Source: Rhodosorus marinus CCMP1338 (lineage: Eukaryota > Plantae > Rhodophyta). From it: a stretch of 64,000 nt of DNA. The stretch lies in NCBI GenBank assembly GCA_029953675.1, contig JAMWBK010000001.1:124001-188000 (forward strand), given 5' to 3'. Within the stretch, counting starts at the first letter, position 1; each line of letters begins with the position of its first letter. The translations under genes and the position numbers were made by a program. A model generated the notes under the pieces. It was not told the origin of the DNA, made no database searches, and saw nothing but the letters and a program-made list of their open reading frames with translations. Shown here in pieces: positions 1-64,000 of the stretch.

Positions 1-1669
1 CATTAATGTTACTTCGCCCTATTATATTATTTTATATTTTAGAGAAAAAACGATCCCGAAAGACTGGGATGATTTTATTGCCGTGAAATGCATAAAACCA
101 CCGCTTTTTCGTCTCACCTCCTCGAGATCGATTGCTGCGCAAGCGATGGTTAAGCTGTGATGCTGGACAACGTTTTCAAACGTTTGGCTGGCAGCAAATT
201 TCGCTTCTAGTGGGATTATTCATTGGCTTCAGATCTCTGCGTACTCTGAACCATGGAACCAAAAAAGCCGATCTCATCAAGGCTCTTTGTCGGTGATGAA
301 TGGAGACTGCCTTAAAACCCGATCTTTGGTCGGGTGATGGTCTGCGAAACTGAACTAGCTTTATGGTTCACAGCTTCGCTTCGCTCAGAAGGGTATCATG
401 CCACTTGATGCAACTGTACGAGACCTGCTCTCATCTAGCGATACTGAATGCACTCGTCCCGACTTCTTCGCATTCTATGCGTCCCCTTCCTCTTCAGATG
501 GCTCTGGAAAATGATCCATGAACCACTCCCCGAGCCAAAACGCCTCAAGGGTGGGGTTAGGGAGTCCACAAACACACTAGCACCGACATGGAAGCACTGT
601 GACTGTACGAAACCAGCTGTCAACTCTCAACCGTTGACGATGCGCCTGTTCGACTTGTCCGTGTTCTCAAAATCTTGTTCCGTTTCCGTCTTCCAGGAAA
701 AACATCGCTAGAGCCATCCCACCAGAACGCCTTCCTCGGGATCCGAAGTTTTGCGAAATACACATTGGTATCTCATATTTCGAGGAAGATCAAAGGCCCT
801 CGGCCTCAAGGGCCGTGTCCAGAGGCCCAATGGACGGAAAGCTGTGGACATGTGGTGGAATGATGTTCTTGTACCGCATAATTTCTCCACAGGCTTGCAG
901 TATTCCTCCAGCTGTTCCAAGGATACTTGGATTGCGACAAATTCCTCCAATTCCTCGTCCACGTCCTCGTTGTCATCAGAAAGCGGGAGATGGTGGCGGC
1001 TGGTCACACGTGCCGCCTCGCTCCGCCGGGCCCTATCTCTATCTCATTCTCCTGGGCGTCCACACCGACCCGACTCTGTTCTGCCTTCGGGCGTCTACAG
1101 CTAACTCCATATTGATAAGAGTCGTTGGCAGAGATTCGTGCGGTAGAAGGATCCCTCCAAAGTTTTTCCCTGTTTCGAGCATCGACGAAATCGTCAACGG
1201 GGTTAGTCGCAGCCCTGAACTCTACGAGACAGCCTTGCCGATAGGTCAGGCGATCGTCGAGATGCTTATGGACAACCATGGATGTCGCGAAAGGCAACAC
1301 CGTCAGGTGGTTGCGAAGTCAGAAGACCGTGCACCAAGCTCATTTTTATGTTAATGCACAAGTTGTTCAAATACTTCGGCGCCAACATATGAAACTCTTT
1401 GCTTCTGAACGGCTAGGGTTCATTTGGTGGAGGATAAGTACCGCGGAAAGCTCGTGCGATTTGCAGTACGATGCTTAACTGTATTACGCACGGTCGCGAC
1501 AGTGTACAGTTCTTTGATTCTCGACTCCCTCATGGAGCGAGCTCAGCCACAATTCCCAGGACATTACGAATATGAGCACATCCACTGTGGTTCAGTGGAT
1601 ATGCTCAAGGCGCTTTTAAAAGAGTGTGATATGGCTACATATGTACAAAGACTTCTTGTCCTACTAGCT

Positions 1670-3160
1670 CTACGCAGTGGGAGGGCATCTCTTCACAACC
1701 TCATTCTCCCCAGCAGGCGTGATTCGATAAAAGTAGTGCTCGATCCATCCCATCAGTCCGGATCGTTTCCTAATGTTCACGTTCATATCTTTGAGCAGAT
1801 CGTCGTGGTAAGACTGCATGTGTAACTGTATGCAGCTTGCTCTCATCGCGTTCATTGGCGTAATCGCCCTCCTCGACTGTCTCATATCCCAGATATCCAG
1901 CACCATTTCTTTATGTGACGGTCTTGGCATTGCGTTTGTAAGCAAAGCGGCAAGCCACTTGGCTTGAACCATGTGCGTCATGGGGTTTATGGCCGTGAAA
2001 GCGTTTGAGCCAATGAAGGCCATTCGGTCAATACCAGGAGGCAGAATGTTCTTGTACAACCAGATGCCGTCCTCTTCAACTTCGAGTCTATTCAGTACCT
2101 CATCATTAAACAGCCCAATCGTCTTATCCCAGCCCGTCGCCAGAACAATCAAGTCAGCCTCCACTTCCTCACCAGTTGAGAGAACGACAGTCTTCTCCTT
2201 GATTTCGTTGACTGCCGTCACCTTGAGATTGATCCTGCCGCTTCGAACATCAGCAAGATACTCGGCTGGCCCGTTGAAGAGGGCCGGATGAAGCACGTCG
2301 AACTCGAATCTTGACTTGGGCCAGAGGTTTCTCGGCAATCTGTAGTTTGTTAGCATGAGCGCCTCGATGGTTCGAAAGTACAACCATCTGACCGGCGCGG
2401 CAAGCTTGTGAAGGTTCTTGTACATTGACGAGCTCGAGTAGAACGGAGGAAGCATCATTTGGAACAAGCGGGTGAATGTGACCATATCCGTTGGAATGAA
2501 CCCTACATGTGAAGTGGTAAACCAGTGCATACTGCGGACAAGCTGTACAGCGCTCTCTCCAACCTCGCTGGCAACCATAGACACGTCGACTGCGCTCTTG
2601 CCCATCCCTACGATCACTATCTTCTTTCCGGCGAACTCATCGGGGGACCTCCACTCGGACGAGTGCATGATCTTCCCTTGAAACTTCTCCTGTCCCGGAA
2701 AATTTGGCCTGTGCGGCTTACTGGAGAAGGTTCCGTTGCACATGACGAGATAATCAAATGTCTCGTCGTTCGAAACGTCTGTTTTCAAGTCCTTCACGGT
2801 CAAACGCCATATCCCGCCCTCAAGCTGTTTCATCTCCGTCACTAGCGTATTGAACCTGAAGCATTTCCGGATCTCATGCTTGTCAATAATTCTCTCCAAA
2901 TAATCACAAACTTCATCCTTCCCCAAAAATTCGTTTGCTTCCGCTGCGTGCACCTCATCCGGGAACCTGTACAGGGACTTTGGCATCTGTACCGACGCGC
3001 CATAGTAGTTATCTGCCCAGAGCCCTCCGGATTTGCTATGCTTCTCAAAGACAACACAGTCGAATCCTTGTTCACTCAGAACTCTCGTCGTCGCCACACC
3101 CGCAGTTCCGGCACCAATCACGGCCACTCGAAAGCCTCTTTTCGCTTCACGCACTATCAT
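1670..3160 (-). CDS. Flavin-containing monooxygenase (class B FMO-like), copy 1, intronless, 496 aa
   Basis: N-terminal FAD Rossmann motif VAVIGAGTAG and FEK..GGLW; FMO-identifying motif FQGKIMHSSEW (FxGxxxHxxxY/F with W); NADPH Rossmann motif IVGMGKSA; LATGW motif. Confidence 0.92.
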   Translation of the reverse strand: MIVREAKRGFRVAVIGAGTAGVATTRVLSEQGFDCVVFEKHSKSGGLWADNYYGASVQMPKSLYRFPDEVHAAEANEFLGKDEVCDYLERIIDKHEIRKCFRFNTLVTEMKQLEGGIWRLTVKDLKTDVSNDETFDYLVMCNGTFSSKPHRPNFPGQEKFQGKIMHSSEWRSPDEFAGKKIVIVGMGKSAVDVSMVASEVGESAVQLVRSMHWFTTSHVGFIPTDMVTFTRLFQMMLPPFYSSSSMYKNLHKLAAPVRWLYFRTIEALMLTNYRLPRNLWPKSRFEFDVLHPALFNGPAEYLADVRSGRINLKVTAVNEIKEKTVVLSTGEEVEADLIVLATGWDKTIGLFNDEVLNRLEVEEDGIWLYKNILPPGIDRMAFIGSNAFTAINPMTHMVQAKWLAALLTNAMPRPSHKEMVLDIWDMRQSRRAITPMNAMRASCIQLHMQSYHDDLLKDMNVNIRKRSGLMGWIEHYFYRITPAGENEVVKRCPPTA

Positions 3161-4189
3161 CGCGCGCTCAAACTAATCCAACAAAATAAACCTTTTCTAT
3201 ATTCTTCAAATGATTACGACAATCGCCCATGCGTATCAACCAACTTGTCATTCCTTTAATACTTTATCCCCACGGCAAGTCCCACGTTGGATACGCACAA
3301 CCGCGCCAACGCAACGTCGCGCCTACTCAACCGCCTCCAGTTCACAAGACCAAACAACCCACAAACTAAGTCTTCCCAAAACTTTTCCACCGAATTTTTC
3401 GGCAACCGTCCCCCAGATCTCTGTGTCAGCAGTTTTGCCTTCTTAGTTTCTAACAAATTTCAATATGCCAACCCACAATCAGAATAAGCAAATTCGAGAA
3501 GGGTACATGAATATTTGGAGTTCCAAGTTTAAGCCCCAATAAAAATTTGCGGACGGTTGGCGGTTCCCTGGCCCACCACCCCGGTTGTTGAAACGATTTC
3601 GCTATGACGACCGGCAGCGGGGGGTTCCGTCTAAAATGTATTGAAAAAGAGGTCCTTACACAAAACTTTTTTTTGGAGCAAGAAAAGTCAAGTTTTTTGT
3701 TGGGGTTTCGCGACTGTTTGAGATAGATGGGGGGTAAAATCTGAACAAAAAGGCTCTCTTCCTAACCACCATTGAAAAGTGGTAGATAGGAAAATGCATT
3801 CAGGGTCATACGTTGCTCCAGCCTATTGTGAAAAACTCCCACCCCCTTGAGTGAAATCATAGCTGCGGACATTAACTATCAAAATCATACTTTTCGTTGA
3901 CTACTTTTCGGCCTTCCAAGAACCACGCTGTGCCACGTTTCTGACCTAGGAGAACCTCGTGAACAATCTGCTGTTGTCCGGTGGAAAAGAGCTGGACAAA
4001 GGGTTATGTAGAATTCAACTGCCCCTACGCACCGGCAAAACACCGCTTTTTGATATATAACAATCATTTTTTCCGAATCGGTTAATCTGCTGAGTAGCTT
4101 CGATTACAGTTCATACGCTGAGTTTTTTTTTTTTTTCAGGTTCACTGCTAGGAAATGATATTTCTGGTGGGCTAATTCTTGCTTCGGGA

Positions 4190-6560
4190 CACCACTGGTT
4201 ATAACCCCTTCCCAACAGCCAGTCGGGGTGTGCGGTTCTATTTGTCAAGAAGAAAGCCTGCGAAGTCCGCCGATGCGTGGATTACCAAGCAGGTCTTCAG
4301 GTTTATTCAGAGCCTAACTACCAGTAGAAGATTACCAAGCCCTGAACCGAGTTACAGACTGGCTGGCATGCCTCCTACCAAAAATAGACGAATTTAATTA
4401 GTGCAGCAGTGGTAGCTCGAGTTTCTATTTTTAGCAAATTGGACCTGCGAGTGATATCTATTTTTGGCAACTACGGATCGAAGAGGATGACCCGAAAAAG
4501 GCGTTCATTTCTGAGTTTGGAAGTTATCAGTAGCATCGTTTGGGATGACGTCACTTCCAGCATTTTTTTTGCGGTTCATGTCGACTTCATTGGACGTTTG
4601 TGGTCGACTACGTCGATGATATCCTGGTTTACTCAAGCACAGAGGAAGAGCACGAGGCGCATCTCTGTCAAGTCTTCGCAGATCTCCGACGCTATGAATT
4701 CTACCTTCACCCGACGAACACAGAAGTGTTCCTCTGAGGGGTGACAAAAAAAAACAAAAAACCTCGGGTTTCGGATCGAGAATGGCTATATTGCCATCGG
4801 CGACGAAAAAGGTCGGGGTGGCCCGGCAACTAGCCCTGCCTCTTACGGTAGAGGGCGTGCGGTCAGCATGAGCCTGCTGCCACACTTCCGACGCTTTCGT
4901 CGTAAGGATTCCTCACTAGCGGCGCCCTTGACAAATCTACTCAAGGATGGAGTGACGTTCGAGGCGACCCCAGCAGTACAAGCCGCTAACTGAAGGCTCT
5001 GGTGTGCAGCACTCCCGTCTTGAAGCTGCCTGATCTCAATTGCTTGGAATTTGAGGTCACCACGGACGCCCTGGAAGGCCTCGGAGGGATGCTGACGCAA
5101 CGAGGACACCCCATGGCTTCGAGAGTCGAAAATTCAACGAGAGATGATCAGGGATCGTGCATTGTATGTTTAAACGGCGACGTTTCTTGGAAGGGGCGAG
5201 TACAACAGTGTACGCGGACAACGCCGTTGTAACGTGCATGAACACCAACGTTCCACTTTCGCGACCCATGACACGTTGCCTGGAAAAACGATCACGACTT
5301 GACTACCAGATCCAGCATCTCCCCGGAAGTCGATTGTAGTGGCTGATGCGCTGTCGCGGCTGAACCACGTCAAACTCCCGAAAAGCGCGCAGTTGACTAC
5401 ATACGTACGAGTTGGTAGGACGACAGGCAGGGCTGACTGAGGCCGAACAGTCGTTGATGCGGCAGGAGATGGAGCGTGTTTTTGATGAGGCCGCCGGAGT
5501 CTACACTCGAGAGTAAGCGGAACGTTAAGGATTTGGTCTGAACCGGAGACCGCGCAAAGACGTGCTCACGGACGCGCACAAGGCGTTGGAGCACCCTTCA
5601 GCACGAGCCCTCTACGAGCACCTGCGGGGCAAGGTGTAGTGGCGAACTTTGAGGTCGCACGTGTACAGCAGTCGGGCATTGCCCTCGCTGCCAGATAAAC
5701 AGGTGCAGGCGCCGTTTCAGCGGAGGGAGCAGCTAAATCCCCTCCCCACGGAGGCCATCTTCATGCGGTGGCATTTGGATTTTATCGGAAGGCTGCGAAG
5801 GCTCACGGAAGCTGAAATCAGTGGATCCTCGTGGCGACAGAGTCGCTGACGCGATGGTCTGTCATGCGAGCAATGCCGGAAGCTACGAAGGAGAGTGGGG
5901 CGAAGGTCATCTTCGAAGGAGATGAACCTGGGCGTCCAGTGCAGATCTTAACCCACCGAGGCACGAACTTCCGGTCAAAAGTAGTGGAAGGGTATTTACG
6001 GCCATTTCGGACGGGGCACCGATTAGCGATTTAGTAGCTACCACCCGAGGATGAATTCGACGTCACAAAGTTGGAACAGAACGTTCCAGGAGGTACTTGG
6101 GAAACTAACAGGTGGTGCTGTCACCAGGTGGGACCGGTTCGTCCATGAAGCGAATATCGCCATCCGTATGTGTTTACGAGCAGAATCATGGGAATGTCGC
6201 CGTTGGAGATCCTATACGGGGTGAAGCCGCGCGCGCCCGACCTAACGCATGCCCCGATACTGTTCGATCCCGTCGACGAATATGTTTCGGGGCAGGCTCG
6301 AGTGAAAGAGCTCGAGGATCTCGGTATGAGTCGCGGGGCGGTCGCCCTGAAGACCGAGACCTCGAAACAACAAATGGCGCGGTGTTAGAATTGGAAGGTC
6401 GCAGTTGACCCTCTGAAGCCTGGAAATTTCGTCCTGCTCACCAACAAGCCGAAGATAGAAGGCCAATATCGGCACCTTGGACCGTTTCGGATCCTGGAAC
6501 GCCGACTTTTCGACACATGCAAGTTTGCATACGTTAATCTCAGGTCACGGTTACGTCTTG
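4190..6560 (+). mobile_element. Degenerate Ty3/gypsy LTR-retrotransposon pol remnant (RT-RNase H-integrase)
   Basis: Motifs in gypsy order, broken by stops and frameshifts: AVLFVKKK..RCVDY (~4232-4290), IFSKLDLR (~4427-4450), YVDDILVYS (4609-4635), RNase H FEVTTDA (~5050-5070), integrase HHCC (DAHKALEH..CPRC, ~5570-5692), RWHLDFIG (~5765-5788), SSYHPRMN (~6035-6058), GPFRI module (~6478). No gag, protease or LTR pair recognised. Confidence 0.88.
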
Positions 6561-7669
6561 ACCACCTCCTTGCGGAGCTGTCCTTGTCAACCCGGCGCTC
6601 TAACGCTGCTTTTGTGTTCGACGCGTGTCATCAGAGTCTCCCTTTGCGCTCCTCAGGGTATCCAGGCTCTGAATAAACGCACGGTGATGATGAACTTTAA
6701 GTGCCGGTGGCAAAGTGCGCCGCTGTAGGTAGCTACACGGAAGGTAAGGATTCCCCTCTGGCGGGCTTCTTAAAGTCTTTATCGTATGGACGTGGAAATC
6801 TAGAAGATGACTAATTCGGGAACGGTTGCGAGCAGGAATCTGAGTCGTGCTAAGGATCTTGGCGGCTTGAAGGGGTCTGTATCTCTTCGTTGTTGACCGA
6901 TTTTTGTCTGTAGAATCGTGAAGTTGGATGAATCCGTTTGGGGTGAATTCAATGCAAAAAAACACAAGCGGAGGAGATTAGCGCAACGTTGGAATTGCGG
7001 CTTCAACGAAGTGAAAACTTCTTTGAGGGATGAGGGATGATGATTCCTGCACCAAGTCCTTGCCCTGCCCTTGAAAGGTTCATGCAATCATGAGGATGGA
7101 TACTAGCATCAGAGGTGAATTCTCAGAAACAGAATTGGTTCACGAAACCGTTCCTGGGCTCAAACGTTGTTGCCCGACTGGAAGCTCCTCATCATTATCA
7201 TCATCACCGTCACCCTCTCTAATCCAGAGCTCGTCTAGTTTCATGTTACTGTCAGATCCGCCACCCTTTCCCGCCGTGGGTATCTTCCTCGCAGACCATC
7301 TCAATGACCCACACATGTCCTGGTCAGAACGGGGGTTTGATGTACGAGAGTACGTTCTCAAAATGCCACAAAAAAGAAAGCTTCCTCGTTCGAAAACATG
7401 TGGATGAAAAAATACGAAAATTGTATTTCAATTATTTTTGACAGTTGAGTATTTAGTTTTTAGAAGATTTTTCATTCTCGCCAGCTGGGATTACGCCAAT
7501 AGTCGAAGTTCTCTTTTTGGAATGAGATGACTAGGTACTGGTGGGGGGGTCCATCTTGGATTTGGGGTTTCAGGCGCAGGCTTTCTTGTTCTTGTGGATG
7601 TGCTCTAGGCGCAGAATTTTTTTTTTGGTATGGGCTACATATTTACAAAGACTTCTTGTCCTACTAGCT

Positions 7670-9160
7670 CTACGCAGTGGGAGGGCATCTCTTCACAACC
7701 TCATTCTCCCCAGCAGGCGTGATTCGATAAAAGTAGTGCTCGATCCATCCCATCAGTCCGGATCGTTTCCTAATGTTCACGTTCATATCTTTGAGCAGAT
7801 CGTCGTGGTAAGACTGCATGTGTAACTGTATGCAGCTTGCTCTCATCGCGTTCATTGGCGTAATCGCCCTCCTCGACTGTTTCATATCCCAGATATCCTG
7901 CTCCATTTCTTTCCGTGACGGTCTTGGCATTGCATTTGTAAGCAACGCGGCAAGCCACTTGGCTTGAACCATGTGCGTCATGGGGTTTATGGCCGTGAAA
8001 GCGTTTGAGCCAATGAAGGCCATTCGGTCAATACCAGGAGGCAGAATGTTCTTGTACAACCAGATGCCGTCCTCTTCAACTTCGAGTCTATTCAGTACCT
8101 CATCATTAAACAGCCCAATCGTCTTATCCCAGCCCGTCGCCAGAACAATCAAGTCAGCCTCCACTTCCTCACCAGTTGAGAGAACGACAGTCTTCTCCTT
8201 GATTTCGTTGACTGCCGTCATCTTCAGATTGATCCTGCCGTTTCGAACATCAGCAAGATACTTGGCTGGCCCGTCGAAGAGGGAGGGATGAAGCACGTCG
8301 ACCTCTAATCTTGACTTGGGCCAGAGGTTTCTCGGCAATCTGTAGTTTGTTAGCATGAGCGCCTCGATGGTTCGAAAGTACAACCATCTGACCGGCGCGG
8401 CAAGCTTGTGAAGGTTCTTGTACATTGACGAGCTCGAGTAGAACGGAGGAAGCATCATTTGGAACAAGCGGGTGTACTTGACCGCGTGCATTGGCAGGAA
8501 CCCTACATGTGAAGTAGTAAACCAGTGCATACTGCGGACAAGCTGTACAGCGCTCTCTCCAACCTCGCTGGCAACCATAGACGCGTCGACTGCGCTCTTG
8601 CCCATCCCAACGATCACCGTCTTCTTTCCGGCGAACTCATCGGGCGATTTCCACTCAGACGAATGGATGATCTTCCCTTCAAACTTCTCCTGTCCGGCAA
8701 AATTAGGCCTGTGCGGCTTGCTAGAGAAGGTTCCGTTGCACATGACGAGATAATCAAATGTCTCGTCGTTCGAAACGTCTGTTTTCAAGTCCTTCACGGT
8801 CAAACGCCATATCCCGCCCTCAAGCTGTTTCATCTCCGTCACTAGCGTATTGAACCTGAAGCATTTCCGGATCTCATGCTTGTCAACAATTCTCTCCAAA
8901 TAATCGCAGACTTCATCCATCCTCAAAAATTTGCTCGCGTCCTCCAGGTGATCCTCATCCGCGTACTGGTACATATGCTTCGGGACCTGTACCGATGCGC
9001 CGTAGTAGTTATCTGACCAGAGGCCTCCGACTTTACTATTCTTCTCAAATACAACACAGTCGAATCCATGCTCACTCAGAACTCTTGTCGTCGCCACACC
9101 CGCAGTTCCTGCACCAATCACGGCAACTCGAAAAGCTCTCTTCGCTCCACCCACAGCCAT
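7670..9160 (-). CDS. Flavin-containing monooxygenase (class B FMO-like), copy 2, intronless, 496 aa
   Basis: Same motifs as copy 1 (GAGTAG, FEGKIIHSSEW, GMGKSA, LATGW); colinear with 1670-3160 at a constant 6000 bp offset. Confidence 0.92.
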   Translation of the reverse strand: MAVGGAKRAFRVAVIGAGTAGVATTRVLSEHGFDCVVFEKNSKVGGLWSDNYYGASVQVPKHMYQYADEDHLEDASKFLRMDEVCDYLERIVDKHEIRKCFRFNTLVTEMKQLEGGIWRLTVKDLKTDVSNDETFDYLVMCNGTFSSKPHRPNFAGQEKFEGKIIHSSEWKSPDEFAGKKTVIVGMGKSAVDASMVASEVGESAVQLVRSMHWFTTSHVGFLPMHAVKYTRLFQMMLPPFYSSSSMYKNLHKLAAPVRWLYFRTIEALMLTNYRLPRNLWPKSRLEVDVLHPSLFDGPAKYLADVRNGRINLKMTAVNEIKEKTVVLSTGEEVEADLIVLATGWDKTIGLFNDEVLNRLEVEEDGIWLYKNILPPGIDRMAFIGSNAFTAINPMTHMVQAKWLAALLTNAMPRPSRKEMEQDIWDMKQSRRAITPMNAMRASCIQLHMQSYHDDLLKDMNVNIRKRSGLMGWIEHYFYRITPAGENEVVKRCPPTA

Positions 9161-10006
9161 CGTGTTCTCAGGTCAAACCAAAAAAACAAAGATAAATCTG
9201 CATCTAGAACCGAACTCTGCTCATCTCATCCACCACCCTCTGACTCCGTTTAATACGCCGTCCCCAAAGAGCAGTCCCAACCTCCATTGTCACCGGCCCC
9301 TTCACCCTCCATCCCAACTCCCTCGTCCCATAACCCAAATCAAGTTTTTCCAAAACTTTTCCGAAGAATATTCCACTCGAGTTTAAAAAAGAAAATCTTT
9401 CCTAGTCCCCAAAATCAGTTGCCAGGTTTACCTCCTACTGAAATCGATCCGAAAGCCCCATTTCCTAGCTCAGCGGTATTAAGTTTGACAAAGTCGAGAA
9501 GGGGGTAGAACCATACGAAAAAACTCATTAATATGTAAAATAGAATTTTTATGAACGGTTATACGCAATTTGTTGGAGACAATATGGGGAGGTAACAAAA
9601 CAAATTGCATGACGATGGACAGCGTCTAAAATGTACTGATAAAAAAAAATATGAAAAAAGGTGTGGAAGCATGAATTATCCCTATTTTTTCGTTGCACAA
9701 AAGACGATAATTCTTTGAGTAGGGTGCGGTGATTGTAAAGATTTCGTACACCCGCTGAAATTGGTCTTTTTATAGTTAAACAAGCAGGACGTGTTGCGAT
9801 CTTCATGTGCAGGGGGGGGAACAATCGGAGGGGTTAAAAAGTTATATTATAGAAGTTTTTTCCAATGGGTAGGATTTAATATGAAAATATGATATCTGCG
9901 TCCTTTTTTTATATGAGCCCCTTTATGAGCCATAGCATTATAATAGGGGCTGGGAAAGATGACGTTATGGCTCGCTTATGGGTTTTTCAGTAATTATTGT
10001 AAAACA

Positions 10007-10530
10007 TCATGGAGCGATTCGGAGCAAGTTTGGACCCCTTGGGTTTCTGTTAGAGGACGGAATGTGAGAAGCCGTTGCAAGTCTTTTGCAATCATGTGAG
10101 CAGCTAGTGGGGTGGAATGGTGGCATTCATGGAAATGGTAGGTTATCCAGGAGGAGTAGAATTGTTTGCTGAGATAGTCTTGCAATTGATTCGGAAGGGA
10201 ATTGTAGGGAAACCCGATTGGCTCAGCATCTGCAGCTGGGCAGGCCTGTTCGGCCCCGCAGCAAAAGGTATGTGTGCGTACATACTTTTCCTAACAGTCC
10301 TTAGGTTCTGAAATTATGATCAACATGAACGAACTGATGGATGCCTACTCACCAGTGGTTGAAAAGGCCAGAAACGTCTTGGCGTCAGATTCAGCAGCTA
10401 TGCGTAGGCTGCGCTTAGAACCCAACCGTCAAGGTTGAGGACACCGTGTTTCCTGCCCGTGAAGAGCACACGCGTAATGCCATCAGGTTGCATGCCAAAC
10501 TGATGCTCGCGCTGTTGTGGAACTACCCAT
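10007..10530 (+). pseudogene. Spliced coding remnant of an unknown family
   Basis: ORF VAFMEMVGYPGG..SWAGLFGPAAK is joined in frame to GSEIMINMNELMDAYSPVVEKARNVLASD by a GTATGT..CTAAC..TTAG intron (10268-10304). It continues after a frameshift as TVKVEDTVFP..LMLALLWNYPS. Stops and frameshifts on both sides. Confidence 0.35.
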
Positions 10531-10833
10531 CTTGATATTTGTGGATATGCTTTTCTTCTTGTAACCGCAAGCTTTATTGGGCAGCTGCCTACTGCAGCGT
10601 AACACTAACTCGAACACTATCTTGGGGAATGCTTAACCGTCTCACCCATAGCAGTCCAAACGGTGTTTATATATATCGAAGAGACGAACACGCAGACGAG
10701 CATCAAGCTCGCTTCAGAACCCTTTCATAGATAGGGCGTCGCAGAACTCCGGAATTATTATACAACTTTAACAGATCGAAATCAGTAGCTCACAGAACAA
10801 GTGCAATTGCAAAGATTCGCACCAGGGAACGCT

Positions 10834-13278
10834 TTACTCATGAAACTCAATTCGTTGCTGCGTTCCTGTGGTTGCAAGGGACGCCTCCTCCTCGTCCAAG
10901 CTCCCAGTGTCCATCGCCATCGCTACCGAATCCTTCGTATACTCCTCATCAACAAAATCTTCACTGGAGTCGTACAAGATCGGATCGTACTCCGCGTCTG
11001 CGATATGATCAACGACCATGTCTTCCTCCTGCTCGGCGTCAGTTGTACAACACAACCACTTTTTCCAGGTAGACGGCTTCCAGAAAGACAATCTTAGAAT
11101 GTCGACAAAGTCTCTGTCGTAGTCCGGGTCGTATACGTAGAAAGACTTCGCCTGGCTCTTCTCCTCCATCTCGTCGTCACTTTTGCCACCTCTCCTAGAA
11201 CAGAGGCTGGACAAGTAGCTTGTGCTGATCGTCAGGGAGTCCAGTACTCGCTTCGGGTGATCCACTCTCACCCCGACGAATATAATAAATACCATTGAGA
11301 AGATGCAACTAACCACCAATCCCCAATAATCCCGATAGGCAGAATATCCCACAGGGAGGTACCCCAGGAGGACTGATATGCAGCCCACGGTCAGCGCATA
11401 CGGCAGCTGTGTCATGGTGTGGTGCATCACATCACACCGACTGGAAATAGACGACAGTATGGTCGTGTCCGAGATCGGGGTGCAATGGTCACCAAAGACG
11501 GCTCCAGAAAGAATAGCGGAGATCGTCAAGATGAAGATTTCCGAGTCTCGTGCGGCATACCATGAGGTCGGCACAATGATCGGGAAAAGTATGCTCATCG
11601 TCCCCCAGCTCGTACCGGTACAGAAGCTGATCACTGCAGCAATCACGAACGTCAACGCCGGAAGAGCTCTCGGATCTAGACTACCAGAAAGTGCGCTCGC
11701 GAAGAAGATGTCAGCGCCACTGTCCGCTATCGCCGATCCGACGGCCCAAGCCAAAACCAACACCAGCACTGGTGCCAAAATGCCCTTGATTCCGTCAATG
11801 AATGCGGTTAAATTCTTCTCCATGGTCATCAACGGGCGGCCAGGGCACGCCTTGCAGCGAACCCAATAAACAACTGGGAACTCTAACGCATCATCCACAA
11901 TATACTGTATGCGATACATGAACCAGGCGATCAGCGTCGTAGTAAACCCGCCGTACATCAAAGACGCATATGCGTCTCCGTAGCCAAAAACGTTCTCAGC
12001 AGTCAATGGTAGTCCAAGCTCCTCAGCTGTCGACTTCCCCGTAAGCAAGATAGCGAGCAACACCAATAAAATCACAATCACAATCGGAATCACACCGTTC
12101 CACCACTTCAGCGGGGTTCCCTCCTCCGGCACCAGCGCAGACTGAGTCTCGTCATCCACAACGTTTGCGTCGTCACGAACGAGCTTGTGCTCATCGATAG
12201 CCCTCCTCTCCGCTACAAGCATAGACCCGAACTCTCGCCTCGCAACGATCATGAAAAACTGGAAAAACAACATAACGATCGGATAGAATCGTGACGGGAT
12301 GGTCTCTAAGAACACCAAGTACGCGTTCTCGTTGACCCCCGAAAGATCTTCACCCCGGAAAAGTAGCAGGTCAATCTGCTCCTGAATCAGCCCAACTTCA
12401 AACCCAATCCAAGATGATACTGGAGCAATCGAAGCCACTGGTGCCGTAGTTGCGTCCACAAGGAACGCCAGCTTCTCGCGGCTCACCCACAGTGCATCGG
12501 AAACAAAGCGCATCGTGTTCCCCAGAATCAGTGTGTTCGCGTAGTCGTCAAAGAATATAACGAAACCGAGTAGGAAAATGACGAGCTGAACGCTCGTTCT
12601 AGTCTTTGCAAACTTCCGAGAAACCTCTGCAACCCCAAAGCTGCCTCCAGATTTGGATATGCATGCGATAAGTCCACTGAGGCACCACGTGAACAGGATA
12701 ACAAACGCGTGGTCAATGTTTCCCAGCGATCGCGGCAGATACGTGTCCAACACACGGAGGAAAGCCTGGAACGGATCATATCTCGAAACAATCAAAGCCG
12801 CGAAAAACGTACCAAAGTACAGAGCATAAAGCACCTCACGCGTCGCCACGGCAATAACGATAGCCATGATGGGAGACAGGATAGTCACAGCGCCCGGCAC
12901 CAAAAAAAGCTCTTGTGTTGCGGACTCCACGGATGCGAAATCTGGAGTGACAGAGCTCTCCACAACTATGGTCTGCGCATTGCGCTCATCAATCACAATA
13001 CCCGAAATAGAATTCACCTGTAGGAGTGTACCATTCTCAGCAAACAGGTCAACTTCATTCTGGCCCAGGACGGTGCCTTCCCAAAGCACCCTGGAATACA
13101 GTTTCGTCCCCGGGTCGTAAGTAGTCTCATTGGTATATATCAAGTTCCACAGCAAATTGAACTGTACGCCTTCCACCAAAACCGGTCTCGGCTCCAGAGG
13201 TTGAACACCGGGTGAATCCCCATAGACAAACCCAGCCAAAACCAATAGTAGACATACAACAACAGCCCTCATATTCAT
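10834..13278 (-). CDS. NhaC-family (Na+/H+ antiporter / MleN-like) ion-transporter-superfamily protein, copy 1, intronless, 814 aa
   Basis: Multiple hydrophobic helices; family motifs IFFDDYANTLILG, VSREKLAFLVDATTAP, SFCTGTSWGTM, GAVFGDHCTPISDTTILSS; N-terminal signal-peptide-like stretch; acidic C-terminal tail. Confidence 0.85.
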   Translation of the reverse strand: MNMRAVVVCLLLVLAGFVYGDSPGVQPLEPRPVLVEGVQFNLLWNLIYTNETTYDPGTKLYSRVLWEGTVLGQNEVDLFAENGTLLQVNSISGIVIDERNAQTIVVESSVTPDFASVESATQELFLVPGAVTILSPIMAIVIAVATREVLYALYFGTFFAALIVSRYDPFQAFLRVLDTYLPRSLGNIDHAFVILFTWCLSGLIACISKSGGSFGVAEVSRKFAKTRTSVQLVIFLLGFVIFFDDYANTLILGNTMRFVSDALWVSREKLAFLVDATTAPVASIAPVSSWIGFEVGLIQEQIDLLLFRGEDLSGVNENAYLVFLETIPSRFYPIVMLFFQFFMIVARREFGSMLVAERRAIDEHKLVRDDANVVDDETQSALVPEEGTPLKWWNGVIPIVIVILLVLLAILLTGKSTAEELGLPLTAENVFGYGDAYASLMYGGFTTTLIAWFMYRIQYIVDDALEFPVVYWVRCKACPGRPLMTMEKNLTAFIDGIKGILAPVLVLVLAWAVGSAIADSGADIFFASALSGSLDPRALPALTFVIAAVISFCTGTSWGTMSILFPIIVPTSWYAARDSEIFILTISAILSGAVFGDHCTPISDTTILSSISSRCDVMHHTMTQLPYALTVGCISVLLGYLPVGYSAYRDYWGLVVSCIFSMVFIIFVGVRVDHPKRVLDSLTISTSYLSSLCSRRGGKSDDEMEEKSQAKSFYVYDPDYDRDFVDILRLSFWKPSTWKKWLCCTTDAEQEEDMVVDHIADAEYDPILYDSSEDFVDEEYTKDSVAMAMDTGSLDEEEASLATTGTQQRIEFHE

Positions 13279-13884
13279 TTAATAAATAGACCATTCCTCT
13301 AGGAATAACCCCTTCTAGCTTAAGAACTCCCAGGCTCTTCACTCTCGTCTCCTACCTGCCTGATAACTCTCCCTCACACAGTCAATACCCTCCCCACGGC
13401 AGAAATCCTTCCCTAGGAACCCAAACGGCAAGCACGGCACAAGTGCTCTTAATCCTAATACACACAGCCTTCCAAACCCATTCTTCAAACTAGGTGCGAT
13501 GTTAGTACAAAACAATAGTACTAAAAATAAGCTCCACCACTAGCAACAAAAAACTCATGCAATACCCTTTGGTTGGATGGGGTCATTGTGCTTTGCTGGC
13601 GTACATATGAGCATATTTTATATTCAAATACATATTTCGTGTGTATTAGCCTCATCCACGTACGGGTTGGAAAAAAGAGTACCAATCATATTCTCCTATC
13701 AATCTTACCCCCTCAATTTTTTGCCCTACTAGAATGGTCCGATTCTTGAGGGTAAAAAAAAAAAGAAAAACGAGTTTAACCTGATGGTCGATTTCGGAGC
13801 AAATTTTGGTATGAAAATTTTGTTTTTTTTTTCCTGCCCAGTCGACGTGCTGGCATGCAAGCTCCTAACACTGCTATCAACGAC

Positions 13885-14250
13885 GACTAGCAGAGGGAAC
13901 AGAACTTTTCCTTGGTGTTTTTTTTCTCTGAGAGGTTGCGCAGTGAGGGTCGTTAGGTAGGTGAGTCTGGTTGAACGACATGGATTTGAGTTTTAAACTA
14001 GCAACATTGAACTAGAATAGCTGCGATTTTTGAAAACGTTAGCTCCCACGCCTACTGTTGAGCCAGAGCGAGCCCCATACAGTTGCTACTCTGTTATTAG
14101 TAACAACTAGTAAAGGAACAGAACTCTTCCGTTGCTACTTCGTCATTAGGAACAACTAGTCAAGGAACAGAACTCTTCCGGCTGGGGTTTTTGTAAGGGG
14201 TTGCGCGGTAAGGGCGGTTAGGTGTGTAAGTCTGGAACGACAGGGTTTGG
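13885..14250. repeat. Intergenic direct repeats between the two NhaC genes
   Basis: ACTAG..GGAACAGAACTYTTCC occurs at 13885-13911, 14102-14131 and 14151-14180. The downstream block GGTTGCGC.GT.AGGG..GTTAGGT..GT.AGTCTGG..GAACGACA follows the first and third copies. Confidence 0.8.
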
Positions 14251-14334
14251 GTTGACGGATGTGGATGTTGGTAGGGTGGGGCTAAGTATAGCGGGCTTTA
14301 AATAAGAGCTACCATTGACTTGGTACAAAGCATC

Positions 14335-14448
14335 CTAACACAACAGTTCCTAATCTAAAGTACATATTCTACACAACGAAGTTTGACCTCTTAACACAAC
14401 AGGTTCCTAATCTAAAATACATATTCTACGCAACGAAGTTTGAATCTC
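14335..14448. repeat. ~57-bp tandem duplication spanning the stop codon of NhaC copy 2
   Basis: 14335-14390 and 14391-14448 share TAACACAACAG(G)TTCCTAATCTAAA.TACATATTCTAC.CAACGAAGTTTGA. Confidence 0.9.
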
Positions 14449-16840
14449 CTCCCGAAAGTCGCTTCGTTGCTGAGGCTGCGGGGGACACTTCATCGAAACT
14501 CACAATCTCTTCTACCCCGGATTTCTTCAACTCGGCGTCCAGCTCTTCGACCATATCACCATCCTCGGCGATCTCCATGTCGCTGCCTCCCTTCGCGGCC
14601 TGCTTCTTGCAGCTGAACCACCCCTTCCAGGTAGACCATTTCCAGAAGTTCGGCCTAAGGATATCTACAAATTCTTTATCGTACTGCTCGTCGTAGACAA
14701 AGAGCGACGTCGCCTTCTCCTCGTCCCCATCTTCTGAGCATTCTTCAGTAGCTTTACGTCTAGTGCACAACCTGCCCAGGAAGTTTGAAGCGATTGTCAT
14801 ACCATCCAGCCTCCGCTTGGGGTGATCTACTCTCACGCCGACAAAAATTATAAACACCATCGAGAAGGCGCAGCCGATGATCAATCCCCAATAGTTTTCG
14901 TAGGCGGAGTATCCCACAGGGAGGTACCCGAGGATAATTGAAACGCAGCCCACAGTCAGGGCATACGGCAGTTGCGTGATAGTGTGATGCATAACATCAC
15001 ACCGACTGGAAATAGACGACAGTATTGTTGTGTCCGAAATCGGGGTACAATGGTCCCCAAAGACGGCTCCGGACAGAACCGCGGAGATCGTCAAGATGAA
15101 GATCTCCGAGTCTTGTGAGGCATACCATGCGGTCGGCACAATGAGCGGGAACAGTATGCTCATCGTCCCCCAACTCGTGCCAGTGCAGAAGCTGATCACC
15201 GCGGCAATTATGAACGTCAAGGTCGGAAGAGCTCTGGGATCCAAACTATCGGAAAGTGCGCTCGCGAAGAAGATGTCAGCACCACTATCCGTGATCGCCG
15301 CTCCGATGGCCCAAGCCAAAATCAACACCAGCACGGGCGCAAAAATGCCTTTGATTCCGTCAATGAATGAGGATAAATTCTGCTCCATGGTCATTAAAGG
15401 GCGGCCAGGGCTTGCCTTGCAGCGAATCCAATATGCAATAGGGAAAATTAGCCTATCCTCCACGACATACTGTACGCGATACATGAACCAAGCGATCAGC
15501 GTGGTGGTAAACCCGCCGTACATCAACGATGCATATGAGTCTCCGTTGCCAAAAATGTTCTCCGCGGTCAATGGTAGTCCAAGCTCCTGAGCAGTCGTCC
15601 GGCCGGTAAGCAAGATAGAGAGCAAAACCAAGAAAATCACAATCACAATCGGAATCACACCGTTCCACCACTTCAGCGGGGTTCCCTCCTCCGGCATCAT
15701 TGACGATTGAGACTCGTCATCCAAAACCTTTGCATCATCACGGACGAGCTTGTGCTCATCGAGAGCTCTCCTCTCGGCGACAAGCATTGGCCCGAACTCT
15801 CGCTTCGCCACGATCATGAAAAACTGGAAAAACAACATAATGATCGGATAGAATCGCGACGGGATGGTCTCCAGGAACACTAAGTACGCGTTCTCGCTGA
15901 TCCCGACAAGATCTTCACCCTGCGCGATAAGCAAATCAATCTGTGCCTGAATAAGCCCGACCTCGAACCCGATCCAAGATGATATTGGAGCAATCGAAGC
16001 AACCGGTGCTGTGGTCGCGTCCACCAGGAACGCCAGCTTCTCACGGCTCACCCACAGTGCATCGGAAACAAAGCGCATAGTGTTCCCCAGAATCAGAGTG
16101 TTCGCGTAGTCATCAAAGAAGATGACAAAACCGAGTAGGAAAATGACGAGCTGAACGGTCATTCTGGTCTTTGCAAACTTGCGGCAAACCTCTGCGATTC
16201 CAAAGCTTCCTCCAGACTTGGATACGCAGGCAATAAGTCCACTGAGGAACCACGTGAAGAGGATGACAAACGCGTGGTCAACGTCTCCAAGCGATTCCGG
16301 CATATACGTATCCAATACTCGGAGGAAAGCCTGGAAGGGATCATACTTTGAAACAACAAAGGCTGCGACGAAGGTGCCGATATACAGAGCATAGAGCACC
16401 TCACGAGTCAACCCCGCAACGAGAATAACCATGATTGGAGAGAGGAGAGTTACCCCCCCTGGAACCAAGAAAACCTCTGTCTGTGAGGACTCAGCCGTTG
16501 CAAAATCTGAAGTAAGGGAATTCTCGACAAAGATCTCCTGGTTACTACGCTCATCTATCAGGATGTCGCTCAAAGAATTCGTTTGTACAAGGAGCCCTTC
16601 TTCAGTAAACAGATCAATCTCACTCTCCCCAAGTATGGTACCTTTCCAAATCACCCTAGAGTACAGCTTCGTCCCCAGGTCGTAAGTCGTTTCATTTGTG
16701 TAGCCCAGCGTCCAGGCCACCGTAAACGATACGCCTTCCACGTAGATCGGCCTCGGCTCTTGGATGTTGATAAGAGGCGGGTTCCCATAGGCAATCCCAG
16801 CCAATACCAGCAGCATGCAAGCAACGATGGTCGTCCTCAT
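14426..16840 (-). CDS. NhaC-family transporter, copy 2, intronless, 804 aa
   Basis: Paralogue of 10834-13278 with the same FDDY, SREKLA and GDHCTPISDTT motifs; signal-peptide-like N-terminus MRTTIVACMLLVLAGIAYG. Confidence 0.85.
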   Translation of the reverse strand: MRTTIVACMLLVLAGIAYGNPPLINIQEPRPIYVEGVSFTVAWTLGYTNETTYDLGTKLYSRVIWKGTILGESEIDLFTEEGLLVQTNSLSDILIDERSNQEIFVENSLTSDFATAESSQTEVFLVPGGVTLLSPIMVILVAGLTREVLYALYIGTFVAAFVVSKYDPFQAFLRVLDTYMPESLGDVDHAFVILFTWFLSGLIACVSKSGGSFGIAEVCRKFAKTRMTVQLVIFLLGFVIFFDDYANTLILGNTMRFVSDALWVSREKLAFLVDATTAPVASIAPISSWIGFEVGLIQAQIDLLIAQGEDLVGISENAYLVFLETIPSRFYPIIMLFFQFFMIVAKREFGPMLVAERRALDEHKLVRDDAKVLDDESQSSMMPEEGTPLKWWNGVIPIVIVIFLVLLSILLTGRTTAQELGLPLTAENIFGNGDSYASLMYGGFTTTLIAWFMYRVQYVVEDRLIFPIAYWIRCKASPGRPLMTMEQNLSSFIDGIKGIFAPVLVLILAWAIGAAITDSGADIFFASALSDSLDPRALPTLTFIIAAVISFCTGTSWGTMSILFPLIVPTAWYASQDSEIFILTISAVLSGAVFGDHCTPISDTTILSSISSRCDVMHHTITQLPYALTVGCVSIILGYLPVGYSAYENYWGLIIGCAFSMVFIIFVGVRVDHPKRRLDGMTIASNFLGRLCTRRKATEECSEDGDEEKATSLFVYDEQYDKEFVDILRPNFWKWSTWKGWFSCKKQAAKGGSDMEIAEDGDMVEELDAELKKSGVEEIVSFDEVSPAASATKRLSGGDSNFVA

Positions 16841-17282
16841 CTTTTCCGAAGCTGTGCAGTCCCTACTATCAAACCAGTCTCATCCAACGAGGTGCATCCT
16901 CTTCCGCCCTTGCCCTTGAACTAACGAGCTTTGCCCGCAGCGAGGTCGCTCTCCCATCACAAGTCTTATTATATAACCCAAATGACGGCTGTGGGCCATG
17001 CTACTTTTGCCTGACATTCATGTCTCTATGCCCGGCAAGTTAGGGGGCGTGTCGGAACCACGTTGAAGTGTGCAATTTCCCATGCGCGAGGATACTAAAA
17101 GAAAATTCTTTCTTCAAAACTTGACCCAGCCGTTGGCTATGTCAAGGTATGAATCCCAGTTACTTCCTGATCACCAAGAAATAAAAATCATGCCGTTTGG
17201 GGGGGAGGGATTATAAAGCTCCTCACAGTATTTGCGGCCGACCGAACCCCTCGCTCTTCATATCGATAGGCTAGCGCGTGGC

Positions 17283-17860
17283 ATATCCCCCAGCTAACGC
17301 AAGCGCGGGGCATCGCAACCGCGCCCTATCGCAACCTCCCCCTTCATTTGCGTGGCACATCATCACCCACCATTGATCATCATCAGCATCATCCTGTCTC
17401 TCATGATGAAAATCAATTCAATTTTGGCAAGATCGCAATCGTCGAGTTACTGAAAATACCCATCCAAGATGTTGTGGTAAAAAGTACTCTCGTAATTATT
17501 TAAGGATTCTTCATATTAATGACCCAAACCTACTCAAAACAATCCCTATTCTACTTGAACTCTGGTTGAATGGGCCTTATATGTATCCCCGAGCTATGGC
17601 AAGTGCGGGGCATCGCAACCGCGAACTATCTCAACCTCCCCCTACATCTACGTGGCACATCATCACCCACCATTGATCATCATCAGCCCCATCCTGTCTC
17701 TCATGATGAAAATCAACGCAATCGTCGAGTTAACTGAAATACCCATCCAAGATGTATTGGTAGAAAGTATTCTCGTAATTATTTAAGGATTCTTCATATT
17801 AATGCGCCAAACCCATTCAAAAACAATCCCCATTCTATTTGTAACTCTGGTTGAATGGTC
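17283..17860. repeat. ~300-bp tandem duplication (two diverged copies) upstream of NhaC copy 2
   Basis: 17283-17576 and 17584-17860 share long identical blocks, e.g. CGTGGCACATCATCACCCACCATTGATCATCATCAGC and CTCGTAATTATTTAAGGATTCTTCATATTAATG. Confidence 0.92.
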
Positions 17861-20800
17861 TTCCCAACTATTAAACACAAAATTCTCATATTTTTTTTGT
17901 TTTCTAGTAGACTTCTTATTTTGGCGGACTATGACTGACATGGACATGGCCATCTCGCGATTTCCTTTTTTTTTGTTTTCATTACAGCTCTGAAAATTCT
18001 AAGAAAAAAAGATAGATGAAGTTGCTTTTTTTCAAACCCTCAAAAAATCCCGAACGGTCAACCAGGGCTGGAAATAAATAAAAAACAAACGAGCTTAGTA
18101 GTAACTAGTATTCATATCGCACACAGTCATCGTCCCTGGTCTCGATCATGTACTGACGAAAACCGGTCTACCAGCATCTATTGACGTCAACGTCATCATG
18201 TAAGGTCCAGTGCTGAAGAATTCCATATCTGTGTTGACCATCCGGGAAGGGAGGTTCACACCAAAATCTAGGGGGGTCGCGGTGACGATGTTGAGGCGTT
18301 TGCCAAGCTGGATATACATAAAAACAAATATTGTAGATCCTCTATTTACAGATGTTGCCAGTATCTCACACACACATCCCATGCGCCCGTTCATTGACAA
18401 AGAAGTCAACCTCAAGGACTGCTGGACTCTTGTGAACAGGTGCATTTTTGCGGAGAGCGTTGCAAGAAATAGAAGCTCCCCGTCGAGACAGTTTTATTTC
18501 TTCTTTTTTGGTCCAGATAAAGTCAGATCGATTTGTCGAGCACAAACAACGCGTAGCCATAAAAATACTATAAAAAAGCCATCTATCGCGTTTAGCAGAA
18601 TGATGAACGCTGAACGCTTGGTTTGTCTTCACCAAACGCCCCGGTGTAGCCAAAATCTATATCTCCGTTTACAGCCAAAAATAACTCTAAATAGTAGAAA
18701 TTGAATTTCTGTTTCTGCCAACAGAAATGGTACTTCCCGTTTTGCGAACCATGTGCATTTAACCTCTGGGACGCTTGGACGTGGATGTCATGATCTCGAT
18801 GTTAACATATCCAGAATGCGGTTGTTTTTGAAGGACTTTCCCGTTCCCCTCGTGGAGAGTAATCAGAATTTTGAAGCAGGTTTGAAGTGTAAAAAACGAA
18901 CATATAGGATATATGTGCTGTACGGGTTATATCCTCCCGCCAGAAATCTCGCTTCAAAATTTGACGTCAGTTGGGCGTCCAGAGGCCGCGGTGATGTTTC
19001 AGGTGGTGATTTATAGCTAGAAAATCACCCCTCATGATAGGTTCGTACTTTTTTGAGAGGACTCTGCTTTCGAGGGATCGCATGAGCGACCCATGCCACG
19101 GGTCTCGGTTCCATTGAAACGCGAGGTTACAATTATAGGAGAAACTCGCAAGGAAAAAACGCGTTGCTCCATTCACAAACAACATGGGATAGTCGCTTGT
19201 ATGTAGGATGGTGTATCTAGTAACTTTTTACCAGATAAAAACTTGATTGTCGTGAGAAAGGTAGAAAAAGAAAAATGACGAATTAGCAGAGAGAATTTGA
19301 TTTGCCCTTGGAAAATGATTGGATTTGATTACAGCGGGGGGGATTTCCGGAGATGGAACGTCCTCGCCGTGCTAATGCACCTTTCGGGGAGGGGGAAACC
19401 CCAAAACTTCTTGATATGGGCAAATAGCGACCGACGCATAGACAGAGGCAAGGTCAAATCAGTTTATGATCAGAGAGCCCAGCGCTACTTTCTGAGAGCT
19501 TCAGTATGGCAGGCTCAAGGAGTTTATGCTCGAGCAGGTCTTCTCTCATGGTAGAGTGAGAAACCGCTTAACTTAACTAAGTCACGATCAAGTAGCGGGC
19601 GGTATCATATGATTAGCCCTGCATATCCTCACCTCCCAGAACAAAGATCTCGCTGAGGGCGAAACACGCTGAGAACCAGTCTAGCTTACACCTACTTACC
19701 CAGTCGGCTACTCCGTAAGAAGCTCATGTGGCTTCCTTTTTTGCTATAACTCCGCTTGGACACTCTAGAAAGCTGTCGCGTAAATGACTGCAGGACTTGA
19801 GGAGTGGTACGCTGTGATCGGTTGTCAACCCCTCCGGCAAGCGTGCGACCAATGGACTTGGTAAGAACGCTCATAATTTGTTTACAGAATTCTCGGAGGC
19901 GGAAGTGGCGGAACATTTTTAACCACGTTGCACAAGTTGGTTCAGCAAAAGGCGTCTTAGCACAGCCCTTCAGATCCCATCCATGTGCTCGGTGGAATCG
20001 AAGAATTCCGAAACCATTCTGTTTCCTAATTTGCTATCCTAGCCAAAAAACATTTTCTGTGCTGATCCTAGTCAAGGCATAGTGACACCTGTGCAAGCTG
20101 ACAACGAACGTTCTATCTCGCTGGGGTCGCAGTGAGTAGAGACTGTGGTAAGGGATCTGATCACTCTTCCCTCAATCATGTATCCCGACTGTGGGAACCG
20201 CAAAGGCTTCGTAAACTCCCCTGGATAGATATTGGACATGGCAGATTTAGGCCTCAGAACGCATCTCCGCCGTGGACATTGAGGTCGACTGAATGTACGG
20301 TCTGGGACGAGGTCAACGCCGCAATGTCAACCCTCGGTGAGTAGAGCACTAGTCAACGTCGTACATTCACGTGGGAAGCCTAACTAGCGCGAGATCCTCC
20401 CAATACTGTTAGGACAACACTCTCAGAACTAGTGTAGGACGAAAAATTCCAATCCAACAAAGAGCTCCGACACATAGAAACGAAATTTTTGCTTTCCGTT
20501 TTCGGCGAGAGGGAAGCTGGAAAATGCTCAATCACAAAGATCAGGCGGGAATGTCTTCTACTTTTAGGTGTCCTTGCCGGGATGTCAGTGGTTTGGTGCT
20601 TGACAATGAACAGGCGATCGGAAGGGCCAAGGCATCAAGTTCGAAAAAACCTCCAATTTTGGAAACGCGGTTTTCATCCCAGCAAAACAGGCGTTGGCTT
20701 CCAGCACACACATTCCATGGATCACATGGCAATGGACTACAGATCAACATGTGCTTTTCCATACAAAAAACAAACCGCTGGAAGGGACGAAACCAGGACA

Positions 20801-21763
20801 AAAAAAGCAATATTCATACTTTCTTCTCTGTTCAAAATTATAATGAAAATATTCCCCAAAAACTCCCGCTAACACCCCTAAAATTCGTCCCTAATGAATG
20901 GAAATCCCAGGTTTTCTCCACTGAGTTCTCAACTAATTATATTATGGGTTGGGAGGAGGGCGTGGATAGTAATGATTGGACAAATAGGAGAGTACGTATT
21001 TTTATTGGTTTATAATACGCCCACGAGATATATGATTGGATGTATGCGAAGAGACGCGACTGGTCTGTTTTTCTTTCTAAGACAAATTAATCTTCAAAAA
21101 ATGGAAAAGCAGGTCCAAAAACCTGTTTCCACCCCAAAAAGCCTGCTTTGGTTAAGAGACCTCCTGAGTCTACCCGTCAAAACACTCATTTTCTGAGGAT
21201 AATCCGAGCGATGGGCCTTGTCAGTTTGCTGTCGGAACTTGTGCAGTCAAACCGAACCTTCGCTGTGCCTTCGGCTGTGTCCTGTGATGGTTACGGGAAC
21301 AGCCATTCGGATGTCCGGATCGGATTGGAACCAGTTAACCTGGGAGAGACCAGACATGGCTCGTGGTATGCTATGGGCATGGCTGAACGTAAATGAAGTC
21401 AGCAATCAAGTACCGTTTGTCCTCGTTTTACCCCAAGGTTGTTGATCCTTTTCTGCAGGCGACTGTGGTCGTATTCAACGCTGGATACTGCAAGGCACTA
21501 TAAGGATATGAACAAAAGCATATCACGCGTATGTGCTCACGAAGGTTAGAAGGTATATAAGTGTGAGGCTGACACTTGCAAGGCAAGCCTTGAATAGCAT
21601 GATGGCTTGACATGCAGACTGTGTGCAACTTCAACATTTTTGCTTTGGATGACCTTGTTACGACCCATTCGTTTAGACATGCAAATTTTGTTGATGCTAA
21701 GTGGAAAATCGGCACATCACTGGCTAACATCATGAGTTGTTTTGTTTTTTTTGTGCATCCACT

Positions 21764-22229
21764 GAAGGTATTCTGTCCGCAAGTCTTGTTGGTAGTGGGG
21801 CACGTTCAGTCCTCTCGGGGAGAAAGGGCCAAGTTCCTTTAGAAAAACCTCTCTCTTGCTTGCGTCGATGTGAACAGCCTAGGCTTTCATTTCCGACTCT
21901 TGGAGGATGCGGCCTCGTTGTTTTAGTCCTTGCCTTGCGAGAAGTACAGTGAAGAGGTCACCGCAAGGTTCAGATCTGCTTGGACATTGATCTGAACCAG
22001 CCAGAAGGTATTCTGTCCGCAAGTCTTGTTGGTAGTGGGGCACGTTCAGTCCTCTCGGGGAGAAAGGGCCAAGTTCCTTTAGAAAAACCTCTCTCTTGCT
22101 TGCGTCGATGTGAACAGCCTAGGCTTTCATTTCTGACTCTTGGAGGATGCGGCCTCGTTGTTTTAGTCCTTGCTTCGCGAGAAGTACAGTGAAGAGGTCA
22201 CCGCAAGGTTCAGATCTGCTTGGACATTG
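21764..22229. repeat. Near-identical 226-bp tandem duplication with a 14-bp junction insert
   Basis: 21764-21989 is repeated at 22004-22229 (240 bp period) with only a few substitutions; spacer ATCTGAACCAGCCA. Confidence 0.95.
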
Positions 22230-22315
22230 GTGGATGGAAAGCTACACCGCCCACGGAATCGTGTACATCTTGAATTCATAGATATAGGGTGAGAAACTGA
22301 GAGAGAACAAACGGA

Positions 22316-22417
22316 AATTTCTGGCTCCAACGATACTCTCCTCACACTAATACCAACCAACGCCCTGAAGCCGACCGCACAATTTCTGGCCCCAACGATA
22401 CTCTCTTCAACTAATAC
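22316..22417. repeat. ~37-bp direct repeat, 65 bp period
   Basis: AATTTCTGGCYCCAACGATACTCTCYTCA(C)ACTAATAC at 22316-22353 and 22381-22417. Confidence 0.85.
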
Positions 22418-22944
22418 GAACTACCACAAACTTACTTTCTTCCCGCCTCTGGGCTCCCGTCTGTCATGTTACATGCACAGGAAGGGCTGAACCACTGAAA
22501 GGCTCTACCTGATCGCCGGGATGCTGAACAGTGCACACCAGTACTCCAATCACCCCCTTCTGTTTCTTGATGGCGCATGGATCTCTCTACTTCAAATGCA
22601 CTTCATCCAGAACGACGAGAACTTGTGTGTCATGTTCAATGTGAACGATCGACCAGCGCGGATGTTCCATCCGTCAGCGTGTGGGGCTCTTCCGAGACCA
22701 AGGCATTGCACGAAACCCAATCCGACGATTGAGATATTCCAGCATGCTCTGAAGAGAGCCAAGGGTAACCCCGCCTTTCTCGGAGTCTAGTAGCCCGGAA
22801 TGGTGTCCGCCAGGAAAGAACGTTAGGAGCACTCCTCCATAACGGAAGGCTGCGCGACAGCGTCACAAAGTCACAATTCAAGGACAACAGTCTGAGCGTC
22901 TCTTCTAGTCTATATTATATGTCCCGTTCGCCGTTTGTGTCCGC

Positions 22945-23470
22945 AAAACTGCAATTCCTCCAGAAGCATTGATTGTCAGATTCATTGATCCTTTTCCCGG
23001 ATGAACCCTGCCTTGAGATAGCAAAATGAGGCCACGCACATCTGATGGAGACGCCCCGAGACCCTAGTTCGAGTAACGAAGTCAATTAATCTCGCCTCAA
23101 TCGGGAGAGACTGTCTTTTCAAACCATCTTGCTCGCTGTGGGGAAGCCGTTTGCGGCTGGTGTCTCTACAACTGCAATTGCTGCAGATGCGTTGATTGTC
23201 AGATTCATGGATCCATTTCCCGGATGAACCCTGCCTCATGAGATAGAGAAAGGAGGCCACGAACATCTTACTGAGACGCCCCGAACTCTGCTTCGAGTAA
23301 CGAAGTCAACAGATCTCATCTCAATCTGGAAAGTCTAGAGACTGCCGCTTCAAACCATCGTGCTCCTTTACTGAGCCCATTCGCCGTCGTCGTCCTCACA
23401 ACTGCAATTGCTGCAGACGCGTTGGTTGTCCGATCCATCGATCCTTTTCCCGGGCGAACCCTGCTTTAAG
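22945..23470. repeat. Diverged ~225-bp tandem repeat, 2 full copies plus 1 partial
   Basis: Anchor AACTGCAATT..TTG.TTGTC.GAT.CAT.GATCC.TTTCCCGG..GAACCCTGC at 22947, 23170 and 23400. Confidence 0.88.
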
Positions 23471-25647
23471 GATATTTTTCATCCTAGTGTCGCAAATATC
23501 AAGGATTTTGATGACTGCTTCCAGCTTCTTAACGACTGCAAATATCACCCGACTTCATGGATCCGTCTCCAAACCCAAAAAAATATCTCGACACATCCTC
23601 ATCAAGCCAATCACCGAAAAGCGATCTGTCCGTCAACGTCTTTCCGACCGATTCCCACGTTGCTCAATCCGCATTCCTCATGTTCGAAAACCAGATTGAA
23701 TCATAAAAATTCAAGGATATTTCCAAATGCATTGCACATTGACAAACACAACCCAAATGCATCCCATTGTCGTCTGTGCGAGATACAAAGGATTTTGTAG
23801 CGCCCCACTTGTAAGAAGCCAAATCTCCGAAGTGTTCGTGCCTGTCCCAAGATATATACCCGTTCCAGGCTCCAATTAAACTTTTCAAGTGAAGATGCAA
23901 TTCTCCGTATTCATTTGAAACCCACATTTGGAAATTCCATCAACTCGACAAGAGTCAATTTAATAATATCCTACATCGTATCTCAAAAGGCATTCTTTTG
24001 TCCCACTTCTCTGGGTTGCCATCCATGATCTTAGCTGAGGAAGAAATTCTCATGTCATGCAATGTATTTAAGAAAAAATCAATACAAGTCTGGCATTTCC
24101 AATATTGACGACCATCCCCAAGAAAACGGTTGAAAGACCAAAAAAACGAACAGTCCAATCACTAAATCCAATCCATTCAAAATAATGACTGAGGAGTTGA
24201 GGTAAACCAATAGAGAAGGGTATTCTCGAAATTTAACCAATGAAAGTACAATACTGACCGTCCCGTATGTTGATTCGTTTATATGGGATATTATCTGCAT
24301 TACCAGATGATATAATTGGACAATCTTCTTGTGATCTGTTCAGGAAGTACCGGTTTATTCGCCCCGCCTCTAGGGTTTTTCGTGCGCTTCAGATATTCAT
24401 CTGAAGATTATATTCTCCCGGGTTTCTGTTGATGAGCTGAGGGATGCGAACAAGGTATTAGACAAAAAGTTGCAAAGCTAACTGGGGGGTAGACTGGGAA
24501 ACGAAATCGGATATCTTTGAAAGTAGCTGGGCGGGTTGGATGTGGGACGGTATGTATGCGTTTTGAGGTCATTGACTGGATTCCGAAACAAGTCGTAGGA
24601 AGAGCGATTTTCAGTCGGTGCTAGTACAGCGGTGTTTGTTGATTATCGTTCGCAAGTGACCCTAGAGGAGTCCTAAAACGAGATGCTTCTGTGACAAGAA
24701 CGATTGTCACGAGGTATCCATCAAGCACAAGGTGTCCGCGATTTTGCACAGATATGATCCTAGCCAGGTGGAGCTACGCCCCCAACTAGCTCACGGCTCC
24801 TCTAGCATGGATTCTGAAGAGTATGGGATGCCCTCGAGGCTCTCGATTTCCTAAGACTGCTATCTTTGATACTCCTTGGGGCGATCCTGGGCTCGCTCTG
24901 CCAACCTGTGAAACCCCGCTAATTTGCATTCCATTGCATGCCACTGCCATATCCAGAGTTTAAGTCAGCCTCTAGAGCATGGTACAATCTTCCACTCCAC
25001 CAAATCCATGCCGAATGTCCCAGAAGACATCCCACAGGCGCTCTTACTACGAACACTAGGCAAGCGCAATTCTCCCAATCTCATCCAATGCAATTGCCTC
25101 TAAAAATCTGCCTACCCCCCTCCCTTATTTCCATCTCCCCCCAAAAAAGGAACCCTAACCCAACGGGTACGGAAAAACGGAGGCTAACTGATTTGTCGTA
25201 ATCCACTTTTTATCTTTCAAAAACAAATAAAGTCAAGCCGTCCTCTAATAATTATAAAAATTGTCGCTCCTGTTTCCAAGTTTCCCTGACCCCCAAAATT
25301 GGCGCTCCATTGCCCACTAAATGGATTGAATAGGGTCAAATGTTATGATTTTAACTAAAAACACTAGTCCTGTTTGACTGAAGCTCAAAATTTGAAATGG
25401 GGGTTGCTGTGGCGCCGGGTAAAAATGCTATGTTTGTCAAGATCATTATGCGCTCTAATGCACTCGCGCGCCCAACGTTATATAAGGCTGTGTAGCGTCC
25501 GGACTTTCTTCTCTGGGTTGTTGGGAGGGAGCAGTATGCGCTGAGTTTAGCTTGAGAGCCGACACGATTGGAAACATAAATCTTGTTTGCAGAAAGCTAT
25601 AGAAGGAGATAGCAGGTTTTCTGGGGAAGTTATATATTTACTACACG

Positions 25648-26201
25648 ATGGCGTTTGTTGGTGTCGCGGGAGGATTAAGCTCGAGGGGCGTGGCTTTGCC
25701 GTCGAGATGTTCGAATGGCCGCCAGGTCCGAACTGGACGAGTTGCTGTCCAAATGGTGTCGATAAATCCTGACGCTGGGTACAATTCGGATCCAGTGCTA
25801 TCATGGGCTCCCACCGTGCAGGAATTTATGAACAAGGATCACAAGCATGACTTGGTGCAATACTTCATTCAGCTTGGTACATCTAACAATGTGGTGAGTT
25901 CTTGTACCCTGGATGTGTGGACAGACTTTTGCCCTAGTCCGTCTTAGCCAGGAGACTAAACTTTTAGAATGTTTCTCGTACACAGAAGGACCCAGAGATA
26001 ATCAACGACATTGCCCTCACTGGGGTGGATAAGAACGGCTTGCAGATTGACGTTGTCCTCTGTGAAGAGGCAGACGGGAGATGTGTGTGCCTGCAGGACT
26101 TCATTCCATGGGCTGACTCCCGAATGTGCAAGACGATTGATGATATCTGCGGGTCACTCTCGAAGATGAGCAGACAGTGCGGGTTGAGCTCAGAGTTCTA
26201 A
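25648..26201 (+). CDS. Plastid-targeted DUF2470-domain protein (GluBP/HugZ C-terminal-like), 2 exons, 153 aa
   Basis: Transit peptide MAFVGVAGGLSSRGVALPSRC..AVQM; motif FMNKDHKHDLVQY; phase-0 intron 25894-25985 (GTGAGT..CACAG) joins to KDPEIINDIALTGVDKNGLQIDV..; stop at 26199-26201. Confidence 0.75.
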
Positions 26202-27126
26202 GGCCGGACTGAGTTATGTTCGCGCGGGAGTAGTCGATTACGTATAGTCTAGCTAGTACTCGCGAGGAACTTTTGCCAATCGACCATAGGCAGTTGAGAT
26301 TACTTGTGTACATTTTCTGAACGCTGCAAGCCTGCAGTGTAGCATTTTTTCGAGTTGATTTAATAGTAGGTCACACTATTAGGAGGGGAAGGGGTGAACA
26401 AGGATCGAGTGATGGGCCGTGTGTACATTTGCCTGTGAGACCCGTAACGATTTTTGAAACCGGTGATGGGATTACCTGTTTCCGGTAACAGATGTAAACG
26501 AAACTCGCAAGTTCTTGATAATATTCGTGCAGCAAAACGACCCACCACCCCGTATGAAGGAAGCGTTACATGAGCGTGCAAGGAAAAGTCAAAGAGTTTC
26601 GTCCTGGGCGTCAACCCTCTCTTGCTCTACCGCGAATGAAGATGACGTAATCATCATAAAACACAATTTTGTGCTGGGAAGTCTACTGGGCTGTCAGTGA
26701 ACCACATCTTGAAGTCGTTAGCGACACCTTTCAACTCAGAAGATGTAGCAACGCCCCAGCTTAGGAAATTTGGAACCGCGCACAGCAGATTTGTCGACCA
26801 TGGGGTTGCGTTAGTTTGGGGTTAGAGAATCCGCCCAAGACCGGATTCGGCTCTCCCATGACTTCTGCTCGTCCTCGAAGCTATTCGACTCAATGAGCGT
26901 TCAATGAGCATTCAATGAGCGTTGAGTCCGAACGGAAACGTTCTCTAAACAGTTTTACTTAATTGCTTGACTCTTCTCCAGGGAGCAAAATGCCTATTCC
27001 ATAATATACACCTTCAGGCAATCGAAGTTAGTCGGGCGAGACCGTTGTCGGCTACCAAAATGTTCAAGTTAAGGATGCGTGGGGCCCTGTAGCCGCGTCG
27101 AGAGGCGAAGTACAACCTTCACTGCT

Positions 27127-27154
27127 CACAAACAAACACGCAAACATACACACG

Positions 27155-27219
<65 letters not shown>
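27127..27219. repeat. (CA)n microsatellite with degenerate 5' flank
   Basis: Perfect CA run of about 65 bp preceded by CACAAACAAACACGCAAACATACACACGCATA. Confidence 0.98.
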
Positions 27220-27223
<4 letters not shown>

Positions 27224-27406
27224 GCTCCGGCTCCATGCCCAGGTGCAACTGCAACGGGCATGTAGCTGAAAGCAGAATCTTGCGTGAGCTTAAGCAGCTG
27301 CGCTTCTGATCCGTCAGAAAATAGATCAAGCACAACCAGTCCGACTATATCTTGCATCTGACTTGCCAATCGTACTCGTACATGTCTCCCTCATCTGCGA
27401 AACATA

Positions 27407-30091
27407 TTAGTCCAGCTCAGCGCGGTTCATGGCTGCACCGAGGCTCTCCAAATCACCGCCGCTGTTGCTCTCGGATGCGGTTGAACCAGTTGTAGAGGCG
27501 AAGGGTATACGCGACGCGACAGGAGGCTTTGCCCATATTCTTGCAACTCCTACAAACACAAGAACAGAGAACTGAGAGAAGCTTCCCGTGCGACACATTG
27601 CGTGAGTCAACCGGTCTCAACCTACCCCCTGCGCATGCAGTTATTATGGCATCGGATGTAAAAGCAATATCTGTGACGGGCTCATTGTGCGCTGGGTGGT
27701 CCACGAGCGGCTCGAGAACCGGAACTTCAGCCCTACCCAGTGCTTCCTTCTGGATGTAGGGAATCGGGATCGTGGACTCACTGCTTTCTCCTGACACCCT
27801 TGAAGTTATGCCAACACCTGTGGTACTGCGAAAGCCGCGAGAAATTTTACTGCCAAGGAGCCGCGCGCTGCTCGCAGTTGAGGATTTGGTAGCTGGTCCA
27901 CTCCTCGTCTTCGAGAGATGAAACACAAAGCAGACCGAACATAGTTAATCAGAGCGCATCAATGACGAGGAAAAAGGCGCTGCACCGCAAGACCTGGGCA
28001 TTCTAAAGGACCGCCTTAATTACCTTGGACACTCTGTGACTCCTCAAGTGTAAGGAATCTACTGCGAAATCCCAAAGCGCCAATTTCGCGTCCTGACCCA
28101 CCGATCCTAGTCGATACCTGCCACTTGAGAAAGATGCCTCGTCCCAAGCAACCGAAGATACCCATGAGGAGTGTCCTTCCAGTCGAGCGATTATACTGGC
28201 CTCTCCTGGGCACCAGACAGTTACCAAGTCATCCTCGCCTCCGGTTGCTATGTACTTTCCGTCGTGACTCCATGCGACGCACAAAATAGCTCCATAGTAA
28301 GACCTAAACGGCCGGTGGGGAGTGCAGAATTATGAGCAAAAAATGCAGACCTAATTACGGATGGATCCGACGGGCTCGTACTTAAGGCACAAAAGCAGAT
28401 GCTCCTTGGCAAAGTCGATCACTCGCAGGTAGCCGTCTCTGCACGCTAGTGCGACCTGGTTCGACGATACCGTTCCGTCCGGAGCGAATGCAGCTGCATT
28501 TATTCCGCCTTTCCCAATCTGCATCTGCATCATCGGATTGCTGCGTCTACCTCTTGGAGGGTGAAAGGTCGCAATTTGATGCACACCTAGGCCGTCCATG
28601 CGATTCCATCATTAGATCTCTATATTCGAAACAGGAGTCGCTTTCAATTGCGATTCCTCTCGAGGGTTTCAGGAAATCGGTTCTTACCCAATTGAAAAGC
28701 GGGAGCAGTAATCCTCTTGTGTGAGGATCCGCGAATAGCTGACTCGCTACTGTTCCCCCCAGTGGCTGTACCACCGTTCATTCCATTAGTCTTGGCCCCG
28801 CTGCTTCCACTGCCATTCAAAGGTCCGGACCCGGACACGGACTGCGCACCACTGCCTACTGCATTGGAGGCAGAGGTTGAACCAGGTTGCCCCGAATTGG
28901 GGTTCATCGAACTTTTCCAGTCGTCCATACCCTCCCCCCGCGATCTACGACAAGAGGTAGACGTAAACATTAGAGTGGTATGAACCGCAGTCCAGTCGGG
29001 ATATGTGCTGCCACAAAGAGAAGCCAAATGCATCGTGAAATGTTTGTTCCGTTCACATTGCGATCCAAGCTTAAAGAAATTATTGGGATCTTTTCACTCA
29101 CCCGGAAGATTTCGACGAGCCCGCCGCTTTCTGCCTGACATCGTAAACGAATAAACCGCCATCAAGATGCACAGCGAGAAACTTCGACAAGGAGCCTGGC
29201 ATCCACTTCAGGCCTGTTATTCGACTTGAGTTAAGATTTCCGTCCTTATTATACAAGCTGCTAGTAACCCCTCCTCCAATTAGAGTCAGCGCCGCGAGGG
29301 GCACAGAGTTGCTTCCTAAGTAGTTCGCGTAGTGGCGAGTGCACATAAGTTAGTTTCAGGTTGACATTTCCACTATAAGTCTTGTTTGGCTTGTCCTTGC
29401 CGAAGGCGAACGGCATACCTTTTGCAACGAGCATCGCAGTGTCAGTGTAGTAGTAGATCTCTCCATTAGCGCACCCAACTAAGAGCTTGTTGTTGTTGGA
29501 TCCCTCGAGGGCTGTAACCGTGCTTCGGAACTTGACGCTTTGGACAGGTTCATCATCCTTCGAATTGCTCGTACACAGCACATCCATACTGTTAAAAGCA
29601 ACGTAATACTGCACGTCACGAGCGCGAGGGCTCTGCTTCTCTATCTCCGATAGTGCGGAGTCAATGGCTGCATTCTTAGAAGCTTTGCTCGATGCCGACG
29701 TATCGGATGTACTCTGTCCTCCAAAGCGTTGAAGGCCGCCCAATCCTAGCTTCTTCACCAATTGCTGCTTTCCTTTCCCCGATCGATCGGACGTGTTCGA
29801 CGAAGACGCAGTGAGATTGCGACCTTCTGGTCCACCATCTGATGTGTCAGAGTGTTCACTGGTTATCCCCAACAAGGTGGCATTAGAAAGGCCAAGCGGA
29901 CCCCCGTAGTGTCCACTACCTATGGACGAAGACTGAGAAGAGCTTGCAGGATTCCTGCCGGCACTACTTCCCGAAGTTGTAGATGGAGCTGAAGTAGGCT
30001 GTAGCTCGGACAGTAAAACGTAAGAACCCTCACCGGGGACTACAAAGGAACTCCGCGCAACCCTCGCGGAGCCCACACCGTTGGAAGACAT
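27407..30091 (-). CDS. WD40 protein of the WDR20/DMWD/CreC family, about 6 exons
   Basis: Spliced reading gives RITGLKWMPG..FLAVHLDGGLFVYD, RSNPMMQMQIGKGGINAAAFAPDG, CRDGYLRVIDF, KSYYGAILCVAWSHDGKYIATGGEDDLVTVW, LEGHSSWVSSVAWD, YRLGSVGQDAKLALWDF and VPVLEPLVDHPAHNEPV. First intron GTATGC..CTAAC..TTAG at 29418-29316. An upstream exon cannot be excluded. Confidence 0.85.
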
Positions 30092-31059
30092 CCCGCCGGA
30101 GACCTGCCTTTATCGACTCATCATCCTCGAAATGGAAGTAGCAACCCAGTTAGCCTCGGACTTCCTAACCAAACCCCACCCAAAGAGAACAGAGCTCTTC
30201 CTCAAATCCTCCAAAACAGTAGTAAATCCCAAGAGCAGATCAGGACCCGCGATTCCAAATGAATGAAGGTATTCCAAAACGCAAAATACCAAAACACCCC
30301 TAAAGGACTTAATCACGCAGACCACCCTCCGCTAGACCCAAAGAAAATCAGCGCACAATGTTCATTCACAGAGGCAATAAAAATAAATATGATGACCCGC
30401 CTCCTTCCAACAACCCCAGTAAATCCCAATTTAACCCTCCCTACCCTCCTCCCCCAAAAAATCGCCTTCACAACAATCGTAATCGTATCGGCTATATCTT
30501 GTAAACCGACACCTGGCCCCGTCTTCTCCTCTTTGTTAGAACTCTTCGGGGAGGTTCTAACACTCTTCAAGGCGTCCTAAGTCAAAACCTAATTGACACT
30601 CACCGCTCGCATTTCAAATCACTAAATCAGCACCAAAAACGTTGCTTTTCTCACGTCCAAAAAAATTGATTCCTAATCCACAAAAAAAATCGGATATTCA
30701 ATCGACTTCCCTGTATCAAACGGAAATCACTTGAGGGGTTGAACTAGAGTACATTCTTATTGATGTTGTTCTAAACACATTTGATTTGAGAGGATGTACG
30801 AAAAACTTGCATCTTGCTAAGGGGTAGTATTGGAGAGTAGTAGAGGAAAGAATGAATGAATAAGATTCTGTATTGTAGAAGGATAGTAGGGGTCTCGTGA
30901 TGATCAGAAACCATTTTTAATATATTTTGTTTTTTCTTGGAGGTTGGTTAGATTGTTGTCGGAGGAAGGCGGGGGGGGTGGGGGTGGATTCTGGCGCTGT
31001 AAAATTACGTCTGGATTGGTTTAGGATTGCATTATTGGCCTACGTGAACAAGGTGAAAA

Positions 31060-31600
31060 TTAGTTGCGGCTGGCGCCATCCATTCCGAGTAGACGGGATG
31101 TAGACTCCAGGTATTCCATGCGACAGATTGTGGTGGTCTTACTACATGCCTCTTCAAGCTCCGTGAAAGAACCTAGAATCATACTAGGCCTATGGAAGAC
31201 CTGAACCTCTGCGTCGGAGGATGCGCTGCATGAGAGAATATTCTCCTGCAATTCGCGAGAGGCTGATTGTTTATGACTCCTTGCGCAGCCTGACTAGCAG
31301 GAACTTGCTAGTTTGGGGCGGGGACAGTCACTTGGACGTACCCCGTTACTTGTCTTCTTCCTGCGCATTGATCTCATACTTTCAACGATCTTGACGAAAT
31401 CAACCATGGATGAAAGGAGAAACAACTCCTTCCATCTATTGGAGACTCGCACCCGAACGTCCAAAGCATCCACATGTGGCTTACACATGGAGGAGCCGAA
31501 TACGCGCTTGTCACAACCTCGCAGGCCAAAGATGGGGAAACGCCGCTGGGCGACTGAGCCGAACTCGGTGGCGTTCACCCATCATCTGCCAGATTCTAAA
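31060..31600 (-). CDS. Hypothetical multi-exon gene or pseudogene
   Basis: ORFs 31294-31578 and 31060-31251 are in the same frame and can be joined by a 48-nt GTACGT..CTAG intron. Further GTAAGY donors lie upstream. No recognisable domain. Confidence 0.25.
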
Positions 31601-33879
31601 AACCACTTAGACACTTGACGACTGCTTGCTGGTACACATGCGCTTACCACCACTTACTATTTAGTCCCACTCCCGTACCCATTCCTAGAGGTCTAGAATT
31701 TCCTACTTTGTTTTCTCCAGGATATCATCTGCAGAGTTCAATTGTGTCCTTCACCCTCGAATCGCGTTGAAGAACAGTGACAACCAGATCAGAAAGGCCA
31801 TCTTCCAGTTCGTTACCTCACGGGCGGGGACCCTGCCGGAGCGAAATACGCGTCGAACATCGCCTGTTCAGTTATCACTAGAGCGGAAAGGGCCAAAAAA
31901 AAAATACAGTGGCGTATCAAAAGCGCTTTAGGAAACGGACGATCTGAATGGAAAACGGTAAATCAAGCACTTCGCCATTTGCTGGGCATGATCTTATGCG
32001 CCGATGGTCTATCCAAGCAAGCATCATTGTCAAAAGTCAAGCCTAACCCCAAGCTCTTTGCGCTCCTGAAGCCATCGAGGCTGGAACTGATATTGATTGC
32101 AACCACGATTGAATCTCAACCCAATCCCGATAGGTACTAGTTGAATCCTTCAGCGAGCGGTTAGTTTGGAATCAGACCGCCGTTTCCCAGAGTCCGCAGT
32201 TACTTTTGATTGCCCTTCCAGTTCATGTCAATTGGAACGTTGGGGAATGACTACAAACCCTAGGTTGACAACCTGGCCTGTGTAACACAGATGAGTTCTT
32301 CCCGAGTTCACACGCAGGGCGGGCTCTAGACCAATTTAGGTGACTGCCCATTCTTTTCGTTCGTTCCAGACGCACGTTGGGGTCGAGAAAGGCTGTGTAG
32401 TGGGTTCTGAGAGACTGAGAGTAAGAAGTTGAACAAGTTCACAGCTGAGAGGGTCACTGGTCTCAATCAGTAGCTCTTGCCGTTGTGGGCATTGTGTATG
32501 GCATCGATGTGTACCAGTTGTGGCAAAACTACGATACCAGGATCAGCTAGGTCTAACTTCGCATCTCGAAAATCATTCGGGAGTCGATTCTCACAACCCG
32601 TATGTATCCAAGGAGGGTCTTTCCCTCCCCCCGCCCAGCCATCCAACGACAATCACCGGAAGAAAAAGGGCATTTGTTTTCCCGCAAACTGAAATCTCCA
32701 AAAGAAGTCTTTTCCAGGCTTTCTAACCTCCCGCATGAGGCTTCGACGATACCCATCTCCATACCCCTGGAACTTAATGGCATGCTCGTCGCAGATGTCC
32801 TCGACTCGGGCTCGAGATGCTCAACTTTCTATTCATAATTAAAATATTTTGGTTCTCCCTGGCCCCCTCCTCACCCCTAGGAGGATCAAACCTGCTTTTG
32901 CGAACCTCCTGAAGAATACATATAGGGATATGGATTTTCCCGGGAGGACGAGGTAAGGGGGATCCCAGAATTGCCCAGACCGTGTTCAAGTTTATTCAAA
33001 TAATTAGACACCATATGACCGACCCGCGTGGAAATCAGTTAGGGGTAATGTGACTTGAGCGTAAATTGAATGTGCATTAAAAACATCTCTCGAAGAAGTA
33101 TGGAAAGCCTGTCTTCCTCAAACAAGCAAAACCACATGAACCGAACGTTATCAGTCAATATAAGCTGTTATCAACGAAATTTTCTGAGATATTGACTAGT
33201 ATTTGGACGTTGAAGTCATTAATTGGTTTACGCGCAATCAATTGCATAGCATATCCCATAAAAATTGAGGTAGGTTATTCAATACCCGTCAGCGACATTC
33301 TCTGTGCAAACCAAGGAAGAGATCAACCAGCCCCGTGAAACGTAGACCTCGGGTGGTCCCCGCTAACAATAGATACCCCTACAATAATCGATCACAATGA
33401 CAAAATATATTACCTACTAAATAAGATAAAACTGACCTTTTCCAAACGAAAACGACGCTTTGTTGGGGGGGGGTTAATGGTGGTACTCCGTGCAAGAATG
33501 TGCTTCGAAGGCGGGGATGTTTGGCACTAGATTCATTTACACGTTTCTTCCTACCCCTCAAAGTTGTTTCGAGCAAGATTGCGCCTATTGAGGCTACTGG
33601 ATTCCGTTTCCGCATATTCTTTAATTAAATTCTAGCTCTTCTTTTAAAAACTGGTTTCCGAATAACCCTCAGATTATGGTTTTTAAATGCCATTCAGGAT
33701 TTAGCCAATGTTCCTCTGATGTTGCTTTTGGGACGCGTGAGGAGATAGACGCAGGAGGTTTCTTTTTTCCTGTGGGGTTGCTTTCAATCATCGCGGACTG
33801 CTTTCCGGTTTAACTTTTCGTGGAGGTTGGAGTTGGTAGAGGGAGCTATTTGGTGTATGAGTCCGCGGTGCTGATGGAG

Positions 33880-33950
33880 GAGGGGAGGGGTCTTTGAAGC
33901 TTAAGGGGGTGGGGGTGGGTGGGTGGAGGGGAGGGGAGGGGAGGGAGGGC
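33880..33950 (+). repeat. G-rich tract (potential G-quadruplex) upstream of the sigma factor gene
   Basis: GGGGGTGGGGGTGGGTGGGTGGAGGGGAGGGGAGGGAGGGAGGG contains many G3+ runs. Confidence 0.6.
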
Positions 33951-34181
33951 ATTGGAAACGGTGTCTTAAACAGACTTGATATAATACATACTATTTTAGG
34001 GGGGGCGGGGGGGTAGGGGGGGTTTGGGGGAGAACGGGTGATGTTTTAAGTAGGAGGAGAGAGATAAAGAGCTGAGCTTGCACGCGTTTGGTGGTGGTCG
34101 TCGTCGTAGGGAATTGCGGTGGGTGCGTTTTTCCTTTTTCGAGGAGAGATGGGAGAGGGGGAGAGTGTGGTGGAATCCAGT

Positions 34182-35876
34182 ATGGGGTTCGTAGTTTCCT
34201 GGGGGACTTGTCGTCGGGGGTATGGGGCGAGGTGTGTTCTTCAAGGTGCAAAAGTTGACCAGAAAAAGGTTCGATGGGATTCGAGTCTTACTGCGAAGGA
34301 GCCTGTGAAGAGGAGACCTGGGAGGCCAAGAAAAGTGGATTCAAATGATAGTATCCCTACGAGCAAGTTGGGGCGGACGAACGGGGATGATGTTGAGGTT
34401 TTAATGCCTTATCCGGACGTCATGCCGGTTGATATGGAGGAAAATGACGAGACTGAGGGCGAGGGAGAGACCACGGAGGGTGAGGTTGAAGAGGCACCAG
34501 CCGAAGTGGAGGACATAGACTTGGTCGAGCGCGAGAGCGCAGAAGATACTACGGAGGAGGGTAATATTACCGAAGGAAAAGGGAAAAAGAAACGCGAACA
34601 ATCGGATAACACAGTACGATGGTATCTGGAGTTGGTTGGGAAAGGACGGCTTCTGAGGGCTGAGGAGGAGGTAAGTGTTTGGACACCCATATCCCCCAAA
34701 ATGTGTTGGTCCTTTCGCCTTTATCCGGGCAAGTCGAGTCATTCTCGAGAGGGAGACAGTTTTTAGAGAGAAACTGATCAGGGGTTGGAATTCTTAGTCT
34801 GACTTATAGCTGCCATGGGTATTTTATCTTTCGCTTTTCTGAAGGTGGACCTGTCCAGGAGGATTGCTCAGCTATTGCAGTGGGAGAGACAGAGGCAGCA
34901 AATGTATGAGGAAATGGGAAGGGACCCGACAGTTGAGGAGTGGGCAAAGGCTCTGGAGTTGGACATAAAGGACTTCCAGAGTCAGTTGTTTCAGTGTAGG
35001 AAGGCCAAGGAGAAAATGATAACCAGTAACCTGAGGCTTGTAGTGTCAATTGCCAAGCGCTACGCGAATAGGGGCCTCCCACTTTCTGACATGATACAAG
35101 AAGGTACACTTGGATTGGTTCGAGCCGCAGAGAAGTTCGACGGGAGCAGAGGCTACAAGTTTAGTACTTATGCCACATGGTGGGTGAAGCAAGCGGTTGC
35201 CCGTGCAATTGCTGATCACTCGAGGAACATCCGCCTACCAGTTCACTTGTACGATACCATTGCGGCTGTCCGCCGTGCAACTCGGTGCTTAACAGAATCC
35301 TTGGGTAGAAGTCCGTCAGAGGAGGAAATTGCGGCCTACTTGGGATTGTCTATTTCAAAGCTACGAAGCACCCGTATCCATATGATGCCGACAATACCGC
35401 TGGAGAGCCCCCTGAAGGAGGTTGACGATGGTAAGGCCAAACGCACAAACAGGGTTGGTTGGCGTCGTTCAGGAGCTGAACTGTGTTCCTATTCCTATGT
35501 TAGCAGGCATGTGTCTTGGTGATGTGCTTCAATCGACGGAAGTAAGTCCCGAAGACCGAGTGGAGAGAGCTCTGCTCAGAGAGGATTTGGAACACGTGAT
35601 TAATTCTTTGAGTCCTAGGGAACGAGACGTCGTTCGAATGAGGTAACTATCACAATCCAAACGCGCAAATTGTCAACAGATCGTCTGACGGGGCAGCTCT
35701 GCATGCACTGATCCCACAGGTATGGTCTTGACGACGGCCGAATGAAGACACTGGACGAAATTGGTCGTATGTTCTGCGTCTCCAAGGAACGGGTCCGACA
35801 AATAGAGACGAAAGCGATTAGAAAACTGCGACACCCGTACCGCAGTGCGGTTTTGCGCGACTTTTTACAACACTAA
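34182..35876 (+). CDS. Nuclear-encoded plastid RNA polymerase sigma-70 factor, 4 exons
   Basis: Transit peptide [13 protein letters not shown]..; region 1.2 [22 protein letters not shown]; region 2 [47 protein letters not shown]; region 3 IRLPVHL; region 4 [41 protein letters not shown]. Introns 34671-34844, 35431-35506 and ~35643-35720. Confidence 0.93.
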
Positions 35877-37087
35877 CAAGCTTATTTGACGAAACAAGGC
35901 TCCACGCACATCCTATGTGGCGGCCACGGCGGAGCGGATCGATGGAGATGTCTGGCACAAGTTTCTGCTGGGTGGAGTACTGGGAAACAAAACCGTGACA
36001 CTCCGTGAAGATTTTTTGGTAGAACTTGGAACAAGTTAGCCGGCTGTGTGGATATTTCAAGTCCGGATCTAGTTTGGACAACGTGCCCCGAGAGAAGACG
36101 TAGCGGCCTCGAGTCGAGAAGCTGCTGTAGTAGTAGGTCGGCGGAAAACCACGCAGTAGGACGAAGTCACAATGGCTGCAGTCATTATGCTCGGGTTGGC
36201 GGTGTTGCTAGGACATCGCTGGCCGGTTTGTATCGCTAACAGCGTTGTATAAGTGGCACGACAAGAACAGAGACCGATAGCCGCTCACTGGGGGAAAGCT
36301 TAGGTAGGTTATACAGGGGTTGCCCATTGTTATAGCGTCAGGACTGTGTATATGACACAGGTGAATATTTTTCTATGAGGAAAAGAAAAGAAAAGAAAGC
36401 ATGCAGTAAATCTTGAATGATAAACAGTCTGTTGAACCTATCCGGCACTTTCAGTTGAGTTTCAGCTGGCGCTTTCCGCTCACCTTTGGCAGTAGTTGAC
36501 GAATCTAGCGCGGATCAAGGAGGGGATCTAGTAGAGAGTCGGAGGTTGCTGGGGACATATGAAGCTCCCCTAGTGCGTCCAAGAGTTCCGATCGCCGGTG
36601 GGATGCTTTTCATGCTTTTCATGACCTGGAGCGTTCTCCAGAGCGAAAATGCCAGGCAAGAAGTTCCATTAGATCATCGGAGCGTAGCTTGCGGTTAGGC
36701 CCTCACCAAACAACCAGGTAAGTGAAAGTCATTTCTGCCCCCGGTCGTCAACGCCGTCGCCCTCGGATACGGGACCTGAATCTGCCCGGGAGAGCGCCTC
36801 GGAAGGCTGAGCATGACATTTTGATAAGCAAGCCGGTGTCCTGAAGAGCCCTCTCTCGACGTCAACCTGATCGGTCTGTTGGACGGAAGGACGATTGGGG
36901 TTTGAAAAGAAAATAAAGGTACGAAAAATGCGATAAACACGTCGGGTGAATTTACCCGTTGATGTTTAGATGCCTTTCCTATCAACATCGTTGCTTCAAA
37001 ACCAAGAAAAGCTAACAAGATTGACAAGGGAGTCCTATGTACTACCAGCAACAATTGTCTGTTTGAACCACGACAAGACAGCCATTC

Positions 37088-37714
37088 CTATTTCCTGAAT
37101 ATGCCGAGACCAAGTCTTCCTTGATGGATATCGTGAGCTAGTTCAGGCGGGAGGGCGTCAATGATATTTTCAGGTTTGAGACCAGCACTCGACGTGGCTT
37201 CGAGAATATCTGGGATATTCTGCGCGAACGGGGGGCCTCCTTCCTTCTCTTGGAGAGGAAACATGAAGTAAATAAGCCGCCCTCGAGGTTTGAGAAGTTC
37301 GCTGATCCGGGGGGCCCACTGCGTCTGCAGTTCAGGGAGCAATGCACACTTGAAGATGAAATCAATGACCACGTCGTATTCTTCCGTAAGCACTTGTGGG
37401 TCGAAGAAGTCACCTTGAACGTACTTGATCCCAGTAATCCCGTTCTCCTCACTGTACTTCTGGGCCTCCTTGAGCGCCGTTGGGGAAATATCGATCCCGA
37501 CAATATCGTCAAACCCATTCTTCGCGAGGTAAACTGCCTCATACCCGCGTCCTACACCAGGCAACAACACTTTCATTGGTGGATTCAGAACGCCGGTTTC
37601 CACCAAATCCACCAGAGCGGGAGCAACACTCAACCTGTCAAACCGCTCCCCAGGTTTTAGGTTCTGCCAAACCTCTTCCCAACGCTCACCACTCCCTGAA
37701 AGGTCTGCCACCAT
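37088..37714 (-). CDS. SAM-dependent thiol/halide methyltransferase (TPMT / HOL-like family), 208 aa
   Basis: Motif I KVLLPGVGRGYE, VGIDISPTAL, GDFF, YDVVIDFIFKCALLPE..WAPRISELLKPRGRL, and GGPPF, matching the plant HOL/TPMT pattern. Confidence 0.85.
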   Translation of the reverse strand: MVADLSGSGERWEEVWQNLKPGERFDRLSVAPALVDLVETGVLNPPMKVLLPGVGRGYEAVYLAKNGFDDIVGIDISPTALKEAQKYSEENGITGIKYVQGDFFDPQVLTEEYDVVIDFIFKCALLPELQTQWAPRISELLKPRGRLIYFMFPLQEKEGGPPFAQNIPDILEATSSAGLKPENIIDALPPELAHDIHQGRLGLGIFRK

Positions 37715-39946
37715 ATTGGGCTAATCAACCTTCACTGAAAGCTCAATGATCCTCCCTTCTGTCCACCTTGACGCGCCAGATGCCCAAACCGCTCAACCAG
37801 GAAACCGTTTACGTCCCTATTTCGAGATATTGAAAGTATGCTCTTGAGCTCTTTTATCCTACCAGCTCAGTCCAACGAACAGCCATTCGGCTTCGGGCCT
37901 TTTGTTTTCTCTCGAGGTTTCCAGTAACCGCTTTCCACCGTGCACATTTGATCAACTTTGTGAGGCTCGGGAAGGATTAGACGTTCAAGTTGTACAGACA
38001 CTAAGCTATCAAGTGGCCAAGTCCGCCAAATACTAGACCTACGGAAGTTCAAGTTCCCGAGGTGCTGTAGGGTACGGGCTGAGCAAGCTGAACAAGGGGT
38101 GTAAAAGGACAATTAACTTGTTGCTAACTACCTGCGAAGATTCCATCGACGTTCAATCACTGCCAGAATTGGGTGTTCATCTTGTTGGTCTACTTGAGGA
38201 TTCATTCAATCCCCCCTCAGCTCTGTTTGTAAAAAGCACGAAAACTTCACAACGCAGGCAAAGTCCCGAGCAGCAGAACACCTTTTAAGAGCGCTTTGCT
38301 CCTAGAGACTTTGCCACGCGTGTATAGCTATATACAGCTGTAGATCAACGTCAAGAGATTGTGGGCTATGTGTACCGCGAAACCCTCAAGCAGAGCATTG
38401 AGCCCTGTAAGGCAGGGGGGCAGTCTTTGAGAGAGAATAGTCGCTGTCCATGTTCGACGCTGGGCGTTCGAACCGGATCCAGCCTGAGCGTTGGAGTCCA
38501 TGCGGTGATAGCGAAAACTCAAAACTATTGGGAAGAAACATCAAGCGGAATCAATCAACGAAAGGGATTGGTGTGTACACAACCAGCAGTCTAACATTCT
38601 GTCAGAGCAGAGGCTTGAATCCTCTCAATTCATCATGTCTATATCGTGTCCGCAGTGGCTCCATCCCACAGCTCAATCCACGAGCGGTGTCCCATCCACA
38701 AGTTGCGCACCAACTTGCCCACTCAGAAATTGTCACTACTCTAACTTGTAAGCCCAACAGCTGTCCTATATGAAAATCAGACAGCTGTCTCAATATCATT
38801 GGATGCAATTTGGCCTGTGTCGTCAGACCATTTTTTCCGGTCGACAGCTGTTGAAGATGAAGTCAGTGGATATGATTGGCCCATATTTTTAAATTATGAA
38901 ATGCCGTTTTGGAGTTCAAGTTGGTGACTGATTCGTTTGATGAGTTTTTTTAAGGGCCTCGACCTGCTTAATTTGTCTGATGGTTCCATATTATAAGATG
39001 CGCTTTCGGCGAAAATGGTAGCGCGGAATCTGATTCCTCGTCCATTGATACTTTCCTTTCCCCAGAAAAGATTTTTTTATGGAATAATTTTAGGAACATC
39101 GTCGAAACTCAATTTATTTGGGATCCTCGGATGGACTGACCTACTCTTGTGGGTTGATGGCATAGACGAAGACAATGTGGGATTGGGCACGGACGAGACT
39201 GGGGTGCGGACAAAAGGAGAACTGTCCAAACATCTAGAGATAAATCTCAATAAGCAGCTCATAAACGGCTTCACCATCCAGACATATCACGGCACGAGTT
39301 GTAGCGCAGCGAGCCCCGCAGCCGACAGCTGCTATGTGTCTAGCTTTCGTAGACGGACTGGACAAAAACTTGGCCTTGCTTTGCAGCTTCTGCCGATGAA
39401 CTCCCGGAAGAAATACTAAAGCGCTATATACCCGGGTGAAGCTGTAGCGAACACCGTGTACGCGCTGGTTCTACTCCACCTCTCACCTCATAGTCAACGT
39501 TTCCAAATCAATACCTAATGTGGTGAACCCGACCCATCCAGCCTTTTGACCATGAGTTACACTGATTAACAAGCGAGCAATCTGCGTACTTTCGTGTGTG
39601 TGCGTTTCGTGTGTGCCGTTTCGTGTGTAGTACTTTACGCGTCCGGGAAAGCGAGTAGTAACTTTCCAGGTAAAAAGTCATCCCTTTGCGCTCAAGAATA
39701 GCGGACAGTGGAGGACAGAGGAGAGTGCGCCAATTTCAGCGTTCAAGAGTAATATTTGATTACAGCCCACTAGGGAACAATGGGAGCCACCGCATTGAAC
39801 AGCGATCGCAACAATTGGTAGTGCATAAAAATAAATTTCCCAGTACATAATAGATAAGATACAAAAACCCCTCGAATGGCGGCTAGAGTACAAGAGGTAC
39901 AAAACGACGCTTCCTCCACGAATGACAAGAGCTTTGCCGCGAGGCT

Positions 39947-42161
39947 CTATCTTAGAAGAACTGCGCTCCGTGGAAGATCCTCCATTTTGAGTCTCAAAGT
40001 CTTCCTTGCCGCAGCTGCTGCAGAGGAGTCAGATCCTGTTTCTGCGGCACATGTGCCAGTGCATTTTCCATCTCGAGGCTTTCCATTCGAGGTGGATACC
40101 TGACATGTGGGACACGGAATTCATCCTCAGCAACACAGAGAGTGAACAAAGAAGACGCAATCGCCACGATTCGGAGCAGAAGAGGACTGCGACGACATAC
40201 CTTAGCAACTTTGCTGCTGAGGTTGAACATCAGCCTATCCCTGGAGCTGTCGAGGAAAACAGGTCCCCTGGGCGCAGGCCGCATTTCAAACCGCTTCACA
40301 TCAGTCAGGTCAGGAAGCATACTGCTGGTGCCCCGGGGAGCCCCAATAGCGACTCTGTAGGCCTCAAAGTGTTGGAGGCCTTGGTGTGTATGCCTGTAAG
40401 TGACAAAACGAGTTATCCAGTAAGGCGAAAGCACACAGTTTCTCCATAGTGGACCGGGAATGATGAAGCATACCAGATTGCTCTTGCCGTGATATCATCG
40501 AGCATCTTAGGCATCTGCCTATCTTGCTGTTCCCTTTGCGGTTCCGCGACTAGTAGAAACCTCTCTGTGGCTGCTTCCCACGATAGGTCCCTCAGCTCCT
40601 GCGGAAGGAGAGGAGCAGGTTCTTCTGCAAGTGCCTTCGTTAAGCAGTTGGAAAATTCCGCTGCATTTCTGTAGACTAGGCAATTCCGGAACTGACGGAA
40701 AAAAGCGTTGGACGGATGATCTGCGCATATGACAAACTTTCCCATAGCAAGCGCCTCTGCGGTAGTAGTGGCAACCACATCGCTCATGCTAGGATTAATA
40801 AAAACCTTGTAGCGATGGAAATCGACGTCCCCGTGGTCTTTGGCACCACGGAAATGCAGGCGTAAATGTCGTCGTTCCGCTTCATTCTCCACTTCCTGCA
40901 GATCTGGGCCTCCGCCAAATACATCAACGTCCACGTTCCGTCCACAGGACTGCATCAGGTTGAGCAGCTCACTGTAGCCTTTACCCCACAACACTTTCCC
41001 AAGAAAATAGCAACCCTTGTCGAAGCCTGGGAACGAATCGTCGTCCAGTGGGCTCGACTGCGCCGGCAAGTTCTCTCGGCTGGTTTCAGATGAGGTCATA
41101 CAACTTACAAATGTTGCTTTGACGGATTCCAGTTCACTAAACCTGAGACGGAACGAAAATATGGACCACTTTGAGCTCTTCTTCCCAAGCCTAAAGGAGA
41201 AAATTTTCGAAGTCATTTACCTCTCGGACACCATTCGACCGACTTCTAGAAACTTTGGAGACACGCCATGAACGAAACAGGTGATGTTTTCGCTGTTCTT
41301 GAACTCTTGCACTGCGTCACTGAGCTTAACCACCGTGTGCACACCCGCAGCTCTAACAACCCAATCATTAAATACTTTGAGCATGTTGGACTTGAACTGA
41401 CCCTCTTCCCGTCGGACGTATTCAAGGTAGTTTGTATGGACTATGCCCACCACGTGGTTGAACTTGTCACACCACCTCCGCCCCACATGATACCAGTTGA
41501 GGTGTTCAGGCTCTTCGAGAACCGCTACCTGCGCTTCCCCGTCTGGAACGTATTCTGTAATGTCCCCGAACGCAAAGATGCTTCCTTTCTCACGCTCATA
41601 GTAGCCGGGGTAGAAACGAAGCTTGAAATCCGACTCGAACCCGACGCGATTCTTCAACCACTTTCGCACGTATGCTTCCTGTTCTTTTGGCGACTCAAAA
41701 ACTTTTCCATCTGGATGGACTTCCATCTGGTCACTGGGAGATAACCAAGGTACCAAGAGGGTCACCTGCTTCTTCAATCGCGACAGGTACGCCGCCCGCA
41801 GAAGCGGATTTACGGCGGTCCCGGTCATCCACGGCAAGGATGCAGTCGTTACTATAGCAAGCTTTACGTCTTCGTCCTGGAGCGAGAGCCCAGAATCTGC
41901 CATCAGAGGTCCAGTCCCAACGTCAATGTCCACGAAAGACTCCGGTGGAGAGATCTCACTAAGGTGCATTCTTTGACGCTGCTCCTTCATCCACATCATC
42001 ACCGGTTCAACTCCGTTCTTGCTCCAAAAGGTCTCGAATGCCTTACCCGGATTCTCTGCTTCCTGAACTCCCCGCACAATTCCCACCACCATCTTGTGAA
42101 GAGCCTCAAAAAGCTTCACACCAGGCGGTTCCATCCTATACACGGCATCCTGCACTTCCAT
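39947..42161 (-). CDS. DGD1: Digalactosyldiacylglycerol synthase (plant-type, GT4), multi-exon
   Basis: [147 protein letters not shown]. Intron 40473-40394 joins to [19 protein letters not shown]. The start and last exon are uncertain. Confidence 0.88.
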
Positions 42162-44869
42162 ATTTCCACCAAACCGCACAAACCAAAACAACCGACCCCC
42201 CCCCCCCAAAAAAAGAACTAATTCCCTCCCTCGCTCTTCCGTTTCAAGAAAACTACCGCATTTTCTTCACACACTCCTTCCATTCACCCTCTTGTCAGTC
42301 ACCCAACAACTCGCAATTTCAAAGGTAAGCCGTAGAACCATAGCTCCACCCGTCTTTCCTCCCGCAGACCTTCCCTCACGGTCCCACCTCCTCAAAACTC
42401 ATCAACCCCCGTATTCCCTCATCCCTCATCCCCCATAGCAACCCGAACCCATATCCAACCCACAACCCAACCCGCAACCCAACCCTCATCCCAGCTCATA
42501 AGCCAACCACTATCAAACCCAAAGTCCCCCCCCACACCCCACACACCATTTTCCAAATTATCAAACGACGCCTTTCTCCCACACGTATTTACCAGGGAAC
42601 ATGATACCCCCGAAAAATAATATCTAAAAACAAGGGTCATAGATCAAAGGACGGATTGATTAAAAAACAACAAAAAAGGCAGATAATTTGAAAAAACTCG
42701 GATTAAAAGAAATGAAACCCGCAGCAGAGGCCCTCAATAAATATTCTACAATCATATCTCGTCCCTCTTTACGGTGTGTAGAGTTTTACATTATTCGTAA
42801 CCCCACCCCCTCTCCGATTTAGGTTACTACTAACGATGTTGACTGAACATTGATTCGGGGACAAATTAAAGACCGAACTTGGGGTTTTTAGGGAAAGAGG
42901 ATCAGCAAATGAAAATCGATTCTAGTTACGGTCTTTCCCCAGTCATGGAGGTGGGAGGAGAGAAGCTGGCCGCGTCAAGCCAAAGCAGCACGGGAGTTGA
43001 GTGCTGCTTCTGAAAGCCTTTCACGTCTCCGTTGACTCTCAAGAAGCGTCCAGAACAACGATTTGTTTGATATCTCAGTCACCCAAAGCCCGTAGCCGAA
43101 AGCATTTCGTCACCGAACCAAGTCCTTGTAGCAGTTTCAGAGCAGTCCGCAATTTGTCCCTGTTCGTGTGCCTTCCACGATTCTAAGACCGGATACTGAT
43201 TGAATAAATATCAGTCGTTGTTTGTTTGATACATGAAAAATTGGAAATCTTTCCCTTGCCTGCACGGGGCATGTGGGGAAGATTTCCAAGGCAGACCGTT
43301 CGAATTTTCAAGGGGAAAAAAACTTCTGCTTATCGCTTTTAACTTTCATAAGGGGGGGGTATTTTGATATAGATTCATGACGATCATGCGTCCGTTGAAA
43401 ACTATCCACACCCAGCAACAGCTTGCGAAGCTGGAAAACAAATGCATTTGGCCAAGTAAAAACCTTGAGAATGTAACAGGCCTAACTCACAGTCAAATAG
43501 TCTATACGCCAATGCACAAAACTCGCAAAAGGGTCATCATATACACCGGTGCGTTCCGAGAAAAAGAAAACCCCCCTTTGTTTTCTTTATTTTTTCAAAG
43601 CTCAGGAAGGGAAAACAACCCGACACTCGTCGTTTAATCGTAGCTGATACGAAACAAACTAGGAATGGGCAATCTCGACTTCGTTATCTCAACGTGTTCT
43701 TTCTAGACTGCGAATAAGCAAACAGCAAGAATTCGACAACGGCTTTTCCACTCAAAAAAATTCCAGAAACAGACTATTCTTGAAATTGACTTATATCAAT
43801 CATTACAAAGCGCACAGAAGTAATCTCCTTGAAAATTCGTGTCAAGGGAATGCATGGGGATTTCTTCCATTGGATGCTTTGCATTGGCATGTCCTCCTAC
43901 TAGAGTACACGAATCCAGGCCCAAGATCATCTTCATGAAAGGCAAGCTCCATTATTTTGATAATAAAAATAGGGTCCGTTTGGATACCCTTAAAATATTT
44001 CATCATTACTGATATTTGCCGGAACTTTTTGTCCAATGATGGATTGGGAGGATGCTCAAAGTACCGAACACATGGAGAAGCCCCGCCTGTCAACTGTCCG
44101 AAGAGGCAGAAATCGACGGTCCCTTCATAAAAGTTTCAAAAAATGACGTATCTTTCGCAGCCTTACTTAAGGAGCGATAGATTGGATATAATGCATTAAA
44201 CATCATAATTCAGATCTCCCTATAGGATATGGTCTAAATTTAGAAAATTAGATCGAAATCCGCATATGAAATAGGAACTAAGTGCATCTTGCCGTGGTAC
44301 TTGGGGTTTTTGTTTTCAGGTTAAATTTTCGAGGAAATCCTGGTCAAGGTTACCCCTCTGGGGGTCCACGAACGGGCGAAATCTATCCGGGAATGGTATT
44401 CGCTTTGGAGAATGGATCTCATTTTAGGGCCTTTATTTTGGGCCATTTGGGAAGCTCTTCCGAATCTCTTGAAGAACAGATTCCGCTCATGAATTCAGAG
44501 TCTGGTCTACCATCGAAGGGCAGTGCTCTTAGGCCAGAAGGAGGTTGTGGGGGTGGTGATGGAGGGGATGCAAGGAGTGCAGGCAGGCGTTCAGGTGTGA
44601 CGACAGATCAATAAGCAGCTCAGTCATGAGAGGCGCGAAATCCATTGCAGCCCTCCAATACAAGATCAGCTGTGTTGTTCGGGGTTACACTCCGGTTGAT
44701 CTAAGGATAAACAGATGCAGTTGAGGCTAAGCTACCTCAATCTCGAGCTATGAGCAACTAAAGAGGTCGCAGAGGTTTACTCTATACGGGCTCTACGTAA
44801 CGTGGACTCTGCTCAGGACACCCTTAGGTATCCGAAAATCGTGCATGACTAATTACTCGCTCATGAGCA

Positions 44870-46330
44870 TTGTCCCAAGAACGTCGGATACTTTTTGAAT
44901 AAGCCCCTAAGGGAGATGGTCATCCAAAGTCCACAAATGCTGAGCTTGCTTGTCGAAACCTTCAATCGAGATTTCGCGTGAAAATCTCGGTGTCCATGAA
45001 GCTATTATATATATAAGCTCGAAGTACTTGGTTGTCTTATCGTCACCGTTTCTTCGTGCCCTTTTGCACGGAGACGTTCGGAAGGATGGGGAAGCAAGCT
45101 AACCAGCAAACACAAGTAGGCGAAGCACGAGCGACGCTCAACCGGTCCCTGTGGAAAGGGAATGCACTACGCGCCACCCAGGCTCGAAGGGAACCATGGG
45201 ATCGTCCTTGTAGAACGTAGCCTCGCAACCCATCAGAGTTTGTTTTAACGCATAGATAGATTCCATGTTCCCACTTGACGGGCTCCACTAGGGAGTTCTT
45301 TAGTAAGGCTTTCATGTTTACAGAGCAGATAGCATAGTCTGCGGAGCGTTAGACTGGGGTAACCCTGGTAGTGGGGTTACCCCCTGACCTTTTGCCTTAA
45401 GTCGTGATAGAAGCAGTGTTGTCGGCAGCAGGCAGCTGATGGTGAAGGTTAAGGTTACTATGTCTCTTAGTGGAGCGTGTGCTGGTTGTGTTGTGATATT
45501 GCCGTGGAGGGCGACAATAGTCAGATCCGGGAGCTAGCTTTGCAATGGTTCCAGAAAGGTGCTAGGGAGAGTGCATGTAATAATACCTGTCCGAGCGGAT
45601 CGCCTTGCTGCACTCCCGGTGTCGCCTGTAGTGTCAGTCAAGCGGGGTGAGTTTGGGCGAGTCCGTGTGCACAGCGCCAGACAGTAAACGTCGGGCAGCC
45701 CGTGCTGTCGCACCCGTAGCCAAGCCTGGACACGATTTCCAGCTCAGTGATGGTCCACTAGGTGCTTCGCAATTCGGCGATCAATTCGACTGAACTAGTC
45801 CCGAAGGTCGAGCCATCCATAGTCGGGTTCGCAGGAAATATGTGCCTGTATCGCATGGAGTAGGCGTTCGCAAATGCCGCTGACTCCGATACCTCCTTGT
45901 CCGGCGTATGGGGAGGAGCAAGTCATGGATGCGGTCTCTAACTGATCCGTAAGGACCCATTGTATCGCCACCTTCCATGCGACTTCGGGGCCGCCGATCT
46001 GGTCTCGCGCGACTGGCGTGGTTGTAGTACTAGGCATCGCGAACGATAATAGTCTACTGCTGCGTAATGCGCGGTTCAGAGGGGGAGCAAACTTCGCTGG
46101 GGCGGTCGCTAATTGCCGGAGGACGCATGTCAAGACCACCAGTACGTCCTAATTGGCGCCCTGTATATGCTCTGCGCGGAGTCCGCTGAGGCCGGGGGTA
46201 GAGTATTGGAGAAGCTGGCCCGGGGTTGCGGACTCGAGGGGACCGGGCACTGCATGAGACGAGTCCACAGCCGACCCCGGTCCATAATGACGGCTACACA
46301 GTGGGTCCAGAGCTGTATCCCAACGATGAT
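44870..46330 (-). mobile_element. Degenerate non-LTR retrotransposon reverse transcriptase, CRE-like
   Basis: Motifs in correct order across frameshifts: STPGLSGLRAEH (~46159-46203), SSRLLSFAMP..PVA, GIGVSGICERLLHAIQAH (~45841-45894), LDLRD*FSRIDR (~45774-45810), GVQQGDPLG (45590-45616), a decayed YxDD (IVALHGNI) and TISLRGL (~44900). Confidence 0.75.
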
Positions 46331-47307
46331 GATGAGTCGACGAAGGGTAACTTAAAGAGGAAGGGATGGGCCTGAAAAGAGTCATCTTTAACAGTCTTGT
46401 ACTGCATGCAAGACGAGCAAGGCTGGAATTGAGGTTGCTCAAAAATGGCCAGCTGAGGGCTCAGTATTGGGCATACAAACCAACCATTGAAAGAAGAGAA
46501 AAGCGAGACATGTGGAGCGTGTTTCTCGCCCATCCTTCTCATCAGACACAGGGCCCATCATACACTCCTTGTGAAGACCAGTTGCAAGTGGAGGGCGTTT
46601 AACAGCCCTTGAAGCTCATGAGGCGGTGACAATGGTTGAATGTGTGTTCGCCTCGATTGACTGTTTGCCCAGGCGGTCAGATTTTCAGGTCTAAGACAGT
46701 GTCACAATGCTGTACATGTAGCTCAGAAATCTATCCTTCGGACAACATCGGACGGTTAATCCCTCGGCAGGCCAATCCCGCTCTCCGTTTTACGACAGCC
46801 CGTTTTCGCTTTGGGCTTACGCTTTCGCTCACTGTCGCCAATGTGACCCCCACGTCCACTCCTAGTTAACGACGTCGAGGTCGATTTATTCTGGATGATT
46901 CACGAACACCATCGCTGGATAGCTTAATGACTGGATCTAGGCTTTCCCGACTAATGAGGCGAGAAAGGATGGGGACATCGGCGACAATCGGGCTGGGAGA
47001 GATTTCTTGAGAGTTGAGATACACAGATACTCGACGATTTTCTCGCCAGAAAATGGACGAGGTGAGGGAAACAACAGAGGAAGAACTTTTCCGCTGAGAG
47101 TGTAGCCGCCTCTGGCAAGAGCTGTAACAGGCGATATGTACTCTGGGGATGGGGCTGACTGGACATAGTCCACAATGTGTTCGTTGGGCATGGTGGGTTT
47201 TGCTTCTTAAGTTTTGCCTGAGTGGGTGGTGGTTGCAGAAATACGGAGCTTAGAATTGCCTTCACAAAGTTTTTGTTGGCTCGAAATCTGAAGGCGCGAC
47301 GGGTGCC

Positions 47308-49157
47308 ATGACCTCACATACAAACGCCACGAGTGGAGGTACCGGGAGGAGCATAGTAAAGATTTTGGGCGGTGGTAGGGAGGTCGGACGCAGCTGTGTC
47401 TTCCTTCGCGTCCAGGATAAAAGCATTCTTCTAGATTGTGGTCTGCACCCTGGCAAGCGAAACCTTGCCCGCCTGCCTCAGCTCGACTTTTTGCGAGAGA
47501 ACCCGCCTGACGCAGTCGTGATCACTCACTATCACATAGACCATATCGGTGGTCTTCCATATTTATCAACAGCAACCGGGTTTGACGGACCCGTTTACAT
47601 GACAAAGCCAACGAAAGATCTCGGCTTGCTCGTCATTTCCGATTTTCTTCGGCTGAATGGGTCAGAGGTGCCATTTTCAGAGGAAGATATGACCAGGTGC
47701 CTCAATGCAGCAACGATCGTGGAGACGGAACGAACCATCCAAGTCTCAGCTGGTCTAGATCTCCGTTTTCTCTACGCGGGACATGCACTGGGCGCCGTGA
47801 TGGTGCAGGTTATTGCACACGGGTATGTTGTCTTATACACGGGAGACATAACAACATTTCCAGAGCGGTTGATCGACACACTGTGCGTATCTGGGGCTGC
47901 TCCGCAGCCTGACTTGCTCATCATGGAGTCAACCTACGCTGGTAGCATACGAGAATATTCTAGGAGGACAAACGAGCGGCTACTGCTGAAGGAGGTCTCA
48001 AATACGCTGGAGGCAGGTGGGAAGGTCCTCATACCCGCCTTTGCAGTAGGGCGTACATTGGAGATCGTTGCTATCCTCATTTCCTACAGCCGTCGCTGTA
48101 ACCTGAGCTTCCCAATCCACGTATCTTCTCCGCTCGCCCGTGCCGCGATGAAGGCCATGCTCGAACAGGACTCATCCTGGTTTGCCGATGGTGTCCGGGA
48201 ACACGTGCTCCATGACCTTGTAGAACTGCAAGAACGCATTCCTCTTTCCCAGCGATCGCGAGTGGATGATAACGAATACCAGATGGTCCTGATCGCGGCC
48301 CCGGCCATGCTCAATGCGGGTATGTCCACTGCACCTGAAAGCGCAAGCGCAACTCTTCACTTTCCAAAGTCCTTTGAATGAGAAGCCCAAGGGCGCGAGC
48401 TGCTGAAATTTTTTTTGGTTTTGTCTTAGGCTTCTCTCGTGAAGTGTTCCAGAAATGGCGTTCGGACGAACGAAATTTGGTGGCGTTGCCTGGGTTTGGG
48501 TATTCGGATGGTAGCAAAGGAACGGAATCTGGGTACAGGTGTCAAATTCGCAACTATTCACTGAGTGCACATGCTGATGCGATGGGACTATTCCAACTTG
48601 TGAGGAAACTACGCCCGAAGAAAGTGGTTCTTGTTCACGGAGAAGACAGACCCATAGAGAGCCTTGAGAAGCTGCTGAAGTCTGACCTTGGGATTGGGGT
48701 CAAGTCGCCGCGCACCGGTGAAAAGGTATCTTTGTCTCGTTTCGAGAATCATGTGCGCTGCCCACATAGTCTGTGGGAGTTGAACCACAACCGCAAAGAG
48801 TCGAGTGAGCTGGCCGAAAGGGCGCTGCTGGCGTTCCAGAAGGGAAATGGATGTCTACGCCGACAAGGGGAGTTTTGGCGGTGTGAAACGAAGTTTCGGT
48901 CCTGGGAGTTTGCCAGGAAGGCCATCATTTCGGGTCTTCTTCGAATAAAGAAATCAGGGCACATGTTTGGGATCAACGAGAGTGCCATAACGGAAGCTGT
49001 CGCAAAATTCGAAGAGGACAGTTCAAGGTCGGGCAGCATTCGATCAGTGATTTTCAAGGGTGTTGGGGACGGTCGCCGAGTTGTGTTCCTCTGTTCGCAG
49101 ACAGATGTTTCTCTGGCGCGTTCTCTCATCAACGAAATAGTGTCAGTGGACAGATGA
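47308..49157 (+). CDS. INTS11: Integrator complex subunit 11 / CPSF73-II-like beta-CASP metallo-beta-lactamase nuclease, 2 exons
   Basis: GGGREVGRSC, LLDCGLHPG, THYHIDHIGGLPY, YAGHALGA, YTGD, ESTY, GGKVLIPAFAVGR; phase-1 intron 48320-48429 (GTATGT..TTAG); SLSAHADAMGLFQL..KVVLVHGE resembles INTS11 (SAHADAKG) rather than CPSF73 (SAHTD). Confidence 0.8.
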
Positions 49158-49338
49158 AAATGTATGTAGGATTGAGGTTTGTTGAGAATTATGTCGAAGT
49201 GCAGCAAGCGCACCGTAATATCATGTTTGTTTTCCAAGTCACCATCTGTGCGCGGGGGTCATTTATTTCAAGTCGAAGTTGCTTATGTGCATAATAAAAG
49301 TTACGAAAGTAGTGCCTGTACAATCTGTTTTGGGCCTT

Positions 49339-49743
49339 CTATGTTGAAGCAAGGACGAGATTCAGCAGTCGAGGGCAGGCCATTTGAGAGTACAATTCGT
49401 TGGTGTTCCTGGCTACGCGCGTAGTCTCAAAAAGTTCATCAACATCATTATCGCTCATTGCGTATCTGATTAGTGCCCTTAATGCAACACACTGGTCTCC
49501 GTCTGAGACCTGATCCGCGATGGTCTTCAACCATCGCTGCTGAAACAAGAAAGTATGGAAACACAAGGAGGACGCAACCTCATTCATATCTTCGACATAG
49601 CTGAGTAAGGATTCTGCCTCCAGGCCTTCGTAAAACGACAGCAGGTCACCAAGAGTCTTCCAAATGCAGCCCATATTGTGCTCCTCGGCCTGGACTTCAA
49701 TCCATTCCAGCTCCTCAGCATCAAAGCTCCACTCAGACTTCAT
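49339..49743 (-). CDS. Hypothetical protein, possibly two similar small helical modules; C-terminus may be spliced
   Basis: Open frame from MKSEWSFDAEELEWIEVQAEEH.. through QQRWLKTIADQVSDGDQCVALRALIRYAMSD..DELFETTR with coding-like composition; candidate intron ending CTGAAT..CATAG near 49340. Confidence 0.45.
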   Translation of the reverse strand: MKSEWSFDAEELEWIEVQAEEHNMGCIWKTLGDLLSFYEGLEAESLLSYVEDMNEVASSLCFHTFLFQQRWLKTIADQVSDGDQCVALRALIRYAMSDNDVDELFETTRVARNTNELYSQMACPRLLNLVLAST

Positions 49744-50141
49744 TTTGTCCAGTTTACAATCTCCTACCCTCTCACACGTCTGAGATCTACCACCTGCACT
49801 GCAGCCGCTAACCCATCCGTCCCCAACAACCAACAACAACCCTCGCTGCCAGACTCTATATAGCACAATGGCAACGGAAACCCAAAGCCGGTGTCAAATC
49901 AAGCCTCTTCCAATCAAACTCCTCGAAGAATCACCAAAACCAATAAAGACACGATCGTACAGACGGCTACCCAATCACAAACCGCTGACAGTGGCAACGG
50001 GCTAAACCCGCCCCTTATCAAAATAAGAGTTCCATTTAAACAATAAACGTTCCCATCATTTCTGTTTGTGCTACATATTATTAATGTATTAACGGTAGAG
50101 AAAAGGTTTAAGCTGTCGAGCAGCTACGCCAAACGCTGATC

Positions 50142-50272
50142 GTGTTGGGGACCGTCCTTGAGTTTTGTGCTGGGGACCGTCCTTGGGTTTCGTGCTGGGG
50201 GACCGTTCTTTCGGTTTGGTGCTTGTGGGACCGTCCTAGGGTTCCGTGCGTGGGTGGTCGTCATTGGGTTCC
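50142..50272. repeat. Minisatellite, 5 copies of a 25-27 bp unit
   Basis: Consensus GTGCTGGGGACCGTCCTTGGGTTT, with units starting near 50142, 50167, 50192, 50219 and 50246. Confidence 0.88.
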
Positions 50273-50720
50273 CTCCTGCCCCCCCCTGAAAACACGCAAT
50301 TTTCTTTTCTCCTTTAGTGCCATCTACACATACAAAGGATTCTCGAATTTCGCTTCCTATAAGTTCTATATTTAGATCGTGCAAACTGAAAACAAACAAG
50401 GTATAAATTAAGGGGGGTTATACGGGCAAACTAGAAACGTATTACGTTGTATAGGAGGTTATTCGTAAAATGATATACGGATAATTTTTATTCTTATTCA
50501 ATAGTGCATATTTATTTGATTTGAAATAGATTACCCCTATTGAGTAGTTGAATAGAAGAAAGGAGGGGGCGCGAAGGGGGGGGGGCGGAAGGTACGCTTG
50601 CCCTATCTGTTTCTGCTTACATTCGGGCAATTTTTTTTTTACGCCGTTTTAGCATGCCCAAAGTGACCGTATTTCCGCTGTGTTGCGGGTAGTAGCTCTA
50701 GATTCCATGGAGATGAGCAC

Positions 50721-51730
50721 TTAACCGGAAATCCTTTGCACTCTGCAGCAAGGAGATTGCGCAAGTGTCTTCGATTCTGTAGTACGGACAAAAGACTGTT
50801 TCTCTCGCTGATCTGGCACGAAAGAATGTTTCTCTCGCTGATCTGGCACGAAAGAATGTTTCTCTTGTTGATCAGGCATATACAGCTGAGGGTTAGGGTC
50901 CGTTTTCGAGCTCGACCGGTTCCTTTTCTTGGCATGGATCGAGGAGTGGTGCACGGATAGGAAAAAATCTGTAATTTGCTTCACCCGCGCAACTTCTGAG
51001 TGAGAGCAAGTATCTACGCGATCACTAAATGACTGGTCGAAAATCTTGCTTTCAAAAGCGTTTCGCAGGTCGAGTGCTTGTGCTTGGGTTCGCGATGCCA
51101 GAGCCACTCCAAGGGCAGCGTCCACAATTTTCTTGACAGTTGCCGAGATTGGGCGTATGGGTCTCTACCGTGACAGGACCGGTGATCAGGTACCTGGGGA
51201 AGGTAGAAACGGCAGATGATTTGTATTGTATCGCCACAATGGGTTTTCCCGTCGCGCGGGTGTTTGGGCACATTTTCGGAGCAATTCCCCCGTTCCTTTT
51301 CTTGACCAAGGATGGTGTGGTCTGCATGGCAGAAGGAAAAATCTTTCAGCTTCCCAACCTCTGCGTGAGAGCAAGCAGCCTCGGAATCATTCGCCGGTTT
51401 GTCAAAAACTCTTGTTTTCATACGGGTTCCGCTGGTCGCGTGCTTGTGCTTGGATTCGCCTTGACAGAGCCACTCCACTGGCAAGGCGAATGTCAAGAGG
51501 GTTGTTGGGCCAAACCCCACAACCCTCTTGACATTTGCAGGAATTTGTTCAAATTTCGACTCCTGCTGGATGTAACTAGTGTACAGGATCGTCCCAATTT
51601 TGTCTTCCTCACCATGGCGGTTTCCGTAGTTGGCGAATTCGATTAGTGGTGGAATGCTACGCGACTCCTTTTCGACGGGACCAGTTTCTGGTTTCCAAGG
51701 ATATTCCAATGCTCCTGCGGCGTTTTCCAT
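50721..51730 (-). pseudogene. Frameshifted hypothetical gene with a duplicated ~70-aa module and a 10-aa repeat
   Basis: ORF 51014-51730 overlaps ORF 50721-51125 in another frame. The module LPxEWLxxxExKHKH..CSHxEV occurs twice, 366 bp apart, followed by PDQREKHSFV repeats. Confidence 0.4.
50791..50880. repeat. 30-bp tandem repeat x3
   Basis: AAAGAATGTTTCTCTCGCTGATCTGGCACG at 50791, 50821 and 50851 (third copy diverged). Confidence 0.92.
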
Positions 51731-52810
51731 CCCTTTCCTTTAGCTGCTTCACGTATAAAACTTGGAGTACTGGAGTTTCTAGAATGGGCATACTTTGCTA
51801 TCCACCTTAAATGGAATCGTAGAAACGACCAATTCTTTAAGCTTTGGACGCAGATTGTCCTCAGCTTCCAGTGTATTGGCCTCTCATAGAGGGGATTCAC
51901 GTCGTCGGAAGTTGCATGTGGCTGTCTGCATCCCACTACATGCATAGGTGACTCCCTTCACGATGACGGCCAATACATTGCAAGTTTAGGATAACCGGCA
52001 TCCACAGTGTTTTGACGTGATCCTGGAGGGGACCGCCTTGCATCTTTACGTACGCGAAACGAGGCGAAAGCCGGACATTGGATACACCACTCCCGAGAGG
52101 GTTCAAGTAGCATATGAGTGAGGGTGAGTGAGTGTGGTAGTGCTAGCGAGAATTAGTTTTGTGAAAGATGGCGTTCTGTGACTCTCCGCGCTTGTAGTAG
52201 CTAACATCACCGGCGCTGAGGCATGTCAGTGGCTTACCAGCCGTGCAAATGCATTTGTAAGAGTACACAGCATGCTCTTGGAAGCATCCTTACAGACAAC
52301 AGCGTCGACGACTTGTCACGAGAACGCCTTGGGTTTGACCAAGTTCACAAGAACATCGTGTTTTTGATCCCGAGTGGAGTTCCTCTGCGATGTCCCATAC
52401 AGTTTCCTCAGTTAGGACTTTGGACAGTCGCGTTTCGAGTTCCAGTGTTTCAAGAAAGAGAGACTGTGATGCCGAGGCTTCTTGTTCTAATACTTGTTGT
52501 TCCGAGTCCCCTTGTTGCTTTATCAAACTGTTAATGTGTGTTTTTCACAGATTGTAATTAGTGACGGTTTTCAAACATATTGGCCAAACCTCAGTTACAA
52601 ACTTTTCCTCTTGAGCGGGTTCATCAGGGCATTCCCTTGGGCTGCGTAACGGCTATAAACGCTGTTGCCGACGGCGATTACGACGGGGCAGGTGGAGACG
52701 ATGTGAGAGAGGAAGTTGGGGAACGGGAGCTGGCTTTTGATCTTTTTGATTGCATGTGATGTGATTAGATGAATCGTTTGAATGCATTGATATGAATGAG
52801 GGAAACGAGA

Positions 52811-52897
52811 GCCCAACTGACCTCTGCTGGTGCAGGGTGCGGCCTTCAGAGCCGTAGCAGCCGAGAGGCTGAGCGGTTCGATTCCGCCTGGCGGGCG
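52811..52897 (+). tRNA. trnU: tRNA-Sec (selenocysteine, anticodon UCA), eukaryotic 9/4 fold
   Basis: 87 nt. 6-bp D stem CTCTGC/GCAGGG with TGGT loop; 6-bp anticodon stem TGCGGC/GCCGTA with loop CT-TCA-GA; long variable arm CAGCC-GAGA-GGCTG; 4-bp T stem GCGG/CCGC with TTCGATT loop; 9-position acceptor GCCCAACTG/CTGGCGGGC; discriminator G. Gap-free colinearity with the vertebrate tRNA-Sec as I recall it. Confidence 0.93.
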
Positions 52898-52910
52898 TCG
52901 GCCAGAAGGC

Positions 52911-52920
52911 CTTTTGCTTT
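52911..52920 (+). terminator. Probable RNA polymerase III terminator of tRNA-Sec
   Basis: TTTT run (52912-52915) followed by GCTTT, 14 nt after the discriminator base. Confidence 0.5.
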
Positions 52921-54026
52921 GTTGGTTAAGGCAGGTGAAAGGCTTCAACAAAGCTTTTGAAAGCAGAAGGGGAAGATATGCCTGTACGTTTCGAAACTCC
53001 TTGCTCGGGGGTGAGGAGTTTATTCTTTCTTAAAAAATCAGCACTGGAATCTTGCATCTTGCTTTGTGTTGTACCGAATTCAGCGACAACCGATCTGCAA
53101 CTTTTTCCGCCCAGTGAAAGCCTATCCTATTCCCAAGGTCGACCGGTCTTTCGGGCAACGTCCAAAGAAGCGTTGATGGCCTTTCGCACAACCTAGTTTC
53201 CAGTGCAAACAGCCCAAACGACAGAGACAACCGAGCAGCAACCTGCATCTCCCTTCTCAATGGTCTAGACACAGTAGACATTCTTCGATGCAAGGCTCAA
53301 CGCTTCTGTCGAATCTGTGACCCACGGTGGAGGTGGAATTGAAAATTGCAAGAGGGACGCGGGATTCAAAAATAGCATGCTCTATTTCATTCAGCCGTCT
53401 TCTAAGGATCACACTCAGTCCATCTGGAAACGTGAACAGTCTCAGTCAAAAGCCCCTCACTGTGCACGTTTTGTTCACTTTCATTCCTTGGAAGACGATT
53501 TTGAACTAATTTGTGTTTCCCCACAAGGCGCGCGAAGATGACATACACTCTGGTGGAGAAAGCAGTGAATCCAAGTTGGGAAGAGGAACGAAACCAGTGA
53601 ACCAGCTCCTCGTTGAAAACATTGGTGCTTCGTATTAGAAAAGATTGATGTTTCCATGTTGCTGGGCAAAGGGAGGCTTTTATTTATCCGGTAGATTGTA
53701 CGTTTACGAGCATACTGGGTGAGTGTATAGTTTGAAGGTGGGAAGGCCTAGTTTTCAAGTTTTTTGGCATTCCCGAGAGCTTGTTTGAAAACGTGAGAAG
53801 CTCCATATTGGCGCGACTGAGTTCCAAAGAACGAGATCAGCGCTGTTGCGGAATGGGTTCCAGTCCAAGACGGGTGTTCGTTGGGGAGATGACAAGATTT
53901 TGACACTGTTTTGGGTATTCCTGGATGTGTTGGGTTGTCCGTGAGCAACTGCGGGCACTTAATCGTGTGTGGGCATCGGGAGAGTGAGGGACTTGGTTTG
54001 TTGTTTGTGTTTCAAAAGGCATCGAG

Positions 54027-57000
54027 ATGGGATCTTGGGGTGGTCCTGATGCTATGGCTACTCTGGCTGCGAGCATTGAAGGGAGCCAATCGCCAGACAG
54101 CAATGTGAGACGGCAAGCAGAAAGTTTCATGGAACAAAACGAGAAGAAGCCAGGGTTCGCGACGGCAGTGCTTCAGCTTGTGGCTGAGGCATCCGCTGCT
54201 CCGCATGTGAGGTTGGGAGGCTCGATCTTCTTCAAGAACTGGGCGAAGAGATCATGGGAGGATGCAGATCCAAACGAAAGGGAGCAGATCAAGCGATCTG
54301 TAGTTGCTGTCATGCTGTCCAGCCCTGATCCGGTGCGAAAACAGCTGGCAGAGGTTCTGGCAATCGCTCTCGAGTCCGAAACCAGAGATACCTGGCCGGA
54401 TCTGCTGCCTGACCTTGGTCGGAAGCTATTGGAGTGTGGGGCGATGACTCCGATGCCTCTGGGAACCTTAGAAGGAATACTGGGCGCTCTAGATTCAATA
54501 TTCGAGCCGTACAGGCACAAGTATCGGAGTGACGAGCTCTTCCTGGAGATAAAGCACGCTCTGCACGCGGTTCAGGAACCTGTGACGGCGGTTTTCGATG
54601 CGATTTCGTCTTCTGTCCTAGCCGGGACTTTCGCGCAGAACACCGCAGACAGCGTGATAGAGATCGCCAGACTTTGTGCAAGCATCTTCTACTCCCTCAA
54701 CTGGCAGGATATTCCGGGATTCTTCGAAGACCACATGTCCAAATGGATGGATCCTTTCCTAAAGATCCTCGAGCTTCATAATCCAGCCCTAGAGCAGAAT
54801 ATGGATGAGCAGAGCACACTGGACCATCTCCGAGCGCAGATCATCGAGAATATCAACTTGTACCAGAGCAAGTATGAGGAAGAGTTCCAGTCCTATTTGG
54901 AGCGAAGCACTAGCGCGGTTTTCACACTTCTGCAGAGAGGAGCAGCGACAAGATACGATTCCGTTGCCACAACAGGAATTAAGTTCCTCACAACTATATC
55001 TCGATCCTCGAAGTACGCCCTCTTCGCCGCCCCAAACGTGCTGAACATGGTAAGCCCAACATATGTTCCGAAACCCGCCTGGCGAGAATTTTCTGCACGT
55101 GAAAAGACGGGCACAACCCCTTCCCACCCCGCTTGGTCGATTTGTGGCATCCATTTGCCTAATGCGTAGTGCCCTCTGCGAATGACTAGGTATGTGAGAA
55201 CATAATCCTTCCCAACATGAGGATGAGGGACGAGGATGTAGAGCTCTTTGAAGACAACCCTGTTGAGTACATGCGTCTGGACGTGGAAGGATCTGATGCG
55301 GAGACTCGTCGGCATGGAGCAGTCGAACTGATTCGTGGGTTGAACACCCACTACGAAGGGCAGGTGACGGATATTTTTTCAAAGTACGTGTCGGTACTGC
55401 TGGCTGAGTACGGGCAGGATCCGATGAACAAGTGGAAGACCAAGGACGCAGCAATCTATTTGGTGACCGCGCTTGGATGGAAAACGGGTACTGCGGCAGG
55501 TGGTGCGACAACAACGTCTGGTTTGGTGAGCGTTGTAGATTTCTTTACGGCTCATATACTTCCGGAGATTCTGTCCGCGGCGGAGGCACCGGCGAATGTC
55601 ACTAGTCCGGTACTGCGGGGGAATGCGCTCAAGTACACGGTGACGTTCAGAAATCAACTGCCCAGTGCACAATACCAGATCACCCTGGACGCCTGCTGCA
55701 AGTTGATGACGTCGAATGTGGTGGTGATCCACTCATACGCGGCTTTGGTCGTGGAGAAACTATTCGGAATGACAGAGAAGATCCCCATGCAACAGGGGAT
55801 CGTTCGTACCCCTAAAGTCCCCCAGAAACTTGTTGTGGAGATGCTGCCCAAGCTACTACCTCCTCTATTCCAGCTTATTGCGCCTGGAGCTGCCGAGAAC
55901 GAGTATGCGATGAAATGCACAGCGAGAACGATCGTTCGCGCGGACAAAGAATTTCACGTACACGCCGAGACGGCCCTGAGACAGCTCTGCAGCCTCATAG
56001 AGGCTGTCAGTCGCAATCCAGGAAACCCGAGCTTCAACCACTACCTCTTCGAGGCCGTCGCGGCGGTGATCAACACCGCTCCGGAGAAGATCGAGCTCTA
56101 TCAAACCCTCCTGGTGCCCATGCTGCAGGAGCTCCTCAGCAAGGAAGTCCTCGAGTTTGCGCCGTACGCACTGCAGATTCTCGCGAAGATTATGGCCCTA
56201 TATTCAGCAAGACAGATGCAGCTGCCCGACTTTTTCCGCCAACTCGCCAAAACCCTCCTTGCCCCGCCTCTCTGGGACCGTTCCGGGTTTGTTCCGGGGA
56301 TGGTCAAATTTCTGCAGGGATACATCCGCCTCGATAGCGAGTATATTTTGGCGAGCAATACGCTCGACCCGATCCTTGGCGTGTTCCAGAAGCTGATCGC
56401 GAGCAAGGCCAATGATCACCACGGTATGGCGCTAGTGCGGACGATTATTGAGACTTACGAACTCAACACGATGCGAAATTATAACGTGAACATCCTGCGA
56501 ATACTGATGACGCGACTGCAGACTGCTCGGACCAATAAGTTTGTCGAGCTCTTGATCATCTTCCTCGCTGCTTTCACAATACGGTATGGCCCGGATACTC
56601 TGGCTGAAGGCATGGACGAGCTCCAGCAGCACTTGCTAGCCATGGTGCTCACGCAGGTGTGGGCCAAGGCGTGTCTCACAACGCCCGCCACAGGCCCTAG
56701 CAGACGACTTCTCTCTGTTGCACTTACAACGATTCTATGCACGGAGAGGTTCACAACTGAACCTTATGCCGCTGTTTGGGCAGATGTACTGACTGCTAAC
56801 ATTGCTCTGCTAGAAGGTGAACACTATGCCTTGAGTCCAAGAATAAGCCGTGGACGGGTTTCAATTCTAGGATTAGCAATTGACTTGGAGCACGTTATCT
56901 TGTTTGCTATTCTCAGGCATCGAGGTTGACGCTGTGGATGAAGACCGCGATCCATTGTTGGAAGAAGACGCTGCCGCGCAGACCGGGTACAACGTTGCTT

Positions 57001-57206
57001 ACTCCCAGCTCGCCAACGCTAAGGAAGTATGGGAAAAGGACCTCGTTCGAGACGTCGAACCACATGCATACCTTGCAACCCGTCTCTCAGCCTTCACCGC
57101 TTCGCACCCTGGAGTCTTCACAGCCGTTATCCAAGCAAAGCTCGAAGAAAAACCAAAGGAGGCATTGCAGCGATACCTTGCAGCAACCCGAAGCGAACTC
57201 AAATAA
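54027..57206 (+). CDS. CSE1: Exportin-2 (CSE1/CAS), importin-alpha re-exporter, 3 exons
   Basis: IBN_N VRRQAE..RLGGSIFFKNWAKRSW; YRHKYRSDELFLEIK; FYSLNWQDIPGFFEDHM; LFEDNPVEYMRLDVEGSDAETRRHGA; FNHYLFE; EFAPYALQ; GVFQKLIASKANDHHG. Introns 55050-55189 and 56817-56916 restore the frame. Confidence 0.93.
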
Positions 57207-58144
57207 CCCCGGAAACAAACGTGGAGTAGCGAGCCTTTCTACAGCCCTCTCGTTGTGAACCACGCGGGGACCAAACAAACTAACAAAACCCCCTAGGGGC
57301 CTTCGTTAAGATTTGACAGTGTTGAATCATCCACCAAAGGAGTGGAAAGATTTTCGGATAGGAGATTAGGACGTCAAGTGACGGTGGAGAGGTGCAGAGG
57401 CGACCGACTGGGAACCCCTTTCCCGCGCCGTACCCGTTCAGCCAGCCCGATTAGGTTTTGGATCCCCCTTCTTTTTTTGGTGTGCATGTAAACCCAAGCA
57501 CTTTCTACTATTGGACCAGTTGACTAGTGGAGGTTGAGATGTGAAACAGGTATAGATGAGATAGAGCTTGCTATCTATGTGAAGTTCAGTACAACGGGCC
57601 TCAAACCAGAGTATAGCCGGAGAGGAGATGTTCCTGAATCCTCAGCGAAGAGGATGGGTCGTAGCAGGTAGAGCACGGTTGGGGCACTTTCCTTCAGAAA
57701 AAGTCTGCGTGACATGCCTTTATCTACAGCTGGCGATGATCGAAGTCAGCTATTTACAATACTGGAGACTTCTGCATGCTCACTTGAGATCGTTTGTCTT
57801 GGGATTCGTGACCGCAAAACCGGTCCACGACTAGATGTCCGCTAGAGGAACGTAATCCCCACCCACGCAGTGCTTGCTGTGCTAGCGAACATGAGCACCC
57901 TACGACCTCAGCCGTCCCAAAACTAATGCATGAGCTAGCAACCTACCTCCTACGTTAAATAATTTTCGATCACTGGAAGTTTCGGCAGAGGGTGCCGGGC
58001 AGCGGTAGATTTGGTCCGGTGCTCTCCTCTGGTTACTCTTGCGACGCGTGTGTTGAGTTGAGCGCGTGGCAGGGAAACAACGGGCGTCCGAGTTCACCCA
58101 GGATCCTAGATCTTTCACGTATCTTTCCCCCCCGTGACGGTTGT

Positions 58145-60982
58145 CTAGCCGAGTATGTCACGGTCCAAGAAGTTGTGGATGGCTTGATAACCGTCAAGTT
58201 CAAGCTGGCGAAAGAATGCATCGTGGTTGCTTCTCGAATCTATTAGAGCGTTTCGCACTTGAGACACTTTGTTCGCGGTGGTGGCGCACGTCGGACAGGT
58301 ATGAGCTGACAGGCACCGTTCATGGCATGAGTGCCCACAGCGGAAGAACACAGCCGGGGGTTTGGTCTGCGTATCACAGACCTCGCAGAGTCGAGGTTGG
58401 AACACCGTGGGTCCTTTCCTGAGTACTTCCAACTCGGCCTCCATCGATGCAAGCTGCTTCTCGAGCTGAGTTACGGCTTTGATCTCGTCCTCTGCCTTGC
58501 CCTGAAGGGATTTTAGCAAGCGCTCATAGTGCCTTCGAACTTTGGAGAACGGCATCTCCGGCCTTAACTTGCAGAGGAGATCAAAAATCTCGACCTCAGA
58601 CCCAGCACCAGCGCGAACAGCACTCTCAATTACCTCCTCGAGCTGAGTGCCCAGCACTTCCTCGTCGGGGAGCTCTGAGAGTAGCCTCAGCAGCTCCAGC
58701 CAGATCCCCGGAGTCCTGAGGCCGTGTCGCCTGCATGCGCTCAGCAGCACGTTTCGATCACCCTGTAAACGTAGCTGCCGACCAAGCCCTTCGTAGTCGT
58801 GCGCTTGTTCCAAGAGTATTCTTTCACAGGCATAGTGACCAAAGAGTTGTGCCATTCGCTCTGCGGCTTTCCGATCTACCTTCCACCGCGAGCTTCTAAG
58901 CAGCTGCGTCGCCCGTCCGTCGCTCCTGAAGAACCCAGACGAAAGTCCGTACTCTTCAGGCTGTCGCATGCTTTCGAGCTCCGTCCCCTTTGGCGACGTC
59001 GACAAGTCGAGGGAAACTTCGGCGAGACTCGAAACCTGATTCTGTGAGTCAACTACCATCAAAACCTCAAAGAGCCTCTCCCAGAGCCTTACAACTGCGT
59101 TTTGACCTTCACTCGCCTCTACAAAAGAACTGCTCACCAGCTGCTCGATCGTCACCTCCAGAAGCTTCGCATGCCAGACAGGAGCATCATGGAATACGCT
59201 ATCTCCTAACCTCTCTACGAAGGCAGGACCATCGTCCTTCCCGCGGATGGCAATGCTAAAAACGACATCGACGAAGTTCTCAGGCTCGACTTCTAACAGC
59301 CACCTCCCAACCTCTACAGCGATCTGCTCCGCAGTTTCCACTGACCTATCCCTCATCAGCTCCAGGACGCCCTCAACATCCTTCCGGTCCTCCGCCAGAA
59401 CGTGTGCTAGAACAATATCCAAATTCATACTCCTCGCAATACTCTCAGCCGCGTCCACCATTCCCGCCGAACGACATTCAATAGCGATCTTCTCAGCGAT
59501 AGACGGTGACATCTGCTCTACCAAACTCGGTAAGCTGTCTGGTATCGTTCCGACTGTCCCTCCTGGTACAGCTGCTGCTGTGGCATCCTTGTAGCAAGCA
59601 ACGAGTAACCTCATATGCTTATCTGTAGCGAATCCTTTGGAATGAAGAGCTTCGAGGTAGTTTCTGAGGGCACTCCTGGATCCGACCTGTTCTTTCAGCA
59701 GGAGGATGACCCTAGAGATGTCTGCCGTGTCGGATATCACCGAGATGAGGAGTTCTGCAGCCGCGTCATATTCTCCACGCGAGGCAAGGCTTTTGGAGTA
59801 GAGGCTGACTGCACGCTCGCGAAGCTTCGGGTTGTTCTTCTTCTCCCGCCGAGCGAGTAGAATTGCCAACGGAAATAGGCTTCTTTGCAGGAGCTGATCG
59901 AGCCTAGCTTCAGCAGGAATCAGAGACAGTTTCTGGACAGTCCCGTTTAGGGCGACGGTTGCGATGGAAGTTTCATTCAATCCGAAAAGTGCCACCGCAG
60001 GAGAGTGTTGCTCTGACCGGTGGGAGATCAACTGGATGCCAACATCGTAGCCCACCAGCTCAGTCCCTCGAGTTTCAGAGGTGCTGAGCACGAAAAGATG
60101 CGACCCAGCTGACGCAGTGTATGCCTTTTGTGAGGTCATAGCTAGGCATTTTCCGCGACCTTCCACGGAGTAGAACGAGATTGCATCACCTCTGACGACA
60201 GCCAACTCTCCCTCAAAGAAAGCTACTTGTGAGGGCCCTTCACATCCGATGCTGTCCAGCTCCTCCGATGTCATGTCTAGCTCTCCTTTGACGGAATTGT
60301 AATGAATTAGATAAACGCCGCTTCTATTCACAGCAACGGCAGCACCACCGGTTATCATTTCAACTGCGTGTATTTCAGATTCCCTTCCCACGCCGAGGTC
60401 ACCTGAAGACGGAGCATCTACATTCATCGATCGCACCGCTTCGCTCGCAACGCCTTCCTTATCAACTCTGAGGACGGCCACGTCGCCTCCGTGGAAACCA
60501 ATTGCTGCGAACCCATACCTCACAGATATACAAGTCGCTCTCCCTCTTCTTCCCAATCTGATAACGTCTTCCGAGCGCTGCTTATCGCTCTTTCCAACGG
60601 GCACCTTCCTAAGTGAACTTTGAGCCAGTCCATCGCGACCTGGGCTTCGATCCCATCCGAACGCCCATAGATCTCCCTTAGCCGTCAAAAACACGACGTG
60701 AGTCTCATGCTCATGAACTTTCAAGCTATCATGGCTGTAAAATCCGTCATCAAACAGCTCCACCTCCTTCGCGCTTCTGTTCACCACAGCAATCCATCCA
60801 CCGCCAGAGGATCGATAAGAATCATCCCGCTCCAGCAGCTGGGCCAACCGAAGGCCCAACCTTCGTGTTGTTGATAATCCCTTAGCGTCTTCGTTCGGTT
60901 CGCTGTCTAGTGAATTTCCACCAACCTCCTCCTCCACGAAGAATCTAAACAGCTTCCATCGACGAGCCATCACGGGACTCAA
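58145..60982 (-). CDS. VPS11: Vacuolar protein sorting 11 (HOPS/CORVET core), intronless, 945 aa
   Basis: N-terminal WKLFRFF; beta-propeller-like region; clathrin-repeat-like region (ALRNYLEALHSKGFATDKHMRLLVACY); coiled coil; RING CEVC..PPAVFFRCGHSCHERC..CPTC; Vps11_C-like FFRQLE..DGYQAI. Confidence 0.9.
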   Translation of the reverse strand: MSPVMARRWKLFRFFVEEEVGGNSLDSEPNEDAKGLSTTRRLGLRLAQLLERDDSYRSSGGGWIAVVNRSAKEVELFDDGFYSHDSLKVHEHETHVVFLTAKGDLWAFGWDRSPGRDGLAQSSLRKVPVGKSDKQRSEDVIRLGRRGRATCISVRYGFAAIGFHGGDVAVLRVDKEGVASEAVRSMNVDAPSSGDLGVGRESEIHAVEMITGGAAVAVNRSGVYLIHYNSVKGELDMTSEELDSIGCEGPSQVAFFEGELAVVRGDAISFYSVEGRGKCLAMTSQKAYTASAGSHLFVLSTSETRGTELVGYDVGIQLISHRSEQHSPAVALFGLNETSIATVALNGTVQKLSLIPAEARLDQLLQRSLFPLAILLARREKKNNPKLRERAVSLYSKSLASRGEYDAAAELLISVISDTADISRVILLLKEQVGSRSALRNYLEALHSKGFATDKHMRLLVACYKDATAAAVPGGTVGTIPDSLPSLVEQMSPSIAEKIAIECRSAGMVDAAESIARSMNLDIVLAHVLAEDRKDVEGVLELMRDRSVETAEQIAVEVGRWLLEVEPENFVDVVFSIAIRGKDDGPAFVERLGDSVFHDAPVWHAKLLEVTIEQLVSSSFVEASEGQNAVVRLWERLFEVLMVVDSQNQVSSLAEVSLDLSTSPKGTELESMRQPEEYGLSSGFFRSDGRATQLLRSSRWKVDRKAAERMAQLFGHYACERILLEQAHDYEGLGRQLRLQGDRNVLLSACRRHGLRTPGIWLELLRLLSELPDEEVLGTQLEEVIESAVRAGAGSEVEIFDLLCKLRPEMPFSKVRRHYERLLKSLQGKAEDEIKAVTQLEKQLASMEAELEVLRKGPTVFQPRLCEVCDTQTKPPAVFFRCGHSCHERCLSAHTCPTCATTANKVSQVRNALIDSRSNHDAFFRQLELDGYQAIHNFLDRDILG

Positions 60983-61759
60983 TCACGCCTCCCCGCCACG
61001 TTCACCCTCTCAAATCCATACAGTCGAACGCTGAATCTCGTTCTATCCTCATCTTTCTTAGACATACAGAACCACACAGTATTTGTGCTCTCGGAATGAA
61101 GTAGTCCTTCATAGAAAAAGAAAATTTCCAATCGCAACTCCAGCTAACAAGCATCCACCCACCCGAATCCATTCCAACGTCTTTCACACTACAGCATCCG
61201 TTTCGCAGTGCACTCCATTCCTGAAACACCAAACCCAGGTATCTAAAAAAGACTAACTACTTGTTTAAATTTATGAAATTAATACTTTAAACCAATTAAT
61301 TTTGCAATGATGATGTACTTACAAATAATAATTTGACGCGTGTATATTCAGTCAGTATTGATCACGGAGGTGGGACCCTGGAATGCTTGTTGGTCTTCCT
61401 CCGGTGTGTGGTTTATGGATGGCCGATCTCTGGTTTCTGGTTATTCATCTATTGCCGAGCTTAATCGCATTTTCCGTTGAGTTTTGTCTCGAACTGGAGC
61501 TGGAGCTGGGTTGTGGGGGACACCCTTCGTTGGGATAGAGGATAGAATGGCTTCCCGGGGATTTCGACATGCGGGAGTCCGGATGATTGCTTAGCCGAGG
61601 ATGGCTGGCAGCTACCGACGATACGCACGAAATAAGGGATTCTTTTTATGAATGTCTGTTTTCTTAGTATTCCTGTCCGCTGACTAGAGCTTGTGGGGGT
61701 ACCCATTCGTTGGCAAGCCAGGGACACAAAGGTTTTCGGTTGATTCAAGGCGGTGTCAA

Positions 61760-63787
61760 TCAGGAGCCGATAACCTCCGTCACTCCATCCGAGCTCCAGC
61801 GTGTGTGGTACACCTTGTCAGTATCCAATCGCTTGTACGTATGAGCTCCAAAGTAGTCTCTCTGCGATTGTACAAGCTGGCTGCTAGGCAAGCGGCCTCT
61901 TCGGTATGAATCGTAGTAACTCAGAGACGCACTAAAGGCAGGCGCCGTGATCTAGAACGAAAGAAACATACACCTTAGGATCCAGTACACAATCATCATT
62001 TTGCTAAATTGCAACTCTCAAGCCAATTTGAGGGCCCGAAGTTCGTTCTTTTCTAGATACTCACCCCTTCCGAAACCGTCAAAGAAACTACGCGTCTCCA
62101 CCCCTCCTGGGCACTTTCCAGCTCCTTCGCGAACTGCTCGTCGATTAGAAGAGAGGAAAGCTCCGGGTTACGGCCGTAGGCCTCCTTTATCCGGTCCAGG
62201 AATTGAGCTCTGATAATACAGCCGCCCTTCCAGATTCTAGCAATCTCACCAAGGTTGAGATCCCAGTTGTTTTCAACTCCAGTCTGCTTGATGAGGTTCA
62301 TCCCCTGTGAAAATGAAATACCAACAAGAACACCACAAAAATCAAGAATCAGTCCACCTTCCTTGTTGTCCTGTGGGAAATAGAGACAATAAACAAGTTT
62401 GCCTCACCTGAGCATAAGAGCAAACCTTCGACGCGTAAAGTGCCTGCCGGACGTCCTCAACGAGTGCTTTTTGCTCACTAGTAATAGCTGGAGTTGGTCC
62501 TTTGAGAATCTGCGCACAGGAAAATGGGAAATTTTAAACGAAAACCAGACCGCTGCATTGGCACTTCAGTTTTCCAGGTTGGGTGAGGGGTTCTCACCTC
62601 TTCAGCTGCAACTCGCTCCTCCTTCAGCGAGGACAGGTAACGGGCATCAAGAGACGAGGCAATGGTTGGAGAGGGGACTCCTCGACGAACTGCCTCCTCC
62701 ATTGTCCACATTCCCGTTCCCTTCGCGCCGGTTTTGTCTAGCACTTTCTCGACAAGTACAGATCCGTCACCAGCTACATCATCCTTGATCGCCATAATGT
62801 TTGCCGTGATCTCAATAAGGAAACTCTTCAGGTCACCTTTGTTCCACTCGGTGAACACATCTGCAAGCTGATCTGGTGTCAAACCTCCAATTGTACGAAG
62901 AACATCATAAGCTTCGCCAATGAGCTGCATATCGCCATACTCAATCCCGTTGTGGATCATTTTGACGTAGTTGCCCGCACCGCCGGGACCAATGTGGAAG
63001 ACGCAAGGTCCGTCATCAACCTATAGCATTCCGTAAAACCCGAAAAAGCGAGCTCATCAACAAAGGCACTAGAATTCATTAGGTCCTAGACTTATACCAA
63101 ACAGCGGACCTGTGCGGCAATCTTCTTGAGGATAGGCGCTACAGATTGCCACGCTTCCTCAGGTCCACCAGGCATCAGCGATGGTCCAAATCTGGCCCCT
63201 TCCTCGCCTCCGCTCACCCCCATACCCATATACATGATTCCTTTCTTTGACAGTGCTTCGGAACGACGTTCAGTGTTCTCAAACCACTCATTCCCTCCAT
63301 CGATGATCATATCGCCTTCCTCCAACAAGGGCACGAGCGCTTCAATTGTCGCGTCTACTGGCGCTCCAGCCTTCACGAGCATGATAATACTGCGTGGGCG
63401 CTCTATGGATTCAACGAACTCCTTCATATCCTTGAAGCCGGAAAACAACGCCGGATCCTCCAGCTCCCCTTGCGCTCTCGCAACAGCGTCGTCAGTCTTG
63501 GAGCTCGACCTATTGAAAACTGATATCGAGAACCCTTTCTCCGCGATATTGAGGGCCAGATTCTGCCCCATAACAGCAAGTCCGACGAGGCCAATCTTCG
63601 ACAGCTCAACGGCGGAACTTCCAGAGCCTTTGTCGGGCTTAACTTCCATTCCAACCATCCGTACACTCGAGCTCCTCAATCTTCCCAGTCGTACGCCGCT
63701 ACCATGACTGCAGGCATGAGCATGACGGCTGTCAACATTCACAGGCTTGCCCAAGAAAACGCTCGTCCCTCCAAACACAAACGCCAT
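61760..63787 (-). CDS. gnd: 6-phosphogluconate dehydrogenase, decarboxylating, plastid-targeted, multi-exon
   Basis: Transit peptide MAFVFGG..; [73 protein letters not shown]; last exon [27 protein letters not shown] ends at TGA 61760-61762. Confidence 0.95.
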
Positions 63788-64000
63788 CCTGACTCTTCTT
63801 CCCCTAACAACCCCGGAATATCAAAAAACAAACCAATGAAGCGAACCTACATCACCAACACTCCTCCCCCTCCCTCCTCGATCTGCACTAGTCAGCCATT
63901 TTCGCATCGCTCTTATATACTCAACCCAGCTATCGCTTCACCCGTCAACGGATGAAAGAAAACTCTTTTCGCGGGTCACCTATCATGATGAAAGACGCTA

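Follow-up and report, generated by a model that had tools for sequence, protein, structure and literature searches.

The 87-nt locus at positions 52811-52897 (forward strand) of the window, i.e. of the whole 64-kb stretch of DNA analysed here, is in our judgement very probably the nuclear tRNA[Ser]Sec gene of Rhodosorus marinus, and the features of its sequence indicate that it is most likely functional. It satisfies each of the defining features of eukaryotic tRNA[Ser]Sec that we examined, with only the typical but non-invariant A37 missing. Additionally, R. marinus has, as judged from genomic and transcript sequences, at least one expressed gene (SPS2) whose product requires Sec insertion, which is a strong argument that the Sec system, and with it the tRNA-Sec, is in working order. 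A tRNA-Sec is to be expected in the R. marinus lineage, and the oddities of this particular one are rare, mostly with precedents elsewhere.

Across the 64 kb of the window ARAGORN predicted a single tRNA gene, at 52812-52897 on the forward strand, and typed it as tRNA-SeC(tca). The cmscan analysis of the window against Rfam reported the RF01852 family (tRNA-Sec) at 52811-52896 on the same strand (score: 69.1 bits; gathering score: 47 bits; E-value 5e-12; model positions 1-91 of 91), and this was the sole Rfam family above its gathering score. The match to the covariance model is full-length, has an E-value of this order and is the only non-coding RNA match of the window, and therefore a chance match is ruled out. 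The first-pass annotation, made from the letters alone, had described a eukaryote-type tRNA-Sec with a UCA anticodon, a 6-bp D stem, a long variable arm, a 9/4 fold and a T-run, in a "probable red alga". The former is borne out by ARAGORN, RF01852 and the sequence itself, and the latter by the source of the DNA, R. marinus CCMP1338, a member of Stylonematophyceae.

The gene, as delimited by ARAGORN, RF01852 and the sequence, includes the discriminator base G73 (52897) and does not encode the CCA end. The 5' strand of the acceptor stem, GCCCAACUG (52811-52819), has its partner at 52888-52896 (CUGGCGGGC), and pairs 1-9 are, in order, G-C, C-G, C-G, C-G, A.C, A.G, C-G, U.U and G-C. Six of the nine positions are standard pairs; pairs 5, 6 and 8, formed by A5 (52815) and C (52892), A6 (52816) and G (52891), and U8 (52818) and U (52889), are marked as non-standard in the Rfam alignment. 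A 2-nt linker separates the acceptor from the D arm (52822-52837), which comprises a 6-bp stem CUCUGC/GCAGGG with 6/6 standard pairs and a 4-nt loop UGGU; the length of this stem is of the eukaryotic type, in contrast to 7 bp in the archaeal seeds. The anticodon arm (52838-52856) has a 6-bp stem UGCGGC/GCCGUA and the loop CUUCAGA (52844-52850), in which U33 is present, the anticodon UCA occupies 52846-52848 and G37 is located at 52849. The long variable arm CAGCC-GAGA-GGCUG (52858-52871) forms 5 bp with a 4-nt loop, and the T arm (52873-52887) has a 4-bp stem GCGG/CCGC with the loop UUCGAUU. The nine acceptor positions and the 4-bp T stem constitute the 9/4 fold (a 13-bp acceptor-T helix), in register with the Rfam model.

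The stretch GGTTCGATTCC (52875-52885) in the T arm fits the B box, an internal element of Pol III tRNA promoters. A TTTT tract at 52912-52915, 15 nt past the 3' end and followed by a further TTT at 52918-52920, is the probable Pol III terminator of the gene. The region immediately upstream (52740-52810) is A+T-rich and contains TGAATG/GATGAAT repeats as well as GATATGAA centred near position -20, which together could represent an upstream promoter element. Serylation, as well as the subsequent reactions leading to Sec, is known to require the discriminator G73, and besides the anticodon and G73 the positions G18, G19, U33, U55, C61 and C66 are invariant across 553 eukaryotic tRNA-Sec (PMC5330540). 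All six are kept in the R. marinus tRNA-Sec, with C66 found within the pair G9-C78 (equivalent to G7-C66).

The R. marinus gene shares with the human TRNAU1/RF01852 type the UCA anticodon, the length of 87 nt, the 9/4 fold, the 6-bp D stem with its UGGU loop and the 5-bp variable stem, and also G73, the U.U at acceptor pair 8, a T loop with the B box and the absence of an encoded CCA. It differs from the human TRNAU1 type in having G37 for A37, and A5.C68 and A5a.G67b for G-C and G.U, respectively. The D, anticodon, variable and T stems, which the first-pass annotation had noted to differ from the vertebrate sequence and yet to pair, are indeed all four fully paired. At the level of primary sequence the nearest seeds are identical to the gene at only 63-66 of 86 positions.

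The same annotation had called the gene "non-canonical" on account of the A-C and A-G mismatches at acceptor pairs 5 and 6 and of the G at position 37. Both mismatches are present, but a third non-standard pair, U8.U, was missed, and the label itself was overstated by a comparison restricted to the vertebrate sequence. We compared the gene with the Secmarker seed alignments (supplementary text of PMC5330540), of which 74 representative eukaryotic seeds served for the counts in the acceptor stem. Pair 8 is mismatched in 74/74 of these seeds (U.U in 68) and is open in the eukaryotic consensus structure; the U.U at this position is canonical. Purine-purine mismatches at pair 6 (5a:67b in the standard numbering) are carried by 14 of the 74 (A.G in 6, G.A in 4, A.A in 2 and G.G in 2). 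Two seeds carrying the A.G variant, AABU01002766 and AFPP01031090, are presumably from insects (Drosophila-type), to judge from their accession prefixes. These insect-type seeds are the closest to the R. marinus gene by identity (64-66/86), and they have, as in R. marinus, A.G at pair 6 followed by C-G, U.U and G-C. The A.G is also that of the insect-type sequences GCCCCACUG...CUGGGGGGC; in AFPP01031090 the complete 5' strand GCCCAACUG is identical to that of R. marinus. They differ in that position 5 is paired (C-G or A-U) and in that they have A37. Given the distance between insects and red algae, we regard the likeness of the acceptor stems as convergent.

Pair 5 is mismatched in 2/74 seeds, and the combination of mismatches at pairs 5 and 6 was found in none of the 74 eukaryotic seeds. 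According to this sequence comparison, the only peculiar element of the acceptor stem is A5.C68 and its tandem with the pair-6 mismatch (adjacent pairs 5/5a), and it is this part of the "non-canonical" label that stands. An alternative register of the acceptor, in which A5, A6 and C68 are bulged and C-G, U.G and G.U pairs are formed, was considered and rejected, as it would leave one base without a partner at the junction of the acceptor and T stems, and also because the standard register is the same as in the insect-type seeds. We infer that the A5.C68/A5a.G67b tandem is tolerated inside the 13-bp acceptor-T helix, in which A5 and C68 might be joined in the manner of an A+.C wobble beside an A.G of the kind tolerated by insect tRNA-Sec.

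The minimum free energy structure calculated by RNAfold for the bare R. marinus tRNA sequence is not the cloverleaf. We considered this as a possible sign of non-function and rejected it, as the same is true for 38/54 curated seeds. The cloverleaf of the R. marinus tRNA has an energy of -39.1 kcal/mol, with a gap to the minimum of 4.4 kcal/mol that is equalled or exceeded by 2/54 seeds. The contribution of the acceptor is -7.9 kcal/mol, with six of the 54 seeds equally weak or weaker, and the total of three non-Watson-Crick pairs is the same as in 6/54 seeds. In terms of stability, the curated eukaryotic tRNA-Sec, which are presumably functional, span a range whose tail takes in the R. marinus gene.

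Position 37 is the second feature by which the gene stands out. Among the eukaryotic seeds (n = 139) the anticodon loop is CUUCAAA in 136 and CUUCAGA, i.e. with G37, in three, all of which come from the WGS project ACUQ (Amphimedon queenslandica). CUUCAGA is found in 15/15 archaeal seeds and in none of about 235 bacterial seeds. In a pattern scan of metagenomes in which position 37 could be either A or G, at least 120 selC genes of bacteria were recovered, and every one of the matches listed had A37. A37 is absent from the list of positions invariant in the 553 eukaryotic tRNA-Sec; thus, it is not invariant, and G37 is no bar to membership in the eukaryotic tRNA[Ser]Sec family. In archaea and eukaryotes, tRNAs with G37 generally carry m1G37 (Trm5), and by analogy position 37 of the R. 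marinus tRNA-Sec probably carries m1G37 as well. Isopentenylation (i6A) needs the A36-A37-A38 motif (PMC5699536). This motif is broken by G37, which suggests that the R. marinus tRNA is without the i6A37 of animal and bacterial tRNA-Sec. A mouse A37G variant of tRNA[Ser]Sec, which has G37 as in R. marinus and is devoid of i6A37, still allows housekeeping selenoproteins (Txnrd1, Gpx4) to be made, but not the stress-related ones (PMC5699536); it is, however, an engineered gene co-expressed with the wild type, whereas G37 of R. marinus is a natural state.

The natural precedents for G37 are of two kinds. The A. queenslandica sequences (ACUQ01004972/3), the only other eukaryotic ones with CUUCAGA in the seeds, are otherwise standard eukaryotic tRNA-Sec and differ from the R. 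marinus gene in that their acceptor is fully paired save for the canonical pair 8. As this species is unrelated to R. marinus, we consider that G37 arose independently in the two. Archaeal tRNA-Sec (Methanococcales, Methanopyrus) have in common with R. marinus the 9/4 fold and G37, but differ in that both the D stem and the variable stem are of 7 bp. The archaeal G37 indicates that a 9/4 tRNA-Sec with this base can work with the PSTK/SepSecS pathway. Since the architecture of the R. marinus gene is eukaryotic, its G37 is most simply explained by a secondary A-to-G change and not by archaeal retention.

Whether Sec is in use in R. marinus can be approached via SPS2, a search for which had been proposed in the first-pass annotation. 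The Sec-containing SPS2 of Porphyridium (supplement of PMC6627142), used as a query, recovered a cluster of R. marinus proteins, among them P0132 from MMETSP and the genome-encoded KAJ8907890.1 (NDN08_007993); SPS2 is therefore present in the genome. In the corresponding locus (L002; JAMWBK010000002.1, 2280584-2290283) the frame starting from the ATG at 4001 encodes MEEELPEVQEPRASSFLPGSIGLPTEFKLTGYSRLKG, followed by TGA (4112-4114), GCKIPQ, a GT...AG intron and ADLTRLLDRSGISQNRKMMDTSV... The sequence around the TGA (...SIGLPTEFKLTGYSRLKG-TGA-GCKIPQ, intron, ADLTRLL...) aligns residue for residue with ...SIGLSAGFMLTNFSKLKG-U-ACKLPQEELDNLL (...SKLKG-U) of Porphyridium, the TGA being opposite U, and it thus corresponds to the catalytic Sec codon. 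In the GenBank model KAJ8907890.1, MEEELPE is spliced directly to IPQADL, with the result that the TGA and the active-site loop are missing. The matter is settled by transcript contigs of another strain of Rhodosorus (L003-L005; JGI sample 3300017118). The spliced contig L003 reads, in a single frame, MEEELPEVQEPRASSFLPGSIGLPAEFKLTGYSRLKG*GCKIPQADLTRLLDRSG...MMDTSIV, which shows that the UGA is in frame in the mature mRNA, that the intron is spliced out in the way predicted, and that coding sequence is also conserved on the 5' side of the UGA. The SPS2 proteins of the two strains differ from each other and fall into the same cluster at 90% identity or above. As TGA ends 11/38 long ORFs in the window, it is an ordinary stop codon in this genome and has not been reassigned. 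SPS2 thus needs UGA-Sec decoding for its conserved N-terminal active-site loop, and we infer that the UGA is decoded by the tRNA encoded at 52811-52897.

A SECIS-like element begins 138 nt downstream of the stop codon of SPS2. It has the sequence AUGA-CGCGUGGCUUCGC-AAA-CCCGGGAGGG-GGAAGCCAGAGCU-GA, extends in L002 from AUGA at 5839 to GA at 5882, and was identified by motif and fold, the AAA being left unpaired and a mini-stem forming at the apex; in the predicted fold its layout is that of a type-2 SECIS. The internal helix has an energy of -16.7 kcal/mol, which is reached in 0/200 dinucleotide shuffles of the UTR, and any candidate at all is obtained in 4/200, with search criteria that were set only after the candidate had been seen. 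The Rfam SECIS models gave no match to the SPS2 3'UTR at E <= 10. The element is conserved in L003, where it differs internally only by GUGA for GGGA in the apical loop and by a change of the unpaired base before GA.

These results fit with what has been reported for red algae. The complete Sec machinery is found in some red algae outside Bangiophyceae and Florideophyceae and is wholly lost in Porphyra, Pyropia and Chondrus (PMC6627142), and the selenoproteomes of red algae are very small (PMC7539508). The first-pass annotation had stated that Sec use is absent from Cyanidioschyzon, which is only partly correct: no selenoproteins have been found there (few if any in C. merolae; PMC13578239), but tRNA-Sec and a part of the machinery are reported to be kept (PMC6627142, PMC13578239, PMC7539508). 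Transcript fragments of eEFSec, SBP2 and SecS are available for Chroodactylon ornatum, which belongs to the same class as R. marinus, Stylonematophyceae (PMC6627142). In the literature searched we found no link between Rhodosorus and selenoproteins. This genus is not covered in PMC6627142, PMC7539508 or PMC13578239, and the supplement of Liang et al. contains no red-algal tRNA-Sec sequences.

Searches for other components of the machinery returned no named match from R. marinus among the best 120 for SecS, and likewise none among the best 120 for eEFSec with the Chroodactylon protein as a query. The top SecS match, P0001, comes from a further JGI sample, of an origin other than that of the best eEFSec match, P0250 (MMETSP/JGI sample 3300016877). 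Some candidates were followed up and rejected: the SecS match P0114, suspected from its transcript numbering, belongs to a ciliate (Fabrea), other unnamed SecS matches belong to unrelated protists, and the eEFSec match "Rmarinus@m.4235" is from Rhodelphis marinus, not from Rhodosorus. Altogether, ten unnamed SecS/eEFSec matches as well as P0250 and P0267 were traced, and none could be assigned to R. marinus.

The gene sits in a 3.8-Mb contig of R. marinus (JAMWBK010000001.1), within a 2.3-kb stretch without long ORFs and with eukaryotic genes on either side; the assembly to which this contig belongs, GCA_029953675.1, is given as that of R. marinus in the data-availability statement of PMC10250338. 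The neighbors in the window include a Cse1/CAS exportin (1.1 kb downstream), a VPS11-like RING protein and an MBL/beta-CASP nuclease, and the window also contains FMOs (one of them encoded by a single-exon gene) and Na+/H+ antiporter-family proteins. Three ORFs overlie the tRNA gene (52595-52951 on the reverse strand, 52796-52960 and 52830-53033 on the forward strand). None of them matches a Pfam family or is recorded as a called gene, and the earlier view that they are spurious is reasonable.

Several other explanations have to be weighed against a functional tRNA-Sec gene. The locus could be a surplus copy on its way to becoming a pseudogene, with a canonical tRNA-Sec elsewhere in the genome doing the work. 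Such copies are known, as 154 candidates in 80 genomes have been reported with destabilising mutations relative to the best copy of the same genome (PMC5330540), and the tandem at pairs 5 and 6 without a counterpart in 74 seeds, a G37 shared with only 3/139 eukaryotic seeds and an Rfam score of 69 bits, which is comfortable and not high, would be compatible with this scenario. However, the pseudogene copies described so far are typically devoid of G73 and have far lower scores, and tRNA-Sec is single-copy in most organisms (PMC13578239, PMC5330540). In the R. marinus gene G73, the anticodon and the invariant positions are intact, the four stems other than the acceptor are fully paired with both strands changed relative to vertebrates, and the stability is inside the range of the curated seeds; hence we consider it improbable that this locus is a degenerating copy. 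A different possibility, raised in the first-pass annotation as the alternative to a working system with an atypical tRNA-Sec, is early decay of the R. marinus Sec system. The tRNA would then be a relic, and the mismatches and G37 would be the first lesions that it has suffered. Sec has been lost repeatedly in red algae, in which the remaining selenoproteomes are very small (PMC6627142, PMC13578239, PMC7539508), and of the five machinery proteins SPS2 alone has been located in the R. marinus genome. Nonetheless, the searches for SecS and eEFSec cover the best 120 matches only and are no sign of absence, the active-site loop of SPS2 depends on UGA-Sec decoding, the TGA, its flanking coding sequence and the SECIS-like element are conserved in two strains, and SPS2 is transcribed and correctly spliced. 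Thus, the choice between "working" and "decaying" resolves towards the former by virtue of the in-frame TGA of SPS2, the mRNA of the second strain and the SECIS-like element, and we give early decay only a small chance.

It might also be argued that the odd bases are errors of assembly or polishing, or that the locus is a contaminant. The CCMP1338 assembly is based on Nanopore reads (NextDenovo), and look-ups of the exact products of neighboring and overlapping ORFs revealed nothing on record from an independent assembly of the locus. Nanopore errors are, however, mostly indels, and here three separate substitutions at unchanged length would be required, despite three rounds of Pilon polishing with Illumina reads. 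Contamination, which the first-pass annotation had named as a possible reason to dismiss the unusual features, is excluded by the position of the gene between eukaryotic genes in a contig of 3.8 Mb, and it does not fit the eukaryote-specific 6-bp D stem; taken together, an artifact of either type deserves hardly any credence.

If the locus is, as we propose, a functional tRNA[Ser]Sec gene, then by analogy to the known eukaryotic pathway it would be transcribed by Pol III via the internal B box, with termination at the downstream T run. Processing of the ends and addition of CCA would be followed by charging with serine by seryl-tRNA synthetase, guided by G73 and the long variable arm. PSTK, which would recognize the D arm by its 6-bp stem and 4-nt loop, would phosphorylate the serine, and SecS would make Sec from phosphoserine with the use of SPS2-derived selenophosphate, with the 13-bp acceptor-T helix and G73 as determinants. 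Finally, eEFSec and SBP2 would bring the Sec-tRNA to UGA codons of mRNAs that bear a SECIS. A bolder and rather doubtful reading is that R. marinus, and perhaps Stylonematophyceae widely, decodes UGA with a tRNA-Sec in which i6A37 is naturally missing (G37, probably as m1G37, taking its place) and which carries the tandem A.C/A.G, the mismatch being either a lineage-specific recognition feature co-evolved with SecS, PSTK or eEFSec, or subject to post-transcriptional editing of C68 to U that restores an A-U pair. If true, this would constitute a natural experiment on the role of i6A37 and of acceptor-helix geometry in eukaryotic Sec insertion.

The present data put Sec use in Stylonematophyceae on the basis of genomic evidence, where previously only transcriptome fragments of the machinery were available. 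After A. queenslandica, R. marinus provides a second natural example of G37 in a eukaryotic tRNA-Sec, and its gene differs from all the seeds compared in having adjacent 5/5a mismatches. It bears on the question which positions of tRNA-Sec are truly constrained, and leaves the understanding of the Sec pathway unchanged. On the practical side, the splicing of KAJ8907890.1 around the Sec codon, at the cost of the active-site loop, is an error in the public record, and further selenoprotein genes of GCA_029953675.1 are probably mis-modelled in the same way.

The SPS2 gene of R. marinus lies outside the window. In its GenBank model, KAJ8907890.1 (NDN08_007993), the Sec-TGA, which lies in frame at positions 4112-4114 of the genomic SPS2 locus on JAMWBK010000002.1 (L002), is bypassed by splicing; the conserved active-site loop ...SRLKG-U-GCK... 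is therefore left out of the model. The region concerned is L002 4001-4290 (JAMWBK010000002.1 about 2284584-2284873), and further selenoprotein genes in the R. marinus annotation may be affected by the same mis-modelling.

The 3'UTR of SPS2 was compared between the genomic sequence (L002 5701-5830) and the spliced transcript contig of a second Rhodosorus strain (L003 1514-1545). In the genome, about 110 nt separate the SECIS-like element from the stop codon, and these are absent from the transcript contig of the second strain, which suggests either a 3'UTR intron or an indel between the strains. This stretch of about 110 nt begins with GTGAGT and ends with AG.

Within the window, the 3' trailer of the selenocysteine tRNA gene (52898-52915, read from the sequence) is TCGGCCAGAAGGCC, in which a small GGCC/GGCC hairpin is possible directly before the TTTT run. 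On the same strand, 1.1 kb downstream of the tRNA gene, starts a Cse1/CAS exportin gene (54027-56929, plus strand), which is represented by two ORFs of 380 and 570 aa; the gap of about 47 nt between them (55170-55216) is consistent with one short intron. Another gene represented by two ORFs (47308-49157, plus strand) encodes a metallo-beta-lactamase/beta-CASP nuclease of the CPSF73 or Integrator-11 type. These ORFs are in different frames and share an ATGA overlap at 48378-48381, and the split is probably due to a short intron or a frameshift.

Two genes for flavin-containing monooxygenases (FMO), each of 496 aa, are located on the minus strand at 1670-3160 and 7670-9160, with a spacing of 6 kb and 91% identity, and represent a recent tandem duplication. 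Directly adjoining them is a second tandem pair, comprising paralogous, neighbouring membrane proteins with the Na_H_antiporter domain (Pfam PF03553), of 814 aa (10834-13278, minus strand) and 804 aa (14426-16840, minus strand), each with a signal-like N-terminus.

A region without long ORFs contains two long-period tandem repeats, one at 21764-22229 (1.9 copies of a 240-nt unit, 98% identity) and the other at 22923-23464 (2.4 copies of a 223-nt unit, 79% identity). A (CA)n microsatellite is found at 27127-27220, and the GC skew, calculated in 2-kb windows, reaches local extremes of +0.26 at 34001-36000 and -0.24 at 42001-44000.
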